The position numbers and the translations under genes were made by a program. The notes beneath the pieces are model-generated. The model had not been told where the DNA came from. It was given only the letters and a program-made list of their open reading frames with translations, and did not search any database. From a virus (taxonomy: Duplodnaviria; Caudoviricetes), in IMG/VR virus record IMGVR_UViG_3300021387_000452: a DNA stretch of 64,000 bases; one strand, given 5' to 3'. Positions within the stretch are counted from its first letter, which is position 1. Every line of letters begins with the position of its first letter. Positions 1 to 64,000 of the stretch are shown here, one piece after another.

Positions 1-170
1 TTCTTTTTATTATCAACAGGCTTAATACAAAGTGCTTTAGCTAATGAAAGATAATCTTCATACTCAAGATTAAGAACATTTGAACCTGGATTAAGAAGAT
101 ATGACTTACCATTTGTAGCATAAACTGTAGTTGGCTTTTTTGAATTAAGCTTTAACTTTAACTGAATCAT
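1..170 (-). CDS. hypothetical protein, N-terminal part (runs off window)
   Basis: Read manually: AGGAG RBS then ATG at 170, open frame MIQLKLKLNSKKPTTVYATNGKSYLLNPG... to the window edge. Confidence 0.7.
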   Translation of the reverse strand, partial: MIQLKLKLNSKKPTTVYATNGKSYLLNPGSNVLNLEYEDYLSLAKALCIKPVDNKK

Positions 171-187
171 ACGTAAACTCCTATAAA

Positions 188-1141
188 TTAATAAAGTCTC
201 TTAAGTCTACGATTTATATATAAACTTTCAAGACGTGAGAGTCGCTTCTCAAGATCAGCTAGATATTCTTCTTGCTCATCTGGCTCAACTGGCTCTTCAT
301 AAGTGTCTGTTTTATCGCTCTCAAGACTACCGGCTACAGCGTCTTTAAGCTGATCAACTTCTCTATCAGCCATTACTTCTTTTGCAGCGTCGACATCAAT
401 ACAGAGCTCATTCTCAATCTCTTCATCAGACTGAAGTAAACCAACTTTTGCAGAAATACCTTTGGCTAAATCAACAACTACACAATCATCAACTAATGAA
501 ATAACAGCCATTAAGTTATCATTGTCATCATAGCACTCAACAACAGAATCAGAAAAGTCTTCATTCTTACTTGATTTCCAACTGTAATGCTCACGAAGCA
601 TACCTTCAATCTTTCTAAGAATAAAAGCTCTCTTTTCTCTAATAGATTCCATAGTAGGACGCTCACCAGTCTCGATAGCGTCATTTAACTCATCAAGCTT
701 ATCATCAAACATTCTACCACTCTCCGTTGCCTTATTATTAATATAGTCAATTAAGGCATTCTCTGCTTCTTTATCAGAATTGAAGCCCTTTGACTTGATT
801 AAAAATCTATCTGATATTCTATTCTGCAGCTCATACTGAACAAGCTTAGTAGCAAGCTGATTAAAGTCACTAATAGATTTCACTTTCTTAGTGCTCTCTT
901 TATCCTGTTCTTCTTTGCTTAGTATATCTGTTATGTCTATATTGTCATTAAATAAGAGCAATTCTAATGAAATAGACGCATCATTAAATGTAGGTGTAAT
1001 TTCTATAGACAGCTCACCAGAGTTGCTAAATCTTGTTGGGCAAGATACAGATAAAGTATTTTTATTAATCAGCTTTGCTGGAAATAGCTCAGAGTTACCG
1101 ATTGCAGATTCCCATATCTTTTTCCAATCTATATCTGGCAT
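188..1141 (-). CDS. hypothetical acidic protein downstream of capsid gene (possible head/core protein)
   Basis: 317-aa ORF with GGAG RBS; C-terminal LEKRLSRLESLY motif shared with other proteins in the window. Confidence 0.75.
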   Translation of the reverse strand: MPDIDWKKIWESAIGNSELFPAKLINKNTLSVSCPTRFSNSGELSIEITPTFNDASISLELLLFNDNIDITDILSKEEQDKESTKKVKSISDFNQLATKLVQYELQNRISDRFLIKSKGFNSDKEAENALIDYINNKATESGRMFDDKLDELNDAIETGERPTMESIREKRAFILRKIEGMLREHYSWKSSKNEDFSDSVVECYDDNDNLMAVISLVDDCVVVDLAKGISAKVGLLQSDEEIENELCIDVDAAKEVMADREVDQLKDAVAGSLESDKTDTYEEPVEPDEQEEYLADLEKRLSRLESLYINRRLKRLY

Positions 1142-1207
1142 AATAATCTCCAGTAAGTTATTAGACAGTAGCTATAAAGAATAGATATTGCATTCATAAT
1201 GATATAC

Positions 1208-1240
1208 AAAAATACCCAGCTGGGATTAACCAGCTGGGTA
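1208..1240 (-). terminator. rho-independent terminator after major capsid gene
   Basis: 11-bp stem TACCCAGCTGG/CCAGCTGGGTA, 6-nt loop, T-tract on minus strand. Confidence 0.8.
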
Positions 1241-1267
1241 AATTAGTGTATTAAATAATTAATTTAA

Positions 1268-2764
1268 TTAGTGGCGACCAAGTTCACCATTAAGAATTCT
1301 ACCACGGACATACATAGCTGGGTTGAGCATCTTTACACCATAGTAGCTAACGAGACCCTGACGGCCAACAAAGTCATCGAGCATTACAAGATCAGTCTTT
1401 GTAATTGGGAGGAAGTCCGCAACTACGAAGCCGGCATCCATATCTGAGCCCTTGTAACCAACGAGGTAAGAATCTTCTGGAACGTATGGTGAGTAAATAA
1501 CTTTGATCTGACCTTCGATTTCACCAACAACGAACGCGCCATTGTTAGGAAGTGTAGCGCCAGTAGCTTTGAAATGATCGGAACCAGCTGATTTAATAAT
1601 GTTGAGGCCCATACGACCAACAACAACCCAGTTACCAAAGCCACGTTTTGTTTCAAAGTTGATCTTAGAAGCACAAGCAAAGATTTCGCTTAAGAAGCTG
1701 AGATCATGTTCGTGCTGTGAAATGTAGGATGTAACCTGACGATCCCATGTTGAGGTGTTCTTGGCCTGACGCATGAGGATGCTAATAACTTCATTATCAC
1801 GTTCCTGACGGATTTCAGCTGTACAAGCATTAACGAGAGCTTCTTCAACGTTGATACCATGAACTTTAGAAAGAGCATAGGAAGCGTCGAATGCGAAGTT
1901 TGCGCGAATCTTGTGAGGGACAGCTTTGATCATCTCTGTACGGAGACGAAGTTCAAGACTCTCAGTCTCAGAAGGAACGTGAGAAAGATCCTGGAAGTAT
2001 GTGAGTGAAACAGTGTCTGTTGCAGCAATTGTTTCACCAGAGTTACCAAGCTCTAAAGTAAACTCACCACTCTCTGGATTAATTTCAAATGATGGAGCAG
2101 TTCCAGTAGCAGCTTTTAACTCAGTGAAGCAACCATCAGCGTCAACTCTTCCAACTACCCATGGATCATCATCATGCTTACGACGAGCACGATATGTAAC
2201 CATCGCTGATTCATTATGGATGTCGATTGGAGTCTCAGGTTTTACCTTAACTGGTAAATGCATCATAAAACCAGTAACTTTTGTAGTTGAGTCACCTGAC
2301 GCTGGCTTTACATTAACAGGTTCTTCACTAATGCGTTCGCTAGCGGCCATAATACCAGCATCAGCACCACGCATTGCACCCCACTGATCGATGGCGATAC
2401 CATCTTTCTTAGCGTTACCACGAGTATTGCCATAGGTGTACTGTAAGAAACGAATTACACCAAGAGGAGAATCGATTGACTGAACGGAAACGATATCATC
2501 AATGATCTGGCTTGCATAAATTGCACTAACCATATCGATGGAGTGCTCAGGGAACCAGTCAATGCTATTATACTGAGAAGCAGGAACGCCATCAACTAAA
2601 GATTCATTCTTTACATTACGAATGGCTTTAAGATCTGAAAGGGCTTTATTAGTATTATTGAGAACGTTTGCAAGTGTGGCTTTAGCATCATCACTCATGC
2701 CACCACGAATAGACTCAACTACACTAATCTTGTTTTGAAAAGCTTCAACAACGACGTTATTCAT
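1268..2764 (-). CDS. major capsid protein, T4 gp23-like
   Basis: gp23-type motifs IVSVQSIDSPLGVIRFLQY, GFGNWVVVG, YLVGYKGSDMDAGFVVADFLP, GLVSYYG; AGGAGG RBS; follows the prohead protease. Confidence 0.93.
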   Translation of the reverse strand: MNNVVVEAFQNKISVVESIRGGMSDDAKATLANVLNNTNKALSDLKAIRNVKNESLVDGVPASQYNSIDWFPEHSIDMVSAIYASQIIDDIVSVQSIDSPLGVIRFLQYTYGNTRGNAKKDGIAIDQWGAMRGADAGIMAASERISEEPVNVKPASGDSTTKVTGFMMHLPVKVKPETPIDIHNESAMVTYRARRKHDDDPWVVGRVDADGCFTELKAATGTAPSFEINPESGEFTLELGNSGETIAATDTVSLTYFQDLSHVPSETESLELRLRTEMIKAVPHKIRANFAFDASYALSKVHGINVEEALVNACTAEIRQERDNEVISILMRQAKNTSTWDRQVTSYISQHEHDLSFLSEIFACASKINFETKRGFGNWVVVGRMGLNIIKSAGSDHFKATGATLPNNGAFVVGEIEGQIKVIYSPYVPEDSYLVGYKGSDMDAGFVVADFLPITKTDLVMLDDFVGRQGLVSYYGVKMLNPAMYVRGRILNGELGRH

Positions 2765-3809
2765 ATGAAAACCTCCTGAAATGTGAACACATTCTTTCTA
2801 AAATAGAAGTATCTTTTTTATCGAAAATATTTTCTGTTCTAAGACTTTCGTTAAACTTAGAGTCATCCCTAAATTTATTGATACTTAGATCATCACTGTC
2901 GTTACATTTAATAGATATTGGGTTTGATTTTTGCTGAACTTTTGAAGATGACTCATTAACAATCTTGGTCTGAGGAGCTTTAGTTCTACGCTCTTTAGCT
3001 TCAGTAATTAACTGCTTTGCTTCTTTTATAAGATTAGATAATTTGTCTTCATAAGTTACACGATTGAATTTCTTCAAAGAAGCATCTAATGATTCTGATA
3101 AACGATTTACAGACTCCAACATTGCATTAATATTGATCTTGTTCTCTCGTTTGCAGATCTCATTATCCAATGTTCTAATACGAGATTCAAATACTGGATT
3201 CTTAAATGACTTCAAAGCTGCAGATGACTCTTTAAGCTCTGATGTAGTCATTTTCTCTAAAGGTTTAGATATTGGATCAGCTTTTTCTAAACGAGCGCAT
3301 TTAAAGCCAGGCTCAGTAACAGCATCAAAAGTAATAAGCTCATATGAGTTTTCAAGGATTACTTCATGGCCGTCTTTCTGAATAGAATCAGCTACTGCTC
3401 TAGCAGATATACCGAGCTTAGTACCATATTGAGCTAACGTATTAAGAATTCTACCAGTTGGAGTATCAAGAACATCAAACTCGCCATAAAGAAGATTGCC
3501 ATCTCCATCTGGAACCCAGAGTCTCTTACAAGCAATACCCACTTGTGGATAGCTAATGTCAATGCGATTTTCAGGGTGACCACCTTCACCCAGCATTGAT
3601 CTGTTCTTAATACACTCTTGAACTGTAGGGTTATGTAATATCCGATCTTCTACTAATTTACGTGAATAAATTCTGTTATTTCTATTGACCGCGCCGAACT
3701 CCATGCACGGGCCGACTAATGTACAAAGAACTCCAGAAGTCTTATTCTCATTCGTAGTCTTCATTTCGGATATAATTGATTCAGTAAAAACCTTCATTAT
3801 ACCCTCCAA
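2757..3809 (-). CDS. prohead core protease, T4 gp21-like, with long C-terminal helical extension
   Basis: NRNNRIY, LGEGGHP, LDTPTGRIL, LGISARA (catalytic Ser region), ITFDAVTEPG. Confidence 0.92.
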   Translation of the reverse strand: MEGIMKVFTESIISEMKTTNENKTSGVLCTLVGPCMEFGAVNRNNRIYSRKLVEDRILHNPTVQECIKNRSMLGEGGHPENRIDISYPQVGIACKRLWVPDGDGNLLYGEFDVLDTPTGRILNTLAQYGTKLGISARAVADSIQKDGHEVILENSYELITFDAVTEPGFKCARLEKADPISKPLEKMTTSELKESSAALKSFKNPVFESRIRTLDNEICKRENKININAMLESVNRLSESLDASLKKFNRVTYEDKLSNLIKEAKQLITEAKERRTKAPQTKIVNESSSKVQQKSNPISIKCNDSDDLSINKFRDDSKFNESLRTENIFDKKDTSILERMCSHFRRFSYE

Positions 3810-3918
3810 AATAGTGTGTATGAATAAACTATATTTATTAGATATTGATGATTAGTTTCAGTATTGTAGGCTCTTATAATAATAGATAATTAGCATTGAA
3901 AAAGTGTGATTATACAGA

Positions 3919-3948
3919 AATAGCGTAGAGAAGCTTCTCTACGCTATT
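3919..3948 (-). terminator. terminator-like 30-bp perfect palindrome
   Basis: AATAGCGTAGAGAAG|CTTCTCTACGCTATT just downstream of ORF 3971-4663. Confidence 0.7.
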
Positions 3949-3970
3949 AATGCATTAATTAGTAATTAAA

Positions 3971-4663
3971 TTACCAGCGAATGTTTAGTGGACGGCAATG
4001 TTTTACAAATTCCATCATTGTTGGGTTAGGCATACGAGTGCATTCATTGTCATTGCGAGCACGAGCAACAAGATGAATCTGATAATCACCTGGATCAAGA
4101 TTTACTGTCTCAGCATTGTTATGAGTTGTAGCAGCGCCAGTTGTAAGAACAAAGTTAACAGTTACTTTAGTACCAGCTTTTGGAGCTGCAGCGGCTAATC
4201 TAACGATGCATTTATCAGCTGGCTCACCCTCAGCAGGCCCAACGATTGTTGGAGTAGCTCCACCTTCAACGACACAATCACCAACAACTAACTTCTTAGC
4301 ATTATCATCACCAGAAGCATTAAATAGACCAGAAAGATCTAAATCAGTTGAACCCTCTGGAACAACACGAGTAATGCTGCCTTTAACAGTAAGAACACAC
4401 TCATCTGTTTTAATAGCCATACTATCTTCACCAGATGCAGCTTCTGCTTTGTAGCCAAAGTGACCCTCAGCAACTACGCCGGTACCAACGTGACGAAGAT
4501 GAATGCTACCATTGGCAGTTTTTGCAGGTACTGCATCAGAACCACTGCCACTAGCAGCGGCTAACTGAAGAGTAGCATCTGTAATCTTAGCTTCATTTAA
4601 TAGAGCGGCATAGCCATTAGGATTAACTTTTGGTCCCCAACCTAAATCATCAAATTTTAGCAT
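3971..4663 (-). CDS. putative virion structural (head decoration-like) protein
   Basis: 230-aa Ala/Gly/Val-rich beta-type ORF with its own terminator, next to the head genes; function inferred from context only. Confidence 0.55.
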   Translation of the reverse strand: MLKFDDLGWGPKVNPNGYAALLNEAKITDATLQLAAASGSGSDAVPAKTANGSIHLRHVGTGVVAEGHFGYKAEAASGEDSMAIKTDECVLTVKGSITRVVPEGSTDLDLSGLFNASGDDNAKKLVVGDCVVEGGATPTIVGPAEGEPADKCIVRLAAAAPKAGTKVTVNFVLTTGAATTHNNAETVNLDPGDYQIHLVARARNDNECTRMPNPTMMEFVKHCRPLNIRW

Positions 4664-4777
4664 ATCAAACCTTCCTTCTTAAGAGTAAGAGAAATAATTA
4701 CTAAGACTAAAACGAAAACAAAGAATGTAAAAATGAATGATCACTTTTACTCTACATTATAATAGATATCATGAAAT

Positions 4778-7700
4778 CTAATCAACGAAGTCATCATCAA
4801 TAACAACATCTACCCTATCAGCACCAGAATACAATGAAGTCATACCATCAACGAATCTATAGCCTTCATTAGAAATGCCACTTCTAGGAACCCAAGTTGT
4901 AGTTACGCCAGGTATACAATAGATAGTATTTTCTGGGTGATCTGAATCGTTCTTATCATCAACTAAGCAATCAATAATGCCTTCATCTTTTGTAGGATTA
5001 AACACTTTAACTTTGTATCTAACTGCACCTCTAGTGTTATCTGAATAGAACTCACTATACGAAATATAATTAGACCCATCGAGGCTGATAATTTCATTTG
5101 TTGGATCATCAATTGCTTGACTATACTGATCTGTTGTAGTAATGTAAACAAGCTGACCATTAAGAATTGGCTTAAGAGTCTGCCAACGCATGATATCAGC
5201 AAGACCATTCCAATACAGGCTTGATTCTTGATCATACCAAACAAGTGGAGTACCTGAAGATGTCCCATCACTTGTTAGATAATTTCCATTGTCATCACGT
5301 AATATATATGGACATACATGAGTTGTGTAACCATATTTCCATACAGTATCGGTTGATTGATCCCAGTCAGGCGGCTTTATAGCAATGAAGTCCTCATTAA
5401 CATACTGTATTGATGAATCATTAAAGATGTATTGGTTATCATTTCTATTGATATTAGAATAAACTGTAGCTTCGTACTGAATTAAGACCTGCCCTCTATA
5501 TATTGGAGTAACGCTTCCAGCTAACATGTAAACGTTATCAGGAACTCGATCTGCTGTACGCCACAGACGAGGCTCTTCCCACTTAGAAGACCAATACTTA
5601 CCATTGTAGAAGCGCATTTCGTATGGCTTTGGAATTGCTAAATTATTCTCATCTCTATATTCTTGATCATACTCATACGCTGCTACTGCAGAAGCCTTTG
5701 ACGGAGTATAGCCATAGTTACTTATAAGTACTCGCTGTGATTCTCCATCGCCAGTGTACATATAATCACGATCACTATCATAAATAAAGATGCTAACTGG
5801 AACATCAATATCATACCAATTCTCGAGAGTGTAGCCATCAATAATTGATATAGGTGATTCATAGCAAGCAGCAAATAATTCTTCTGAAATAAACTCTTTA
5901 AAGAATCCTACAGCTGATGTTGGATTGCTCTTGTGAGCTTCATCATCGTGATAATTAACTAATGTAGAATAGTCATATGTAAGTGCAGAGATTGCATCTG
6001 TTTCAGCGTCTTTTTCTTTATCTATGCTAACATTACCATTGAAGATTCCGTACATGAATGTATCTTCATTGTCGTTGTCACCATCGAATGACCCGTCTTG
6101 ATCGCTATCTGATACATAGCATCTATAGTATGTAACAATGACACTGTCTTTCTTACGTCGAGCGTAATTGATCGGCACATACTCGTGATCATCAATGTCT
6201 ATTCTAGACGGTAGTACTTCAGCTTTATCTTCACTATCTAGTGTGCTATATGGTATGATTGATAATTTATATGGATATTGCGCGTTTGACTTCTTATAAA
6301 GATTCTCATCAAAGTAAGACCAGCCAATATTACCAGTAGCAATGAAGTAAATCTCATCTTCATTTGGAGATAAGTACTTAGGCTCTCTTATTTGATGACT
6401 AGTTGAAACTGCACTGTCATCAGCAGTATAATTCATGTAAATCGGATCGACCCACTGATACGCTTTTCTAATTACAACTGGATCATCTGCTAAGTATCTC
6501 ACGATTGGAGAATCTTTTTCAGCCACGATACCAGTTTTCTGATCAAGATCAGAACCATCTGAAATGATGTTATTTACGTTGACCCATAATAAAGACTCAA
6601 GATCTGATAATGGAAGACATTCACCCTGAGGCTTTATATTATCCCAGCGTAAGATCTCTTCTTTATATAAACTATCACTACCAAGCTTAACTTCAACTTC
6701 TATCTCAATCTGTTCATGACCATTATAAAATCTATCCAAGTACTCATACAATGTATAGTCATCTTCAGATGTAGAGAATATGAACAGATTCTTTGATGAG
6801 CTTTGTTTGTCAATTGGACCAAGCACTATTACATTCTCAGGATGTTCAGTGTCTGACTTATCTGTAATTGATATCACAAAATGATAATCACTACTAATAG
6901 GGAGCGAATCTCCAAATGCCGATAGTATAAAGCATCTATAAGCAGCCGACATAACGTGATATGATATATACACGCTTCTAACAGTAGGGTCGCTTTCACT
7001 AAACTGTGAATATATAAGTGGCTCAGCAACTGCTTGTTCATTAGTAAGAACTTGATCTGCATCATACGTCTTATCTACATGAAGAGCATAGCAATTTAGC
7101 TCACTAGCTTTAAGAGGTAGCTCATCTAGCTTATCGATTTCTTTATCACTACCAAGATTCCAAAGTCTGTTTGGAGTGATTCCCTTATATCTATCACGCA
7201 TCTCTGCATTAGCAGCTTCATCGAGCTCTGGGATGTAATGAGTATGATGAAATCTAAATGTGTACCAAGCTGTGCTTACTAAATTCTTGAACTCTCCATT
7301 ATACCAGAACTTTGGATCTATTCTCCATATAAGTGTTGGACTAAACCCCAGACATCTGCAGCCATAGAGAACTCCAAGTGCATATGAATACATTGCATTG
7401 TAGTCTAGAAGCTTGTAAATCTGCCCATTCTTTCTACGCTCACTGTAGTATTCACTCAAAGTCATATTATACGCCTTTAAATACTTAGCAATGCTAGCGT
7501 CTTCAATGTCTGAGGTGTCGATCAAACTCCCACCAGAATAGTCAGCGTCTGAAAAGATATCTCTAATCTTCTGAGCCTGTCGATCATATAATGTAGCAGT
7601 TTCACTAGACTCAAGTCTAGACATTGAGCTGTTCAAGTCTATAGACTTATTATTTACATCATTCCTAAATATAATAGGAACCGTTCTATCAGACCCAGTA

Positions 7701-8017
7701 CCAGTGAGCTCATTAAGAAGAAGTTTAAGACCATTACAGTTAAATCTCAAATAATATTCGAAATCTTCAATGCTGCTTAGCTGAGAAAGATAGCTATGAA
7801 TCTTATCATAAATCTTGAAATGTTCAAATGGGACTACATCATTTTGATCTTTTATATAGACGCTATTTGCTATTACAAGAGTGTCTGATAAAGCATTCAT
7901 GTACGATGTTACTGATTCTAAACCTAACAAAAACAGCATGGTTGGCTCGGCTACTTGCCATGTGTATAACACTCTATCATAGTAGAACAAAGTGCCATTT
8001 CTAGATGAATAAAGCAT
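4778..8017 (-). CDS. large putative virion protein, paralog of 21778-23592
   Basis: 1079 aa; N-terminal PTMLFLLGLESVT and MYSYALGVLYGCRCLG match PTMLFILGLEAVT and MYSYALGVLFGCVCLG; GGAGGAG RBS. Confidence 0.75.
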   Translation of the reverse strand: MLYSSRNGTLFYYDRVLYTWQVAEPTMLFLLGLESVTSYMNALSDTLVIANSVYIKDQNDVVPFEHFKIYDKIHSYLSQLSSIEDFEYYLRFNCNGLKLLLNELTGTGSDRTVPIIFRNDVNNKSIDLNSSMSRLESSETATLYDRQAQKIRDIFSDADYSGGSLIDTSDIEDASIAKYLKAYNMTLSEYYSERRKNGQIYKLLDYNAMYSYALGVLYGCRCLGFSPTLIWRIDPKFWYNGEFKNLVSTAWYTFRFHHTHYIPELDEAANAEMRDRYKGITPNRLWNLGSDKEIDKLDELPLKASELNCYALHVDKTYDADQVLTNEQAVAEPLIYSQFSESDPTVRSVYISYHVMSAAYRCFILSAFGDSLPISSDYHFVISITDKSDTEHPENVIVLGPIDKQSSSKNLFIFSTSEDDYTLYEYLDRFYNGHEQIEIEVEVKLGSDSLYKEEILRWDNIKPQGECLPLSDLESLLWVNVNNIISDGSDLDQKTGIVAEKDSPIVRYLADDPVVIRKAYQWVDPIYMNYTADDSAVSTSHQIREPKYLSPNEDEIYFIATGNIGWSYFDENLYKKSNAQYPYKLSIIPYSTLDSEDKAEVLPSRIDIDDHEYVPINYARRKKDSVIVTYYRCYVSDSDQDGSFDGDNDNEDTFMYGIFNGNVSIDKEKDAETDAISALTYDYSTLVNYHDDEAHKSNPTSAVGFFKEFISEELFAACYESPISIIDGYTLENWYDIDVPVSIFIYDSDRDYMYTGDGESQRVLISNYGYTPSKASAVAAYEYDQEYRDENNLAIPKPYEMRFYNGKYWSSKWEEPRLWRTADRVPDNVYMLAGSVTPIYRGQVLIQYEATVYSNINRNDNQYIFNDSSIQYVNEDFIAIKPPDWDQSTDTVWKYGYTTHVCPYILRDDNGNYLTSDGTSSGTPLVWYDQESSLYWNGLADIMRWQTLKPILNGQLVYITTTDQYSQAIDDPTNEIISLDGSNYISYSEFYSDNTRGAVRYKVKVFNPTKDEGIIDCLVDDKNDSDHPENTIYCIPGVTTTWVPRSGISNEGYRFVDGMTSLYSGADRVDVVIDDDFVD

Positions 8018-8062
8018 GCTGCTCCTCCAAATTAATATAACTATACTATAACTACTACTTTA

Positions 8063-8069
8063 TTGATAT
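8063..8069 (-). promoter_or_regulatory. ATATCWA putative phage (late) promoter motif, representative copy
   Basis: Same motif in intergenic gaps at 1182, 3839, 4763, 14679, 21763, 24505, 26843, 32773, 33980, 38027, 42378, 45449, 48330, 52753, 58512. Confidence 0.6.
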
Positions 8070-8085
8070 ATAACTTCATAAAAGA

Positions 8086-8109
8086 AAGCCCCTGAATATT
8101 CAGGGGCTT
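8086..8109 (-). terminator. terminator (24-bp perfect palindrome)
   Basis: AAGCCCCTGAAT|ATTCAGGGGCTT followed by T-rich tract on minus strand. Confidence 0.75.
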
Positions 8110-8116
8110 AACTTGT

Positions 8117-8524
8117 TTATTTTCTTATGCAAGCTGGTTTATCTGGCCAAACTACATTTTCTGGAAATCCTTCTTGCTGTGGAATGTCTCTTAATGCCTG
8201 ACGGTATTCTTTAAGAGACTCAAGATCTTCATTTTTCTTCGCTGGCATGTCTGAAATTGTAAAGTATTTGTCAGTTTCACTTAATAGCATATCTCTTTTA
8301 TCTCTTATTTCAAATGCTTTATACTCATATACCGATTCTTCACTAGGTCTCTCATAATTAAGTTCATTCTCTGACAACAGTGTGCGAATATAATTCTGTA
8401 TTTCTGAATCTTCATTACTATGAATGTCGAAAATGTACTCTATTGTTTCACCATCAATAGTTAAACTAAGTCCTAGTTGCTCACAATTAGCAAGCATTCT
8501 AGCTTTGTTTACTGTAATATTCAT
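8117..8524 (-). CDS. tail fibre assembly chaperone
   Basis: C-terminal RDKRDMLLSETD...YRQALRDIPQQEGFPENVVWP, typical of phage tail assembly chaperones; directly follows the fibre gene. Confidence 0.85.
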   Translation of the reverse strand: MNITVNKARMLANCEQLGLSLTIDGETIEYIFDIHSNEDSEIQNYIRTLLSENELNYERPSEESVYEYKAFEIRDKRDMLLSETDKYFTISDMPAKKNEDLESLKEYRQALRDIPQQEGFPENVVWPDKPACIRK

Positions 8525-8541
8525 GATTTCTCCTAAATGTA

Positions 8542-11500
8542 TTACGATATTATTGCTAAAGCAATGTAATTCGCAGCAGATGTTGAATTGATATATACTT
8601 GTGTTAATAAACGTATAGAGCCAGTTAAGTTAGAAGGCGCTGTTTGTGAGGTCGTATCTTTATAGCCAGATGTTGGATCTACACCATAAATAGTACTGCC
8701 ACTATTATACATTCTAAGAATCTTAACAGAATTTACTGTATAGTAACTAGTACCACTAACAGATAAATCCTCACCTCTGTTTATGACCTGATAATATGAA
8801 GAATTTGTTGATTGTGCATTTATTCTAATTAAGTAAATGTTAATATCATATTTAAGAAATACGCTGTTTATATAACCTTTATACCATCTGTATGAACTAG
8901 TGCCTAAATAACAATAATTAGATTTTTCTGGTCGAATAGTCGGCTCTCCGCCTGTATTGTCAATAGCAATATAGTGATTATTTGAGTTTCCGCCAGATAT
9001 ATATAAATTCTGCCATTTATATGAAGTTGAACCTAAATCATAAGAATTATCAGAAGAAGGTATAATATTTGTATTTCCAGAAACAGTTGATGCAGAATAG
9101 CTATTTGTGCTAATCATTCTCCACCCACTGCCAACATATCTGAATAAAACTGTAGCTCCGCTTGCCCAAGAAGTGTTTACAGTAGTTCCTATTGGATTAC
9201 CTCCATCTCTTGTCATTGAATAATCGGTTATGTTTGGCAATTTTAATTTGGGAGAAGAATGCGTGTTTGACGCATTAAAATAAATAGCTATAATCATACC
9301 AGAATGTACAAAGTTTACTGCTGGTGAAATGCTACTTACATTCCAATATGAATTGGTTGAATCCCAAGATGCTGTTCCGTATGGAATAACAGGCGATCCA
9401 AGGAAAAAGTTAGAATATACATACCTCCACCTGTAGCTTGAACTACCTAAATCATATCCTGTTGATGATGTTGTTGGATCTGTGTTTGGAATAATATCAT
9501 CTTTAGCAGTTACTTGAGAACTTGTAGCAGTTAGTTTAGCTGTTGATGAGTACGATAAGTTAGTAGCATTTGTAACTTGAATTCCAGCAATATAAGTAGA
9601 AAGCAAAGTTCCATTAGATGTGACATATAAATTATCAATGTAAGCGCCATGAAAATGTTTATTCGAGTTACCAATGTACCAATTACCACTGTATGGGATT
9701 ATATAGCCATAACTATCTGTGGCTATTGTACTACTTATAGCTAAAGAAGAAACTCTGACCTTACTACTGTCAAATGTTTCAATATAAACATTACTTGTAT
9801 CTGGAGATGCTGTAAATGAAGGTGATATTTTTGTGTAACCAAAATCTGCATTTGTTAATTTTATGTATTTGCCACTATTTAGCAGTTCTAAACTTCCACT
9901 AAATGTATCTGTTGTAAGAGTATTAGTGCTTGGGTTATATTTTAATGAATTAACTGTATCAGTGTATATGGATTTAGATGCAGGTGATGAAGTGCTACTG
10001 TTTATTGACTCAGCAAAAACGACTGGGTATGATTCATCTGTACTGTTACCTAGTAACTTTAATTTGCTTGCACTATCGGCGTTACCAGTTAAATTGCCAG
10101 TTAAAGTTCCTGTAAATGTTTTATTACCGGATATGGTTTGTGCTGTATTTGTAGTAACATAATTTGTGGGGAGATCTGCTGATGTTAAATACACAGTTGA
10201 ATCGATAGTGCCATCAGCTTTTAAGAAATCGCTGGATGTACCAGTAGTGGTACCGTTAACGTATTTAAACCCAGCGGCAGTACAAGAACCAGATCTAAAT
10301 GTACCGTTACCATTCTGATCCATCATCAATGCTTTTGCAGACGTAGGACCAAAGTAAAACTTATCTTGTGAAGCTTGGCAGTACCATAAATTTGTTCCGC
10401 ACTTTAGTCCAATTAATGGATTACTTGCGTCAGATCTAACAGCAACGTAAGAAGTAACACCAGAAGTGTTTAGTAAATTTGCTGAATTTGAAATGCCAAA
10501 GTTGCCTATCATAGTGTCGACAGTTTGGCCATTATATAAATACTTACCATCTGATCTAGCTGTAGTCTTTGCTGGAATAGCTCTAGTTGAACCGTCTGCG
10601 ACGTCGTCTAATGTTAAAGTAATATCTGAAGATAGTGCTTTATTGTTTATTTTTCTTGATGATGTTACATAGTTAGCGTCATTTGTGAAATATGAAACGC
10701 CAGCTGGAATGTCATCTAAGTCAAAATAGCTATTACTTACAGCAGCTGCACCAACTTCTGTAACTACTGATGATGAGGTTTTATAGACTCTAACAATGAT
10801 AACTGTATTTGCTCCAACTGAAGATACTAATGTAGCACTCCATGAACTGCCAGCTGCTATTGTTAATGTTCTCTCATCATTTATTATACCGCCGCTAGAT
10901 GTTAGTGAGTACGAATTTCCAGAACCATAGCTAACATTTAATGTGTAAGACGCAGTTGAAGAATACATCTGCACTCTTACTCTATATGTACCAGCTGTTG
11001 GCATTGATGGGAATAGGCCTTTACAGTTAGCAGCTGGTATTGAAATATTACCTGAGCCAGAGACATTATTTCTATAAAATGAACCAAGAACTTCATAAGA
11101 AGTTACATCATCAGGAATATGTAAATCTACATTCTTATCTGTAATTGTCTGCGCTGTACCATCGACTGAAATTGACTCTAATGGAACTGTAATATTAGCT
11201 GTAACATTTGAAGATGCGTTTGCTGTGAATGTTTTTACAGTTGTGCCGTTCTTCTGAATGGTTAAAGTCGCATTATTAACTGTTGGGATAGTAGGTTTAT
11301 TTGAAAGATCATTATATGAGCCGCTTGTGGCTACTGTAGCTAGCCCAAGATTTATTGTTTTACCAGAACTTGCATTTGTGGTGAAACTATCACCTGTGTC
11401 ATCGCTATTCTTTTTAATCGTAATTGTTGAATTATTGACTGTAGGAATCGTTGGTTTATTACTTAAGTCATTATAAGATCCGCTTGAAGCGACTGTTGAA

Positions 11501-14500
11501 AGTCCTAAATTAATTGTTACATTTGAGGAAGCATTTGCTGTAAATGTCTTAGAACCTGTATCATCAGTGCCGCCTTTATTTATTGTTAGTGAAGCATTGT
11601 TTACTGTAGGAATCGTTGGTTTATTACTTAAGTCATTATAAGATCCGCTTGAAGCGACTGTTGAAAGGCCTAAATTAATTGTTTTAGCAGTTGCAGTATT
11701 TGTTGTAAATGAATCACCTGCATCAGAAGTGTTCTTTTTAATTGTTATAGTAGTATCGTTTACAGTTGGAATTGTGGGTTTATTTGATAAATCATTGTAA
11801 CTTCCACTTGTAGCGACAGTAGCTAATCCTAAGTTGCATGTTACATTTGTTGAAGCATTAGCAGTGAATTCTGTCCCAGTATCAGAAGCATTCTTTTTGA
11901 TAGTAAGCTTTGCATTATTAACAGTTGGTATTAAGCCATCAACTTGTGCTTTAGTATAATAGTTGTTTGCATCAAAAATGTCTGAAATTGGAATCTCAAT
12001 GTCTTCTTTACCAGCATCAGTATTAAATGTAATAACAAGATTACCACCAGATACTTCAACTGTGTCAACCATGCCGTCTTTAATAAATGCAGATGCATCT
12101 ATATCAGTGTTTAGTTTAGTACCTGAGGGATTATAGAATTCAATTTTCTTTGATGTTGAATTATACTGCGCTGACGCAACTACACTACTTAATGACTGAT
12201 GAGATGTTAAATAACCTGCATCATTATTAAAAGCGCTAACATTGGTAGGAATAGAAGCGCTAGTAATATAAGCGCTTGAGTCCAATGACCCGTCTGCTTT
12301 CAAAAATTGAGAGGATGTACCTCCAGATACAATAAATTTAGTGCCTGTTAAATCGTGATATAATGTCTGAGCAACTGTTTTATTAAACACAGACATTTGC
12401 TGTAGTGTACCACGAGTCTGATAAAATGCAACCTCAGTTACATTAGCTGTAACACTGTCTTTGGCGTTTACTGTAATTTCAACTTGAGTTACACCATAAA
12501 AACTAGTATTTACACCACGATATAAAGCCTGATTACTATTCTTACATACATTAGTTAAAGTAACATCATGCCATCCAGGATTCTGAGTCCAGTCAGAATA
12601 AACGCGGCATGTAACAGATTCAGGTACATTAGTATAATAAAAAGCTACTTCAAGATAGCCATAAGGGTACCCGCCACCCCACATCTTTGTATTATTTTTA
12701 CCAGCTATAAGTATAACGCCAGAGCCACTTTTAGGTACTACAACATTTGTTTCAAATGAACCATCAAATAATGAAGCTGAAGCATTGTTATTGCTAAATC
12801 CAGTTAACGTTACATCATATCGTTTATTTGCAGCCCATAGAGTATTATGTATTTCATACTGCCATAGTCTTCTATTATCAAAGCCATTTATAGTTGAGAT
12901 AACTTCACTATAAGGTACATAATTATTTAATTTCCTAGTGGATCCATCTAACACATCATCTAAATTTAATGTAATATCAGATGAAAGCGCTTTATTGTTT
13001 ACTTTTCTTGTTGTAGGAATATAATTTGATAGTTTTCGTGTAGAACCATCTGTGACTTCATCTAAAGTATAAGAAGGCTTAGTTGCTTGTTTAGCCCACG
13101 CTGGAACAGTGGGATCTGTTTCAGTATAAGACGTCAAATACCCAGCATCATTATTAAAAGCACTTACATTTGTTGGAATATCTTCTTCTGTGATAAACCC
13201 AGAGTCATTTGTTAAATCTGATGTTTTAGATGGTAAAACAACACCAGACCATAACTTAATGCCGTTGCCATCATGATAATACACTGGATGATTTTGGAAA
13301 AGTTCAACTGCTGTTGCAGATGTAGCTGTACCTAAAAAGATATAAATATTGCCATCACTTGATGCTGGTAAATCTTGAACAGTTGGATTTGTTGCATCAA
13401 TTATAGCAGAGCCATCTGTCTGCGGAGCGCATTTTACATATACTGGTTTTTCAGCTGTTAGCGCAAGAGTACCGCCATTTACATTAAATGAATAACCTAG
13501 TGCTAAATTATACTGATCCCATATAGTTGTAGCAGCTAAATTAGCGCCTACTGCATAATTTGTATTTGCAGATGTGTAGACAATTCTGCCAAATGGATTA
13601 ATTGGTCTTTGATTTACTGCTCTTGCTGTAGTAGTATCATTAGTAGAATTTACGGATGCAGGTACCCATAAGTTACAGTTCGCTGATGTAAAGTATAATT
13701 TATAGTATCTTGCTGTATCAGATACATTCATTACAGTTGAATTAGTTCTTAACTGATAACCAACTGAATTTGTATTTGAATCGTATCCTCTATAGCAAAT
13801 CCAACAACCACCTGATACTCTAGTGCTATCATACACAAATAGCATTGTATATGCTGCACTGAAGATTGTAGTGTCACGTGTAGAAGCAGCTAAATTTGTA
13901 TAACATGGCTTAGCGCCTAAGCCATTTACATTAAGAGTAAATCCTGACGCTGACGATACTACGCCATTTTTAACCATACATGTAACGCCATCCTCAAGCT
14001 TATATATGCCTGGAACAGTGACCGTAAACTTTGTAGATGTAGATGTAGAGTCACAAATTCCAAATGGAATGCCAGTAGTCTTGATTACATTGTTAGATAG
14101 AGAAATGCCATCGCCGGCTGTGTATGAAACATCTGATATAAGGTCATCTACTTGAGTCTTACTATAAACTGAATAGTTATCATCTGCATTAGTATCTGGA
14201 TTTTCTATATGAAGAACTCCATCAGTATTATGAGCAGCATTACTATAACCAGACTGAACTGTGGCAAACAAAAATCCATTCGTAAATACAGAAAAGTCAA
14301 ACGGGAGCAAAACGTTTAATACTCCAGCAGTCTTAAGTATAAAAGACTCTTCCTGAGAATAGCCAGCTACAACTTTCTTAGTACTACCAGACAGCGTGTA
14401 AAATAGTATAGTTCTAATTGCATAGACGTTAGAAGATGTATCAATTACTCTTACACTGCCAGAGTTTTTGTTTATACTACCACATGCATCAATATCAAGC

Positions 14501-14625
14501 ACAGCTTGTGATAAATCTGCTGAGTCGATATTGTTGACATATTCTGATATTAAAATAATACCGTCTATAGTTACTTGTGATGAAGCAACAGACTGACCAT
14601 AAGTAGTTAGTTCAGCTATAAACAT
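8542..14625 (-). CDS. long tail fibre protein
   Basis: 2027 aa, Ser/Thr/Asn-rich; fibre repeats (ATSGSYNDLSNKPTIP, SAFNNDAGYLTS, ETDPTVPAWAK, YDLGSSSYRW); adjacent chaperone gene. Confidence 0.88.
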   Translation of the reverse strand: MFIAELTTYGQSVASSQVTIDGIILISEYVNNIDSADLSQAVLDIDACGSINKNSGSVRVIDTSSNVYAIRTILFYTLSGSTKKVVAGYSQEESFILKTAGVLNVLLPFDFSVFTNGFLFATVQSGYSNAAHNTDGVLHIENPDTNADDNYSVYSKTQVDDLISDVSYTAGDGISLSNNVIKTTGIPFGICDSTSTSTKFTVTVPGIYKLEDGVTCMVKNGVVSSASGFTLNVNGLGAKPCYTNLAASTRDTTIFSAAYTMLFVYDSTRVSGGCWICYRGYDSNTNSVGYQLRTNSTVMNVSDTARYYKLYFTSANCNLWVPASVNSTNDTTTARAVNQRPINPFGRIVYTSANTNYAVGANLAATTIWDQYNLALGYSFNVNGGTLALTAEKPVYVKCAPQTDGSAIIDATNPTVQDLPASSDGNIYIFLGTATSATAVELFQNHPVYYHDGNGIKLWSGVVLPSKTSDLTNDSGFITEEDIPTNVSAFNNDAGYLTSYTETDPTVPAWAKQATKPSYTLDEVTDGSTRKLSNYIPTTRKVNNKALSSDITLNLDDVLDGSTRKLNNYVPYSEVISTINGFDNRRLWQYEIHNTLWAANKRYDVTLTGFSNNNASASLFDGSFETNVVVPKSGSGVILIAGKNNTKMWGGGYPYGYLEVAFYYTNVPESVTCRVYSDWTQNPGWHDVTLTNVCKNSNQALYRGVNTSFYGVTQVEITVNAKDSVTANVTEVAFYQTRGTLQQMSVFNKTVAQTLYHDLTGTKFIVSGGTSSQFLKADGSLDSSAYITSASIPTNVSAFNNDAGYLTSHQSLSSVVASAQYNSTSKKIEFYNPSGTKLNTDIDASAFIKDGMVDTVEVSGGNLVITFNTDAGKEDIEIPISDIFDANNYYTKAQVDGLIPTVNNAKLTIKKNASDTGTEFTANASTNVTCNLGLATVATSGSYNDLSNKPTIPTVNDTTITIKKNTSDAGDSFTTNTATAKTINLGLSTVASSGSYNDLSNKPTIPTVNNASLTINKGGTDDTGSKTFTANASSNVTINLGLSTVASSGSYNDLSNKPTIPTVNNSTITIKKNSDDTGDSFTTNASSGKTINLGLATVATSGSYNDLSNKPTIPTVNNATLTIQKNGTTVKTFTANASSNVTANITVPLESISVDGTAQTITDKNVDLHIPDDVTSYEVLGSFYRNNVSGSGNISIPAANCKGLFPSMPTAGTYRVRVQMYSSTASYTLNVSYGSGNSYSLTSSGGIINDERTLTIAAGSSWSATLVSSVGANTVIIVRVYKTSSSVVTEVGAAAVSNSYFDLDDIPAGVSYFTNDANYVTSSRKINNKALSSDITLTLDDVADGSTRAIPAKTTARSDGKYLYNGQTVDTMIGNFGISNSANLLNTSGVTSYVAVRSDASNPLIGLKCGTNLWYCQASQDKFYFGPTSAKALMMDQNGNGTFRSGSCTAAGFKYVNGTTTGTSSDFLKADGTIDSTVYLTSADLPTNYVTTNTAQTISGNKTFTGTLTGNLTGNADSASKLKLLGNSTDESYPVVFAESINSSTSSPASKSIYTDTVNSLKYNPSTNTLTTDTFSGSLELLNSGKYIKLTNADFGYTKISPSFTASPDTSNVYIETFDSSKVRVSSLAISSTIATDSYGYIIPYSGNWYIGNSNKHFHGAYIDNLYVTSNGTLLSTYIAGIQVTNATNLSYSSTAKLTATSSQVTAKDDIIPNTDPTTSSTGYDLGSSSYRWRYVYSNFFLGSPVIPYGTASWDSTNSYWNVSSISPAVNFVHSGMIIAIYFNASNTHSSPKLKLPNITDYSMTRDGGNPIGTTVNTSWASGATVLFRYVGSGWRMISTNSYSASTVSGNTNIIPSSDNSYDLGSTSYKWQNLYISGGNSNNHYIAIDNTGGEPTIRPEKSNYCYLGTSSYRWYKGYINSVFLKYDINIYLIRINAQSTNSSYYQVINRGEDLSVSGTSYYTVNSVKILRMYNSGSTIYGVDPTSGYKDTTSQTAPSNLTGSIRLLTQVYINSTSAANYIALAIIS
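11200..11920 (-). repeat. tandem ~55-aa (165-bp) repeats in tail fibre shaft
   Basis: Four to five copies of TVNNxxLTIxKN...FTxNAS...NLGLxTVAxSGSYNDLSNKPTIP; 11438-11518 and 11603-11683 are identical over 81 bp except one base. Confidence 0.9.
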
Positions 14626-14701
14626 TCGAATTACCTCATAAGACGGATAATGAAAATAACGTACATAAATATATGTATTTGATATATGAGATCATACTAC
14701 A

Positions 14702-14727
14702 AAACCCTCAAGAAGTCTTGAGGGTTT
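14702..14727 (-). terminator. terminator
   Basis: AAACCCTCAAGA-AG-TCTTGAGGGTTT hairpin after ORF 14734-17337. Confidence 0.75.
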
Positions 14728-14733
14728 GTCTAA

Positions 14734-17337
14734 TTAAGCTGAATATGTATTATCAACCTTTTGTGCAAGCACCAGACAAGGCTCTGTAGCTGTTCGTTTC
14801 ATTGCTACAGAAAGAAGCTTCCATTTACCAGATAGCGCTTCATTTGTTGCTACTGCTTTATATGAAATCTGACCTGAAATAGGAAGTGACATACCAACTG
14901 GTTTTAGATATGCTCCATTAACAAATTCACCATAAGATTTTTGATTACCAACTTCAGTATATAAGAACAATCCAATTGAGCCAACTGCATTCTCTGACGA
15001 AATTGATTTTACCTTATTATTTACATAATCTACAGTGGTTAGTCTACCATCTTCAAGTAAAGCGCCATTGATGTCTAAATAGCTGGCAACAAAGCTTCCG
15101 CCTACATCTGGAATTGGCTGATCATCTATTGTTGAATTAAAATAAATAGAGTGAACACCATTATCTATGCTTGCGCGTCCCGGTCCATTAAGAGTAATAC
15201 TAGCTACAGTATTAGCACCACTCTTTTGCTGAATGTAAAAGGTGCTTTCACCTGGAGAACCAGTGGTTAATCTGTAACTATATGGATCTCCAGACGTATT
15301 AACATAAGAACCTATAATTTCAAACCCATTTATTGAAACATTATCAACATCAAGTGAACCAGTAATGTCTACGTCACCAGTGATACTCAGGTCTGATGAT
15401 ATATTCTGAACTGTAGAAGATGTCTTCTTTACATATGCAGACATATCTCCAGTATATGATGATAAATAGTCAACTGTAACTAATCTACCGTCAACAGCTG
15501 CCTGCATACCTGCATCAGAATAATCAGCTACAGCTGAGCCATAGGCGTTCTCACCTGATAAAACAAGGAAGTCAATTGTGGCTGACTGACTAGATGGAGA
15601 ACCACTTAACTTAATTAATGGGTATTCTTCATTGTTATTATAATCGTCTAGCAATATTGCAGCTTTTCTACCATCTTCAGCAGAAATCCAAAGCTGACCG
15701 TTTGCAGTTAAATTCCCTGTAGTATATGTAAATGTTTCGGCTCTTGAGCTTGAATGATGGGCTGCAGTTTTTATAACAATCTCTGACTGTATTGTCTGTC
15801 TTGAAGATGACTGTAACTTTACATAATCACCGCTTGCGGTAGTGATTTGATTTGTAACATAAGTAGCAACTGCCGCGCTTGAAGGTATTTCATCTTGCTT
15901 TGTTGAATCTACTGTTTGTTTTATTTGTGAATCTTCTACAAATAACGAATCAGCTTCAGACTTAGTATATGAATCTTGACCGTATTTGCCAATGTATGTC
16001 CAAGTTTTAGGACTAGTTGATGTCAAGTTATATACTGTTGATGCGCCATCATGAGTCTCATCTGCTAAAACTTGTACTTTATCTCCAACTTGAAGATTAG
16101 TTATACCTAATGTATCAAGCGCTGACTTTGTAGCGACAATATCAGCTAAATTCTGACCTGCATTTAAAGCATCAATCTGAGATTGTAATCCACTATCGGC
16201 TGTTTGAAATGCAGTCGTTACAGCTGAATCACCAGCAGAGATTGCTGATCTTACTGTAGCTACAGTTGGAATCTTTGCATTATTGCTTGAGTTAGACCAA
16301 GTGTTAGCTGCATAAGTAGAATAAACACCAGTGCCTATATATGAAGGAGATGAAACGCTAGTGCTAAATACTGTAGCTGCTGAAAATGTCTTTGCCCCAG
16401 TAACTGTTTCAGCCCCATCAATATGAACGTAGTTACCATCTATAGATGATAATTTATTTGTAACGTATGTATCAACAGCTGCACCAGATACTAGCTTATT
16501 TGTTGGATTGCTTGTTGTAGTCTCTGTTACAGAGTTTGAGTACAGCTCTGATATGTAATCTTCATTAACTAATGTCTGAGAACCAACTAAAGAGCCAGAA
16601 GAAATTGTTGGATAACTCGTTACTACGCTACCTATAATATATGTACCATTACCACCAGTTGGGCCGTCTATATATAAGTATGTAACATTGTCTACTGAAT
16701 TATATTGCGTATGAAATGTTACAGCAGTTTGTTCTTCAGTGTAATCGTCTACTATGGAAAGATGACTAACTGTTGTTGAGCCCTCTACTGGCTCACCAGA
16801 TGAAACGTTCCATGGAACGTATTTATTAGAACCGTCAATCCCAGCTTCAATAAGAGCTTCAACATCTGCTGCTGAGTATACTGTTCTATCTTTATGCGTC
16901 TCATCTGAAGATACTGCCAATCTAATAACACCGTCCCGCGTCTTTGAAGCGTATGGTATATTTATATTGGTATTTTGAAATGCACATTTACTTGCGCCAG
17001 CAAACTGGCATGAAATTCTAAAGCAAGCTGGCTTACCATTAACTTTTGTAATTGAAACTGCTTCTGAATTTGCTAATACTGTGTTGCCAGACTTTAAAGA
17101 TATTTGCTGTATAGTATATGAATTACTAGTAACTGTATCATCAAATACAACTACTACATAATCACCAACGTCTGAGTCAGCTGCTACTACAGCGCCGGCA
17201 AAATTTGTAACTGGACTAACGCTAGAGAAGCTGCCAGTACCGCTTAAAACTATTGAATCAATTAGAACTGGATTTGATCCAGGAGTAGCTGCGTTTAATA
17301 AACTCTGACCAGCTGTTGTTACATTAAAAGTAAGCAT
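14734..17337 (-). CDS. tail fibre / baseplate-attached fibre protein
   Basis: 867 aa; N-terminal VTTAGQSLLNAA fibre-attachment-like start, ETVTGAKTF and DGRLVTVDY repeats; C-terminal domain shared with 17370-18245. Confidence 0.75.
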   Translation of the reverse strand: MLTFNVTTAGQSLLNAATPGSNPVLIDSIVLSGTGSFSSVSPVTNFAGAVVAADSDVGDYVVVVFDDTVTSNSYTIQQISLKSGNTVLANSEAVSITKVNGKPACFRISCQFAGASKCAFQNTNINIPYASKTRDGVIRLAVSSDETHKDRTVYSAADVEALIEAGIDGSNKYVPWNVSSGEPVEGSTTVSHLSIVDDYTEEQTAVTFHTQYNSVDNVTYLYIDGPTGGNGTYIIGSVVTSYPTISSGSLVGSQTLVNEDYISELYSNSVTETTTSNPTNKLVSGAAVDTYVTNKLSSIDGNYVHIDGAETVTGAKTFSAATVFSTSVSSPSYIGTGVYSTYAANTWSNSSNNAKIPTVATVRSAISAGDSAVTTAFQTADSGLQSQIDALNAGQNLADIVATKSALDTLGITNLQVGDKVQVLADETHDGASTVYNLTSTSPKTWTYIGKYGQDSYTKSEADSLFVEDSQIKQTVDSTKQDEIPSSAAVATYVTNQITTASGDYVKLQSSSRQTIQSEIVIKTAAHHSSSRAETFTYTTGNLTANGQLWISAEDGRKAAILLDDYNNNEEYPLIKLSGSPSSQSATIDFLVLSGENAYGSAVADYSDAGMQAAVDGRLVTVDYLSSYTGDMSAYVKKTSSTVQNISSDLSITGDVDITGSLDVDNVSINGFEIIGSYVNTSGDPYSYRLTTGSPGESTFYIQQKSGANTVASITLNGPGRASIDNGVHSIYFNSTIDDQPIPDVGGSFVASYLDINGALLEDGRLTTVDYVNNKVKSISSENAVGSIGLFLYTEVGNQKSYGEFVNGAYLKPVGMSLPISGQISYKAVATNEALSGKWKLLSVAMKRTATEPCLVLAQKVDNTYSA

Positions 17338-17369
17338 ATCACCTCCACGGTATATAAGTAAACTGCCTA

Positions 17370-18245
17370 TTATAAATCAAACATATCTACTGATGAACTA
17401 GAATTTGGTGCTGTGGATGAAGTTGTAGAATTAGTTGAGCTGTCATCTTCATTTGGTGGAGCATCATAAATCTTTGTGGCAAATACAATACATGGTTTTG
17501 TAGGAGATGTCTCAGCAGTCTCTGTTAATATCTTCCACGTACCTGTAAGTTCTATTGAATGCCGCTGGCAAGATAGATCCCCTGACAAAGGCATGTTCAA
17601 ACTAATTGGCTGAAGTCTACTACCATCAACAAGAGTGCCATAACTTGTTGGCCTCCCAGTTACTGAATAATATAAAAAGAGTCCAGTGGCGCCTACGGTG
17701 TTTATATCACCACTAACATCATGATCATACTCTGGTGCATCATAATACCAGTGAGCTGTATCTACATCCCAGTACCTATCTGTAGGATGATCTGGATTAT
17801 ACCAACATTTGATAATGTCATTCTTTACAAAGTAAACAGTAGAAGGAGTAAGTGTAATCCCAAAATTATTGTGCATAACGTCATATGATGTTAGCGCGCC
17901 ATTATAGTCATACATCTCGCTTGTCTGTCTTTTATATGCATCCAATTGAAGAAGCTGACCAATTAAGTACACATTGAATTTAGTGCTTAGCTTTATCCAA
18001 TATGGAAGATCATTTAATGTATACCATTCACCAGTTCTGTCATCTTCAGTCGGCTCTGGATAAATTAACCAGTAATCATGATTTCCAGAATCATTTTCAA
18101 TCCAACCGTCATGCGGATGAAGTGAATTATCATACACTTGAGTTGGAGTAGATGGCGTTAGGGTTATACCATAGTGATCATGAAGATAATCAAATTCACG
18201 CCATTCTCCATTGTAGAAATAAACTCTAATGTTATCATCAGCCAT
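17370..18245 (-). CDS. putative tail-associated protein
   Basis: Two internal YNG...YGITLTPST repeats; C-terminal VGATGLFLY...SYGTLVDGSRLQPI...LTGTWKIL...PCIVFATK domain homologous to the C-terminus of 14734-17337. Confidence 0.7.
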   Translation of the reverse strand: MADDNIRVYFYNGEWREFDYLHDHYGITLTPSTPTQVYDNSLHPHDGWIENDSGNHDYWLIYPEPTEDDRTGEWYTLNDLPYWIKLSTKFNVYLIGQLLQLDAYKRQTSEMYDYNGALTSYDVMHNNFGITLTPSTVYFVKNDIIKCWYNPDHPTDRYWDVDTAHWYYDAPEYDHDVSGDINTVGATGLFLYYSVTGRPTSYGTLVDGSRLQPISLNMPLSGDLSCQRHSIELTGTWKILTETAETSPTKPCIVFATKIYDAPPNEDDSSTNSTTSSTAPNSSSSVDMFDL

Positions 18246-18265
18246 AGTATAACCTTTAATAAATA

Positions 18266-19390
18266 TTAGCCATTAAAGGCACCGTTTGATGGATCCCATC
18301 CTAGTGCAATGCCGTTCCCAATATATACAAAATTACCATCATCAAAAGTTTGACCAACTGTATAAGCGTCTAATACACTCCTTATAAAATTTGTATCTAA
18401 ATAACCTTTTAAACCGTCACCTTGAACAATATAATGTGTAGTTGGATCAGGAGACATTACACCGCATGATATAGCAACCCATCTATTAAAACCTGCAATA
18501 GAGCTATTCGAAATAAGGGAAGTTAATAGCTGACTATCTGATGTAAAGAATATACCATGACCATTTGACGAGTGTAAATGATTACCTATTGCATTAAATA
18601 AGTCTACTCTATTATACTGATTATAATAAGAATTGCTTATTGATCTCCAAAATTCGTAACCCCAACTGTTATTACCATCATCATGAGCCTCTGAGTAGTA
18701 TTGGTATACTAGATGCTTGCTCAACATTTTTGCTGTTGGGGCGTTATCCATCGTTGGGTGAGCTAATGTTTCTATAACTGGGCCAACAAACCACATACTT
18801 CCCATTCTGTTTTCTTTATTTATTCTAAAAACAACAGTTCTACCGTCTGTAATAATCTGAGCATGATATGTAGTGCTTCCAGTATTGTTATATGCAACAG
18901 ACCAGCTGTTATGTGATCCGCTAGTTAACTCAGAGCCATGTATTTTTGTAGCATCACTAACTAAAAATCCCTCTTCTGTAGGATTACTACCGTATGACTG
19001 AGCACTACCTGCTGGGATCATGCTGCAAAATAAACCAACTGTCGTACCGCTGGCATTTGATTCTGAGTACGGATATCCAAAAGGTACCCCTGGATTATAG
19101 CCATTTATGCTGTAGCCAATCATTAATTTTTCACATGGTTCTACACCATTATTATTTTTAAAGAATAGAAAATAAGTTCCAATATAACCACTACCACCAA
19201 TTAAGTAAGTCTGATCTTCAGGGTTTGAAGTTTGATTGTGATCTAAATCTAATACCCATCCTGTGTTTGTACTTAATAGTAAATCTGCAAATCTTTGTAA
19301 TATCTCTTGCGCTCTTGTTCTCTTATCTGCATCATTTCCAGCTGACCCAGTACCTAGCCACTTTGTTTGTCTCATTATATAACCACCCAT
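18266..19390 (-). CDS. putative virion structural protein
   Basis: 374-aa ORF with GAGG RBS inside the structural operon. Confidence 0.65.
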   Translation of the reverse strand: MGGYIMRQTKWLGTGSAGNDADKRTRAQEILQRFADLLLSTNTGWVLDLDHNQTSNPEDQTYLIGGSGYIGTYFLFFKNNNGVEPCEKLMIGYSINGYNPGVPFGYPYSESNASGTTVGLFCSMIPAGSAQSYGSNPTEEGFLVSDATKIHGSELTSGSHNSWSVAYNNTGSTTYHAQIITDGRTVVFRINKENRMGSMWFVGPVIETLAHPTMDNAPTAKMLSKHLVYQYYSEAHDDGNNSWGYEFWRSISNSYYNQYNRVDLFNAIGNHLHSSNGHGIFFTSDSQLLTSLISNSSIAGFNRWVAISCGVMSPDPTTHYIVQGDGLKGYLDTNFIRSVLDAYTVGQTFDDGNFVYIGNGIALGWDPSNGAFNG

Positions 19391-19398
19391 ATGTCACC

Positions 19399-21726
19399 TC
19401 AATCTTTATCAAAAATTATTTCAATGCTAATATTACGATTAGCTTTATTACCTCTAAGTCTTATAGTGCCACCGTACATCTGGTAATTAGTCTCAGTGTC
19501 TGGCTTATCTGGAAACTCTGGTTCTTGAGTTGGAGTGTATGATTTATTATAAACTTTTAATCTATCACCATGAACTTCTGGAGTATCAGTAAAAGGTAAA
19601 TCATTATATTTCATATCATCCAATGAAGCGTTGCCTATGAGTGTATTATCATTCATCGTAATGATATGATTTGCGTAATTGCCAAACTTACGAATAGTTC
19701 CGCCATACATCTGCTCTGAAGATTCACCAGATTTAATTGGGAAATCAACACTGCGCTGTTCGTAAGATGAATTCCAGATCTTTAATCTATCACCATGAAC
19801 TTCACAACTGCTCGCAAATGAAACGTCAGCATATTTCATTTGATCAGATTTAAAAGTATTGCATGCTACTGAGAAATCAATATAGCTATTATCATTTACA
19901 CCAAATTTACGAATGGTCCCTAGTAACTTCTGATAAGAAGTTACATATGAATTCTTTTCAAAATCTGGCGCAATAGGTTGAATATATGATGAATCCCAAA
20001 TCTTTATCTGCCCACTATAAATTTCATAATTATCAGTAAAGTTTGTAGTAGGCCAAACTGGAAGGTCAAGCTTCATTGCTCCAGTTGAAACTAAAACTAT
20101 GTAATCGCTCGCTTCTGCTGGAGAGCCAGAATCCGTTGGCATTGACCCACATAAGGCTACTTCTGGAGACTCTGATAACGGTTGCCATATAAGATCTGTA
20201 CTCGTGTTAGTGGTAATTGTGTATAACTGATCAAATCCGCCAATACTCCACTCTAATGGAATCCACGGGTGATTATCTTCATCTCTGTAAACTCCTCTCA
20301 TTCGTGGAAGAATTACAGTATCGCCATAATGGCGTTCAATATTTTTTGGTAATTGAATTTCTAATTCTGGATGAGAATTATTTGTAAATGAAAGAATCAC
20401 TTTCATTTTCTCGCAAAGAATATTTGCAGCAGTGTCTGTTCTTAAAATATATTCTTGACCAAACTGACCAATATCCCATGCGTATGGCGTATACTTAATG
20501 TGATCTTCATCTTCATACTCACCAGTGACTGATGGTAAAGTAACAAGATCACCATTATCAACAGTTCTAGGATCTGGTAATGGAATCTCAAGAGTTTGAT
20601 AGTATGCATTTACAAATGAAAGTGTAACTTTTACTTTCTCACACTCAAGATCTGCTACAGTGTTTTCATTCAAGACGAATGTAGAATTAAATTCACCGAT
20701 GTTCCATCTTGTAGCAACCCATCTAATTGAATTAGCATCTGTGTAAACACCAGTGATCTCTGGTAAAACTATCTCTGATCCAATCGAAACCTCTATATCT
20801 TCTGGAAGAGTAATCGGCAAATCTGAATGAGAGGTATTAGTAAACGAGAGAGTTGCTGAGCTTGGTAGATATTTCCAGGGAAGATGTAAAGGTGTTTCAC
20901 ATAGCCACATATCTGCTACGCCTTCTACAAATATGTAACCAAGCTCTAAAAGATCATCTTTACTTATCCAAATTTCTGTTACTTCTGGAATGCAATACTC
21001 ATCTGAGTATGAATCATAATATGTACCATAGACTTCATCGTCTTTAAGTACATATACGTTTTCTCTTATGACCCCATAGTTATCATGAGTGTAAAATTCA
21101 CTTCTACTAATAAATGAATCGTCAATATAGAAATAATCAGCTGCTTCATTCTCATATATCTGAGAAGATTCTGTAGCTGAAGAATCATACATAATGACTT
21201 TTTCATCGCCAATGGAATCTACCCATCTATGAAACCCATCTCTATCATCAAAATATTTACTTGTAGTTGAATCAAACCATACTATAGGTAGCCCAGAGCT
21301 ATCTAGAATGATGTTTTCGCATTCGTATGAAGTTATACCATATTTCTCATAAGCATCACTTAGAGTTCTAATAAGTGAATTATAGAATAAGTAATTTGGA
21401 GTCGACTCTGTAATACTTGCAATATAGCATCTATAATCAGCTGAAGATTCTCCACGATAGAATGTCTTATTTCTTACTTTCTTATAAAGATTAAGATCAG
21501 CAAAGTCTACTACCCAAGTGTGGTTATCACTATCATAGTATGTGTTATCTCCAGAATCTTGTTTAATAACTACACTATCATTACTGACTGAATAAAATGT
21601 AACTAGTCTCTGTGGTAGTAGTGAGTAGCCTAAACTGTGAGCCTGCTCATACGTAAGCCAACTACCTTCTATGTAAAACATTCTATCTGGCATATCGTCT
21701 GAGCCCTGTGCAAAAGTAAAAGCCAA
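19399..21726 (-). CDS. modular repeat-containing putative virion protein
   Basis: Three ~74-aa TLSFxN...LP...G..Y.D...W.IG.F repeats (InlB-B/Listeria-Bacteroides repeat-like) and three C-terminal EVHGDRLKIW...GTIRKFG repeats; likely start at the MPDRMF ATG. Confidence 0.7.
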   Translation of the reverse strand: MAFTFAQGSDDMPDRMFYIEGSWLTYEQAHSLGYSLLPQRLVTFYSVSNDSVVIKQDSGDNTYYDSDNHTWVVDFADLNLYKKVRNKTFYRGESSADYRCYIASITESTPNYLFYNSLIRTLSDAYEKYGITSYECENIILDSSGLPIVWFDSTTSKYFDDRDGFHRWVDSIGDEKVIMYDSSATESSQIYENEAADYFYIDDSFISRSEFYTHDNYGVIRENVYVLKDDEVYGTYYDSYSDEYCIPEVTEIWISKDDLLELGYIFVEGVADMWLCETPLHLPWKYLPSSATLSFTNTSHSDLPITLPEDIEVSIGSEIVLPEITGVYTDANSIRWVATRWNIGEFNSTFVLNENTVADLECEKVKVTLSFVNAYYQTLEIPLPDPRTVDNGDLVTLPSVTGEYEDEDHIKYTPYAWDIGQFGQEYILRTDTAANILCEKMKVILSFTNNSHPELEIQLPKNIERHYGDTVILPRMRGVYRDEDNHPWIPLEWSIGGFDQLYTITTNTSTDLIWQPLSESPEVALCGSMPTDSGSPAEASDYIVLVSTGAMKLDLPVWPTTNFTDNYEIYSGQIKIWDSSYIQPIAPDFEKNSYVTSYQKLLGTIRKFGVNDNSYIDFSVACNTFKSDQMKYADVSFASSCEVHGDRLKIWNSSYEQRSVDFPIKSGESSEQMYGGTIRKFGNYANHIITMNDNTLIGNASLDDMKYNDLPFTDTPEVHGDRLKVYNKSYTPTQEPEFPDKPDTETNYQMYGGTIRLRGNKANRNISIEIIFDKD

Positions 21727-21734
21727 AATACAAC

Positions 21735-21762
21735 TAAAGAGAGACTATGAAGCCTCTCTTTA
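21735..21762 (-). terminator. terminator-like hairpin
   Basis: TAAAGAGAG...CTCTCTTTA stem in the intergenic gap. Confidence 0.55.
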
Positions 21763-21777
21763 TTGATATGTTGCGAG

Positions 21778-23592
21778 CTATAAGTTGTATGCCCAACTGA
21801 ACTTAAATCCGTACATAGCTATAATATCTTGATCACCAGAATATGAAAGCAGTAAATTACCACTAGAGTCTGATGTGAATGAAAGTTTAGACGCATCAAT
21901 GCTAATGCTAGACGTTCCAGTTTCCATGTAACCCCAACCGCTGCCTATGTATCTGTAGATTCTGCTATTCAATGAAGTAATTTTATATGGAATGTAGTCA
22001 GATATCTTTGCTTGAGTGCCATCTTCATAATATAACGATACACCGGGTGTATCTTCATCTACTCCGCATAGTAAGTAGTATGTTCTTGAATGAATATAAC
22101 CATACTGACCACCCCAATATGGCCAATTACCAGAGAATGTTATATAATCATTTTCAATTTCATCAAGCCTAATATTTTCTAATCTTGCAACTGTACGACT
22201 AAAGACTTGAGTGTTATTATAATATATTGTAACAGACTTAGAGCCATCATAGTAATTGTGTATAGTGAATGATAAATTATTTCCATCTGTACCATTGAGC
22301 TTTGCTGTAGCTGTAAAGTTCCCATAAACACCAAAGCACGTTACTGAAGCTGACTTAGCTATACCATCAATAATAGGAATAGAATAGTTTCCATTAGAGA
22401 ATTGGCTGTTTGGCGGTACTAAGTAAAGAGTCATCTCTCCATGAGGTAACTCTTCAGCTTTCGTTGGCACTTCATCTTGCCACATCTTTGTGTAGCCATT
22501 CCAATACTTACTTACTTTGCTATCATACCATGCTATATAGTTGCCGTCTAAATCTACTAATGGATTCCCATATTGATCTTCTTTAACTATATTGCACTTG
22601 TATTCTGTGATCCCATCTGACTCATATAAGCTATCTAAACGAACAAATCCAGAATGAATTTCTGTAGACGAGTTATTTAAGATATATCTGATGCCATTAT
22701 CATCTATGTACTCAAGCCCTTTAAGTAGTAGCGCAACATTTTTATACAATGAGATAGTATTTCCAGTTGGCGCATATGAAAAATTCCAAATTTTATTATC
22801 TTGTATAGAGTGATATTTTCTGCGAAGCTTTGGATCTATGTCTATGCAGCATAGTTGATGAGAATAATAGAATGAAAATATATTTTTAGCGCTTGAGACT
22901 AAATGAGCATACTCTCCATCATACCACTCAGATGGATCATCATTCCAAATAGCATCAAAATTATAACCTAAGCAAACACAGCCAAAGAGAACTCCGAGTG
23001 CATATGAATACATCGACTTAATGTCTAACTTCTTATATGTCTGATTCTTACACCCGGCATTATTAAGAACATCAGTTATCTTTTCATAGATCTCATTATA
23101 GTCTGAATCATTCTCTACTCCTAATGTAGAGAATTCTATAATGTCATGAAATATAACTGGAGCAATTCTTGACGAATCAGTTCCAGTAAGCTTATTCATG
23201 AACTGTCTTAGACCAGCGCAATAGAACTCAACGCGATCTTCAAGCTCTTCTGGCTTACCATGAATTGAAAAATACTTTATGATCTTATTATAGACAGCTT
23301 CATTATTGACGCGATCTTTATAAATAACAACGTGTCTCAATCTAATCCAATCTACAACAGTCTCTGTCACAGGTAATCCAGTGTCTGGATCAATTATTGG
23401 CTTATGAGTGTCTTGATCAATAACTGGAACTTCTTTATAATACTCTTCTTGTGGAGTAGTCACAGCTTCTAAGCCAAGAATAAATAACATTGTTGGATCG
23501 CATAAAAGTGGCCCATGCTCAACATCATCATAATACTCTACACAGCCAATTGAGGATTTATAGTATAGCATAGACCCTCCAATTATGAACAC
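21778..23592 (-). CDS. putative virion protein, paralog of 4778-8017
   Basis: Shared N-terminal domain (PTMLFILGLEAVT, KLTGTDS, MYSYALGVLFGC, WYDGEY); likely start MLYYKS after GGAGG. Confidence 0.75.
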   Translation of the reverse strand: MFIIGGSMLYYKSSIGCVEYYDDVEHGPLLCDPTMLFILGLEAVTTPQEEYYKEVPVIDQDTHKPIIDPDTGLPVTETVVDWIRLRHVVIYKDRVNNEAVYNKIIKYFSIHGKPEELEDRVEFYCAGLRQFMNKLTGTDSSRIAPVIFHDIIEFSTLGVENDSDYNEIYEKITDVLNNAGCKNQTYKKLDIKSMYSYALGVLFGCVCLGYNFDAIWNDDPSEWYDGEYAHLVSSAKNIFSFYYSHQLCCIDIDPKLRRKYHSIQDNKIWNFSYAPTGNTISLYKNVALLLKGLEYIDDNGIRYILNNSSTEIHSGFVRLDSLYESDGITEYKCNIVKEDQYGNPLVDLDGNYIAWYDSKVSKYWNGYTKMWQDEVPTKAEELPHGEMTLYLVPPNSQFSNGNYSIPIIDGIAKSASVTCFGVYGNFTATAKLNGTDGNNLSFTIHNYYDGSKSVTIYYNNTQVFSRTVARLENIRLDEIENDYITFSGNWPYWGGQYGYIHSRTYYLLCGVDEDTPGVSLYYEDGTQAKISDYIPYKITSLNSRIYRYIGSGWGYMETGTSSISIDASKLSFTSDSSGNLLLSYSGDQDIIAMYGFKFSWAYNL

Positions 23593-24461
23593 ATTAGTGA
23601 AAGAATCATGTCATTAATAAATGACTCAAAGACGTATGATTCTTCAGTAGAATGAACTACAGAGTTTAGCTTATTAGTAAGAGCTTTTATGTCAGAAGAA
23701 AGCATGACATTAAAACCATTCTTTTTCTGGTCAATAAGTTTTAGTATGTCTACTAATGATTTGCACTTACCAATGAATTTACCGCTAAGTGATTTCGCTA
23801 CAGGTTTTGACAGATCTGCAAGAATCTTACTTGGGTCTACTTTATCATAGAACTTGCTATCAGTGAATTTATCACCGCTAAGATGATCACTGCTCAAAAA
23901 GTCTGTGTAATCTTTATAAAGCTTATCACACGCAGTTTTAAAATCAGTAACTATCTTAATGTCAAGCTCAGTTGGAGTGTCGCTCTTGCTATTGTCTTTT
24001 ATATCAGTTGGCTGAGGCTTATCTTTTCCTTTTGGAATCTGTGCCTTAAACATTTGGTAAATCTGATCATAATCAGACTTAAGTTTATTTAGCGCTACAA
24101 GAATATGCTTGCAAGCCATGCCTTCTTTGTCTGGGTTAGTCTTATCTGGAGATCTAATCTCTCTATCAATGCCAGACTGGCTTTTCCACATTATGTACTT
24201 ATACCCCTGATAGAGAAAAGCTGGGCACGTGCAGCTCAGTTTTACATTTCCATTTATAGCTCCCTTAAGAGAACGAAGCTTATTTCCTGTGAGACCAAGA
24301 AGCTGTATCGTAACTATGTACTGTTTGTTGCCCTGGCTAGAAGTCACTGTATACAATATCTTATTGTCTTCTACTTTGTACAGCTTTGCAGTAAGACCCT
24401 GCTTAGCAGCTCTTTCTTTAGATCGATTATCTGATTTATTTATTATATCTACTAGACGCAT
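23583..24461 (-). CDS. SWIM zinc-finger domain protein
   Basis: CxC...CxH SWIM pattern: SCTCPAFLYQG...MACKHILVAL. Confidence 0.8.
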   Translation of the reverse strand: MRLVDIINKSDNRSKERAAKQGLTAKLYKVEDNKILYTVTSSQGNKQYIVTIQLLGLTGNKLRSLKGAINGNVKLSCTCPAFLYQGYKYIMWKSQSGIDREIRSPDKTNPDKEGMACKHILVALNKLKSDYDQIYQMFKAQIPKGKDKPQPTDIKDNSKSDTPTELDIKIVTDFKTACDKLYKDYTDFLSSDHLSGDKFTDSKFYDKVDPSKILADLSKPVAKSLSGKFIGKCKSLVDILKLIDQKKNGFNVMLSSDIKALTNKLNSVVHSTEESYVFESFINDMILSLMCS

Positions 24462-24524
24462 GACTATATCATCTCACAATAAATTCAGTAAAGTTTATTA
24501 GTATTTGATATGAAGTCACACAAT

Positions 24525-24556
24525 AAAACCCGAGGTGTTAAAGCATCTCGGGTTTT
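24525..24556 (-). terminator. terminator
   Basis: AAAACCCGAG...CTCGGGTTTT stem after ORF 24564-25250. Confidence 0.75.
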
Positions 24557-24563
24557 GAACTAG

Positions 24564-25250
24564 TTACTTTTTGTAACGAGAGACCAGTGAACGTTTAGCA
24601 GGTTGCTTAGTTGATTCATTCTTTGCTCTTCTTGCTGGACGCTTTTTGGATTCGAAGTCTTCATCATCTTCGTCCCAATCTTCATCATCTTCGTCTTCCC
24701 AATCATCATCTTCATCATCATCCTGAACTGATCTATATGGATCAACATTTGCAAACTTGTCCATACGATCATGAACAAACCAACGGTCTTCATCATCCAT
24801 ATCAGCATAGTAAGTATCTAAATACTCATCAATATCTCTTTCACCAATCCAGTCATGTGCATCATAATGATCAAGAATTTCACGACAGATGTCATATGAA
24901 TTGTAGCTAGGATTTTCATCTTCGTCATCCATATCATCATCGTCCACATCATCCATATCTTCATTCTTTACAGACTTATCTGATGCTTTCTTTGATTCTT
25001 CAACTAAGTCAAGAGCGTCACAGACTGACCAAAGTTCATCAACTGACATCTGAGCAATAAGTTCTCTACATAAAGCTTCCATTGAAATATAACCATCAGA
25101 CGCAGCATCAAGCAAAATAACTGCTGGATCGTCAGCGCTTTCATTCTTAATAAGATTTTCAAGTCGAGTAAGACGTTTTTCTAAAATAGTTTTACGCTTG
25201 TCATTGTCGATAATCTGTTTAGCTTTATCCATTGCTTCATTCTTTGTCAT
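24564..25250 (-). CDS. highly acidic putative prohead core/internal protein
   Basis: Immediately downstream of portal (the position of T4 core genes 67/68); Asp/Glu tracts; four KNE sites; LEKRLTRLENLI motif. Confidence 0.65.
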   Translation of the reverse strand: MTKNEAMDKAKQIIDNDKRKTILEKRLTRLENLIKNESADDPAVILLDAASDGYISMEALCRELIAQMSVDELWSVCDALDLVEESKKASDKSVKNEDMDDVDDDDMDDEDENPSYNSYDICREILDHYDAHDWIGERDIDEYLDTYYADMDDEDRWFVHDRMDKFANVDPYRSVQDDDEDDDWEDEDDEDWDEDDEDFESKKRPARRAKNESTKQPAKRSLVSRYKK

Positions 25251-25267
25251 AGTATCAATCCTCCAAA

Positions 25268-26788
25268 CTACATATTAAAATCAAAATCTTCTTCTTCAGA
25301 TCCCTCATCACCAGCTTCTCCATCTGGAGACTCTTCATCTGAAGATTTATCTTCACTCTTTACGAACTGCTCTAAATTAAGAGCATCTATAATGTCTTCA
25401 TCATTAGATACTCTATTGAGTAGTGCAGCTATAAGTTTAGCTTTATCTGCATTCTCAAAAATGCCTTCATCAACATTTTTCACTAAGTCAAGGATTGAAC
25501 CAGTAGTTTCAATCTCTGCTTTTTGAATATCTGATAAACGAGTATCCTCAGCTGTTAGAATTCTTGGCATCTCAACAGTAAAGCTTGGCGGCAATATGTT
25601 GTGAATAGAACAATACCAGTATATTAGATCTTTTAATCCAGATTTAATGATGCGTTGACATCTTTTTACTGTTCTTGCATAGCGAATGTCTAACTGAGTT
25701 AGAGTCGTATCTCCGATTCCACCAGGGGCTTCATCTGACTGACCTAAGAATTGCTTAGGAACTTTCAATGCACCATAATAACGATCGTCAAAGTAATCAA
25801 TATCAGCTAATGCTGAAACATTAACTTCACCGCCAACTTCCTGAACTGTTACTGCACCCTGACCATTACGAGTTGGGAAATAAACATTACCACCTGTTAA
25901 AATAGGTGAAGATCTTGAACTAAATACCTCAGTACTAACATTGATCGATTGCTTTGATGAAACAGCAGTTTTTAACTCACGAATCATTCTTGCTGTATCT
26001 TGTGATGAAGCTGCGCCGACATCTACAGAAAACAATCTATAAAATGATGATCGTGTTAATCTAGCAAGAATTAAAAGATCATCTAATAGCTGACGCTGTT
26101 TATAGTACTGCCTTGCCGCCTCAAGAAATGATGATCCATACTGGATATATGAATCAGAAGATAGTGCATCTCTATTTGCTCTATCAGAGATGAAATGAAT
26201 AAATGATCGCTCTGGAAGCAGCTTATCATTATCAATAGCTGATTTATCTTTGCTCTGTGGCTGATATAAATAGCCTAGAGGAACACCATAGCGATATATG
26301 TGAACTACATCTTCTGGCTCTGCTAATGTGAAATAATCACCTACATTGTACTCTTTTCTATAGTCTATATTGGAATAGTTAGTATCAACAAAACACTCAC
26401 CAAAAGTGACTACGTTAAAAGCTAGTGGGTAAATAATATCATTGATCCTAAACTTGTTCTTAAGAAATGATGTCATCATCTCTGCAAAGTCTGGATTATC
26501 GGCAGATTCTACCCAAGCGGCTAAGCCAGTATCAGAATCTATAAGAGAAGCATCTTCTGATATGAGCTCAACAGCTGATAATGTAACGCCATCTTTGAGC
26601 ATTTCACGATAGTCTTTAATCTTAGATTGTCGATCATTAGACAGCGTCCTCAAAGATGTCAGAATGTTATTATCTCTGTTTAGAAAGATATTCTCAAGCT
26701 TATCATCCCTAACATCATTTGTATCTTTAATGACTTCAACTCTGTTAGAGAGACCAAACATATTTCTGAAAAATGATTTAAGTGACAT
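25268..26788 (-). CDS. portal protein, T4 gp20-like
   Basis: YGSSFLEAARQYYKQRQLLDDLLILARLTRS, RLFSVDVG, DIDYFDDRYYGALKVPKQFL, DIRYARTVKRCQ. Confidence 0.92.
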   Translation of the reverse strand: MSLKSFFRNMFGLSNRVEVIKDTNDVRDDKLENIFLNRDNNILTSLRTLSNDRQSKIKDYREMLKDGVTLSAVELISEDASLIDSDTGLAAWVESADNPDFAEMMTSFLKNKFRINDIIYPLAFNVVTFGECFVDTNYSNIDYRKEYNVGDYFTLAEPEDVVHIYRYGVPLGYLYQPQSKDKSAIDNDKLLPERSFIHFISDRANRDALSSDSYIQYGSSFLEAARQYYKQRQLLDDLLILARLTRSSFYRLFSVDVGAASSQDTARMIRELKTAVSSKQSINVSTEVFSSRSSPILTGGNVYFPTRNGQGAVTVQEVGGEVNVSALADIDYFDDRYYGALKVPKQFLGQSDEAPGGIGDTTLTQLDIRYARTVKRCQRIIKSGLKDLIYWYCSIHNILPPSFTVEMPRILTAEDTRLSDIQKAEIETTGSILDLVKNVDEGIFENADKAKLIAALLNRVSNDEDIIDALNLEQFVKSEDKSSDEESPDGEAGDEGSEEEDFDFNM

Positions 26789-26857
26789 AGTACATACTCA
26801 TCTAAAGCTTCATAATCAAAATAAGTACTTAACTATTATAGTTAGATATTGATATTA

Positions 26858-29311
26858 CTAAGCTGTATAATTCATTATGTATGCAGTGCATGTTACTGGT
26901 TTTTCAGCTAAATCATAAACGCCTGTACTACTGTTGTAAGTAGAAATAACTGATTTATATGAATGAGATGCTGCATAATAATGGAAATGATATAGACCTT
27001 CATACTTGGAATCTAGTAGATACTTAAACCCAACTACTACTTTCTTATTAGTTGTACCAATACTACTACCATAAGTAGTACTATTAACTTTAATATGGTT
27101 GTTTAAGAATCCTATTGAGAAGTGAGTGCACCCACTGCTAGATGACATTAAAGATTCACCATTTATCTGATCTGAGTTTGAAAAACCAATTGATGAAAGA
27201 TATATATCATCCCAAGAGTAATTCGGCACTTTAGCCATTAAGAAGCTTCTGAGATTATCAGCGTCAGCAAGCTCAAGAGTACCAGTTACTGTACTAAATA
27301 TAGATGAGCTAGCATCAAATAAAGCAATGAAACGACTATCGTCTATTCGCCAGTCATTAAGGCCGTAATCATCTTCATATGTAACATCATCAAAATCCCA
27401 GTTCTCATGATCTTCTCTAGTGAGAACTTCACTTGGAACAAAAAGCGTATCAGTAGTATTCTTTTTAGTAAAGCACACTGCAAGACTAGCTTTATTTGTA
27501 ACTATACTATATTGATCATTAGGCACAGCAAGATAATACACTTGCTGTTGCTGATTCATAGATGTATTCTTATAGCACTTCTTAACATATAACTTCTTGA
27601 AAGCGTCTACACCATCAACAATACGTCTCTGAAGTATATATCGCTGAACATTAAACACGTCATTATAGTTTATTGAAGTCTCTTTGACACCATCACCATC
27701 TAAGTCGTAACGTCTTGTCCCATGATAAGTTGTACATTGATATGTAATCACATAGTCTTTTGAATACTCAACTAAGTCTCTCAAGTACAAGGCTTCTCTA
27801 AACTCATTCTTATTGTATGCCTCATTACATCGTATATGAAAGCGATATGTAGATTCTCGCGGTGTTTTGTTCACATTCCATTTGCATGGGTATGACACTA
27901 AGAATCTATCTTTGCAAAATTTCTTACCGCTAACTGGCTGTTTGTAGCAGCATCTTATTGACATCGGAATTGCATACTGCTGCCAGTTCAAATCATGAAG
28001 CGCCTTTACATTATTGTCTGCAACATCATCTGGATCAGTGCCACTATCAGCTACCCACATAACAAGAACTGTTTCGCAGTCTGTAAATGGTGGTCTGTCA
28101 TTGAGAGTGTATCTTAATAAATCGTATGGTATTTGTAATGGCTTTGCAGTTTCATATATAGCTGGAGGCTCATATGAAATTTCTGTGTTATAATAAACGC
28201 CAGATAATATTTTAGGAATATCTCCAGTTGGCTGTATAGTGACATAACTAGTAGTCCCATTATCTGTATATTTTAACTGAGTACTACTGTTATGAGTATC
28301 ATCATAATATAAAATTCGTCTTGTTGCTTCGAGATCTATAAAGTCTCTCTTTAGATCTTCACTAAAATCAGAGTATAATTCTACTGTGCGAATAGGTGAA
28401 ACTTCAACGCTTGTGTTACTATTAAGAAAGTAGCGAGACCCATCTTTTGTAACATCAGATGATGTGTATCTCTGTGATCTTGTAAGAGTTACTGACGGAT
28501 TATCAGTGAGATAGTATCTGCTAACTTCTGCATGCGGTGGAAAGTCTTTATTAGTACCAGTGTGAATATTGCCGTTTTTGTCTATACATGACACACTTTC
28601 GCGTAAATATTTACTGTTCCCACTATAATAATATACAAAAAATTTTGGAGCAGCATGATTTCCGTATGGGAAATTTTCATTAAAATAGTTTTGAACAAAT
28701 ACTCGTTTCTCTTGCCCTACATCAACATTGAAGATATCTTTCCACGCAAGCTTCTCTTCAATTGTAAAGAACCAGTTGCTATGAAAACGATCATTAACAA
28801 TTTTATCCCTTAGGCCAGACTTTTTTAACACTTTATCTGGCAAAGTAAATCCATAGAAGAAATCACCAGATGACACCATTAGAGAAAAATACACGGTTTT
28901 CCCATTAACATGAAGCTTTGTCCACTCTCCAAAGTCACCGCCAACTTCTGGTGTATGAGACACCATTAAAGACATACCGCCTTCTTGGCACGGATTAGCA
29001 TCCCAATAATTTCTAAGATTAAAATACTTTGGCTCACGAAGCCAAGCATCTATGTAGCTCTTGATTGTATTTTTCTTTACCGATGTCCAACCATTAGTTC
29101 CATTAGCGTACATAGAGATTGGATTAGAAGCTGTTAACTGATCATAAGTGATGACTCTCTCAGGGCACTGTTTACACAAAGCTCTAACCTCACCAAGCTG
29201 ATCTGCCCCATCATTAGTTGGTACAAAGCCTGGATTTCCAGGCTTATACGTAAGACTATGGTAATTTGTAAGTATAAATTTATAGTAGACTTCTTGTTTA
29301 TTCATATGCAA
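26858..29311 (-). CDS. hypothetical protein (probably virion-associated)
   Basis: 817-aa Tyr-rich ORF co-oriented with the ankyrin/PKD gene; contains a DLDGDG Ca-binding-like loop. Confidence 0.65.
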   Translation of the reverse strand: MHMNKQEVYYKFILTNYHSLTYKPGNPGFVPTNDGADQLGEVRALCKQCPERVITYDQLTASNPISMYANGTNGWTSVKKNTIKSYIDAWLREPKYFNLRNYWDANPCQEGGMSLMVSHTPEVGGDFGEWTKLHVNGKTVYFSLMVSSGDFFYGFTLPDKVLKKSGLRDKIVNDRFHSNWFFTIEEKLAWKDIFNVDVGQEKRVFVQNYFNENFPYGNHAAPKFFVYYYSGNSKYLRESVSCIDKNGNIHTGTNKDFPPHAEVSRYYLTDNPSVTLTRSQRYTSSDVTKDGSRYFLNSNTSVEVSPIRTVELYSDFSEDLKRDFIDLEATRRILYYDDTHNSSTQLKYTDNGTTSYVTIQPTGDIPKILSGVYYNTEISYEPPAIYETAKPLQIPYDLLRYTLNDRPPFTDCETVLVMWVADSGTDPDDVADNNVKALHDLNWQQYAIPMSIRCCYKQPVSGKKFCKDRFLVSYPCKWNVNKTPRESTYRFHIRCNEAYNKNEFREALYLRDLVEYSKDYVITYQCTTYHGTRRYDLDGDGVKETSINYNDVFNVQRYILQRRIVDGVDAFKKLYVKKCYKNTSMNQQQQVYYLAVPNDQYSIVTNKASLAVCFTKKNTTDTLFVPSEVLTREDHENWDFDDVTYEDDYGLNDWRIDDSRFIALFDASSSIFSTVTGTLELADADNLRSFLMAKVPNYSWDDIYLSSIGFSNSDQINGESLMSSSSGCTHFSIGFLNNHIKVNSTTYGSSIGTTNKKVVVGFKYLLDSKYEGLYHFHYYAASHSYKSVISTYNSSTGVYDLAEKPVTCTAYIMNYTA

Positions 29312-29314
29312 TCT

Positions 29315-32300
29315 CTAGTTGTCAGAATCTTCTGAATATAGAAGATCATAATAGAAGACTTTATTAGATGATGTCCAATATGGTGACTTTGGTACTTGAT
29401 TAACTCTATATCTGTTGTATACTGAGCTCCACTGGTCTTTTGTAATCTCTGAATGTTGCGTTACTACTCCGGCACTCTTAGTTGTATAAACTAAAGTACC
29501 TGGATCTAGATCAACTGCAAATGTACCAGATGTAAATGCAGTTGTACCAATTGTCGTTGGCGTAGCTACTTTAACAGTAATTGACGCAGTACTTACGTTG
29601 CTATAATCATCTGTAACAGTTACTGTAAATACGTAAGTAGTCTCTGGAATTGTGTTCTCTGGTATTTTGAATGTCTTTTGCTCATCATTTATTGAAATAA
29701 GATGACTTGCTTCTGGCCCACTCCAAACAACAGTATAACTATCACCATCAACATCAATAACATCTATGCTCAATGTAACAGTATCTCCAGGGTTACCTTC
29801 AACTAGAGGTGTAAGTACAGTAATTCGCGGAGCTGTATTTGCATAATATGACGCATTAACTGAAGTTGTTGCTGTGCTAGATGCTCCGAAATTATCTGTA
29901 ACTGTTACTGTAAATGTGTAAGTAACATTCCCAGTAAGATTAGCTGGTATAGTAAAAGTAGGATTTGCTGAAGATGTACTTGAGAATTCTCCATCATGAT
30001 TGCAAGACCATTCGTACGCTATTGTATCATCACTATCTGGATCTGATGCATTTGCATGTAATGTAATAATAGCTCCCTGATGACATGTAGTAGGTGATGC
30101 TTCAGGATGAGCAATCGGCGCATGGTTAATAGATGCCTCATCTGTTATGTAGCATCGCGCACTTACACCGCTAAGAAGCTTATATAATAAGTGATCTAAA
30201 TTCCACTTAATTTCATGAGTGTCTTCGCTTATTGTGTACACAACACCTTTAGGAACTATAAAAGTATCTACACCAACAGACGCGTTGAATGAAACTATTA
30301 CACCATTTATGTCACTGTCAACGCTATGTTCAGGGCTCATGTAGAATCCAGGCTTAGAACTATACGTATATAATCTAAATGAATCTGGTGTAAATGGCGC
30401 AGTACTATCACTGTCAAGAATTTTCACATCAGTGTATTGACCAGAGCCGCTAATTGGCTGAAGATCATCGTTCTTCATTGATTCAGTCGGGAGGCTTGGC
30501 CAGTACTGTGGATCATACCAATTAGTGTCTGAGTGGCTATTAAACTGATATACCCAATAATAATCGGTTGCGATAGCTTTGTCACTATACTTCATTTTAC
30601 CAATAAATGGCTTAAGATCATCATTCAAATCAGATAAATCACTTGAATAATTATCATATATTGTATATATGTCTTCTAGCTCAAGCGCATTTCCATCACC
30701 GCTGTCATCATATAAGCTGTTTAGAATACTACATATTGTTGACGCTGGTGTAATTATACTAATGATGTCACTAACTGGAACACTGCTCTTGTTTGTTTTG
30801 AAAGATCTAATGACAACCGAACTCTTAAGATCTGCGTCTGTTATAACGCTCTCAATCTCACTAAGACTAGTCTTATTACAGTCAATCATATGAGCAATGT
30901 ATTGCTGCTTAAATTCACCATTATCTGTGATTTCAGAATTTACAGTATACAAACTTACATTGAGAATGTCAATTATACCATTGAACTTATTATAGTCTGA
31001 TGGATTTGTGCATAGATATGCCAATTTCTGAAGAGTAAAGTATTCATTGAGATATAAATGGCTGATAACGTTATCTCTATTGTCTGATTCAGTGTTGACA
31101 AGACTAGAGAACAGCTGCTTATTGTATGGTGATGTGAATACCTTGTCAATGCATTTATTTCTTTTAGTATCATCTGCGATATCGCATACATCTTTTAAAT
31201 CAACTTCGCCATCACTAAATAATACATTTACTACTCCATCATAGACGTTTGTAAGTCGTGAATCAGTGATAAGTGTATTGAACTTGTTTCCATTATTAAA
31301 TGGCTCTTTATTTTTCTTATACAGATACGCAATGATATTGTAGCATTGATTGCTTGTGAATGTGGCTAACTTTGATATGTCATAATTTTTAAGTAGCAGA
31401 TCATAAATCTTATCATTATGTTCATACTCAATATATTTCACAATAAATCTACTGCCTGGACCACTACCCCAAGTATAGCTCTCGCTAAGCCAGCTGTAAA
31501 TGTTATCGTCTGTTACAGAATAACGCAGCAGAGCATTTACTACTGAGTGCCACTCATGAGCAAAAGCAATCTCAAACACATCACCAAGCGATGAACTACC
31601 CACTAAGTAGTGGCATAGCTTTTCAACTAGCATTTCATCTTCATTATCAACAGCAACAGCTAATGCAGACTTCTTACTATCATCATCTGTGCCACATTCT
31701 CTAAGAATATATGAGGCTCTATTAGTTTTAACAAGAGTGCCAAGAATATAATCAACAGAAGCGTAGCACGACATCATGCACGCTGAATAAAGAAGTGTAA
31801 TGTCATAGCTATCAGTAATTTCGGCATAGTCAGAAAAGCTAGTTCTACTGCCAAGAGCTTCTAAAATATCAGACTTTGGGAGCTTGGCAGCCTCACTCAA
31901 ATCGGCTTTAGTAACAGTAGCTGGTGTATTTATCTTAGTAGTCGCTTTAAGATAAGCTACAGCATACTGTGGCTGATATTCATAGTCCCACACATACTCA
32001 AACTTGTTTCGTATGTCTTTACATTCTTCGTCTTTCTTGTGAATCTCTGACCCATCAGCGTTGCACTGCTTTATAGGATTACCTTCATCATCACGCATTG
32101 GCGAATGTGTACCATCATCCTCGTACTTATAAACTATGTTATAGCTCACTAACTCTGGCGGAATTGGAAAGACTTCACCATCTTTTACAAGTCTACCTAG
32201 TTGCTGAGTCACTGGCTCTGCAGTAACAGATAAAGGGTCTTTAAGATTGCTTGGATCTAGTGGATAAACTACTCCATTAGTATCTTTTATATATATCACG

Positions 32301-32731
32301 TTATCTTCATCGTCGCGAGCTGGAACTGGATTATCATCAGCATCCTTCTTTGGCTGTTCACTTTCTTGAGCTTCAGTTGTAGAATCAACTACCTCTTCAG
32401 TTGTATCGTCATACACATAAACATCATTACCAATCAGAGCATCAACTGACTCTTTACAGCCAGACATGATTGCGCACTGAAGTGGAGTCTTACCTTTACC
32501 GCATTTCTTAGACGGCGCACAACCATGTTCTTTTATAAGGCAAACAATCTTATCTGGCTTAATACCATTCATAGCCGCAAAACAAAGTGGAGTATACCCC
32601 TCTGAGTCATTAGAATTGTATGTCCATGATGAATCTATAGCTATGCATTTGCCATAAAGCTCACTTATTGCTTGTTTTGTCTTTAGATCATCAGCAGTGT
32701 ATGTAATTTTTGGTGGTGTTTCATCAGGCAT
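29315..32731 (-). CDS. ankyrin-repeat protein with two C-terminal PKD/Ig-like domains
   Basis: GYTPLCFAAMNG, GKTPLQCAIMSG, TLLYSACMMS, SALAVAVDNE ankyrin repeats; NHAPIA...ASDPDSD..AYEW...YTFTVTVTD-type domain occurs twice. Confidence 0.85.
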   Translation of the reverse strand: MPDETPPKITYTADDLKTKQAISELYGKCIAIDSSWTYNSNDSEGYTPLCFAAMNGIKPDKIVCLIKEHGCAPSKKCGKGKTPLQCAIMSGCKESVDALIGNDVYVYDDTTEEVVDSTTEAQESEQPKKDADDNPVPARDDEDNVIYIKDTNGVVYPLDPSNLKDPLSVTAEPVTQQLGRLVKDGEVFPIPPELVSYNIVYKYEDDGTHSPMRDDEGNPIKQCNADGSEIHKKDEECKDIRNKFEYVWDYEYQPQYAVAYLKATTKINTPATVTKADLSEAAKLPKSDILEALGSRTSFSDYAEITDSYDITLLYSACMMSCYASVDYILGTLVKTNRASYILRECGTDDDSKKSALAVAVDNEDEMLVEKLCHYLVGSSSLGDVFEIAFAHEWHSVVNALLRYSVTDDNIYSWLSESYTWGSGPGSRFIVKYIEYEHNDKIYDLLLKNYDISKLATFTSNQCYNIIAYLYKKNKEPFNNGNKFNTLITDSRLTNVYDGVVNVLFSDGEVDLKDVCDIADDTKRNKCIDKVFTSPYNKQLFSSLVNTESDNRDNVISHLYLNEYFTLQKLAYLCTNPSDYNKFNGIIDILNVSLYTVNSEITDNGEFKQQYIAHMIDCNKTSLSEIESVITDADLKSSVVIRSFKTNKSSVPVSDIISIITPASTICSILNSLYDDSGDGNALELEDIYTIYDNYSSDLSDLNDDLKPFIGKMKYSDKAIATDYYWVYQFNSHSDTNWYDPQYWPSLPTESMKNDDLQPISGSGQYTDVKILDSDSTAPFTPDSFRLYTYSSKPGFYMSPEHSVDSDINGVIVSFNASVGVDTFIVPKGVVYTISEDTHEIKWNLDHLLYKLLSGVSARCYITDEASINHAPIAHPEASPTTCHQGAIITLHANASDPDSDDTIAYEWSCNHDGEFSSTSSANPTFTIPANLTGNVTYTFTVTVTDNFGASSTATTSVNASYYANTAPRITVLTPLVEGNPGDTVTLSIDVIDVDGDSYTVVWSGPEASHLISINDEQKTFKIPENTIPETTYVFTVTVTDDYSNVSTASITVKVATPTTIGTTAFTSGTFAVDLDPGTLVYTTKSAGVVTQHSEITKDQWSSVYNRYRVNQVPKSPYWTSSNKVFYYDLLYSEDSDN

Positions 32732-32757
32732 GTCTATACTCTCTTAAGATATAAAAT

Positions 32758-32797
32758 TAAACCCTCTATGAATTGATATACTTTCATAGAGGGTTTA
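32758..32797 (-). terminator. terminator after recA with an ATATCAA promoter-like motif in its loop
   Basis: 15-bp stem TAAACCCTCTATGAA/TTCATAGAGGGTTTA, loop TTGATATACT. Confidence 0.7.
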
Positions 32798-32819
32798 TCT
32801 ATAAGATTATGCTAATAAA

Positions 32820-33941
32820 CTATTCAGTATCATCTACATCATCTATATCACAAGAAGATCCAGCAGTAAGCTCAGCCTCAGAATCAACAACTTCATCTTC
32901 TTCATTTGGAATAAGAGCAATCCCGCCAAGTGAATCAGCAAGTTCAACAAAGTACTCTAGATGGTCCTTTAAAAATGTCTCTAATTCATCTTTAGGCACT
33001 AGAACTGTTTCACCCTGATATTTAACATTCCAACCTTTACGAAGCACTCTCTCGATGATTCCATGATATTCTAGCACAGACCTAACTGCGCCAGCATTAG
33101 AGATCCCCTTGCCAAAATGAATTGTGATTACTTTCTTTAGTAATGGACGAGCATATCGATTTTTATCTGTCCAAATTGCAAGATCACATCCATACGGAAC
33201 TGGCTTATCATAACCCGGCAAAGTCTGTTCAAGCATCATTACTTTCTTAAGCATCACTCGAACATCCATGTAATAACCTAAAGCTTGACCACCAGCTTGA
33301 GTAAGTTTAGTAACCTGACCATAGCCCATTGCAATCTTTGTTCTTAGCTGGTTTACAAAGATCACTGTCTTATCAGTGTTCTTAAAACGAGCTTTGAATT
33401 TCTGCATGAAGTTTGACTGAATACGAGCTGCGACGCCAGGCTCATTCATTTCATCTACGTTCTTTTCTGTTAAACGACCTGGAACTGTTGCAGTGATACT
33501 ATCATAAATAATAAGCGCTACATCTTTATCATCTAGTACTTTGCAAAGGAAATCATCAACTTCGCCATACGTCTGAAGACGTACTGGGATGAACAGCATT
33601 TCATCTACATACTGTCTCATACCAAAGCAATCGATCTGCTGACCATTAAGACCCTGCTCAGTGTCAATATAAATAACTCGTTTTCCCTGTGAGCAATACT
33701 TCTTTGAAATATGCAAACACATTGTAGATTTACCACAGCCAGACTCAGATGCAATCTCAATAAATGTTCCAGCAGGAATGCCTCTACCATTTGAAATAAC
33801 AGCGTCTAAGATGATTGAGCCAGATGGAGAAAATTGCTCTTCTTTACAAGTGAGATCCATCATTTCTGAATATAGCTTCGAAAAATCTGTCTTTTTCTTT
33901 TCTTTATCAGCTGCTGCTTTAGCCATAACGTTACGCTCCAA
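32820..33941 (-). CDS. recA: RecA/UvsX recombinase
   Basis: PSGSIILD, GIPAGTFIEIASESGCGKST (Walker A), YIDTEQ, IIYDSI, IFVNQLR, AGGQALGYY, KNR. Confidence 0.93.
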   Translation of the reverse strand: MERNVMAKAAADKEKKKTDFSKLYSEMMDLTCKEEQFSPSGSIILDAVISNGRGIPAGTFIEIASESGCGKSTMCLHISKKYCSQGKRVIYIDTEQGLNGQQIDCFGMRQYVDEMLFIPVRLQTYGEVDDFLCKVLDDKDVALIIYDSITATVPGRLTEKNVDEMNEPGVAARIQSNFMQKFKARFKNTDKTVIFVNQLRTKIAMGYGQVTKLTQAGGQALGYYMDVRVMLKKVMMLEQTLPGYDKPVPYGCDLAIWTDKNRYARPLLKKVITIHFGKGISNAGAVRSVLEYHGIIERVLRKGWNVKYQGETVLVPKDELETFLKDHLEYFVELADSLGGIALIPNEEDEVVDSEAELTAGSSCDIDDVDDTE

Positions 33942-33998
33942 AATTATACAAAGTGACCGCTAAATTGCATAAACTCATATAGATATTATACAAATTAG

Positions 33999-35552
33999 CT
34001 AATGACTGTTTAACCCAAAAATATCATCATCAAAGTCAGATACAATATTAGTTCCAGCTGGCTTCTGAGCAATATCACACGATGATAATGAATCAATCAA
34101 ATCTGCTGATAACTCAGATTCGTCTACTGAAGCATCGCCTCCAAATTTATACGTAGAAGGTTCTATGTCAACTGGTATTGGTGCAATTGGTGAGCAGTAT
34201 CTGCACTTAATAACCTGCACATATGCTTGATGAGATTCAATAAGCACTTTATCAACAAATACTGTCATTACAACAGATGAGAATCTTTCAAGCTCATTGG
34301 CATCAGATAATGCAGTTGTACTATAACCCTCAACTTGAGTTGTCAATTGATTATTCTTACCACCGGGACGAGTAACTGTAGACAGCTTCTTAAATGACGC
34401 TGCAGCTGCTTTAAATCCAGTTCTATTTGTCTGTGCTAATAATACTGTAGACACTTGGCGCTTCTTACCATCTTTCTTTCTAAAGTCAACTGTCAATTCT
34501 CCAAAGAATGACACATATTTATTAATGATTGGCCCTGTGTTACTACCATTATATAGCGGACTTCTTAATGCAAGCTCTCCAACGTGATCAACAAATATAG
34601 CATCTAATGGTTTTTCGTCATCCAATTGGTATAGAACATCAATAAACTCACTTTCTGAATAAGTCTTAAATCTTGAACGATCTACAATGTGCAAGTTCGG
34701 AACGATTGATTTCTGATACTCTGGCTCTAAAACGTCGCATAAAAAGTTTAACTCATCTTCATAAAGCTCATTCTTTCTAATCTTTTGATGATCTAATGGG
34801 TGATATCCCATTCTAGTGAATCTCTGATCATTTGAAAACAAGCTCAATATGGAATACTCCAACTGATCTTCGGCAACTTCTAATGAGATATAAGCAATAT
34901 TCTTTCCCTCAAGAGCATTCTTCACTGCCATATTGACAGCCCACGTAGTTTTGAAACTTCCAGTGTGACCTGCTAATGTGCACATTGCACCTTTTGGTAT
35001 TGACCCAATAGCATCATCAATCTGTTCTACATATGTTTTAAGACCAGCATTATTCTTCATACTACGCATGTAGCGTTCACGAAAAGACAACTGCTCTTCT
35101 ACTATATCATTATCAAAGCTTGCTTGCTTTCGAACAGCCTCAGCCATCTCTGGCGTAATACCACCAACAGCAGCATCTGAAGCCATCTTATATAACACTT
35201 TAGATTTATAGATGTTTAAGTGCTTTGTTACAAACTGCTTTCTATAATATCTAAAGTCAGCTATTGAGAACGGCTCATAATCATTTAGCTGATCACGGTA
35301 TTGAGGAAACTTTGATAGAAATACTTCTTGAGTAGGAAATTGCTTGTTACTGTTATACTCTCTTGTTAAATAGTTAAATACATCTTTCTCATCTGATGAG
35401 AGAATATTTTTATTATCATCTGATAAGATGATTTGAAGCTCATTATAAAACTCAGTGTCTGAAACCCCAAGCAAAGATTTGACTATCTGAATCATCTGTG
35501 TATCTCTACTTATAATAGTGAAATTAAAAAGTCCTAGACAAATATACATCAT
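33999..35552 (-). CDS. replicative DNA helicase, DnaB/SF4 family
   Basis: LAGHTGSFKT Walker A, YISLE, IFVDHV, LLAQTNR, ELERFSSVV, KCRY; likely start MIQIVK. Confidence 0.9.
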   Translation of the reverse strand: MMYICLGLFNFTIISRDTQMIQIVKSLLGVSDTEFYNELQIILSDDNKNILSSDEKDVFNYLTREYNSNKQFPTQEVFLSKFPQYRDQLNDYEPFSIADFRYYRKQFVTKHLNIYKSKVLYKMASDAAVGGITPEMAEAVRKQASFDNDIVEEQLSFRERYMRSMKNNAGLKTYVEQIDDAIGSIPKGAMCTLAGHTGSFKTTWAVNMAVKNALEGKNIAYISLEVAEDQLEYSILSLFSNDQRFTRMGYHPLDHQKIRKNELYEDELNFLCDVLEPEYQKSIVPNLHIVDRSRFKTYSESEFIDVLYQLDDEKPLDAIFVDHVGELALRSPLYNGSNTGPIINKYVSFFGELTVDFRKKDGKKRQVSTVLLAQTNRTGFKAAAASFKKLSTVTRPGGKNNQLTTQVEGYSTTALSDANELERFSSVVMTVFVDKVLIESHQAYVQVIKCRYCSPIAPIPVDIEPSTYKFGGDASVDESELSADLIDSLSSCDIAQKPAGTNIVSDFDDDIFGLNSH

Positions 35553-35563
35553 CTAGGACTTTT
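35527..35563 (-). terminator. hairpin (terminator) with TGTATATT promoter-like motif in its loop
   Basis: AAAAGTCCTAGA/TCTAGGACTTTT 12-bp stem, loop CAAATATACATCA. Confidence 0.65.
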
Positions 35564-35581
35564 ATATTAAGAATAGTTTAC

Positions 35582-35896
35582 TTATCTAGCTACTGAATCA
35601 ACCATACGCTCATTTTTACTAAACAATGAACTAAGTCTATCAGCGTATGAGCTAATCTGACTTGAAGTTGATTTTAGTGTACGAAAATGTTCTCTCGACA
35701 TTGGAACAAGCTTTGTAATGTTGCCATCTTCATCATTTTCTTCTACTGAAAGAAAGCTAGATAAATGATCAGCGAATTCGATGTAATTCTTAATTGTAGT
35801 AATTAAGCTTTCACATTCATTAAGGAATCCACAATAATCTGAATTTGAAACTACCATTGTACATTCTCCTATGTAGTTAGCATCTACGTTATACAC
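35582..35896 (-). CDS. hypothetical protein
   Basis: 104-aa ORF co-oriented with the operon. Confidence 0.6.
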   Translation of the reverse strand: MYNVDANYIGECTMVVSNSDYCGFLNECESLITTIKNYIEFADHLSSFLSVEENDEDGNITKLVPMSREHFRTLKSTSSQISSYADRLSSLFSKNERMVDSVAR

Positions 35897-35933
35897 ACTA
35901 TGTATATACCATAAGACGCTACCTGTTAACTAA

Positions 35934-36275
35934 TTATACACAACCACAGCCACCAACTGAGGTTGTAGTAATTGTGCTTGTTGCAGCATTTGATTCTAAA
36001 TAATTATCAAACGAAATAAATTCTTGATCAGCGTACTTTGACAAATGAAGAGTACCATCTTCATCTGCAGCAGATAAAGCAATAAATAAACCCCATTTAC
36101 CGCATGGTGTCTGAAGCAATATTATATCGCCTTTTTCAATATCAACGACATCTGATTCTTTTGGTAATTTGTATATTTTGCTATATTTTGCTTTATTATC
36201 TAGCAAAACATGATTGGAATAATCCCTAGTAAAATCTAATGACATTTTATACTCCAATTGAATATTTTTATACAC
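35934..36275 (-). CDS. hypothetical protein
   Basis: ORF with GGAG RBS before MSLDFT; ends GCGCV. Confidence 0.6.
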   Translation of the reverse strand: MYKNIQLEYKMSLDFTRDYSNHVLLDNKAKYSKIYKLPKESDVVDIEKGDIILLQTPCGKWGLFIALSAADEDGTLHLSKYADQEFISFDNYLESNAATSTITTTSVGGCGCV

Positions 36276-36985
36276 AGCATTTTAATGCTAAATAATAAGA
36301 TTGTCAACAGCTCATACAATGAATATTTATATGATATTGGAGTAAGATAATCATCATTCTTTCTGTATACAAGCGGTCTATCTGAGTCATATCTAACATC
36401 TGACGTCTGAAGCTCTTCAGCTAGATATTCTTCAGAAAATCTTGACTGCACTTTAGCTGAATTTCTATCTCGCACATAGCATTGGCATGTAGAATTACTT
36501 AAGCCAAATGAAATTTTCATGCATGGATAAATAATCAATTTATCTTCAAGACCAATCTTAAATAGCAAAGAAATTAAGTCTTTGGCAAATGGAGCATCAT
36601 CAAAGTAATCTAAAAAAGTGATCTTCTTATCTTTAGAAAGCGCAATCAGAATCTCAACAAGAAGTCTATCTTGGTCAGATAAGTCTGAAAAATGAAGCCA
36701 TAGCAAATGATTCTTACCAAAGAAGTTCAAGTACTCAGAAAATTTGTCAACATTAAATCTCTTCTTAATGTATCGAAATATGTTTTCTTTAATGTTGTAG
36801 TCTCTACTAATATAAGCTACTATATCTTCTGATTTCACTAACGATTCATTATCTACTGTGTACTTAGTATGCTTTATCTTATAAGCAAAGCGGGCTACAT
36901 AATCAGAATTTGATGAGAACACTGACATAACATTTCTTGTAATTAGTCTAACATTATAATCAGTGTCTACCAAATCTGCGATCAT
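36236..36985 (-). CDS. degenerate (inactive) ABC-ATPase-fold protein
   Basis: EYLNFFGKNHLLWLHFSDLSDQDRLLVEILIALSKDKKITFLDYFDD aligns by eye with the ABC helical domain/signature/Walker B region; no Walker A. Confidence 0.55.
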   Translation of the reverse strand: MIADLVDTDYNVRLITRNVMSVFSSNSDYVARFAYKIKHTKYTVDNESLVKSEDIVAYISRDYNIKENIFRYIKKRFNVDKFSEYLNFFGKNHLLWLHFSDLSDQDRLLVEILIALSKDKKITFLDYFDDAPFAKDLISLLFKIGLEDKLIIYPCMKISFGLSNSTCQCYVRDRNSAKVQSRFSEEYLAEELQTSDVRYDSDRPLVYRKNDDYLTPISYKYSLYELLTILLFSIKMLCIKIFNWSIKCH

Positions 36986-36990
36986 ATAAC

Positions 36991-37998
36991 CTAACCTTCA
37001 CTATCGTCAGTTAAAGCATTCTTCAATTCAATAAGAGTTGGAACATAGTTTCGCTTAAAGTGATGCTTTAAAAAGCTCTGAAAATCATTCCACATTAAAG
37101 TACCACCAGAAAGTTTATATTCATCATATAGTGCTTTCTTCTCTTGCTTTTGTCTTTTAACTGTGTCAGATATTTTCTTTCTATGTTCTAAATCTGACAT
37201 AACTCTCTTAGCAGAATCTGACATCTTTGATTTAGTTTCATCTGTAGTGATACGCTTACGTCTAGCAATACTAAGCTTCTTCCTATGTTCATCGGAAAAT
37301 TTTCTACCTGAATTAGCTTTGCTAATCTTCTTCCTAGTATCTTCAGATGTTTTATGACCTAATAACTTTTCAACTCGCTTAGCTATAGTTTCTGCTGATT
37401 GCTTTCTGCCAGTACATCGTTCACTTTGCTGTCTACGATGCTCTTCGATTGACCAGTAAGCATTAGATTTATCTCTTATTCTCTGTAAAGTTTCTTCATC
37501 ATAGTGTTTACCATAGAATGGATGTGCAGCGCCTACACACTTACCCTTTCTACTTATACTTATACGTTTTCGCGTCTCTTCAGTTGGTGACAGTCCTTTA
37601 TTCCATGGAATGTCTCCTTTCTTAAACTCACGCCCGCGTCTAGCGTCTTTTCTTGAAAGTCTAATTCTTTGAGAATTACCTATCTTTTTTCTAGTCTCTT
37701 CTGATACTGTGTGTATAGCTGAATGCTCTTCTGGAGTTACAAAGATGATATACTTACCATATTCAAAATGCTCATTCCCATCTTCATTAATTTCAAATCC
37801 CCAGAGTTCATAGTGTTCGTCATTATATTTTCTTTGTTCTTCAGTATCACGAAGATGATGGCGAACCGTAGCATTAGGATCAGGATTATACTTTAATGAT
37901 TTCTGAATTTCTCTAGAAGCAATGTCATATTTATGATTTACAGAAAGCCAATCTTCTTGGCAAGCATTGCGCCACTCTTTAATGTTCATAAGCTTCAT
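36991..37998 (-). mobile_element. free-standing HNH homing endonuclease with NUMOD3 repeats
   Basis: N-terminal VRHH...FVTPEEHSAIH HNH-like core; many NUMOD3-like motifs (HPFYGKHYDEET, GRKFSDEHRKKLS, SEETRKKI, PWNKG). Confidence 0.8.
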
Positions 37999-38054
37999 CT
38001 CCTATCTTGTTATTAACTATATAAACTAGATATAGAAGATGAAGTATACATAAC

Positions 38055-38498
38055 TTAACCTTCATTACTAGGAGATTCTGAGTCTGTCAGGGCTTCTTTC
38101 AACTGCTGTAATGTCGACGATGACATGCCGCGAAGCAAATTATAAATTTCATCCACACGAGCTGTGTTGTCAGTATCAATAGCCTGCTTTGATATCTGAC
38201 TACAAATAGTCATAATTTCAGCCTGAGCTTTCTTTGCCTCTTTGTATCTAGCATTGAGCTCTTTAACATCAAGCTTCTGAACATCTACATTATATAGTCT
38301 ATCTTCTGCTTCAGAAATAAACTTATTCAATGTGTTTAATCTAGTCAAAGATGCTGCTGAGAAATAACTTAGATACGCAGCCAACTTTCGCGCTAACAAA
38401 GTCAAGTTATTACTTAACTCAACTGGTATATCAGCAACTACTGCAGCATCAATAATATCTCTTGCCTTATCATCTCTCTTTTTAAGTTCATTCTTCAT
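38055..38498 (-). CDS. hypothetical helical protein
   Basis: 147-aa ORF overlapping the upstream stop (ATGA), implying translational coupling. Confidence 0.65.
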   Translation of the reverse strand: MKNELKKRDDKARDIIDAAVVADIPVELSNNLTLLARKLAAYLSYFSAASLTRLNTLNKFISEAEDRLYNVDVQKLDVKELNARYKEAKKAQAEIMTICSQISKQAIDTDNTARVDEIYNLLRGMSSSTLQQLKEALTDSESPSNEG

Positions 38499-39376
38499 GG
38501 CTTTAACACATCTTTTGATTTAAGAATTCGATCTATAACAGCTGGAGTTTTATCATATTTATTAGATAAATCTTCTACACTAAGGCCATCATCATGATCT
38601 TCTAAAATAGATAAGTCAGTCAAAAGATTTTTAATGTAACTAGTCGATGGGATATTGAACTTGTCTTCCTGAAAGACATCCAAAAATGGAAGGAATTTAT
38701 CTCCAAGCAACTGATATAGTGTATTAAAATAATTCTGCCCCAAAGAAGCATCTAAACACTTTGCTAAATTCTCTATTTGATCTTCTGTATAATCATCGTA
38801 AATTGAAATCAAATCACATGGAGTCTTCATATTCTTAACCTCTGAATAAGCTTCCCAGTCTTTTACATCATCAAGCATCCCGTCTTGCTTACTATGAGAA
38901 CCGTTACTCTTAAATAGATCCCAAGTACGTCGTGAAATATCTCTAAATGAGTCTATCGAATCAATAGTAAGATCATGCATGTCAATGAGATCTGACTTAA
39001 TCTCAAATGACTTTGGATATACTACGCATCTGTCAAGAACTTCATCTTCTGTACTTACAAGACGATTAGATCTAAATACAAAGTTTGAAACAGAATTTCG
39101 AATTCTAGTAAATAAAATGTTCCTAAGATTATTAGTCTCTGCATCTGAATTACTAGCTGCAACTTTCTTAAAGAAAGCTACACAGTCTGTTGTAGCCAGT
39201 GAGCATAAATCTTCTTTATTAAAGTGCTCTAAATACTTATAGAAGTACTTTGTAATAACTACGCTTGCTAATGTAGAAATATAATCCCAGCACTGCTGAT
39301 TAGGTACTCCATCTGTTAAAAAATCACATATACGTGGTATTGGAGCGCTATTCGTATCTGATTTCCGTCTAGCCAT
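38495..39376 (-). CDS. putative phage transcription factor: sigma region-2-like N-terminus plus Mor-family HTH C-terminus
   Basis: KEDLCSLATTDCV...NLRNILFTRIRNSVSNF resembles sigma region 2; LYQLLGDKFLPFLDVF..KFNIP...GLSVEDLSNKYDKTPAVIDRIL resembles Mor activators. Confidence 0.55.
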   Translation of the reverse strand: MARRKSDTNSAPIPRICDFLTDGVPNQQCWDYISTLASVVITKYFYKYLEHFNKEDLCSLATTDCVAFFKKVAASNSDAETNNLRNILFTRIRNSVSNFVFRSNRLVSTEDEVLDRCVVYPKSFEIKSDLIDMHDLTIDSIDSFRDISRRTWDLFKSNGSHSKQDGMLDDVKDWEAYSEVKNMKTPCDLISIYDDYTEDQIENLAKCLDASLGQNYFNTLYQLLGDKFLPFLDVFQEDKFNIPSTSYIKNLLTDLSILEDHDDGLSVEDLSNKYDKTPAVIDRILKSKDVLKP

Positions 39377-39433
39377 TATATAAATCTCCTAAAGTTTAAT
39401 GTCTAAAGTCTATACTTTTAATATACACTGCGA

Positions 39434-40111
39434 CTAGAGATTCATTAATGAAAACTTAATAAACGATACACAGCAGTCGTATGTAAGTGTATCATTCTTA
39501 AACAGAAATTCAAGAACATCGCCATAGTCTTTTAACTGAGTACCGCATAAATCTGACGGTGGCTTGAGACGCTTAATATGAAAGTCTTTGTCTGACCCAG
39601 AATGTTTCATGCATATTCTATGAAACCCTTCATTTCCAGCTGTATCATTATCAAATGCGCAATAAACAGTACTGCTTGTACCTTTTAAGAAATTCATGCA
39701 ATCAACTGATACTGATACGCCATTTGTAGCTATAACAAATGGATAGAAATTCCTTAAAAAGTCTGAGTCTAAGGCTGATTCTACAATTACCCATGGCTTA
39801 TAGAATGGCTTAGAATTTACTCCAGCTCCGTATGGTATGTACTTGCACTCACTGTGATAACGAAACTGCTTGCTTGTAATTGCTCTTACTACAAGACCAA
39901 TGACTTCTCCATTAAGAATATTTGGCATAACTATGCACTTACCATTATCAGATACAAATGATCTGAAATAAGCATCAAACTTATCATAACGATAAACGTC
40001 ATAGCCTGTTATTAGTCTATATGGATTGTTAAAAGCAAGTGAGTATGAAGCATACTTGTTATATGGCTTATCTATCTGCGGCAATGAATAAAAATACTCA
40101 GTGAGATTCAT
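39434..40111 (-). CDS. DNA primase (TOPRIM catalytic domain only)
   Basis: IVMPNILNGEVIGLVVR, VIVESALDS, VYCAFDNDTAGNEG, KDYGD. Confidence 0.85.
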   Translation of the reverse strand: MNLTEYFYSLPQIDKPYNKYASYSLAFNNPYRLITGYDVYRYDKFDAYFRSFVSDNGKCIVMPNILNGEVIGLVVRAITSKQFRYHSECKYIPYGAGVNSKPFYKPWVIVESALDSDFLRNFYPFVIATNGVSVSVDCMNFLKGTSSTVYCAFDNDTAGNEGFHRICMKHSGSDKDFHIKRLKPPSDLCGTQLKDYGDVLEFLFKNDTLTYDCCVSFIKFSLMNL

Positions 40112-40113
40112 TA

Positions 40114-40758
40114 CTAATCACCTGCATAGTCAGAAGAATCTTTCAATGTAAATCTACCATGCTCTGCAAAATATGTTCTATCACTGTACTCCATAAACTT
40201 TGGATCGTGAGTAATAAGAACTATTGACAGACCTGTGTCATCACATAGCCCATGAAGAAATTCCATAAACTTTGGAATGTATGTTTTAGACAGCTGAGAA
40301 AACTGCTCATCTAAGAACATGTAGTTCGACACATTTGGTAAATTAATAATGTAGAATATCTGAATGATAGATGCTATAACAACAAGGATACCACCAGCAA
40401 TGTTTGAATCTTTAACAGGAATCAAATTTCCATCATCATCTAGAAGTAATTCAACGCATTTAACGTTTCGTTTCTCAACGACTCTAATTTTGATAGAATA
40501 ATTTCTGTCAAAGAATATCTGCTTCAAACCTACTGTTAAAAGGCTTTCTAGCTTCTTCAGAAGTGAATCTGAAAACTTATTGATTAAATCATCAATAATA
40601 GGTTTGCACATCTTTAGCACACTTTGTTCATATTGTAAATCATCTATCTTAAAAGATAATTCATCAATTGACTTCTGCGTACTATCAATAGATGATTGAA
40701 TCCCACGGTACTTAATTAGTAAATTAGTAATATCACTTTCAAATTCTGCATCAATCAT
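40114..40758 (-). CDS. SbcC/Rad50 ATPase, C-terminal half
   Basis: Short coiled coil, signature NIAGGILVV, Walker B MFLDEQFSQL, H-loop LITHD; no Walker A. Confidence 0.85.
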   Translation of the reverse strand: MIDAEFESDITNLLIKYRGIQSSIDSTQKSIDELSFKIDDLQYEQSVLKMCKPIIDDLINKFSDSLLKKLESLLTVGLKQIFFDRNYSIKIRVVEKRNVKCVELLLDDDGNLIPVKDSNIAGGILVVIASIIQIFYIINLPNVSNYMFLDEQFSQLSKTYIPKFMEFLHGLCDDTGLSIVLITHDPKFMEYSDRTYFAEHGRFTLKDSSDYAGD

Positions 40759-40766
40759 ATTAGCTT

Positions 40767-40919
40767 CTATTCACTGTAGACAAAGGCTGTTCTTGCATCA
40801 ACATTAACAACTGCTTTAGCATATGTCATATCAATGACTCGCAAACCAGCTGAATAGCTAACTACAAAGTCTCCATAAAATGGATCGTCTACTAATTGAG
40901 AATAACTAATAACGAACAT
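40767..40919 (-). CDS. small hypothetical protein (50 aa, absent from ORF track)
   Basis: GGAGG RBS, ATG at 40919, MFVISYSQLVDDPFYGDFVVSYSAGLRVIDMTYAKAVVNVDARTAFVYSE, TAG at 40767. Confidence 0.7.
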   Translation of the reverse strand: MFVISYSQLVDDPFYGDFVVSYSAGLRVIDMTYAKAVVNVDARTAFVYSE

Positions 40920-41318
40920 ACTACCTCCAGTCTTGTAAAGAAAAGAAATCTTCTATTCTTATTTACATCAACTAGCGGTGAAAGTTAATTTCAGCTCATA
41001 GTTGTGCTGAGAATCATCTCAGATTCACATTATAAGCAGATCATATATTTATATGAATTCTGCTATAATCACTCTAGAGTGTGATTTCAAACTACAACGG
41101 TGACCAAATAGCGCGGGACTCTCAGCAAAGATTTTCTCTTTGGTTGAAAGAGGCATGAATCATGTGCTAGCACATGATGAATAATGAACGAAATTTCTTT
41201 AGATTGAACTGGATGACTTTTAGTCATCTTCTATTCTATTATAGAATATTTATTTTATTTATTTATATTATTAATAAAATAAACATTATTTGTTCTTTTT
41301 TGAAGAAGAAGATTAGGA

Positions 41319-41355
41319 AGGAGATTAGGATTAAGATTAGAATTGAGATTAGAGT
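41319..41355 (+). repeat. 37-bp direct repeat, copy 1 (GATTAG-like hexamer iterons)
   Basis: AGGAGATTAGGATTAAGATTAGAATTGAGATTAGAGT identical at 41828-41864. Confidence 0.95.
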
Positions 41356-41827
41356 AGAAATTTGATTCGATCATCGACAGATGATCGATAGTTCAAATTC
41401 ATAAGTTCAATATAATTATTGAACTTTCATCAATTCAATCATTCTAGAATCAGTCACTCTTTCATCCGAAAGAGTTTTTCTAATAGAAGTTCTTCAGAAA
41501 TTTCGATGTTCATCTTCAGCTGAACAAGTTGTTTTTGATCATTTACAAATGCTATGAACATGCCACTCATAATTGCTTCCCAGCAAAGTAGGCCACCCTC
41601 TCCTTTCGACGCGGCATGATAACCGGATTGGCGAGTATGTGCCATGAGTGCGTTCTGATTATAGATCATGAAGAGATATAGATAGTAGTAAGTCAGATCT
41701 GTTGGATTATAGCAATCATATAGTAGAGCAGATTAAGAATGCGCGATTCAGCTCTGTGATTTTAATCAGTATGATCAGTGAATTAGACAGATTGAGATTT
41801 TGGAGTTTTTGGAGGAGGAGATTGGGG

Positions 41828-41864
41828 AGGAGATTAGGATTAAGATTAGAATTGAGATTAGAGT
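41828..41864 (+). repeat. 37-bp direct repeat, copy 2
   Basis: Identical to 41319-41355, 509 bp downstream. Confidence 0.95.
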
Positions 41865-42297
41865 GGTTGAGAGTTTTCCTACAAAGATTTTTATCGTCAG
41901 CTTCAGATTTCACCCAAGCACGCCATTCGGCAGAGTCATATTGAAATTCTAGAAATAATTAAGACCATCCCTATTTCCACTCTACTTAACTCTATTGCTG
42001 AGTCAGTTTAGACTGAATGAAACCTCTTATGGTAACTGATGATCGTGAGGCATTATTTCATGCTTATGAGAATTTCGACTCTACCTTATGGATTTTATTG
42101 TTTGTACCGATCTTTAGCGGGATTTGTACATTGACTTTTATGTGAATTCCGTAGCACTCACATCAATGTAATTCTACACCCACACACGGGTTTGACACTG
42201 TTAGAAATCTCTAAATCAATCCGTGATGAAATAGAGCGTGAATAAGTACAACGTTGCTACTATAATATACAAGTAGCAGACGTTAAATTTAACAAAT

Positions 42298-42333
42298 AAA
42301 AGCTCAGCTACAAATTTCTTCATAGCTGAGCTT
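42298..42333 (-). terminator. terminator downstream of dNK gene
   Basis: AAAGCTCAGCTA/TAGCTGAGCTTT stem with T-rich tail on minus strand. Confidence 0.7.
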
Positions 42334-42391
42334 TACAAAGATCATGAGCTACTTGAAAGTAACCGCATTTAATATAATAGATATTGAGTAG

Positions 42392-43024
42392 TTAGACATA
42401 GTTCATTTCATCATTTTTAACTGAAGCGCTGTAGCTGTTTATTGCTTGATTTACATTTTCATAAACGATGTCAGCATTTGGAGTTGCATCTATTGTAATA
42501 ATGTTTGTATGTTTACTAAGCTTTTCTAACACTGTTTTATATGCTTTATTCAAACTCTTTAGATATTTGAGTGGAATTTCTGATTCGCAGTCTCTAGATC
42601 TTTCTTTAATTCTCTCAAGAGTTTGTTCTGGACTTAGCTGCAGCCAGATCACAACGTCTGGATATGCTGTTTGAGCAGTGATTATTCTATGCATGTTAAT
42701 GTACGTGTTATATTCATCATCTGTAAAATAACCATGATCATGCTGCAGCATAGCAAAAGCAAAGTCAGAATATATTGAGCTGTCAAGAATTACAGTCTCG
42801 CCTTTCATTGACTTCATGAAGGCTTCTTGGACTTGCTTATATCTTTCCCACAAATAATACACCTGTAGAGTAAAACTCCATCTATTTGGATCTTTATAGT
42901 AATCGCTTAGAAATGGATTGCTATCAACTGGTTCCTCAAACACAGTGTAGCTATTATTACTAGCTAGCTTATTTACAAGCGTAGATTTGCCCGTGCCTAT
43001 AAGCCCAAGAATAGATACTATCAT
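42392..43024 (-). CDS. deoxynucleoside kinase (dNK family)
   Basis: GLIGTGKST P-loop, EEPVDSNPFLSDYYKDPNRWSFTLQ, PDVVIWL, RIKERSRDCE lid, YLKSLNKAY. Confidence 0.92.
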   Translation of the reverse strand: MIVSILGLIGTGKSTLVNKLASNNSYTVFEEPVDSNPFLSDYYKDPNRWSFTLQVYYLWERYKQVQEAFMKSMKGETVILDSSIYSDFAFAMLQHDHGYFTDDEYNTYINMHRIITAQTAYPDVVIWLQLSPEQTLERIKERSRDCESEIPLKYLKSLNKAYKTVLEKLSKHTNIITIDATPNADIVYENVNQAINSYSASVKNDEMNYV

Positions 43025-43044
43025 ACAAACTCCTAGATAAAATA

Positions 43045-43067
43045 AAAGCGCGTAGTGTACGCGCTTT
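43045..43067 (-). terminator. terminator
   Basis: AAAGCGCGTA-GTG-TACGCGCTTT hairpin with T-tract. Confidence 0.75.
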
Positions 43068-43078
43068 ATTGATTCAAT

Positions 43079-43810
43079 TTACTCGATAAAGTTGTCTAAG
43101 AAGTGGTCAATGAGATTATCTTTTGCTGTATTTAAAGAATTTGATATAGTACCAACGACTTTCCCGTTATACTCAGTCTTAAAGCTGTCTATATCGTCAG
43201 CAATGATTGTATATTCAGCAATAAGATCTGGGTTATAAATACCAACCACAGCTATGCCAAGATTAGCATATTTGCTATCAACTTCTACAACAACACCAGA
43301 GTCATATTCATCAGATAGAGAGTCTTCAATATCTTGTCTTATGCTTTCACAGTCCATACCACTAAGAGACACAGCTTCTAATTTACGTGTTCTTTTTTCA
43401 TACTGTCTCTTTCTATTATTTTGCAGTATTTCAAGAATGAACTTCGCTACAGTGTTTACATCTTTATCAAGACTGAATGGCTTAAGAGTGTCTATCTTAA
43501 GATTATTTTTATCAAATGCTGTACAATACATATTATTTCTATCAGGCCCACTAATGATGAAGCTTACGTTATTATATGCATCGTCAGCTGTAAGAACAAG
43601 ATGAAACTGCTGCTTTTCACCAGTCTTTGTTGGTGCTTCACTTGTATGAAGAACTTTTCCGATTGTTGGATATTTACTAAAGAGCTTGTTTGTAAATGCT
43701 GGCTCATCTGATCTCTTTGGTTTGCCAAAACCAAGAAATTCATTTTTCTGTTTACCATTGATGAGTCTTTCTAATCGACTCACTCTATCTTCAAGAGTAG
43801 GTCTTTTCAT
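43079..43810 (-). CDS. hypothetical protein with LEDRVSRLERLI leader (putative head-packaged protein)
   Basis: MKRPTLEDRVSRLERLINGKQKNEF N-terminus. Confidence 0.7.
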   Translation of the reverse strand: MKRPTLEDRVSRLERLINGKQKNEFLGFGKPKRSDEPAFTNKLFSKYPTIGKVLHTSEAPTKTGEKQQFHLVLTADDAYNNVSFIISGPDRNNMYCTAFDKNNLKIDTLKPFSLDKDVNTVAKFILEILQNNRKRQYEKRTRKLEAVSLSGMDCESIRQDIEDSLSDEYDSGVVVEVDSKYANLGIAVVGIYNPDLIAEYTIIADDIDSFKTEYNGKVVGTISNSLNTAKDNLIDHFLDNFIE

Positions 43811-43821
43811 ACGATCACCTC

Positions 43822-44163
43822 TCAGTCTTCATCATCTTCGTCATCTGCATAATAGTCTACATCAGCAGAGTAGCCGAGTGTGTATAGGTCACCACATACT
43901 CCGTTTAATAGAGCATAGATGCTATCTCCGGCTTCTGGATCTCCGCCAAAGTCTTCTATAGCTTGATCACATTTTTTAGCATCATCTAATAGAGCATTAA
44001 GAGTTTTCCATGATTTCTTTACAGCAACTAGTATTCTATCAAATGGAGCTCTAGCATTATCATCATTTGCGATGCTTGTGTATAAGCCCTCATTTTTAGT
44101 TCTTGAAATTTTTAGTAAATTTTCTAATCTAGATATCCTAGACTCTAAAGTAGACTTTTTCAT
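43822..44163 (-). CDS. hypothetical acidic protein with LESRISRLENLL leader (putative head-packaged protein)
   Basis: MKKSTLESRISRLENLLKISRTKNEG N-terminus. Confidence 0.7.
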   Translation of the reverse strand: MKKSTLESRISRLENLLKISRTKNEGLYTSIANDDNARAPFDRILVAVKKSWKTLNALLDDAKKCDQAIEDFGGDPEAGDSIYALLNGVCGDLYTLGYSADVDYYADDEDDED

Positions 44164-44165
44164 AG

Positions 44166-45251
44166 TTATATCCCCATGAGTAAACGTTGATAAATTGAAA
44201 ATAATGCAGTTTGAAAGCGTATATCACTATCGAATGAATTTATTGTAAAGTCATCCATAGCAACTTTATATAGATTCATAATTGATCTAGCATCGAACTG
44301 TCTCACTATAGCATCAATGATTGGTTCTACAATATAATCAGGATTAAAGCATTTTTTAGCTAGATCAAGAAATAGACTTTGGTAGTCATCTTTGATGAGA
44401 GCTATTGGAATTCTCATAACTCTATCAACTAACTCCATCATAATGTCTTTGTGCTTTTTAACATCATTTGCTGATGCTCTAACATTTTTAGTTAGCCAGA
44501 GTACTTGAGCAAAGTACTTTGCTAAGTATACATAGCCAGACTCTTCAAGATTTAAGAAGTCTTTCTCTCCAATTATTAGATATTTCTCAAACAGTTTATG
44601 CGCGTCTCTCATATGCCCCTTTGATCTAAGAGCGATTAGATTAGCTACTTGATCTGGTAACTGAACATCTTGCTCAGACGCTATCTTTTTGAGATTGCTT
44701 ATGACTTCTTCCTTTGATTTAACACTAAAATTTAATGTTAAAGATCGTGATATGATAGTTGGTAATATAGCATCTTTATCTGTAGTGCACAACAAGTAAT
44801 AAATGTTTGGCGGCGCATCTTCAAATACTTTTAATAGTGCTGACTGCCCAATTCTACTAATAAGATGACATTCATCAAGTACTATCACTCTCTTTTTTCC
44901 TCTAGGCACAAATGTAAGATCTTCATATAAATCTCTAATGCTATCAACATTGCCTACTATAGACGAATCTAGCTCCATGTAGAATGGCGTATTGTTATTC
45001 ACATCAGATTTGCATGATTCACACTCGCCGCAGAGATCATCTCTAAGATTAGAGCAATTTACAGCTCTAGCAAAGCATCTTGCAGATGTAGTTTTCCCAC
45101 AGCCATAAGCGCCTGCCAAGATGAGTGTCTGCGGCCCACCATGTTTAGCGATTTCAAGAAGTAATCGATTATTGACTTCATTTCCAACAATGTCTGAAAA
45201 TTTCTGTGGCCTGTAGTTGTACTTTGTAGTATTCATATTTATACCTAACAC
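44166..45251 (-). CDS. dnaX: clamp loader, DNA polymerase III gamma/tau-like
   Basis: YRPQKFSDIVG, GAYGCGKTT, VNC...CGECESC zinc module, LDECH, ALLKVFED, TIISRS, GHMRDA. Confidence 0.9.
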   Translation of the reverse strand: MLGINMNTTKYNYRPQKFSDIVGNEVNNRLLLEIAKHGGPQTLILAGAYGCGKTTSARCFARAVNCSNLRDDLCGECESCKSDVNNNTPFYMELDSSIVGNVDSIRDLYEDLTFVPRGKKRVIVLDECHLISRIGQSALLKVFEDAPPNIYYLLCTTDKDAILPTIISRSLTLNFSVKSKEEVISNLKKIASEQDVQLPDQVANLIALRSKGHMRDAHKLFEKYLIIGEKDFLNLEESGYVYLAKYFAQVLWLTKNVRASANDVKKHKDIMMELVDRVMRIPIALIKDDYQSLFLDLAKKCFNPDYIVEPIIDAIVRQFDARSIMNLYKVAMDDFTINSFDSDIRFQTALFSIYQRLLMGI

Positions 45252-45252
45252 A

Positions 45253-45284
45253 AAAACCTAGTAGCACAATCACTACTAGGTTTT
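45253..45284 (-). terminator. terminator downstream of the tRNA-like element
   Basis: AAAACCTAGTAG/CTACTAGGTTTT 12-bp stem. Confidence 0.75.
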
Positions 45285-45313
45285 ATATACAGGAACTTTC
45301 TTATCTTTGTAAA

Positions 45314-45382
45314 TATCTCAATATGGATTCGAACCATAAATTATGCTTATGCATTGTGATTACCAGATTTCACCATTGAGAT
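45314..45382 (-). ncRNA. tRNA-like RNA with collapsed anticodon arm (tRNA mimic or pseudo-tRNA)
   Basis: ATCTCAA-TG-GTGA-AATCTGGTAA-TCAC-A-ATGCATAAGCAT-AATT-TATGG-TTCGAAT-CCATA-TTGAGAT-A: perfect acceptor, D and T stems, canonical T-loop, anticodon arm only 12 nt. Confidence 0.8.
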
Positions 45383-45454
45383 ACTCTAACATCAAAATAC
45401 ATACAGCTGATAGTATCTTATGGGATAAGATGTTAGTACTTAAACTTATAGATA

Positions 45455-45616
45455 TTACATAGGGCTCTTGTCTCTCTTATATCCATGAATGTTGTAGTCC
45501 GAGTACTCATCGCGCGAATAATCTTCTTTTACTTGATTCTTTCTTCGCTTATAGTCCTTTGACTTATTACGGTTTGAGTTATCAGAAAACACTTCCTTCT
45601 TAAAAGACTTTCCCAT
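45455..45616 (-). CDS. small basic hypothetical protein (53 aa, absent from ORF track)
   Basis: AGGA RBS; MGKSFKKEVFSDNSNRNKSKDYKRRKNQVKEDYSRDEYSDYNIHGYKRDKSPM*. Confidence 0.65.
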   Translation of the reverse strand: MGKSFKKEVFSDNSNRNKSKDYKRRKNQVKEDYSRDEYSDYNIHGYKRDKSPM

Positions 45617-45641
45617 ATAATCCTACTCTTTGATTCTAATC

Positions 45642-46742
45642 CTATCGGTTGCATACATCAATAATTGCTTGAGTTGTGTCGTCAAACACAATAATATATC
45701 CGCACTCAAGCGAACAATCATCTGTAATATAGATATTTACTTCATCAGCACGCTTTTCCTGAAACATCTTAAGTGTTTTAAGTAATACTCCAGATGCTAC
45801 TTCAATACTTTGAGAAGTATCTTGAACATTTCCTACGCGCTTTGTTTGAAGTGTTGAAACGTGTTTAGCCGCCAATACGTTCTTCACTGATACTCTAAAT
45901 AAGCCGTCTTTAATAGAAAGATCTAGAATGTGTTTTGATGATGAGTATTCTTCGGCAAATACGCAGATCTTATATAGATCATCACAGCTTACTTTAATGT
46001 AGTCAGTAAGATCTGTTCTATATTTAATGTTTGCTGAGTCTACTTCAGCGGCCATAATAGCATATTTGAATTTCGGACCAGTAAATAAAATCCTTTCAGC
46101 ATCAGAAGTAACTGAGCTAATTACTAACTCAAACTCATTCTTTAGTAGAGTCTTGAGCATTGCTGCATCATCACGATGAATTGTAATATCAGCAAATTCA
46201 CCAGTAGTCACTACTCCAGATCTACGAGAAGTCACAGTCATTTGATCTTTACTAAACTGAATGTACTTATCTCTAGCATAGTTATAATCTTGAGTATAAC
46301 TTAAGACTGATGATATAGCATTTCTAAATTTAACCGAGTTAACTCTGCCAATTTCAGAAGCATCACCATTGAAGTTGTAGTTATTGAGATCTACTTCAAC
46401 AGTCTTAAACGGTAGCCACCCACCGCCAATGATATTAAACTCATACTGACTTATATTCTTTCTAATAGCAAATCTGTTACTATTTGCACATTTCACAAGA
46501 GCAGTTAAATCATTGATTGATATAGCAATTGGCTCATCAATAACATTATCATCATTATATAATTCAGCAGAATACTCAATATAATTTGATCTATTACTGT
46601 CAACTGATTTGCAAATAAGCTTACCATTTTCTACATGAAGTAAAGCAATTCGCGATCCTTTTGAATTGCTCATTGACTTTGCAAACATTAGAAATGTTGT
46701 AAAGTCTTCGCCACTAAAATATAAGTTAGGTGTTTCGTTCAT
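45642..46742 (-). CDS. sliding clamp, DNA polymerase III beta-like
   Basis: 366 aa (beta-clamp length) with three-domain beta/alpha periodicity; close to the DnaX-like loader. Confidence 0.65.
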   Translation of the reverse strand: MNETPNLYFSGEDFTTFLMFAKSMSNSKGSRIALLHVENGKLICKSVDSNRSNYIEYSAELYNDDNVIDEPIAISINDLTALVKCANSNRFAIRKNISQYEFNIIGGGWLPFKTVEVDLNNYNFNGDASEIGRVNSVKFRNAISSVLSYTQDYNYARDKYIQFSKDQMTVTSRRSGVVTTGEFADITIHRDDAAMLKTLLKNEFELVISSVTSDAERILFTGPKFKYAIMAAEVDSANIKYRTDLTDYIKVSCDDLYKICVFAEEYSSSKHILDLSIKDGLFRVSVKNVLAAKHVSTLQTKRVGNVQDTSQSIEVASGVLLKTLKMFQEKRADEVNIYITDDCSLECGYIIVFDDTTQAIIDVCNR

Positions 46743-46745
46743 AGA

Positions 46746-47639
46746 CTAAGCTCCAATTGTGTCTAAATAATCTGAGATTTTAACTCTGCAGTCATAAGGT
46801 ATATCTAGCTGTGCGAAATAGTCGCGTATGTTTAGATCAGACGAAGTGTATGATGAAGTAATAAACTTCACAAGATCTTTCATTGAAAAGCCAGCTTGGT
46901 TAGTTTGATCTATTACGTTTGTAAATACTTTTTCTGCTGGATCACATTGCACATCTACATAAACTGACTTATGATTAGTGCAATTAAACACCAGGACCCG
47001 TGGCGTTCGCAATTTATTATATGGCTCTGATGTACTGCGTGATAGTGAGCCTGGTCTATATAGTAGAGTATTTTCTACAGTAATAGTATCACATGGGACA
47101 TGATAATGGCCAAGAATCATTGCATCGTAATTAAGAGACTTAATATCATCAGCTGTTAAAGAATCCCATGAAAGACCGAACTCGTAATAACGATGAGCAA
47201 CACATACGCTATAATTATCACTAGCATTACTTGTTAGCTCATCTGGATAATTAAAACAATTGAATTCTACATCATCAACACTCAATACTCTAGGAGCTAA
47301 CTTAATATACCCTGTAGATATAAGAATCCCAAGAGCTGATGATTCTAGGCTATCCATACGATTATTCTTGATGTCATGATTCCCAACTATTGTATACACT
47401 GTAATTCCAGCATCATAAATTTTTCTAAAAGAGTTTATTACTTTAGCCAAATATGGAAGTGTTGTAGTATGTGAATCAAACACATCGCCTAGAATAATAA
47501 TCTTATCGCAGCTAAAGTTATTAGCTGTATCTATCAAGCTCTCTAACTTATTAAGAATTGCAGTAGGGTAATCATCACATCTAGAAATTGGAGATGATCC
47601 TTTTAGATGAGTATCTCCAACAAAAATAACGTTACTCAT
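46746..47639 (-). CDS. sbcD: SbcD/Mre11-family nuclease
   Basis: Phosphoesterase motifs GDTH, LGDVFD, GNHD, VAH, LGHYH, PGSL. Confidence 0.9.
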   Translation of the reverse strand: MSNVIFVGDTHLKGSSPISRCDDYPTAILNKLESLIDTANNFSCDKIIILGDVFDSHTTTLPYLAKVINSFRKIYDAGITVYTIVGNHDIKNNRMDSLESSALGILISTGYIKLAPRVLSVDDVEFNCFNYPDELTSNASDNYSVCVAHRYYEFGLSWDSLTADDIKSLNYDAMILGHYHVPCDTITVENTLLYRPGSLSRSTSEPYNKLRTPRVLVFNCTNHKSVYVDVQCDPAEKVFTNVIDQTNQAGFSMKDLVKFITSSYTSSDLNIRDYFAQLDIPYDCRVKISDYLDTIGA

Positions 47640-47640
47640 A

Positions 47641-47949
47641 CTATGAAGCCTTTATTCGTGCGTACTGTTCTTCTATGTCAGATAATAGCGTGCTTAGATC
47701 ATTAGTCATGTCAGTAACTGTCTTTTCAACAGATTCTACAGTTGAAAGATCTTTATCCGGGTACTTTTCTTGTATTGCTTTAATTTCAGATATAAGTTGC
47801 TCTTTCTTTGCTTCACATCGTAGCTTTTCAGCCGTTAATTCGGCATGCTTACTCTTTAATAGTGCAAATTTGTCTATCAGTTCCTGAGTGTTCATACTAT
47901 CTCCAGTAATAAAAAGACCCCAAGCATTGTTAAAACACTTGGGGTCCAA
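47641..47949 (-). CDS. small coiled-coil protein directly upstream of SbcD
   Basis: Likely start MNTQELID after GGAG; heptad pattern throughout. Confidence 0.7.
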   Translation of the reverse strand: MDPKCFNNAWGLFITGDSMNTQELIDKFALLKSKHAELTAEKLRCEAKKEQLISEIKAIQEKYPDKDLSTVESVEKTVTDMTNDLSTLLSDIEEQYARIKAS

Positions 47950-47986
47950 TGCTCATGCTATTATATACATGAGATATTGAATTATT

Positions 47987-48265
47987 TTACTGATTGAGCA
48001 TATCTTTAGTTTTCTTTACAAGCTTAAATTTCATTGATCGCTTAGCTGGAATATCGATTGTCTCTCCAGTTTGAGGATTGCGACCTTTTCGAGCAGCACT
48101 TTCTTTAAGAGAAAATTTACCAAGATCTCCAAAGTTAACTTCTTCACCAGACTTAACAAGCTCAACAACTAGTTTTGATAGCTTTGACACTGTCTCATCA
48201 GCTTTATCAACGCTTGAAAGTTCGAGAGCTTCTTTTACTTTCTTCATGAAATCTGGTTTGTTCAT
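47987..48265 (-). CDS. hup: HU-family DNA-binding protein
   Basis: GEEVNFGDLGKF, ARKGRNPQTGETIDIPAKRSMKF. Confidence 0.95.
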   Translation of the reverse strand: MNKPDFMKKVKEALELSSVDKADETVSKLSKLVVELVKSGEEVNFGDLGKFSLKESAARKGRNPQTGETIDIPAKRSMKFKLVKKTKDMLNQ

Positions 48266-48342
48266 ACTTCGTTTCTCCTTAAATTGTTGGTTGTAATTAA
48301 AATAAATGTGGAATCATCCACATTTAATATAGATATTAAGCT

Positions 48343-48783
48343 CTAGAAAGAGAATCTGTTAGCATCTATTACTTCGCTTGCAAAACCGTAATTAGTGCTA
48401 TAGTAGATTCTCTGAATTCCTTTGTCAATGATGAATGGCATACAACTACTACACGGTCTAGCCATTCCATAGCCGCCACTTTTCTTTAATCTTACTATGT
48501 AAAGCTCCAAATCTTTATAAGATATGTCTTGTTTTATTTGGTTTATACATGCAATTTCAGCATGTAATGTATGCATATTCTTTAAATAATTAGTATCACT
48601 AAATCGATACTTATCATATATAGCTTGCATTGGATGAGTCTTAAGCTTGTTTGCTGAGGCAGCAATAATTTTATTCTTTAGAACAGCTATGCATCCAACA
48701 TGAAACACATCAAACTGAGATTCATTTGCTATTTGTGCTGCTCTTTCAAAGAATTTTAACTGCTGCCTAGAAAACATAATCAC
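48343..48783 (-). CDS. cytidine/dCMP deaminase-family protein
   Basis: HVGCI, HAE, ARPCSSC zinc motifs. Confidence 0.88.
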   Translation of the reverse strand: MIMFSRQQLKFFERAAQIANESQFDVFHVGCIAVLKNKIIAASANKLKTHPMQAIYDKYRFSDTNYLKNMHTLHAEIACINQIKQDISYKDLELYIVRLKKSGGYGMARPCSSCMPFIIDKGIQRIYYSTNYGFASEVIDANRFSF

Positions 48784-48828
48784 CTCATAACTAACTCAAC
48801 CAGTATTATACACTAAATGTGAAATAAG

Positions 48829-49029
48829 TTAATCATCACTGGTGTCTTTTTCAACTTCTGGAGCTGCTCTTCCTATTGATGCATAATATTGCTTTTTTGC
48901 GTCTTGCCAATCATGATATGAATTCATTATTGCAACGCACGAAGTGCCTTTAAATGAGGCATGATATTTCTTTTCACACTCATCCATTTTTTGTTTAAGT
49001 TCTTCAGAAGTTGGTTTACGTGTCTGCAT
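48829..49029 (-). CDS. small hypothetical protein
   Basis: GGAG RBS before ATG at 49029 (MQTRKPTSEELKQKMDE...), overlapping the stop of the SbcC N-half. Confidence 0.6.
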   Translation of the reverse strand: MQTRKPTSEELKQKMDECEKKYHASFKGTSCVAIMNSYHDWQDAKKQYYASIGRAAPEVEKDTSDD

Positions 49030-50293
49030 GAGAATTCTCCGAGTGTAAGTAGCTGCCGCATAATGGGCAGATCTTGAATGATGATAGCTCATCATCTATT
49101 TCATTGCATTTATTATTTATAGCTGACAACTCACAATCTGTAGCTAATAGACTTACCATTGACTTGTGAGCTATTATAGCATCATCTATAGAAGTAATAT
49201 CTACCTGATTCAGTCTTGATGTCTCATCAATTAGCTTACATAGTTTATCTCTTAAAATGATCTTATCACTATACTCAACAATGTCACTAATGAAACTATC
49301 TTTGTCAAGCAAAGATTCAGCTCTAACTATGATAGAGTGTAGAACCTCTAAATCACTCACTTTTTTATTACATCTCTTCATCATAGTATTTAACAAAGCT
49401 ACATCATTAAGTTCACTGTATAGTGATTCTGCACATCTATAGCTATTGTCTATAGCTATAGACTTGCTAATAAACTCACTGAGTTTTTTAATGCTATGAA
49501 GATGATCACCGCATTTACAAATCTCAATCAAAGACTCAAGCTTAGATAATGATATTTCTATATTAGACACAATTCGATTAAGATTATCTAACTTAGTCTC
49601 ACATAGTGTAGCTAGTTGTAGCTTATAAAGAAGATCATTTATTTCTGATAAGTTTGAGCTCACATGCTTATATGTGGTGTATTTACTGTATAGATCTTCT
49701 ACTGGTCGAAGCTTACTTTCTTGAACTCTTAGCCCAATTAGACTTTCGTTTAACTGATCACGTACTTTCAATGTCGTGTTTATTTCATTATTATTTGATT
49801 TTACATCAACATTGTAGCAGTCATTGATTTTAGAAATATCGAATTGACTTCTATACGTAAGAACGTTATACAGAGTAGACTGACTTCCAAAGATTAAAAA
49901 CGGTGTTGAAAACTGCATATTAAAATTAAAGTTTATGCTATCACCGTTTATGTCTATGTCACCAAGCTTAAGAATATCATTAGCTGCTGAAAGAGATTGT
50001 CTACCTACTTTTGAGTATTTTTCTCCATTCACTACATAATAGAACTTATCTCCTTTTGACTTTGTGAATCTAGAGTATTCTATTATGTTATCATCGCACG
50101 CAATAGAAACATGCATCGACTCTTTTCCAAATGAGATATCACTATCTGAGAACTCATTTACAGCTATATTGTGTATGCTTCTTAGCAGAGTGGATTTCCC
50201 AGATCCACTTGAACCAACTATTAAATTTATTCCTGGAACAAATTCTACATCACAGCTATCAATAACACCAACATTTTTTAGCTTTACTTTCAT
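49016..50293 (-). CDS. SbcC/Rad50 ATPase, N-terminal half ending at the zinc hook
   Basis: VKLKNVG, PGINLIVGSSGSGKSTLL (Walker A), Q-loop NMQF, ~250-aa coiled coil, terminal CPLCG. Confidence 0.88.
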   Translation of the reverse strand: MKVKLKNVGVIDSCDVEFVPGINLIVGSSGSGKSTLLRSIHNIAVNEFSDSDISFGKESMHVSIACDDNIIEYSRFTKSKGDKFYYVVNGEKYSKVGRQSLSAANDILKLGDIDINGDSINFNFNMQFSTPFLIFGSQSTLYNVLTYRSQFDISKINDCYNVDVKSNNNEINTTLKVRDQLNESLIGLRVQESKLRPVEDLYSKYTTYKHVSSNLSEINDLLYKLQLATLCETKLDNLNRIVSNIEISLSKLESLIEICKCGDHLHSIKKLSEFISKSIAIDNSYRCAESLYSELNDVALLNTMMKRCNKKVSDLEVLHSIIVRAESLLDKDSFISDIVEYSDKIILRDKLCKLIDETSRLNQVDITSIDDAIIAHKSMVSLLATDCELSAINNKCNEIDDELSSFKICPLCGSYLHSENSHADT

Positions 50294-50595
50294 GTCTCAC
50301 TCAATAAAATCTTAATATCTGAAGCGATACTTTTTCGTAGCTCATCAAGTGCAAGAATTCTTTCGTATAAGTTAGATAGAAGTGGTTGATGATTTCCATT
50401 ATTGTAATGCCAAATCAGCTTGTTGTACTTCTCATTAAGACTAATAGTCATATTTGGAGTATCTTCTTTGATAAAGCTAATGTAGTCATCAAGTGAATGT
50501 GTCTTTGCATATGAATCAGCAAACGACTTGTACTTGTTATAGTTCTCAATAGCAATCTTAAGTCGCTTACTCTTTTTACTTAATTTGTCTTCCAT
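50290..50595 (-). CDS. hypothetical protein
   Basis: 101-aa ORF coupled to the SbcC N-half gene (ATGA overlap). Confidence 0.6.
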   Translation of the reverse strand: MEDKLSKKSKRLKIAIENYNKYKSFADSYAKTHSLDDYISFIKEDTPNMTISLNEKYNKLIWHYNNGNHQPLLSNLYERILALDELRKSIASDIKILLSET

Positions 50596-50604
50596 CTTTG
50601 ATCT

Positions 50605-50928
50605 CTACTTTGAATATGGGTTGTCAAATGTTACTAAATATAGTACGTAATTATATGCCTTCTGTATCTTTGTAGCGATGTTCTTGTACTTTTTAACAGT
50701 GCTAAGACTAGGAACTACATTAGCAAATTCATAATTGTTGTTTATAGATGAAACATAGTCCTGTAGAACCATACTATAGAAGTTTGTTATTTCAGAATTC
50801 GCCTTTTCTAGCTTTTGAAGTAAAGCACGAAGCTCTTTTTGATCTGATATATTTGCTAATGATATTGACTTTATAAATTCTTCATTATATAGACTAATGT
50901 TATCACATTGTTTAGATGATTTTGCCAT
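50605..50928 (-). CDS. hypothetical protein
   Basis: 107-aa ORF with GGAG RBS. Confidence 0.6.
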   Translation of the reverse strand: MAKSSKQCDNISLYNEEFIKSISLANISDQKELRALLQKLEKANSEITNFYSMVLQDYVSSINNNYEFANVVPSLSTVKKYKNIATKIQKAYNYVLYLVTFDNPYSK

Positions 50929-50949
50929 ACTATCTCCACATAATAAAAT

Positions 50950-50977
50950 AACCTAGCTAGTAAACTCTAGCTAGGTT
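50950..50977 (-). terminator. terminator overlapping a GTGTATATAAAA promoter-like motif
   Basis: AACCTAGCTAG/CTAGCTAGGTT stem. Confidence 0.7.
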
Positions 50978-51003
50978 TTATATACACTATATATGCACGT
51001 AGT

Positions 51004-51696
51004 TTAATGCCACCTTACTGATATCATGTTATTCATGTCGATAAATACTATGCCATATTCCATGCTATATTTATCAGAGCTCTCTTTAAGAACTATGCCG
51101 ACATTGACTGTCTCAGTGTCTTTTCTCTTATAATTAATCATCTTAAAATCTTTTGGCTTAAGGAAGTCAGCGCTTTGCATTTTTGCGGCTAAATCGAATT
51201 TTGAAGATTCAAACTTTGCGTCAAACAAATCATGCCGCTCATATCTAAGCTGCTTCACAGTGTACTCATTAAATAAAGTAAGATAGAATCTATATTCAGA
51301 TACTGTAATATCTTCATTCACGCCATTAAATGCTGGCAACCCAGATACATCTACTAAGCACCCATAGCCATCTATTTTTCTACCAACATCATCTCCAACT
51401 TTAGTCGCACATTTGATTTTTGGCTCTTTGCACTTCTTAAAATTCTTACTAGTAGGTAATATATGAGCAGGCCACCAATCAGCAACATCAGATAGGTCTT
51501 CATTTGTGTAGTAGAACTTACCAGACTCATGCTTAATATGATTTGCATTGACTGCAGTTATATAGAATTTATCAGTACTTGCAAATTGCTTGCTTGAGCC
51601 AAAGCATTCAACGCCCTCAGACATTGGAAATAATGAGTAGACTTTATACTTAGTTGATTTTAATTCATTCTTCTTATCTTCAGATATGACTATCAT
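51004..51696 (-). CDS. hypothetical protein
   Basis: 230-aa ORF with GGTGA RBS. Confidence 0.65.
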   Translation of the reverse strand: MIVISEDKKNELKSTKYKVYSLFPMSEGVECFGSSKQFASTDKFYITAVNANHIKHESGKFYYTNEDLSDVADWWPAHILPTSKNFKKCKEPKIKCATKVGDDVGRKIDGYGCLVDVSGLPAFNGVNEDITVSEYRFYLTLFNEYTVKQLRYERHDLFDAKFESSKFDLAAKMQSADFLKPKDFKMINYKRKDTETVNVGIVLKESSDKYSMEYGIVFIDMNNMISVRWH

Positions 51697-51849
51697 ATAA
51701 TCACCATATAAAAATAAACGCCCATATAAATGAATTATACGGGCGTATCTAGGAGCTTTAGTATGAACTAATTGGCTTAACCCGTATTCTTAAATCAGAA
51801 CCAGGACTAATAAATGCATTTCTACTTCACAGCTGTAATGCATCATCGA

Positions 51850-52104
51850 TCAGCCATTTTTATTGATATAAGAGTCATCTTTAAAAATGATCAAATCTTC
51901 AAAGTCCTGACTAAACTTAAATGACTGTTGAGCATAAAACTTCCATGTAATTGGGTAGCTTTCTATTTTACGTAGAATATCATCTATACATAATGAATCA
52001 TCTACAGAAGAATTCTTTGAACATATGCTTGATACTATAGAAGTATAAACTGAGTATAATTCGCATAAAACACTATAATTATGCTCAACAGTTGAATCAT
52101 ACAT
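51850..52104 (-). CDS. hypothetical protein
   Basis: 84-aa ORF with TAATG stop/start overlap. Confidence 0.55.
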   Translation of the reverse strand: MYDSTVEHNYSVLCELYSVYTSIVSSICSKNSSVDDSLCIDDILRKIESYPITWKFYAQQSFKFSQDFEDLIIFKDDSYINKNG

Positions 52105-52727
52105 TAGTCAACAAACCTTACACCTGAAACCTGTGTTTGCTTTATACCATTGAACTCTGACAATTTCTGAATTGTGCACTCTACGTGAGTATGCTTCTTA
52201 AACTCTTTATCCAAATTTTCATTAGCAAACATTGAAATAGAGTTACCAGCTGTATCGTGCAGCTTATATAAGTACCACTTTGAATTTGATCCCTTGAATT
52301 TTGATGTCCCAGACTTAATCATCTTAAAATCTTTTACATCAAAGCTAACGCTGTCACCTTCTTCGCCAAGATACTCAGATTGCTTTTCTATTTCATTTAG
52401 TACTTTATATGACTGGTAACGGTCAAATGAAGCGAATGAGCTTGCAATAAGACCGATCTTTGCTTCATCTACTTTTGGCTGTGCTATAGATGATTTGATA
52501 TCTTCAAAGTAATCGCCAGACTGAGATGAAATATACTCAAGCCACTTTGTAACTCTATCTTTTACAGAATCTAAATCTTCTTGCGAAAGAGTTCTCATTG
52601 ATACAGAGTCAAAGACTTTGTTTGCTGTGCAATTATCTTCATCGTCTGCACGTTTTACATAGCCATTCATTGAAGTTTCATATGCAGAATGACTAATCAC
52701 TTCTTGAGTGTTTAACTTAATACCCAT
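52104..52727 (-). CDS. phage protein with C-terminal OB-fold-like domain
   Basis: SEYLGEEGD...LYKLHDTAGNSI...ECTIQKLSEFNGIKQTQV pattern. Confidence 0.6.
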   Translation of the reverse strand: MGIKLNTQEVISHSAYETSMNGYVKRADDEDNCTANKVFDSVSMRTLSQEDLDSVKDRVTKWLEYISSQSGDYFEDIKSSIAQPKVDEAKIGLIASSFASFDRYQSYKVLNEIEKQSEYLGEEGDSVSFDVKDFKMIKSGTSKFKGSNSKWYLYKLHDTAGNSISMFANENLDKEFKKHTHVECTIQKLSEFNGIKQTQVSGVRFVD

Positions 52728-52764
52728 GCCTATACTAAACTCCTATATAAAATAGATATCTTAC

Positions 52765-53451
52765 TTAAAATTCATCTTTACAACTTAGTAAAGATGATAA
52801 AGAACTGGTCTTCTGTGACGACGATGATTTTATAACTCGTTTTTCTGTAGACTGAGATGCTTTAATAGATGGAAAGAACACTATCTCTTCAGGAGATATA
52901 CATAATGGTGAGCTTTCAACAGTATATGGCTTTCCATTAGATGTGTCAATAAATGTCGAATTTGACTTTCTTACATACACATTATTCTTATAGTATCTTT
53001 TGTTACACTCAAATACTATAAATATTACCTTACACTCATCTGACGCTGCGCACATGCTAATAAATGAATTCACGTAGTCATTCATATTTGCAGAGTTATC
53101 CAGCCCCATGAATCTAATGACTACACTTTGACTAATAAGACCTTGCGGGTGAATTATCTTATCATCATGGACTCTCATTGCATGCCAAGACTGATAAATC
53201 TGCGACTCATTAAGTACTGTTGGCGCAACAAGTTTATTATACAGCAAATAAGTGAGAGGATAGGCATTCCAATTAGAAGAATCTATGTTTCCAATTGCAA
53301 CAACCTTATTGCTATTTGGTTTAAGAGATATGATAATGTCATACTCTTCTTTAGAAAGCTTATGAACACTACTAGAAAGTAGATCTCTATATAATAAAGC
53401 GATTCTGTTTATGTTGTTCATACTATCTTCACATAAAATAAAATCCAGCAA
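52765..53451 (-). CDS. hypothetical protein (possible degenerate P-loop/AAA+ fold)
   Basis: 228-aa ORF; alternating strand/helix layout but no intact Walker motifs. Confidence 0.55.
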   Translation of the reverse strand: MLDFILCEDSMNNINRIALLYRDLLSSSVHKLSKEEYDIIISLKPNSNKVVAIGNIDSSNWNAYPLTYLLYNKLVAPTVLNESQIYQSWHAMRVHDDKIIHPQGLISQSVVIRFMGLDNSANMNDYVNSFISMCAASDECKVIFIVFECNKRYYKNNVYVRKSNSTFIDTSNGKPYTVESSPLCISPEEIVFFPSIKASQSTEKRVIKSSSSQKTSSLSSLLSCKDEF

Positions 53452-53470
53452 TTAAGAACTAACTACTGGA

Positions 53471-53482
53471 TTTTATATACAC
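53471..53482 (-). promoter_or_regulatory. TGTATAWWA putative early/middle promoter motif, representative copy
   Basis: Similar motif near 33986, 35542, 39421, 42265, 45285, 47963, 48806, 50980, 51735, 58570. Confidence 0.5.
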
Positions 53483-53491
53483 TATCTGATA

Positions 53492-54766
53492 TTACTTTTT
53501 AATGATCTTTGCTAGAGCCTGCGAAGCAGCAGCATCGACTTCATCAACATAATCTACAATCATATCTTCTTTAGCTGCTGAAACGCTACCAATAATTTTC
53601 TTAACTGATTTTGTATCACCATTATTAATACAGGCAATAACTAGATCACCTAGCTGACTTGATGATATTGCCTTTAGGCCGGCTATAGCTATAGCAATCT
53701 TTGACATCAATGAAGATGGCATATCATCAAGAGATTTCATTCTATTAAGAAGCCCCTTGCTACCAGTGAGTATGTCTAATGGTAATGTTCCGCCTATCTC
53801 ATCGAGTAGATAGTTAGCTAAGTCATAGCAGTGTCTAATTACTGCACCTCTGAAGTACAATGGAATTATTGGTAATTCACACCATTCTTTTAAGAAGTCA
53901 ATAACATTCATGCATTTGACTTGATTATCTGGAGTGCAAGATACAACAGCATTTGGAATAAGACCATAAGTATTATTAGCGCCAGTAAGTGTTCTTGCTA
54001 CATTTTTAAGTCTCTCAAGAGCAGCTTTGATGTCATCTCTATCAACGTAACCAAGCTTCTTTTCTTTAGCAGTGAGTACTATTTTCATATCACCGCACAA
54101 GACTCTTAAGCATTGAAGATTAAGATTTGTAGCATGAACTAGCATTGCGTCGCGAATCTTATTTTTATCTTTAATATCTGGAGCATATCGTTTAATTATT
54201 GACTTGACTGTGTTAGGATCATCACTAGCTAGAGCAGCGTAAACATCTTCAATTGAAGCTGCTACGTTAGAAGTATCTACATCATCATCATAATCTAGTG
54301 AACCGATCGCTCCAACATTAGACTTATCGCTTGAGTTTGCTGCGCCTTTATCGTCAAAGTCCAATTCTCTAGTTCTATCATCTTCTGGGTGATCTTTTTC
54401 TTTAGCACCTTTTGGATCTAGATCTAAACCAGCAGTTCTAGCATCTCCTTTATCTGACTTACTACTTTTACTTTTAACAGGCTCATCAAAGTCAAGAAGT
54501 CTAAGTCTACCATCGCCGCCAACTTCTACATCTTTAGCGCCAGTCTTAATTGCGATATCATCAAATAAATCTAAATCACGAACTGCACTATCGATCTCTC
54601 CATCAGCTGGAGCAGTAACGTCAGCAGTAATATCGTCTAGATCAAGATCACTAAATCTGTCTTCAAACTTAATTCTGCGATGTCTAGATTCAAACTTTTC
54701 TTTCTTTACAAGAAAGTCTATATATCGCTCAAAAGTTTCATTAGTAACAACTCTTAATTTACGCAT
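53492..54766 (-). CDS. acidic protein with degenerate ankyrin-like C-terminal repeats
   Basis: VYAALASDDPNTVKSII, MLVHATNLNLQCLRVL, FRGAVIRHCYDLANYLL, LVIACINNGDTKSVKKII. Confidence 0.6.
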   Translation of the reverse strand: MRKLRVVTNETFERYIDFLVKKEKFESRHRRIKFEDRFSDLDLDDITADVTAPADGEIDSAVRDLDLFDDIAIKTGAKDVEVGGDGRLRLLDFDEPVKSKSSKSDKGDARTAGLDLDPKGAKEKDHPEDDRTRELDFDDKGAANSSDKSNVGAIGSLDYDDDVDTSNVAASIEDVYAALASDDPNTVKSIIKRYAPDIKDKNKIRDAMLVHATNLNLQCLRVLCGDMKIVLTAKEKKLGYVDRDDIKAALERLKNVARTLTGANNTYGLIPNAVVSCTPDNQVKCMNVIDFLKEWCELPIIPLYFRGAVIRHCYDLANYLLDEIGGTLPLDILTGSKGLLNRMKSLDDMPSSLMSKIAIAIAGLKAISSSQLGDLVIACINNGDTKSVKKIIGSVSAAKEDMIVDYVDEVDAAASQALAKIIKK

Positions 54767-54780
54767 ATTGTCTTACTCCA

Positions 54781-56646
54781 TTATAAGTCATATTTCTTTT
54801 TATTTTCTGGAAGTGCAGCCCATTGATCATATTGTCTCTTCAGTTGTCTTGCTGTAACAGAGTGTTCATTAGCCGGATCATTCAGCGCATCTTGAATTTT
54901 ATCATTATCTAAGATTGCTGGATTTTCATTTATGGCCTGTCTAACACTAGTAGACATAGTATCATTTGCTATATGATGTACTATTGATCTCACTAGTTTA
55001 GCATCATTTGACTGCTGAGTATTATCAGTTATTATATCGTTTGATCTTAATACAGATCTGCATACGTCTGACATATATAATTCTTTAGCTAAATCTTCAC
55101 CAATACCAGCATCAACCATTGCATCAATGAAACGATAATTTGTAGACTGAGCTATAGTATAAATATCATATCTTCTTATTAAATTAGTATATGGTCTAAG
55201 TTTTCTACACACTAGTCTAACTAGTAAATCACTAGGGTTATAATTCCTAGCTTCTCTGCAGAATGTGCTTATAACGTCTGATACATCTTCTGATTCTGGT
55301 GCTTTAAACTTTAGCTTAGTAAGACATTGTACAAGCGCTGATGAATTGCCTCCAAAATAACGCTCTGTATAAATAACTGATTGTAGCATTATCCACTGAT
55401 CTTTTGCATTAAATGCATCAAATGAGCTCTGTGTTAGTATATCACTTAGTATAGAAGGTGACTTATTATACTCGTTGCAAATAGCAACTACAGCTTTACA
55501 GAGCCCAGCCAAATTAAAAGCAGTTATAGATCCATTACTTACTTTCTCTGCTAAGTCATATATCTTATCAGCTATCTGTTTATTATTACTAATTTTTTTA
55601 ACATAGTAACTGCTATCATCAAACAAAATTGCAACACCATTTCTTTCTAGAGCATCTGCAGTCAGTGACCAGTATGTACTATCTAAATCTGGATGTAAGC
55701 GACGAGCAGCACTTTCTTTTCCAAGCGCTTTAACAGTAACATCTACTAGATGATTTACATATGAAGTAGCATTGTCTAGCTTATTATAGCCAAAGCCTAG
55801 TAAGCTAGTTAAATTACCGCTATATAGATCGCTGCGCTTATTAAGCTCTTTAATATAATCTTCTGTGATCATATTATTTACTTCATTTGTGCTAAATAAA
55901 CCGCTTTCTATAATGCTAAACATTAATGCGCGATCATCTTTTCCTCTGACTGCAAGATTAGCGCCTGCGTTAGCTAGCGCAATAACACCGTCTTTATTTC
56001 CATACATAACTGTGCAAACGACAGCTGGTCTTACCGGGCACTTTTCGTTTGGATTAGCGCCGTTGTCTAGAAGAAGCTTAATAACTGCTCCAGTGTCACC
56101 TTTTCTAGCAATGCATGCTACCATTAAAGGTGTTCTACCTTTGTCGTCTTTAGTATTTACATCGACTCCTTCATCAAGAGCAGCTTTAACTTCTTCTGGC
56201 TTCTTTGAAAAGATGTTAGCTTTTACTCTTCTTGCTCTAGTGGCTCTCGTTGGTGCTGATGGCTCTTCAGCTGTATCGTCACTATCTAATGAACTAATAT
56301 CTGGAGCATTTCTTAAATCGTTCATAAGCTCTTGCTGAGCCGTACGTGGAATAACGCCGACATCGTCCCACGCGTAATCAGCATTTGCTGAAACATTGTT
56401 ACCATTTTTATTTAATAGTCCATTGTCAGCAAAAAAGTTTATATACTTAGTGATATCTTTAGGGAGCTCAGACTTTAGCTGATCTACAGTCTTATCACCA
56501 TTATCAATTAAGTGCTTCCATATAATATATGCTTTAGATGGCTCATTTCCTCTACCCATTGTTCTCTCAACGTAGAGTCTTTCAAGCTTAGCAACTTTAC
56601 GGTCTAGCTTATATTTATCTACAAGTTTCATATCTATCAACCTCAC
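54781..56646 (-). CDS. winged-helix-like + ankyrin-repeat protein (paralog A)
   Basis: GVDVNTKDDKGRTPLMVAC...VIKLLLDNGANPN ankyrin repeats; N-terminal ~100 aa highly similar to 56653-58530; likely start MKLVDK (56631). Confidence 0.85.
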   Translation of the reverse strand: MRLIDMKLVDKYKLDRKVAKLERLYVERTMGRGNEPSKAYIIWKHLIDNGDKTVDQLKSELPKDITKYINFFADNGLLNKNGNNVSANADYAWDDVGVIPRTAQQELMNDLRNAPDISSLDSDDTAEEPSAPTRATRARRVKANIFSKKPEEVKAALDEGVDVNTKDDKGRTPLMVACIARKGDTGAVIKLLLDNGANPNEKCPVRPAVVCTVMYGNKDGVIALANAGANLAVRGKDDRALMFSIIESGLFSTNEVNNMITEDYIKELNKRSDLYSGNLTSLLGFGYNKLDNATSYVNHLVDVTVKALGKESAARRLHPDLDSTYWSLTADALERNGVAILFDDSSYYVKKISNNKQIADKIYDLAEKVSNGSITAFNLAGLCKAVVAICNEYNKSPSILSDILTQSSFDAFNAKDQWIMLQSVIYTERYFGGNSSALVQCLTKLKFKAPESEDVSDVISTFCREARNYNPSDLLVRLVCRKLRPYTNLIRRYDIYTIAQSTNYRFIDAMVDAGIGEDLAKELYMSDVCRSVLRSNDIITDNTQQSNDAKLVRSIVHHIANDTMSTSVRQAINENPAILDNDKIQDALNDPANEHSVTARQLKRQYDQWAALPENKKKYDL

Positions 56647-56652
56647 TATTAA

Positions 56653-58530
56653 TTAAAGATCATATATATCTTGATCTTTAGGCACACGCTCTGCTCTTCT
56701 TCTAAGCTGTCTTGAAGTAGTTGTATCATTATCTTCAATAGCTTTAGCAATGCTGCTATCTAACAAGATTTCAGGATGATTAGTTACAAATGCTTCAAGT
56801 TCTCTACTCCACTCATCATTTTCAATAGCGTCAACGATTTTATTAATCGCAATTTTACTATTTCGTCTATTCTCTGCGCCGGCTACAATATTTCTTCTAG
56901 AATCGCTGTCATCTGGTACTTCAAACCCATTCTCTTTAAGAACTTTTATCACAGCAAATTCATTATCTGTGTGACGATTATCTATGCACCATGCTAATAA
57001 ATCTTCACCATAACCCATGTCAATTACGTAATTTATTAAATATTCATTTTCACATTCAGCAACATCAGAAATTGTAAATCTATTAAGTTGAGTATTTCTA
57101 TCGATAAGTCTTGTAGCCAGTCTTGTTATTTCTTCATTTGCAGATTGCAAGTAACGATTGTCACACACTGTATTTGCACCGATCTTAACTTTAGCAGCTA
57201 CTAACTTTGACAACGTGTTTACATCATTGCTCTCAACAGCATCACGAAATAGTGATCTTATATCGCTATCTGATAAGTTAGATAGAAATGCTTGGCTAAG
57301 CAAGTTGCTCATAAAAGATTGATCATTTGCTCTTTTACAAAGAATTCTGCATGTTTCGATAAAATCTAAAGCTCCCCACTGTATTGAAAGCTTACCATCG
57401 ACAACCTTACCGCATAGATCAAGTAATTGACGAGCAATGCTGGGTGATATGTCATTATTACTAACTGCCCAATTCAAGCGCGCTAATATCTTTTCTTTAT
57501 CAGCAATCTTTTTAATAGTGTTTAGAATTTCGTGACTGACTTCATACTCTATAACATCGAATGAGTATCCGCCAAATTTACAGCTATCTAGTATGTTGTT
57601 TATGATCTGCTCATATTGCTCTTTTGAGATTATTTTACGTGCATATGCAGTATAATAAAATCTATGTACTCCTTGATTAAACTCATATCTTTCTTTTGAC
57701 GCTGCTAATAATATGATATCTTTATTATTTGGCACATCTTTATAATACCACTTAATATCTGAGCTTGGGTTATTAATGACGTTCTGTGTATCATTAGCAA
57801 GAATGACTTTCATTGCGTCAATGTTATCGTTTTTACATGCAAGATCAAATGCATTAAAACCTTTAAATACAGAATTCAAATTTGCACCATGAGTTAAAAG
57901 ATACTCAATGATATCAGAATTATTTCCAGCTTTGGAATTTGCAGCAAATAATAACGGAGTCTGGCTTTTATCATTAGTTTGATTTACATCTTGACCAGCA
58001 TCAACCGCGGCCTTAACTTCATCAAACTTTCTAGAAAATAAATTTTGCTTTACTGCTCTCTGGCGTGGAGCTCTTGCTGATCTAGTAGGCTGTTCTTCTG
58101 GTATATCTGTAGCATCTGGAATTCCACCATCTCTAAGAGAATTTATCATCTCTTGTTGAGCAGTTCTTGGAATTACTCCAACATCATCCCATTTATAGTC
58201 AGCATTAGCTGATATCATATCTCCATCTTTAATCAAGAGATTATTATCAGCATAGAAGTTAATAAAGTTTGTAATGTCTTTTGGTAAAGCTGACTTCAAA
58301 TCTGAGACTGACTTTGGGCCGTTATTCATTAGATAGTCCCAAATCTGATATGCCTTTGAAGGCCCACCACCTCTACCAACTGATCTTTCTGTAACTAGTC
58401 TTTCTAGCTTAGCTATCTTCTTCTCTAATTTATACCGATGTAACAAATTGCTTTTCATAATTGAACACCCTCTTGCTGCAGTGACTATACTACATAATCT
58501 AACTACACTATTTGATATTTCTTCACACAA
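56653..58530 (-). CDS. winged-helix-like + ankyrin-repeat protein (paralog B)
   Basis: GQDVNQTNDKSQTPLLFAA...IIEYLLTHGANLN, GFNAFDLACKND; likely start MKSNLL (58458). Confidence 0.85.
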   Translation of the reverse strand: MCEEISNSVVRLCSIVTAARGCSIMKSNLLHRYKLEKKIAKLERLVTERSVGRGGGPSKAYQIWDYLMNNGPKSVSDLKSALPKDITNFINFYADNNLLIKDGDMISANADYKWDDVGVIPRTAQQEMINSLRDGGIPDATDIPEEQPTRSARAPRQRAVKQNLFSRKFDEVKAAVDAGQDVNQTNDKSQTPLLFAANSKAGNNSDIIEYLLTHGANLNSVFKGFNAFDLACKNDNIDAMKVILANDTQNVINNPSSDIKWYYKDVPNNKDIILLAASKERYEFNQGVHRFYYTAYARKIISKEQYEQIINNILDSCKFGGYSFDVIEYEVSHEILNTIKKIADKEKILARLNWAVSNNDISPSIARQLLDLCGKVVDGKLSIQWGALDFIETCRILCKRANDQSFMSNLLSQAFLSNLSDSDIRSLFRDAVESNDVNTLSKLVAAKVKIGANTVCDNRYLQSANEEITRLATRLIDRNTQLNRFTISDVAECENEYLINYVIDMGYGEDLLAWCIDNRHTDNEFAVIKVLKENGFEVPDDSDSRRNIVAGAENRRNSKIAINKIVDAIENDEWSRELEAFVTNHPEILLDSSIAKAIEDNDTTTSRQLRRRAERVPKDQDIYDL

Positions 58531-58533
58531 AAG

Positions 58534-58565
58534 AACTCGCTAGATAAATATTTATCTAGCGAGTT
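58534..58565 (-). terminator. terminator-like 32-bp perfect palindrome after terminase
   Basis: AACTCGCTAGATAAAT|ATTTATCTAGCGAGTT. Confidence 0.7.
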
Positions 58566-58581
58566 ATATTTATACATGAAG

Positions 58582-60576
58582 TTACGTGTCTAAGTATCTA
58601 TATGGATCTTCTAATTCATCTAATGATACTCTTTTAATCCCAGTCTCAATTTCCAAGTCATCTACTGGAACTTCAGCATAGTTGTCTAAGTCTCCAGAGT
58701 TAAACTTTGACAGATTTAATACATCCGATGGGTCATAGATAGCTTCTTGCGTGATGTATGCATTATATAAAGCCCCAACGACGCCGTCCATGCGGTCTTT
58801 CATTCCACCGTGCTTTGTATCTGATGGGTGATCGACTTTTTGCTTTGATCTGTACCAAATAAGATCAAATAGCTCTTTCTTTATTGCTTCAGCAAATTCT
58901 TCTCCAAAATGAACGATGTTCTTATACATACAGTCTACAAAGAATAAGTATGCAGTATCTGTCTTATCAACTGACTGGTACTTTACATTAAATCCATTTT
59001 CTGATAAGAACTGTCTACTGGCTTCACTCTGAAATTGATCAAATGAAACCATCCCAATTCTTAGTCCTAGCACATCTCTCATATATTTAATGAATTCATG
59101 ACATCTTGAAATAGACACTCTCTTTGGAGCCGGTGGCGGAACTATTCTTAATGAAAAGTCATAATAGTATTCTGGTGTCTCTACACCATCAACTAGCTTA
59201 GTCCCATGTTTATAGCAGCAAGCAATACCGTACGCATCATTCGCTACACCAATATCGATGTGAATGTAGCGAGGACATTCTTTATGTGGAAATTCTTTAC
59301 CATTAAGATAGTATTGAATGCAGTTAGATGGCTCATCATTACATGTCTCTACAGTAAACTCATTCTTTGAAAAGAGCGGATAAATTTCGCTATCAATGCA
59401 AGATTCAAATGTTGATCTTGATGTAAATAACTTACCTGTAGAAGCGACAGATAATCCAGAGAAATCTTGTAATCCTTGAATAATATTACTACGATAGATG
59501 TTATAGAAATCAATAGGTACTTCATCTATTAAATTTCTATATTCTTGAGAAAGCTTAGACACAGCTTCTGGTATTGATAAGCTTGGATCAAGGCTGATGC
59601 CAAGTTTTGCGCATAAATCTGCAGTACTATCTATCATAAATGGGTCGAACTTCTCATTGCCAGCAAACACATAGAACATTTCATCAGAATATGTTCCCTT
59701 TGGTTTAATATCCCATAATCGTGCCCTTGCATACTTGATAGACGGGTCAGTCAGAGACTTCTCGTATAACTGCTGAGTGTATGAAGATTGAAACGTCGAT
59801 GATGAAATAACTACAGATAGTGAATGATTTACTCCGTTTTTTGTATAACGAGATGACTGTCTAGACATGATTGAATCATGCAGCTTAGCAACATCTCCAT
59901 AGTTAACATCAGAGCCAGAGCTATCGCCAAAGAAGTTAGCCTCATCAAGGATAGAAGCAATAACATTCATACCGATCATATCACCGGTAGAACTACCATA
60001 GAACATTCTAACATTCTCTGGGAAATCTAATGTTGAATTTCTATACTTATTTCTACAAAAATGCTCATTGAAGTACGGAATCCCGTCTATAATAGATCTA
60101 AGTTGCCCATACCCAGTACGTTCTGCTTGAAACTTTGTTAAAGAAAAATAAAGGAATGCTGTGAATGAGTTTGACATCATTCCAAATAGACCTGCAATAT
60201 TTTTATAACACGAAAGCTCATATAATTTTCTAAGCAAAATGTATAATCCGCAGGTCGACTTCCCAGTTCCTATCCCACCAGTCAAGACTACAGTAGTATA
60301 CTTCTGACCGCTGTTCTCATCGAATATATCGCAGATGAGATCTTTCCAAAATGGATATAGCTTAGCATTACCGTCATGCCCGATGAAGTAGTCTTCAGAG
60401 ACCCATTTTCTACATGGGACTATCTCTCTAATCTGTTCGCTATCTTTTATTGAAATCTTGTCAATTATATTTGCAATTTGATCTAATTTTTTATCACCAG
60501 TTAAAAGCTTGACTAATTTAGCTACTTTTATTTTGTCACTATCGCTACTCATATTACACCATAAATTATAAAACAA
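58582..60576 (-). CDS. terminase large subunit
   Basis: LYPFW, LTGGIGTGKS (Walker A), ILDEANF (Walker B), VISS, nuclease YIHIDIG..NDAYG, SFDQFQS, KVDHP...KDRMD; likely start MSSDSD (60552). Confidence 0.93.
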   Translation of the reverse strand: MFYNLWCNMSSDSDKIKVAKLVKLLTGDKKLDQIANIIDKISIKDSEQIREIVPCRKWVSEDYFIGHDGNAKLYPFWKDLICDIFDENSGQKYTTVVLTGGIGTGKSTCGLYILLRKLYELSCYKNIAGLFGMMSNSFTAFLYFSLTKFQAERTGYGQLRSIIDGIPYFNEHFCRNKYRNSTLDFPENVRMFYGSSTGDMIGMNVIASILDEANFFGDSSGSDVNYGDVAKLHDSIMSRQSSRYTKNGVNHSLSVVISSSTFQSSYTQQLYEKSLTDPSIKYARARLWDIKPKGTYSDEMFYVFAGNEKFDPFMIDSTADLCAKLGISLDPSLSIPEAVSKLSQEYRNLIDEVPIDFYNIYRSNIIQGLQDFSGLSVASTGKLFTSRSTFESCIDSEIYPLFSKNEFTVETCNDEPSNCIQYYLNGKEFPHKECPRYIHIDIGVANDAYGIACCYKHGTKLVDGVETPEYYYDFSLRIVPPPAPKRVSISRCHEFIKYMRDVLGLRIGMVSFDQFQSEASRQFLSENGFNVKYQSVDKTDTAYLFFVDCMYKNIVHFGEEFAEAIKKELFDLIWYRSKQKVDHPSDTKHGGMKDRMDGVVGALYNAYITQEAIYDPSDVLNLSKFNSGDLDNYAEVPVDDLEIETGIKRVSLDELEDPYRYLDT

Positions 60577-60601
60577 AAGCTAGATCAATTGATCTAGCTT
60601 T
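60576..60601 (-). terminator. 26-bp perfect palindrome / terminator
   Basis: AAAGCTAGATCAA|TTGATCTAGCTTT with T-tract on minus strand. Confidence 0.65.
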
Positions 60602-60605
60602 CTTG

Positions 60606-60806
60606 TTATCCGAGATCTGACAATTGAGGACCTATTTCTTTTAAGTAGTCAGTAAGTAACTTCACTGACTTTGTAAATTCAAAGTAAGTCATATTATCAC
60701 TTTCTATAAAGTGTATGTTTCCATGCTTACTCAGAAATATCTGGTTTTTCAATAGGGCCTGCCAAATTTCCTGCCTTGCTTGTAATGCCGAGGCTGATGT
60801 CTGCAT
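60606..60806 (-). CDS. small baseplate/tail assembly protein, T4 gp51-like (possibly a frameshift extension of the upstream gene)
   Basis: LLKNQIFLSKHGNIHFIESDNMTYFEF...LLTDYLKE resembles the small partner of gp26-like proteins; overlaps upstream gene by 80 nt. Confidence 0.6.
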   Translation of the reverse strand: MQTSASALQARQEIWQALLKNQIFLSKHGNIHFIESDNMTYFEFTKSVKLLTDYLKEIGPQLSDLG

Positions 60807-61590
60807 CGGGGCGAAAGAAGTCTCCCCAGATGTCTATTGATGAGCTATAAATTTTGTCACATGCTGCACACTTATCTTCATGAAGCAATTTAACACCAAA
60901 TGCGTCTGTTAGTTTAGTAAGAACACCATTAATGAATATAGCATCTTGCGGACTTAGTGTCTCAAACCATTCAGCTTTTTCAATAATATCTTTATTACCA
61001 ACATCAAGCAACGATACAATTGTATACGTAGTCAAAAATTCAGACGCCGGTTTTTTGAATATAGCTGACCTACGGTCTGCTTCTTGCTTAGCTTTTGCAA
61101 CATCAGCGCCAGTTGCTAATCTAACTTTGATATCCATGCCACTTTTTGGTAACTTAATACTTATTGGATAATTATCAGCATATAGATAATTTACTTCAAT
61201 ATCATTAAGATCTCTTTCTATATCCTCAGTATGACCACATTCTGGGCAAGTAGTCTGTGTTCTAAGAATATTTCCAAGTGTAATAGCTCTAATCTTGAAT
61301 AGAACTGCAAGAAAATCATGCTGATTCATGTTCTTTGCTTTAACTGGACAATCTACTAAACATGTATCAACAAACTGCTTAAGACCAGCTTCACTAGCAT
61401 TAGCTGTTAAAAGATCTTTATATGCTTTTGTTGTGAATGGTTTTACTTTTACAATGCCATTAAATTCTGGGAGCTGATAAATAATACCGCGCGATGGTAG
61501 TAACAGATCTTCTGTGAAAGCCATACTATTCTCCTCTTCGTATATGTGTAAAATAATTGCTAGAACTAATTGCTTAAAATTATATATCAT
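60727..61590 (-). CDS. baseplate hub assembly protein, T4 gp26-like
   Basis: LLLPSRG, VKPFTTK, DFLAVLFKIRAITLG, CPECG, IKLPKSG, CAAC...DFFRP; likely start MAFTED. Confidence 0.8.
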   Translation of the reverse strand: MIYNFKQLVLAIILHIYEEENSMAFTEDLLLPSRGIIYQLPEFNGIVKVKPFTTKAYKDLLTANASEAGLKQFVDTCLVDCPVKAKNMNQHDFLAVLFKIRAITLGNILRTQTTCPECGHTEDIERDLNDIEVNYLYADNYPISIKLPKSGMDIKVRLATGADVAKAKQEADRRSAIFKKPASEFLTTYTIVSLLDVGNKDIIEKAEWFETLSPQDAIFINGVLTKLTDAFGVKLLHEDKCAACDKIYSSSIDIWGDFFRPDADISLGITSKAGNLAGPIEKPDISE

Positions 61591-61598
61591 ATGTAAAC

Positions 61599-62501
61599 CT
61601 AATCAGGCTGACCTGCCTTAGGTCGTTTGTTTTCTACTTTCATATGAGGTAATCCACACACTTTGAAATGCTCAGGGTGCTGCTGATAATCAGCTTCAAG
61701 TGATTCAACAAATGACTCCAATGAATCTGTTGCGTACCTGAAAGTATTCTTTATTTTATATGGATATCGGACATGTATGCGGAAGTATTTGTTCTTTTGC
61801 TTATCGTAATAGACATCAATAACAGTGCTATCACCCCACTTTCTATATATTAGATAGTTATAGAAATTGATCTTACTCATTGGAGTGTTAACAGATTTCT
61901 TATTTACCCAATTCGGCTTTGCATGACCAATCCAATTATGAGTTTGTGTCTTAATTCCATTCTTTACGCATTCCATCTGCATGTCTATGTCTTCATAACC
62001 TTCAATAGAGTAGCGTATAGAATTCACTGTAAGATCGAGAAAGACAGCTGCCCATATAAATCTATTTGAAAACATCGGTGCATCTAGAGCGTGATTAAAC
62101 ATCACTCCACTCATTGTCATTCCGCCAAGCCCAGTCTCATCATCAAACTCTAAGCTTTTAAGACATACTTTTCCATCATGAACAACATTATCTTTGAATT
62201 CTTGCGATGGGCCACCAATTCTAAAGTTCATGATATCATCATCAAGCATCCAAAATCTTGAGATTCCATTTTGCTTACACCAGTCAATAATGTTATTCCT
62301 TCCCATGAATAGCTTTTCTCTACTTCCAATGTTTAGAACTTTGTGCTTATTTGGATCAAAACCAGATAAATTTTTTACTACATCATTTGCTGGAATATCT
62401 GGCCATGCTACAATATAAACGTCATCATCGATAAGTTCTAGCAGCTTTGATTTTCTTGTAATATCACCATGTAACATAAATACGGCTTCTGCAGTCTTCA
62501 T
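61599..62501 (-). CDS. GT-A glycosyltransferase, TET-associated (TAGT/GREB1-like) type
   Basis: GRNNIIDWC, FWMLDDDI (DxD), WAAVFLD, YEDIDMQMECVKNG. Confidence 0.7.
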   Translation of the reverse strand: MKTAEAVFMLHGDITRKSKLLELIDDDVYIVAWPDIPANDVVKNLSGFDPNKHKVLNIGSREKLFMGRNNIIDWCKQNGISRFWMLDDDIMNFRIGGPSQEFKDNVVHDGKVCLKSLEFDDETGLGGMTMSGVMFNHALDAPMFSNRFIWAAVFLDLTVNSIRYSIEGYEDIDMQMECVKNGIKTQTHNWIGHAKPNWVNKKSVNTPMSKINFYNYLIYRKWGDSTVIDVYYDKQKNKYFRIHVRYPYKIKNTFRYATDSLESFVESLEADYQQHPEHFKVCGLPHMKVENKRPKAGQPD

Positions 62502-63154
62502 ACTAACTCCTTAGTTAATTTATTTATAAAAGAATCAACATGCATTGCGATAAATCCTAAATTCATTGGGCCAACTACATCATGCTCAAAATTATCACCA
62601 ATAAATAAGCAATCACTAACATTAATACCAATTGCATTAAGCTTATTTGCTAGTAAAATATAGATAGCGTCGTTTGGCTTTTCTGCATCAGCTTCTTCAC
62701 TTGTAACTATAAGCTTAATGTAATTATCAAGACCGAGCTTTTTAATTTTGTTAAACTGTACTTCAGCTATCATATTAGTACATATACAACAATGATGACT
62801 ACTGAAAAAATCAGTAACCCAATCAAATGGCTTCATCATATTATAGAATGTATCATTATAGATTTCATACATTGAAATGGTGTCACTGATTACATTAGAG
62901 CTGTTAAGTAACTCAGCAGCTTTTTGAAAATATAAAAATCTACAATGACTGCTACTTCTTCTGCTATCCAAGTACGACTTGGCATATATTTTTCCGTAGT
63001 TAATAATGCCAAGCGCTCTTTTATGATCTAGATTAAACTTGCGTGATACCCAAGTAGCGACACGATCATATGAGGCGTTATCGCAGCTACTATAGTCATA
63101 TAATGTATCATCTAAGTCAAATATGAATGTCTTGTACTCGCTCAACTTTCTCAT
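62498..63154 (-). CDS. HAD-superfamily phosphatase
   Basis: FIFDLDDTL, CTN, EKP, FIGDNFEHDV. Confidence 0.92.
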   Translation of the reverse strand: MRKLSEYKTFIFDLDDTLYDYSSCDNASYDRVATWVSRKFNLDHKRALGIINYGKIYAKSYLDSRRSSSHCRFLYFQKAAELLNSSNVISDTISMYEIYNDTFYNMMKPFDWVTDFFSSHHCCICTNMIAEVQFNKIKKLGLDNYIKLIVTSEEADAEKPNDAIYILLANKLNAIGINVSDCLFIGDNFEHDVVGPMNLGFIAMHVDSFINKLTKELV

Positions 63155-63890
63155 TATAATAAGCCTTTATGAATCGCTCATCTTCAGCAATGCTAAAATT
63201 TATGTTCTTTAGAATGTGCATTACATTTTTAATATACATGAATTGCTTATCAATGAGTACTGATATTGATAGCTTTGGCGTATAACTAAAGTCGTTCACG
63301 ATAAGATCATCATCTGACACATTTATAATAAGATCAGCATAGTGAACTTGCGGTCTAATGTACCTCTTTGAATCTTTGATTCTACGCTCTAGTGACTTTG
63401 TGACAGCGTCTTTCGTGTAACCTCTTTCTTGTATGTCGCGCTTGTATTTCCAAAATAATCGTAAATCTTCATCAGTATTAAGATATATCTTAACATCTGA
63501 TAATTCTCTAATTCTTTGATCATATAACGCATGTAGACCAGTGAATATAATTCTATTCTTTGGCATTAGATCTTTAGGTGGATCAAACTTGCCAGTGCTA
63601 TGATTATACTCTTTAAATGAGATGATTTTATTATTTTTTAGACTAAGTAAATCAACGTAGCACTGATCTATATTATTTGCAGCTGGATTAAGCGGTGTGA
63701 AATCATTCCAGTGAGTGTCATTTCTTTCCCATTTATGATACGCATCTCCCTCAACCAAAAGAACATTATTATCCCATAAGTTAGAGAGAAATTTAAGAAG
63801 AGACGACTTCCCAGCACCACTATCACCAGCAATAGAAATAAGTATATTAGACATCAAAGAAGCTCGCATTGTACTGTAGCTTAAAATCAT
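63117..63890 (-). CDS. phosphoribulokinase/uridine kinase family protein
   Basis: IAGDSGAGKS, GDAYHKWER, YNHSTGKFDPP, GLHAL, RDIQERG, YIRPQ; likely start MSNIL (63854). Confidence 0.88.
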   Translation of the reverse strand: MILSYSTMRASLMSNILISIAGDSGAGKSSLLKFLSNLWDNNVLLVEGDAYHKWERNDTHWNDFTPLNPAANNIDQCYVDLLSLKNNKIISFKEYNHSTGKFDPPKDLMPKNRIIFTGLHALYDQRIRELSDVKIYLNTDEDLRLFWKYKRDIQERGYTKDAVTKSLERRIKDSKRYIRPQVHYADLIINVSDDDLIVNDFSYTPKLSISVLIDKQFMYIKNVMHILKNINFSIAEDERFIKAYYNEKVERVQDIHI

Positions 63891-64000
63891 CTAAAAAGCT
63901 TTCCCAGTACTTTACTGTTCTTTGGTAGTCTTCATAGTCTTTTGGAGTTCCCCAACAAAAGTACTTATCAACATTAAAAATCTTTGCTGATAGTCCTAGC
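63847..64000 (-). CDS. C-terminus of a sugar-phosphate nucleotidyltransferase-like protein (partial)
   Basis: Read manually: ...LGLSAKIFNVDKYFCWGTPKDYEDYQRTVKYWESF...FFDV*; WGTPxD is typical of NTP-transferase C-termini. Confidence 0.65.
   Translation of the reverse strand, partial: LGLSAKIFNVDKYFCWGTPKDYEDYQRTVKYWESFLDDFKLQYNASFFDV

What the first reader, a model, noticed from the sequence alone, without database searches (positions are those of the whole stretch)
40930..42290. ~1.4-kb hairpin-saturated non-coding island in a gene-dense genome: large ncRNA or replication origin
Seen: no credible CDS, but back-to-back inverted repeats: CTGAGA/TCTCAG (~41007), CACTCTAGAGTG (~41070), 20-bp perfect palindrome ATCATGTGCTAGCACATGAT (41159-41178), GATGAC/GTCATC (41212), TCGATCATC/GATGATCGA (~41367), AAGTTCAATA/TATTGAACTT (~41403), ACTCTTTC/GAAAGAGT (~41456), bulged long stems TACATTGA..TGTGA/TCACA..TCAATGTA (~42127-42170) and CACGG..TTGA/TCAA..CCGTG (~42185-42225). 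A GTATATTATA promoter-like motif at 42261-42270 points into the region on the minus strand, and there is an AT-rich tract at 41240-41300. It lies upstream of the SbcC-C and primase genes. Inference: bulged stems favour a large structured RNA (ROOL/GOLLD scale), whereas iterons plus an AT-rich tract near primase favour an origin. It could be both, i.e. a transcription-primed origin.
Basis: partly seen in the sequence, partly recalled or inferred. Interest (0 to 1): 0.75.

Follow-up and report, generated by a model that had tools for sequence, protein, structure and literature searches.

The report
Phage RNA gene beside origin-like repeats
In a family of large gut and rumen phages, an undescribed folded RNA of about 370 bases always sits just upstream of short repeats and the most AT-rich stretch of the genome, so it may be the transcript that opens a replication origin; neither its expression nor origin activity has been shown.

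Summary
The hairpins are real (20 versus 5.7 ± 2.4 in shuffles), but the island is a cassette, not one 1.4-kb RNA. On the minus strand: terminator, phage promoter, a ~370-nt structured RNA (42255-41888), a 59-nt G-free repeat of 12-bp period, an optional insert, a second repeat copy, the record's only extreme AT tract, a CCGCG-type motif, then the SbcC/primase operon. All 18 RNA copies examined in related phages keep promoter, RNA, repeat and AT tract in this order. Two different RNA folds fill the slot; both show compensatory changes, neither matches Rfam. One genome has a second cassette far from replication genes. Best reading (0.45): a transcription-coupled origin of the T4 oriE/oriF or lambda type. 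Main rival (0.3): a stand-alone RNA ended by Rho on the C-rich, G-free repeats. Skew does not support a bidirectional origin; no expression data were obtained; rRNA mimicry and repeat templating failed their tests. First-stage notes of this scan saw this layout in another genome.

The parts
42392..43024 (-). Upstream gene, deoxynucleoside kinase (not a fixed neighbour in relatives)
   Evidence: Pfam dNK E=2e-50; other genes occupy this position in relatives
42299..42334 (-). Intrinsic terminator that insulates the cassette
   Evidence: 16-pair stem plus U run; arms conserved in L007; a terminator upstream of the promoter in 16 of 18 copies
42261..42272 (-). Phage promoter motif (TGTATA-type) driving the RNA
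   Evidence: 11 coding-strand versus 2 opposite-strand sites in G000; 4-9 nt before the RNA in 11 copies, 344-393 nt upstream in front of one small ORF in 7 copies
41888..42255 (-). Structured non-coding RNA, type I, about 370 nt (ends inferred)
   Evidence: 81% identical to L007 while four-fold sites of SbcC-C are 47% identical; compensatory changes; no Rfam match
42209..42236 (-). RNA hairpin 1; its loop GGAU can pair with AUCC at about 42090-42094 (pseudoknot, invariant so unproven)
   Evidence: 8 pairs, 100% paired, 4 with changes on both sides; pseudoknot 96% paired, no covariation
42107..42189 (-). RNA core domain: nested stems with an invariant internal loop and a variable long hairpin
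   Evidence: three helices 96-100% paired, 6 of 12 pairs with changes on both sides
42090..42106 (-). ACAA-rich linker, the only motif shared with type II RNAs
   Evidence: alignments; type II model hits here weakly, 14 bits, E=0.006
41929..42085 (-). Variable multi-branch domain closed by a long stem whose sequence differs among relatives but stays paired
   Evidence: single-sequence folds of window, L007, L009, L017; read by eye, not counted on an alignment
41895..41924 (-). Conserved terminal bulged hairpin followed by an A run (not a terminator)
   Evidence: invariant flanks and a G-C to C-G change
41806..41864 (-). Repeat copy 1: 59 nt, 12-bp period, no G on the transcribed strand
   Evidence: inside the longest G-free run of the record (89 nt)
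41356..41805 (-). Optional insert between the repeat copies, with a small conserved motif at 41728-41752, a second motif at about 41560-41632 and palindromes at 41367-41475
   Evidence: 58% identity to L007; first motif also in L007, L004, L014, L017, L019, L029; absent from single-repeat relatives
41297..41355 (-). Repeat copy 2, directly abutting the AT tract
   Evidence: 92% identical to copy 1; 12-bp period before the AT tract in 9 of 14 loci
41232..41294 (.). AT-rich tract, candidate DNA unwinding element
   Evidence: unique in G000; present in all 14 full loci
41159..41178 (.). 20-bp palindrome kept as a palindrome with changed letters in close relatives
   Evidence: alignment with L007, L004, L005, L008
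41110..41119 (-). CCGCG/TTCCG-type motif about 120 nt after the AT tract
   Evidence: found in 12 of 14 loci, 51-254 nt after the tract; CCGCG is the top enriched 5-mer
41029..41057 (-). Sigma-70-like promoter candidate for the downstream operon
   Evidence: 10 of 12 consensus match only; chance level is not excluded
40767..40919 (-). Conserved 50-aa gene of unknown function
   Evidence: called in most relatives; no Pfam, PHROG or Atlas hit
39434..40758 (-). SbcC-like C-terminal half (40114-40758) and primase (39434-40111)
   Evidence: PHROG SbcC-like and DNA primase matches

Best explanation
The island is a transcription-coupled replication-origin cassette. Shown from sequence: a promoter, insulated by a terminator, points into a folded RNA of 320-400 nt that is followed at once by short-period repeats, the strongest AT tract of the genome and a conserved GC motif, with no strong intrinsic terminator in between. 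Inferred: RNA polymerase reads through the RNA into the repeats and AT tract; a phage protein binds the repeats; the tract melts, helped by the transcript or by transcription-driven supercoiling; the phage helicase and primase load, possibly with the transcript trimmed by the phage 5'-3' exonuclease as leading-strand primer. The fold of the RNA would license or time this step, as in ColE1 RNA II. What the fold binds is unknown.
For: Order promoter, RNA, repeat, AT tract kept in all copies examined despite unalignable repeat sequences. 12-bp period in 9 of 14 loci, as in the T4 oriE repeats (PMC3016281). The strongest AT tract lies in the cassette in G000, G001, G002, G004 and G005. Two different folds fill the same slot. 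G001 has a second cassette (RNA, repeat, insert, repeat, AT tract) 60 kb away with no replication operon behind it; its RNA is closer to other phages' copies (72-75%) than to the resident one (61%), so RNA and AT module appear to travel together. In most relatives the downstream operon has its own promoter motif. Primase, DnaB-like helicase and a 5'-3' exonuclease are encoded.
Against: Total GC skew follows gene strand and does not turn at the island in G000, G001 or G002. Four-fold-site skew peaks 3-4 kb downstream in three genomes and 13-20 kb downstream in two, and with the sign opposite to a bacterial-type origin. The transcript over the repeats has no G, which from general knowledge disfavours a ColE1-type hybrid. 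Repeat copy 1 follows the RNA without an AT tract, which fits a 3'-end signal. No initiator protein was identified. Linkage could be hitchhiking.
Confidence: 0.45

Rival explanations
1. The RNA is a stand-alone non-coding RNA acting in trans, and the repeats are Rho-loading (rut) tails that end each RNA unit. The AT tract is then a release zone, an upstream promoter element, or an origin that works independently of the RNA.
For: The repeats have 0-3 G in 42-93 nt on the transcribed strand in every locus, with many pyrimidine-C pairs, and are the longest G-free runs on that strand in five of six records. This matches the rut definition: C-rich, G-poor, unstructured, YC pairs 9-13 nt apart (PMC9160355). 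A repeat copy follows the RNA and another follows the insert. No intrinsic terminator ends the RNA. Related genomes carry many tRNA-like and other RNAs.
Against: The phage uses strong intrinsic terminators elsewhere. 12-bp arrays occur only in the island in G000 and G001. It does not explain why the AT tract and the GC motif stay attached, also in the ectopic copy. The host and its Rho are unknown.
Confidence: 0.3
2. The repeats, AT tract and palindromes are a genome end, packaging or recombination site, and the RNA is a packaging or structural RNA.
For: Many relatives' contigs begin inside this region. Palindromes are kept as palindromes on both strands.
Against: Repeats and AT-rich DNA break short-read assemblies anyway. 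Several long contigs run through it. G001 has two cassettes.
Confidence: 0.08
3. The type I RNA imitates parts of the 16S rRNA 5' domain (helix 16 internal loop, helix 15) and titrates ribosomal protein uS4.
For: One invariant block matches best at the start of helix 16 in all three 16S sequences tested. Helix 16 nucleotides 410-432 matter for S4 binding (PMC2665224).
Against: Local alignment scores equal those against reversed 16S. Block p-values were 0.02-0.8 without correction. A helix-16 descriptor scored L017 at 14, chance sites in two phage genomes at up to 15, and did not pick up the window's own RNA. Neither RNA model hits rRNA. Type II shows no such likeness.
Confidence: 0.08
4. The RNA is a cis-regulatory leader or antiterminator for the SbcC-primase-helicase operon.
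For: Same strand, upstream, no strong terminator in between.
Against: It lies 300-1000 nt from the first gene, most relatives have a separate promoter motif before that gene, and the second G001 copy has no such operon downstream.
Confidence: 0.07

Closest known systems
T4 oriE and oriF/oriG (PMC3016281)
   Same: [quoted passage not shown]
   Different: T4 minimal origins are about 100 bp and the review describes no conserved folded RNA there; no sequence likeness; the role of the oriE repeats is itself unproven.
Lambda ori and iteron plasmid origins (PMC5043065)
   Same: Repeats next to an AT-rich tract, transcription running into the origin, replication genes adjacent.
   Different: Lambda iterons are 19-bp inverted repeats inside gene O, and plasmid iterons are phased with the helix; here the period is 12 bp, direct, intergenic and G-free on one strand. 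No O or Rep homologue was identified.
ColE1 RNA II (PMC5043065)
   Same: Several hundred nucleotides of RNA transcribed toward an origin.
   Different: No G-rich hybridisation tract on the transcript here, no antisense RNA I seen, and ColE1 has no iterons (last point from my own knowledge).
ROOL and GOLLD (PMC12286853)
   Same: Large phage RNAs of unknown function with pseudoknots and kissing loops.
   Different: No Rfam match; 320-400 nt, against more than 800 nt for many GOLLD; tied to a repeat and AT module, not to the main tRNA cluster.
Rho utilisation sites (PMC9160355)
   Same: C-rich, G-poor, unstructured, YC pairs at 9-13 nt spacing, no intrinsic terminator.
   Different: Natural rut sites are not usually exact tandem arrays (own knowledge), and here the array abuts a unique AT tract.

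Membership tests
ROOL / GOLLD / any Rfam family | Match to the family covariance model | tested here: not met
   No hit at gathering threshold in the window, only chance-level hits by E-value in the island and in five relatives' loci
ROOL / GOLLD / any Rfam family | Size near or above 600-800 nt and position near tRNA islands | tested here: not met
   316-403 nt; main tRNA clusters are elsewhere, though degenerate tRNAs lie just upstream in some relatives
Conserved structured ncRNA | Conservation above neutral sites and compensatory base changes | tested here: met
   81% versus 47%; type I 10 pairs and type II 22 of 48 pairs with changes on both sides, 0 of 500 shuffles as high; few independent lineages, structures derived from the same alignments
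Conserved structured ncRNA | Expressed as a discrete transcript | not testable with these tools
T4-type R-loop origin | Promoter upstream of an AT-rich unwinding element, same direction | tested here: met
   but the distance is 400-1300 nt, against about 100 bp in oriF/oriG
T4-type R-loop origin | Persistent RNA-DNA hybrid used as primer | not testable with these tools
   Needs R-loop and RNA-DNA junction mapping
Iteron origin (lambda, plasmids, T4 oriE) | Array of repeats adjacent to an AT-rich tract | tested here: met
Iteron origin (lambda, plasmids, T4 oriE) | Cognate initiator protein binding the repeats | tested here: inconclusive
   No initiator family among ten neighbours; the 293-aa gene has a weak HTH or sigma-like signal, the 50-aa gene has none
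Bidirectional origin | Cumulative GC-skew minimum at the site | tested here: not met
Rho-dependent terminator | C-rich, G-poor, unstructured tract with spaced YC pairs | tested here: met
Rho-dependent terminator | Rho-dependent 3' ends downstream | not testable with these tools
   No RNA data, host unknown
Retron / telomerase-like RNA-templated repeat system | Reverse transcriptase in the genome and a template matching the repeats | tested here: not met
   No RVT_1 in G000, G001 (95% complete) or G002; no consistent own-RNA match to the repeats
16S rRNA uS4-site mimic | Significant sequence and structure match to helices 3, 4, 16 and their junction | tested here: inconclusive
   Suggestive helix-16 likeness, not above chance

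The most novel reading that the evidence does not exclude
A mobile phage origin cassette whose firing depends on a dedicated, pseudoknotted RNA of 320-400 nt, with two different RNA folds doing the same job: an RNA-controlled origin class more elaborate than T4 R-loop origins and independent of ColE1.
Probability: 0.25. Interest if true: 0.85.

Novelty: new variant of a known kind. Interest (0 to 1): 0.62.

Why it matters
Origins of large uncultured phages are almost never located, and most large phage RNAs have no functional clue. Here two undescribed RNA families come with one: they are always attached to an origin-like module, even when the block moves. If the coupling is functional, it adds a new case of RNA control of replication initiation. 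If not, the two RNAs are still new covarying folds with pseudoknots, suited to structure work, and the repeats would be an unusually clean natural Rho-loading array.

Tried and rejected
One 1.4-kb RNA: rejected, since conservation and covariation are limited to about 370 nt and the middle folds like shuffles. Protein coding: only short ORFs, and the 71-aa sense-strand one spans DNA deleted in L007. tRNA, tmRNA or any Rfam family: none. RNA-templated repeats: no reverse transcriptase, no template match. 16S/23S mimicry: not above chance. Homology of type I and II over their length: only the short linker is shared. Occurrence outside this phage family: none in cultured phages; pattern hits in other viral contigs and bacterial genomes lay in unrelated, mostly coding DNA and did not score with the models. 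Skew as origin evidence: uninformative or contrary. Exchange of RNA types across the protein tree: two changes needed, but one origin is not ruled out. Ribozyme and group I/II intron likenesses recalled from memory did not hold on inspection. My structure strings were mis-registered for three helices and for the pseudoknot; each helix is cited from the call where it was correct. Literature searches found no description of this RNA, but the candidate lists of PMC10690425 could not be read.

Full report
Setting. The window lies in a 111,771-bp virus record estimated 52% complete. All long ORFs are on one strand, and the island is by far the largest gap between genes. Relatives found through the SbcC-like protein come from gut and rumen assemblies and reach 255 kb; cultured phages hold no close relative.

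Observation. The listed hairpins exist and exceed chance: 20 perfect stems against 5.7 ± 2.4 in shuffles. They are not evenly spread. The second copy abuts the only extreme AT tract of the record, 41232-41294. Rfam and ARAGORN find nothing.

The RNA. A close relative, L007, spans the whole island. The segment 42255-41888 is 81% identical, the repeat 80%, the insert 58% and the last part 52%, while four-fold sites in the next large gene are 47% identical. The same RNA (type I) occurs in L009, L065, L017-L019, L029 and, shortened, L023. Hairpin 1 is fully paired with four of eight pairs changed on both sides; three core helices are 96-100% paired with six of twelve changed; no shuffle reaches the score. 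A loop-to-linker pseudoknot is 96% paired but invariant, so unproven. About four independent lineages are represented and the structure was derived from the same alignment, so this is good but not formal covariation evidence.

A second fold in the same slot. Ten other loci carry a different RNA of 317-341 nt (type II). It is 96% paired over 48 pairs, 22 with changes on both sides, including a kissing interaction in which all six pairs covary and a 5'-end pseudoknot with two. The two types share only a short ACAA-rich linker; cross-model scores are weak. Neither was found outside this phage family.

The cassette. In 18 copies the promoter motif lies 4-9 nt upstream (11 copies) or in front of one small ORF about 350 nt upstream (7 copies), usually behind a terminator, and only weak terminator-like sites lie between the RNA and the AT tract. 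For type I the 5' end was partly set by the promoter; for type II it is set by conservation. Repeats follow the RNA directly. Their sequence differs between phages, but a 12-bp period precedes the AT tract in 9 of 14 loci, and a CCGCG/TTCCG motif follows it in 12 of 14. Some phages have one repeat block; others, like this one, have two copies around an insert with further small motifs. G001, 95% complete, has a second cassette 60 kb away on the other strand, without a replication operon; its RNA resembles other phages' copies more than the resident one.

Mechanism. Promoter plus AT-rich unwinding element defines T4 oriF and oriG, and 12-nt repeats mark oriE (PMC3016281). Repeats, an AT tract and transcriptional activation define the lambda origin, and a long transcript primes ColE1 (PMC5043065). 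The phage encodes primase, a DnaB-like helicase and a 5'-3' exonuclease. I therefore favour a transcription-coupled origin in which the folded RNA is the 5' part of the activating transcript (0.45). Every functional step is inferred. Skew gives no support: it follows gene strand, and four-fold-site skew turns the wrong way for a bacterial-type origin, although T4 also has origins away from skew transitions.

Main rival. The repeats are almost free of G on the transcribed strand in every locus and form the longest such runs in five of six records. That is the definition of a Rho-loading site (PMC9160355), and it explains why one copy follows the RNA without an AT tract. The RNA would then act on its own (0.3). 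This does not explain the attached AT tract and GC motif, and both readings could hold in part.

Rejected or weak. No reverse transcriptase and no template for the repeats. A likeness of the type I core to 16S helix 16 was tested four ways and did not beat chance. Genome-end and leader models are possible but less supported.

Comparison and novelty. It is not ROOL, GOLLD or any Rfam family (PMC12286853). It looks like a T4/lambda-type origin in layout but fails the skew test for a bidirectional origin and has no identified initiator. Literature searches found no description; unpublished or supplementary candidate lists may hold it. Earlier first-stage notes of this scan described the same layout in another genome; they are unchecked and are not counted as support.

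Verdict. Real feature; two apparently undescribed structured RNA families tied to an origin-like module; new variant of a known kind; interest 0.62. No expression data could be obtained.

Noticed in passing
window 41728-41752 (minus); L007, L004, L014, L017, L019, L029: A 25-nt motif in the insert with a small covarying hairpin; it occurs with both RNA types and only in two-repeat cassettes.
   Followed up: partly
window about 41560-41632 (minus); L017:5150-5225; L029: A second insert motif (hairpin with a UAUCA loop, then a stem ending near GCAU) shared with distant relatives but deleted in L007; no family match.
   Followed up: partly
L001:4270-4340; G001:C1:146405-146460 and 146584-146625: A third insert motif beginning CTGTACGG, twice in the second G001 cassette and once in L001; possible small pseudoknot.
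   Followed up: no
L013:4788-5043; L070:927-991; L072:3003-3066; L017:4204-4291: Degenerate tRNA-like genes with shrunken or odd anticodon arms lie just upstream of the cassette in several relatives.
   Followed up: no
L023:3056-3425; G001:C1:133032-133398: Relatives encode a tmRNA; tags read DNDNIEFALAA (by eye) and ANDDIELAIAA (ARAGORN), which may help to identify the host.
   Followed up: no
L017:5425-5535: A pure AAT triplet run of over 100 nt replaces the 12-bp array before the AT tract in this lineage and varies in length between strains; it recalls DnaA-trio repeats (from memory).
   Followed up: no
G001, G004, G005 genes 3-4 kb downstream of the cassette: Four-fold-site GC skew on the coding strand changes from G-rich to C-rich; may reflect gene class or a replication boundary.
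   Followed up: partly
window 38495-39376 (minus): Conserved 293-aa protein with a weak Mor-like HTH at the C terminus and a lead-level sigma-70-like signal; candidate phage transcription factor or origin-binding protein.
   Followed up: partly
window 49016-50293 and 40114-40758 (minus): The SbcC-like ATPase appears split in two genes on either side of the island, 8 kb apart; the N-terminal assignment is from its Walker A motif by eye.
   Followed up: no
window 43079-44163 (minus): Two unrelated proteins start with the same short LExRxxRLE tag, also seen in relatives.
   Followed up: no
L010:5653-5997: The 50-aa gene is followed by a 59-aa paralogue-like gene in this relative, and was not called in L007 or L013.
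   Followed up: no

Follow-up and report, generated by a model that had tools for sequence, protein, structure and literature searches.

The same 12-residue amphipathic helix, L-E-x-R-(I/V/L)-x-R-L-E-x-L-(hydrophobic), is found at one end of eight proteins of this phage, and these eight copies are held by at least five independent carrier families. We consider it probable that the helix is a lineage-specific tag which targets proteins to the capsid, more precisely to the prohead core, and that the head protease then clips them at the triplet K-N-E.

The window, i.e. the whole stretch of 64,000 nucleotides that was analysed, comprises bases 6604-70603 (reverse strand) of a virus record of 111,771 bases. 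Its GC content is about 35% and its minus strand carries all of the long open reading frames (ORFs). One of the two focal proteins recurs with 98% identity on a contig of 221,535 bases, which indicates that the record represents about half of a genome of about 221 kb. Nucleotide positions given below are positions in the window.

Occurrence and placement of the tag

A six-frame translation of the whole record was searched with the strict regular expression L[ED]x[RK][ILV]x[RK]LExL. It has six matches, every one in the coding frame of a long minus-strand ORF of the window, and no match in any other frame or strand of the record. The first-pass annotation of this DNA had listed the motif on the same six ORFs, and all of its peptides were found in their places, on the minus strand and in frame. 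The codons of the first leucine are at 44148, 43795, 25184, 56607, 58428 and 253.

To obtain the number of matches expected by chance we used the protein set of the record, with 105 ORFs and 35,626 residues. Residue shuffling gave a mean of 0.0005 matches and an analytic estimate gave 0.0003. With six matches against about 0.0005 expected, the tag is about 10,000-fold above chance; as the expression was defined after the hits were known, these odds are generous, but with an excess of this size the after-the-fact definition is of no consequence.

The first-pass annotation had also proposed a hidden Markov model (HMM) of the motif over the whole proteome. Built from the six copies, the HMM adds two further terminal copies in the record, both outside the window. 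One is N-terminal in a protein of 94 residues and is followed by K-N-E seven residues downstream. The other is C-terminal in a very acidic protein of 168 residues and is followed by a basic tail. Thus six of the eight copies are N-terminal, two are at extreme C-termini and none is internal. The N-terminal copies begin at residues 5-35 of the called ORFs, or at residues 5-23 with the likelier ATG starts of both ankyrin genes (the start codons of the tagged genes are predictions). The two C-terminal copies end 12 and 17 residues ahead of the stop codon.

At the nucleotide level the core of the tag is 44-69% identical between copies, and identical residues are encoded by different codons: CTT, TTA or CTA for leucine and AGA, AGG, CGT or CGA for arginine, with the serine codons varying likewise. 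The different codons at conserved residues indicate that selection acts on the peptide and not on the DNA. Together with the low nucleotide identity they also indicate that the copies are not recent duplicates. A DNA repeat or a translation-initiation element was rejected on the same grounds, and furthermore because no gene starts near the C-terminal copies.

Proteins that carry the tag

The first focal gene (43079-43810, minus strand) encodes a protein of 243 residues, which consists of a leader helix, a linker with K-N-E and two alpha/beta domains. Its ATG is preceded by the Shine-Dalgarno sequence AGGTGA at a distance of 5 nt, and in both focal genes the ATG sits just ahead of the tag. Here the tag covers residues 6-17 (43760-43795) and is detected by the regular expression as well as by the HMM (E-value 2.4e-8). 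The K-N-E site is at 43739-43747. We found 83 homologues of this protein, down to 40% identity. Within the resulting family of 84 sequences the conservation is 97-98% for the leader residues E7, R9, L13 and E14, 96-98% for K22, N23 and E24, and on average 63% for the four residues of the linker from tag to site, whose length shifts by up to nine (0-9) residues. K-N-E is present in 80 of the 84 sequences and the remaining ones still end in Glu. Two fixed elements with a variable spacer argue for two functions, one of the helix and one of the site.

An AlphaFold2 model of this protein (18-sequence alignment, mean pLDDT 77) has a helix at residues 6-20, a disordered stretch at residues 20-28 which contains K-N-E, and then the two globular alpha/beta domains. 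Foldseek against the PDB gave no match at an E-value <= 0.001, and the ESM Atlas gave no useful match. The best score of a wide structural search with VIA-align was Z <= 7.5, inside the noise range stated for the tool. Matches in this noise range were PsiB, type III secretion chaperones, anti-CRISPR-like folds and one chain of the phage P1 head. As their scores are within the noise, no function was drawn from them.

Just upstream, the second focal gene (43822-44163, minus strand) encodes an acidic protein of 113 residues (pI 4.4). Its tag covers residues 6-17 (44113-44148) and its K-N-E site residues 23-25 (44089-44097). In its four homologues (60-92% identity) L6, E7, R9, L13, E14, L16 and L17 as well as K-N-E are invariant. 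Antisense ORFs exist in 43254-43961 and were rejected, as the homologues back the minus-strand genes. Beyond the tag, 43822-44163 has a faint similarity to the 94-residue protein (domain E-value 0.04) and also to 24564-25250, so by sequence it may be a remote paralogue of both.

Gene 24564-25250 (minus strand) adjoins the portal gene. Its product is a very acidic protein of 228 residues (pI 4.2) with the tag at residues 23-34 (25149-25184) and four K-N-E sites, and it is a candidate prohead-core protein that would be cut into pieces like gp67 and gp68 of T4.

Two further carriers are ankyrin-repeat proteins encoded by neighbouring genes on the minus strand. The first (54781-56646; Pfam Ank_2, E-value 2.8e-8) has an N-terminal tag at 56572-56607 (HMM E-value 2.6e-7), followed by V-E|R. 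The second (56653-58530; Ank_2, E-value 3.5e-12) has its N-terminal tag at 58393-58428, followed by T-E|R, and its true start is probably the ATG located 10 codons ahead of the tag. A homologue of the second protein in the related contig G003 retains the tag, there followed by L-E|R. The two ankyrin proteins are paralogues over their full length, with 30% identity and an E-value of 2e-76.

The C-terminal copy within the window belongs to an acidic protein of 317 residues (188-1141, minus strand), whose gene directly follows the capsid gene. An acidic tether leads to the tag (218-253) and a basic tail comes after it. The protein also has an internal K-N-E at residues 192-194, which is invariant in four homologues. 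Its AlphaFold2 model (four sequences, pLDDT 68) has two beta-rich parts, long helices, a disordered acidic tether at residues 271-287 and a low-confidence terminal helix at residues 288-316. A structure search of BFVD with this model gave no match at an E-value <= 0.001. With neither a sequence nor a fold match, we call this protein scaffold-like from its gene position and composition only. The other C-terminally tagged protein, the acidic one of 168 residues, is encoded after the adaptor gene and has two V-K-N-E-S sites. Pfam and PHROGs gave nothing for 188-1141, 24564-25250 and both focal proteins beyond a sub-threshold coiled-coil match.

In an all-against-all BLAST of the carriers the similarity is confined to the tag, except for one pair of paralogues and one weak pair. 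The earlier description of the carriers as otherwise unrelated therefore applies to most pairs and fails for the ankyrin proteins.

Scans of viral contigs with each single focal protein found no relatives. Four related IMG/VR phage contigs were located by family alignment and further ones by the capsid protein. The whole records of these relatives were scanned with an 18-column profile of the tag, at an E-value cut-off of 1 for G001-G004 and of 0.01 for G005-G009. At the first cut-off there are 17 matches in G001 (156 kb), 11 in G002 (204 kb, 95% complete), five in G003 (65 kb) and four in G004 (41 kb). At the second cut-off there are 12 matches in G005 (103 kb) and two to four in each of the fragments G006-G009 (17-50 kb). 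In three cultured phages with the closest capsid proteins (124-182 kb each), the profile has no match at an E-value <= 1.

We inspected the ORF context of 44 matches in the relatives, including all of the strongest ones. Apart from a few of the weakest, the inspected N-terminal matches have a plausible Met 1-8 residues ahead of their start, and KNE, sometimes VNE, RNE or YNE, comes after most of these Met-proximal tags. The remaining inspected matches are at the extreme C-terminus of homologues of 188-1141, of the 168-residue acidic protein and of a cytidylyltransferase-like protein. Tandem double leaders occur as well. The recognisable domains of the carriers in the relatives are ankyrin repeats, DUF6273 and a nucleotidyltransferase fold.

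Besides the separate N-terminal and C-terminal versions of the tag, there is a natural fusion of the two. Behind the clamp-loader gene of G002 there is a gene for a protein of 147 residues, which carries the tag and K-N-E N-terminally and another tag C-terminally, and next comes a gene of the 43079 family with its own leader. The order in the window is parallel: 43822-44163 directly follows the clamp-loader gene, as does its positional counterpart in G002, and 43079-43810 comes next. In the proteins P0073 and P0071 the counterparts of both adjacent G002 genes are fused in one ORF. Residues 1-135 of P0073 have 67% identity to the 147-residue protein of G002, including its C-terminal tag, and the sequence continues via K-R-E|F straight into the 43079-family domain. 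One helix is thus at the same time the C-terminal tag of the upstream domain and the leader of the next one. This indicates that the N-terminal and C-terminal versions of the tag are the same element, and the fusion is easiest to understand if the K-N-E-type site is really cut.

The head protease and the K-N-E site

By its homologies, the head of this phage is of the T4 type. The major capsid protein of the gp23 family (1268-2764; Pfam Gp23, E-value 1.3e-36), the prohead protease of the gp21 or S77 family (2757-3797, within the ORF 2757-3809; Pfam S77, E-value 8.5e-11; PHROG head maturation protease, E-value 1.3e-35) and the portal protein of the gp20 family (25268-26788; Pfam Portal_T4, E-value 5.9e-37) are all encoded on the minus strand of the window. 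His74 and Ser131 of the protease align with the catalytic positions 85 and 140 of T4 gp21 (structure 5JBL). The closest capsid proteins from cultured phages, with about 30% identity, are those of Listeria phage LIS04, Streptococcus phage GXN1 and Bacillus phage HSE3.

T4 gp21 cuts after Glu in a three-residue motif and strips N-terminal propeptides from the proteins that are retained (PMC9026906). It also chops the core proteins gp22, gp67 and gp68 into fragments that exit the head (PMC9026906), and cleavage after Glu is common to gp21-type enzymes (PMC9026906, PMC10052503). Several patterns in our phage point to K-N-E as the putative cleavage motif of its gp21-type protease. The ORF protein set contains 23 K-N-E triplets, with 8.9 expected. 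Within 15 residues after the tag, K-N-E occurs behind four of the six N-terminal copies, for which the chance is about 1% per tag (P ~1e-7); in all four the triplet comes no more than 10 residues later. Moreover, the tagged proteins together with the capsid protein and an acidic neighbour account for 8.7% of the residues and for 12 of the 23 triplets (P ~1e-7, or 1e-4 without the four leader-adjacent sites). Both ankyrin leaders lack an adjacent K-N-E and end in hydrophobic-x-E|R, and both C-terminal tags also are without an adjacent K-N-E.

The xNE sites quoted in the first-pass annotation for the capsid protein and the protease are all present. In the capsid protein V-K-N-E|S is found at residues 51-55, with K-N-E at residues 52-54 (2603-2611). 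At this position M-K-N-E|S is found in the capsid proteins of G001 and G002, with about 70% identity. By a weak N-terminal alignment to mature gp23*, this site is about 10 residues from the T4 maturation cut (PMC9026906), and we predict that it marks the end of an N-terminal propeptide.

The protease bears a C-terminal extension of about 180 residues. Inside this extension there is a degenerate tag-like stretch at residues 203-214 (3156-3191); it is invariant in three phages, yet most of the protein is equally invariant there. The tail of the protease has an IVNE-S and a KFNE-S site. The N-E of KFNE-S (residues 316-317, within 2847-2858) is invariant in three phages, and IVNE-S falls in a stretch that varies among the relatives, so that of the two tail sites only the position of KFNE-S is conserved.

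Possible roles of the tag

In the reading that we favour, the tag would be joined to its carrier through a short flexible linker and, while the head assembles, would keep the carrier in the protein core around which the gp23-type shell is built. As docking partners it could use tagged proteins of the core itself or the inner surface of the shell. Cleavage by the gp21-type protease would follow, after the Glu of K-N-E or of hydrophobic-x-E in the ankyrin proteins, and the same K-N-E-type cut would remove the propeptide of the capsid protein. The mature protein would thereby be set free within the head, and pieces that are small or cut several times would exit. For the cargo we infer core binding, cleavage, presence in the virion and delivery into the host.

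The first-pass annotation had proposed a cleavable, portable leader by which diverse cargo is packaged into the head and injected with the DNA. Its predictions at the sequence level held: there is a gp21-type protease, the motif is strictly terminal, it is coupled to K-N-E, the peptide is conserved across relatives and its carriers belong to different families. What has to be corrected is that not all carriers are unrelated and that several, namely 24564-25250, 188-1141 and the 168-residue protein, are more likely cut-up prohead-core or scaffold-like components than injected cargo.

Some observations count against the capsid-targeting reading, among them the dissimilarity to the T4 targeting peptide and the four tags that have no K-N-E next to them. 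The predicted mature products are mostly acidic, with a pI of 4.2-5.4 for most of them. The predicted preference for K-N at the P3-P2 positions is unlike the L/I-x-E of T4 and the phiKZ-type motifs. Furthermore, the focal genes sit between the clamp-loader and the nucleotide-kinase genes, i.e. among replication genes and away from the head genes. The internal-protein genes of T4 likewise lie apart from the head cluster.

How the tag could dock is suggested by its heptad pattern. With hydrophobic residues at positions 1, 5, 8 and 12 the tag fits a d-a-d-a register, which puts Arg4 at g and Glu9 at e, five residues apart. Parallel coiled coils form their inter-helix salt bridges at this same distance, and going by the consensus the tag would thus be charge-complementary to itself. 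Tags on 188-1141, the 168-residue protein and 24564-25250, together with the tag-like stretch in the protease, suggest that the cargo joins the core via pairing of tags. The tag may then be a self-associating mini-zipper at either end of a protein, which links cargo, core proteins and protease into one co-assembling network and serves as a clade-wide 'address code'. We put this forward tentatively, as a possible extension of the capsid-targeting reading.

A different role within the prohead seems rather unlikely to us. The helix could be an assembly or docking element of the prohead core or an exosite for the protease, and the tagged proteins would be transient, degraded and expelled, not injected. 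This overlaps with the capsid-targeting reading, as both put the tagged proteins in the prohead. Acidic head-cluster proteins with K-N-E sites (four in 24564-25250, two in the 168-residue protein and one in 188-1141) would suit it, as would the tag-like stretch in the protease extension, the acidic mature products and the fate of T4 gp22, gp67 and gp68, whose fragments leave the head (PMC9026906). However, large folded carriers with a single site next to the tag look like cargo and not like filler. Such carriers are the ankyrin proteins of 620 residues and the 43079 family with its two domains, and in the relatives the nucleotidyltransferase-like and DUF6273 proteins.

It is even less probable that the tag is an ordinary short coiled-coil oligomerisation helix, spread by paralogy or convergence, with the nearby K-N-E being coincidental or compositional. 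Its hydrophobic spacing is that of a plain heptad, its only Pfam matches are to weak coiled-coil families (PUMA_CC, E-value 0.004; TolA_bind_tri, E-value 0.006) and some of the carriers are paralogous. A generic coiled coil would nevertheless not be expected to be always terminal, to have a fixed length of less than two heptads and to conserve its solvent-facing Arg and Glu. The coupling to K-N-E (P ~1e-7) and the same K-N-E in the predicted capsid propeptide also speak against it. An origin by chance or from a generic heptad, which the first-pass annotation had named as the alternative if the motif occurred at background frequency, was rejected by the shuffling odds and by the three control phages, in which the tag has no match.

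That the tag sends proteins elsewhere (tail or baseplate, membrane, replication compartment) or marks them for timed degradation, for which the place of the focal genes between clamp-loader and nucleotide-kinase genes could be cited, is very improbable, since the structural-module carriers are all head-cluster proteins encoded beside the genes for capsid, protease and portal, the tag is absent from the sheath, tube and baseplate homologues among the structural-module proteins of the phage, and the putative cleavage triplet is common to the capsid protein.

Capsid targeting with subsequent clipping is best compared to T4. Mullaney and Black (1996) reportedly dealt with the T4 targeting peptide (CTS) of the internal proteins IPI, IPII, IPIII and Alt. 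The two systems are alike in having a T4-type capsid and portal and a gp21-family protease. Both also have a short terminal peptide that is common to different proteins with scattered genes and that ends at a cut-after-Glu site, predicted in our phage, which the capsid propeptide uses as well. Core proteins with several sites, candidates in our phage, are found in both, and C-terminal processing is also known for Alt and gp21 of T4. The varied internal proteins of T4 have only the targeting peptide in common, and gp21 removes it (PMC3012670, PMC9026906). The 10-residue T4 CTS has no sequence similarity to our tag (consensus compared to the IPIII CTS in PMC9026906), which indicates an analogous signal and not a member by descent. 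Moreover, the tag described here is a 12-residue heptad-type helix with a linker of variable length before the site, the predicted site is K-N-E and not L/I-x-E, and the tag occurs at either terminus and also in tandem. It is also present on head-cluster proteins and, in degenerate form, on the protease. Eight copies are present in about half of the genome, and one relative has as many as 17 matches. Finally, the products are acidic, whereas the internal proteins of T4 are basic and embedded in the DNA.

In the giant phages phiKZ (gp175), 201phi2-1 and SPN3US (gp245) many proteins of the head and of the ejection apparatus are cleaved after Glu by diverged proteases of the gp21 type (PMC10052503, PMC5694885). 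The propeptides to be removed are mostly N-terminal, as predicted for our phage, and the protease itself is processed at its C-terminus. In contrast to the tag, most propeptides of these phages are long (111-254 residues) and protein-specific, with no common consensus helix described, and the site is (S/A/G)-x-E in place of K-N-E. Their cleavages were shown by mass spectrometry, whereas those of our phage are predicted from sequence.

The mode of action proposed here also has an analogy, without homology, in the cargo-loading peptides of encapsulins. There a short portable peptide at either terminus directs unrelated cargo through a flexible linker inside an HK97-fold shell. Unlike a phage head, encapsulins have no portal, protease or DNA, and the peptide is not removed. 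In phage scaffolding proteins such as P22 gp8 a terminal helix and a basic tail hold the coat protein. Proteins 188-1141 and the 168-residue acidic protein likewise end in a helix followed by a basic tail, but there is no sequence or fold match to such scaffolds and the helix is reused here on non-scaffold proteins. Our literature searches found the T4 and phiKZ-type precedents and no description of this motif.

The principle of loading a protein and then clipping it is already known from T4; what differs here is the spelling and the build of the tag. If the tag indeed loads the head, the genomes of a large group of uncultured phages from gut and rumen would directly reveal which proteins these phages inject. 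Injected proteins are the first to meet the defences of the host, which makes them prime candidates for anti-defence and takeover factors. If the mini-zipper 'address code' is true, the sequence alone would list the 10-20 proteins that each phage loads and delivers with its DNA, among them ankyrin-repeat proteins and nucleotidyltransferase-like and other enzymes. For packing foreign proteins into capsids, a well-defined tag that functions at either terminus and has its own, separate cleavage site would also complement the T4 CTS. The tag-bearing head-cluster proteins would offer a handle on the binding partner of the tag, a question that T4 poses as well.

Tag-like sequence in the prohead protease

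The prohead protease of the window (2757-3797, minus strand), a homologue of the S77-family protease gp21 of T4, exceeds gp21 by about 135 residues. Its extra region is C-terminal (residues 170-346) and contains, at residues 203-214, an invariant stretch resembling the 12-residue helical tag proposed as a capsid-targeting signal. This C-terminal region may serve as a fused scaffold-like domain.

Tandem and C-terminal tags in related phages

Two tandem N-terminal tags are carried by proteins of two related uncultured phage records, G002 (L010:967-1617, minus strand), where KNE, the predicted protease site, follows the second tag, and G001 (L029:1477-1995, plus strand). A protein of 147 amino acids with one tag at each end is encoded in G002 (L022:1114-1557, minus strand) by the neighbour of a gene of the 43079 family, which comprises the window ORF 43079-43810 (minus strand) and its relatives. 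The two adjoining genes of G002 correspond to one single ORF in the family homologues P0073 and P0071, and the difference between these arrangements is a gene fusion or fission.

The tag is also found at the extreme C-terminus of a cytidylyltransferase-like nucleotidyltransferase of about 205 amino acids in G002 (L035:928-1542, plus strand; Pfam: CTP_transf_like, 1.7e-5) and in a further related record, G005 (L075:919-1536, plus strand). This tagged nucleotidyltransferase is a candidate enzyme for capsid loading.

Genome coverage and other window proteins

The analysed record has 111,771 bases and covers about half of the genome, because a protein near-identical to one that it encodes sits on a contig of 221,535 bases. 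In the structural region of the window there is an ORF of 2027 amino acids (8542-14625, minus strand), after which come large ORFs of 867 and 775 amino acids. The third ankyrin-repeat protein of the window (29315-32731, minus strand) has 1138 amino acids, with ankyrin repeats at the N-terminus and PKD/Ig-like domains at the C-terminus, and it has no tag. Among the replication genes, a protein with the NUMOD3 motif (7.2e-17; 36991-37998, minus strand) is probably a homing endonuclease. Finally, the product of 61599-62501 (minus strand) matches the TET-associated glycosyltransferase family (Pfam: TAGT, 2.2e-10), which hints at glycosylation of a modified cytosine in the DNA of the phage by the phage itself.
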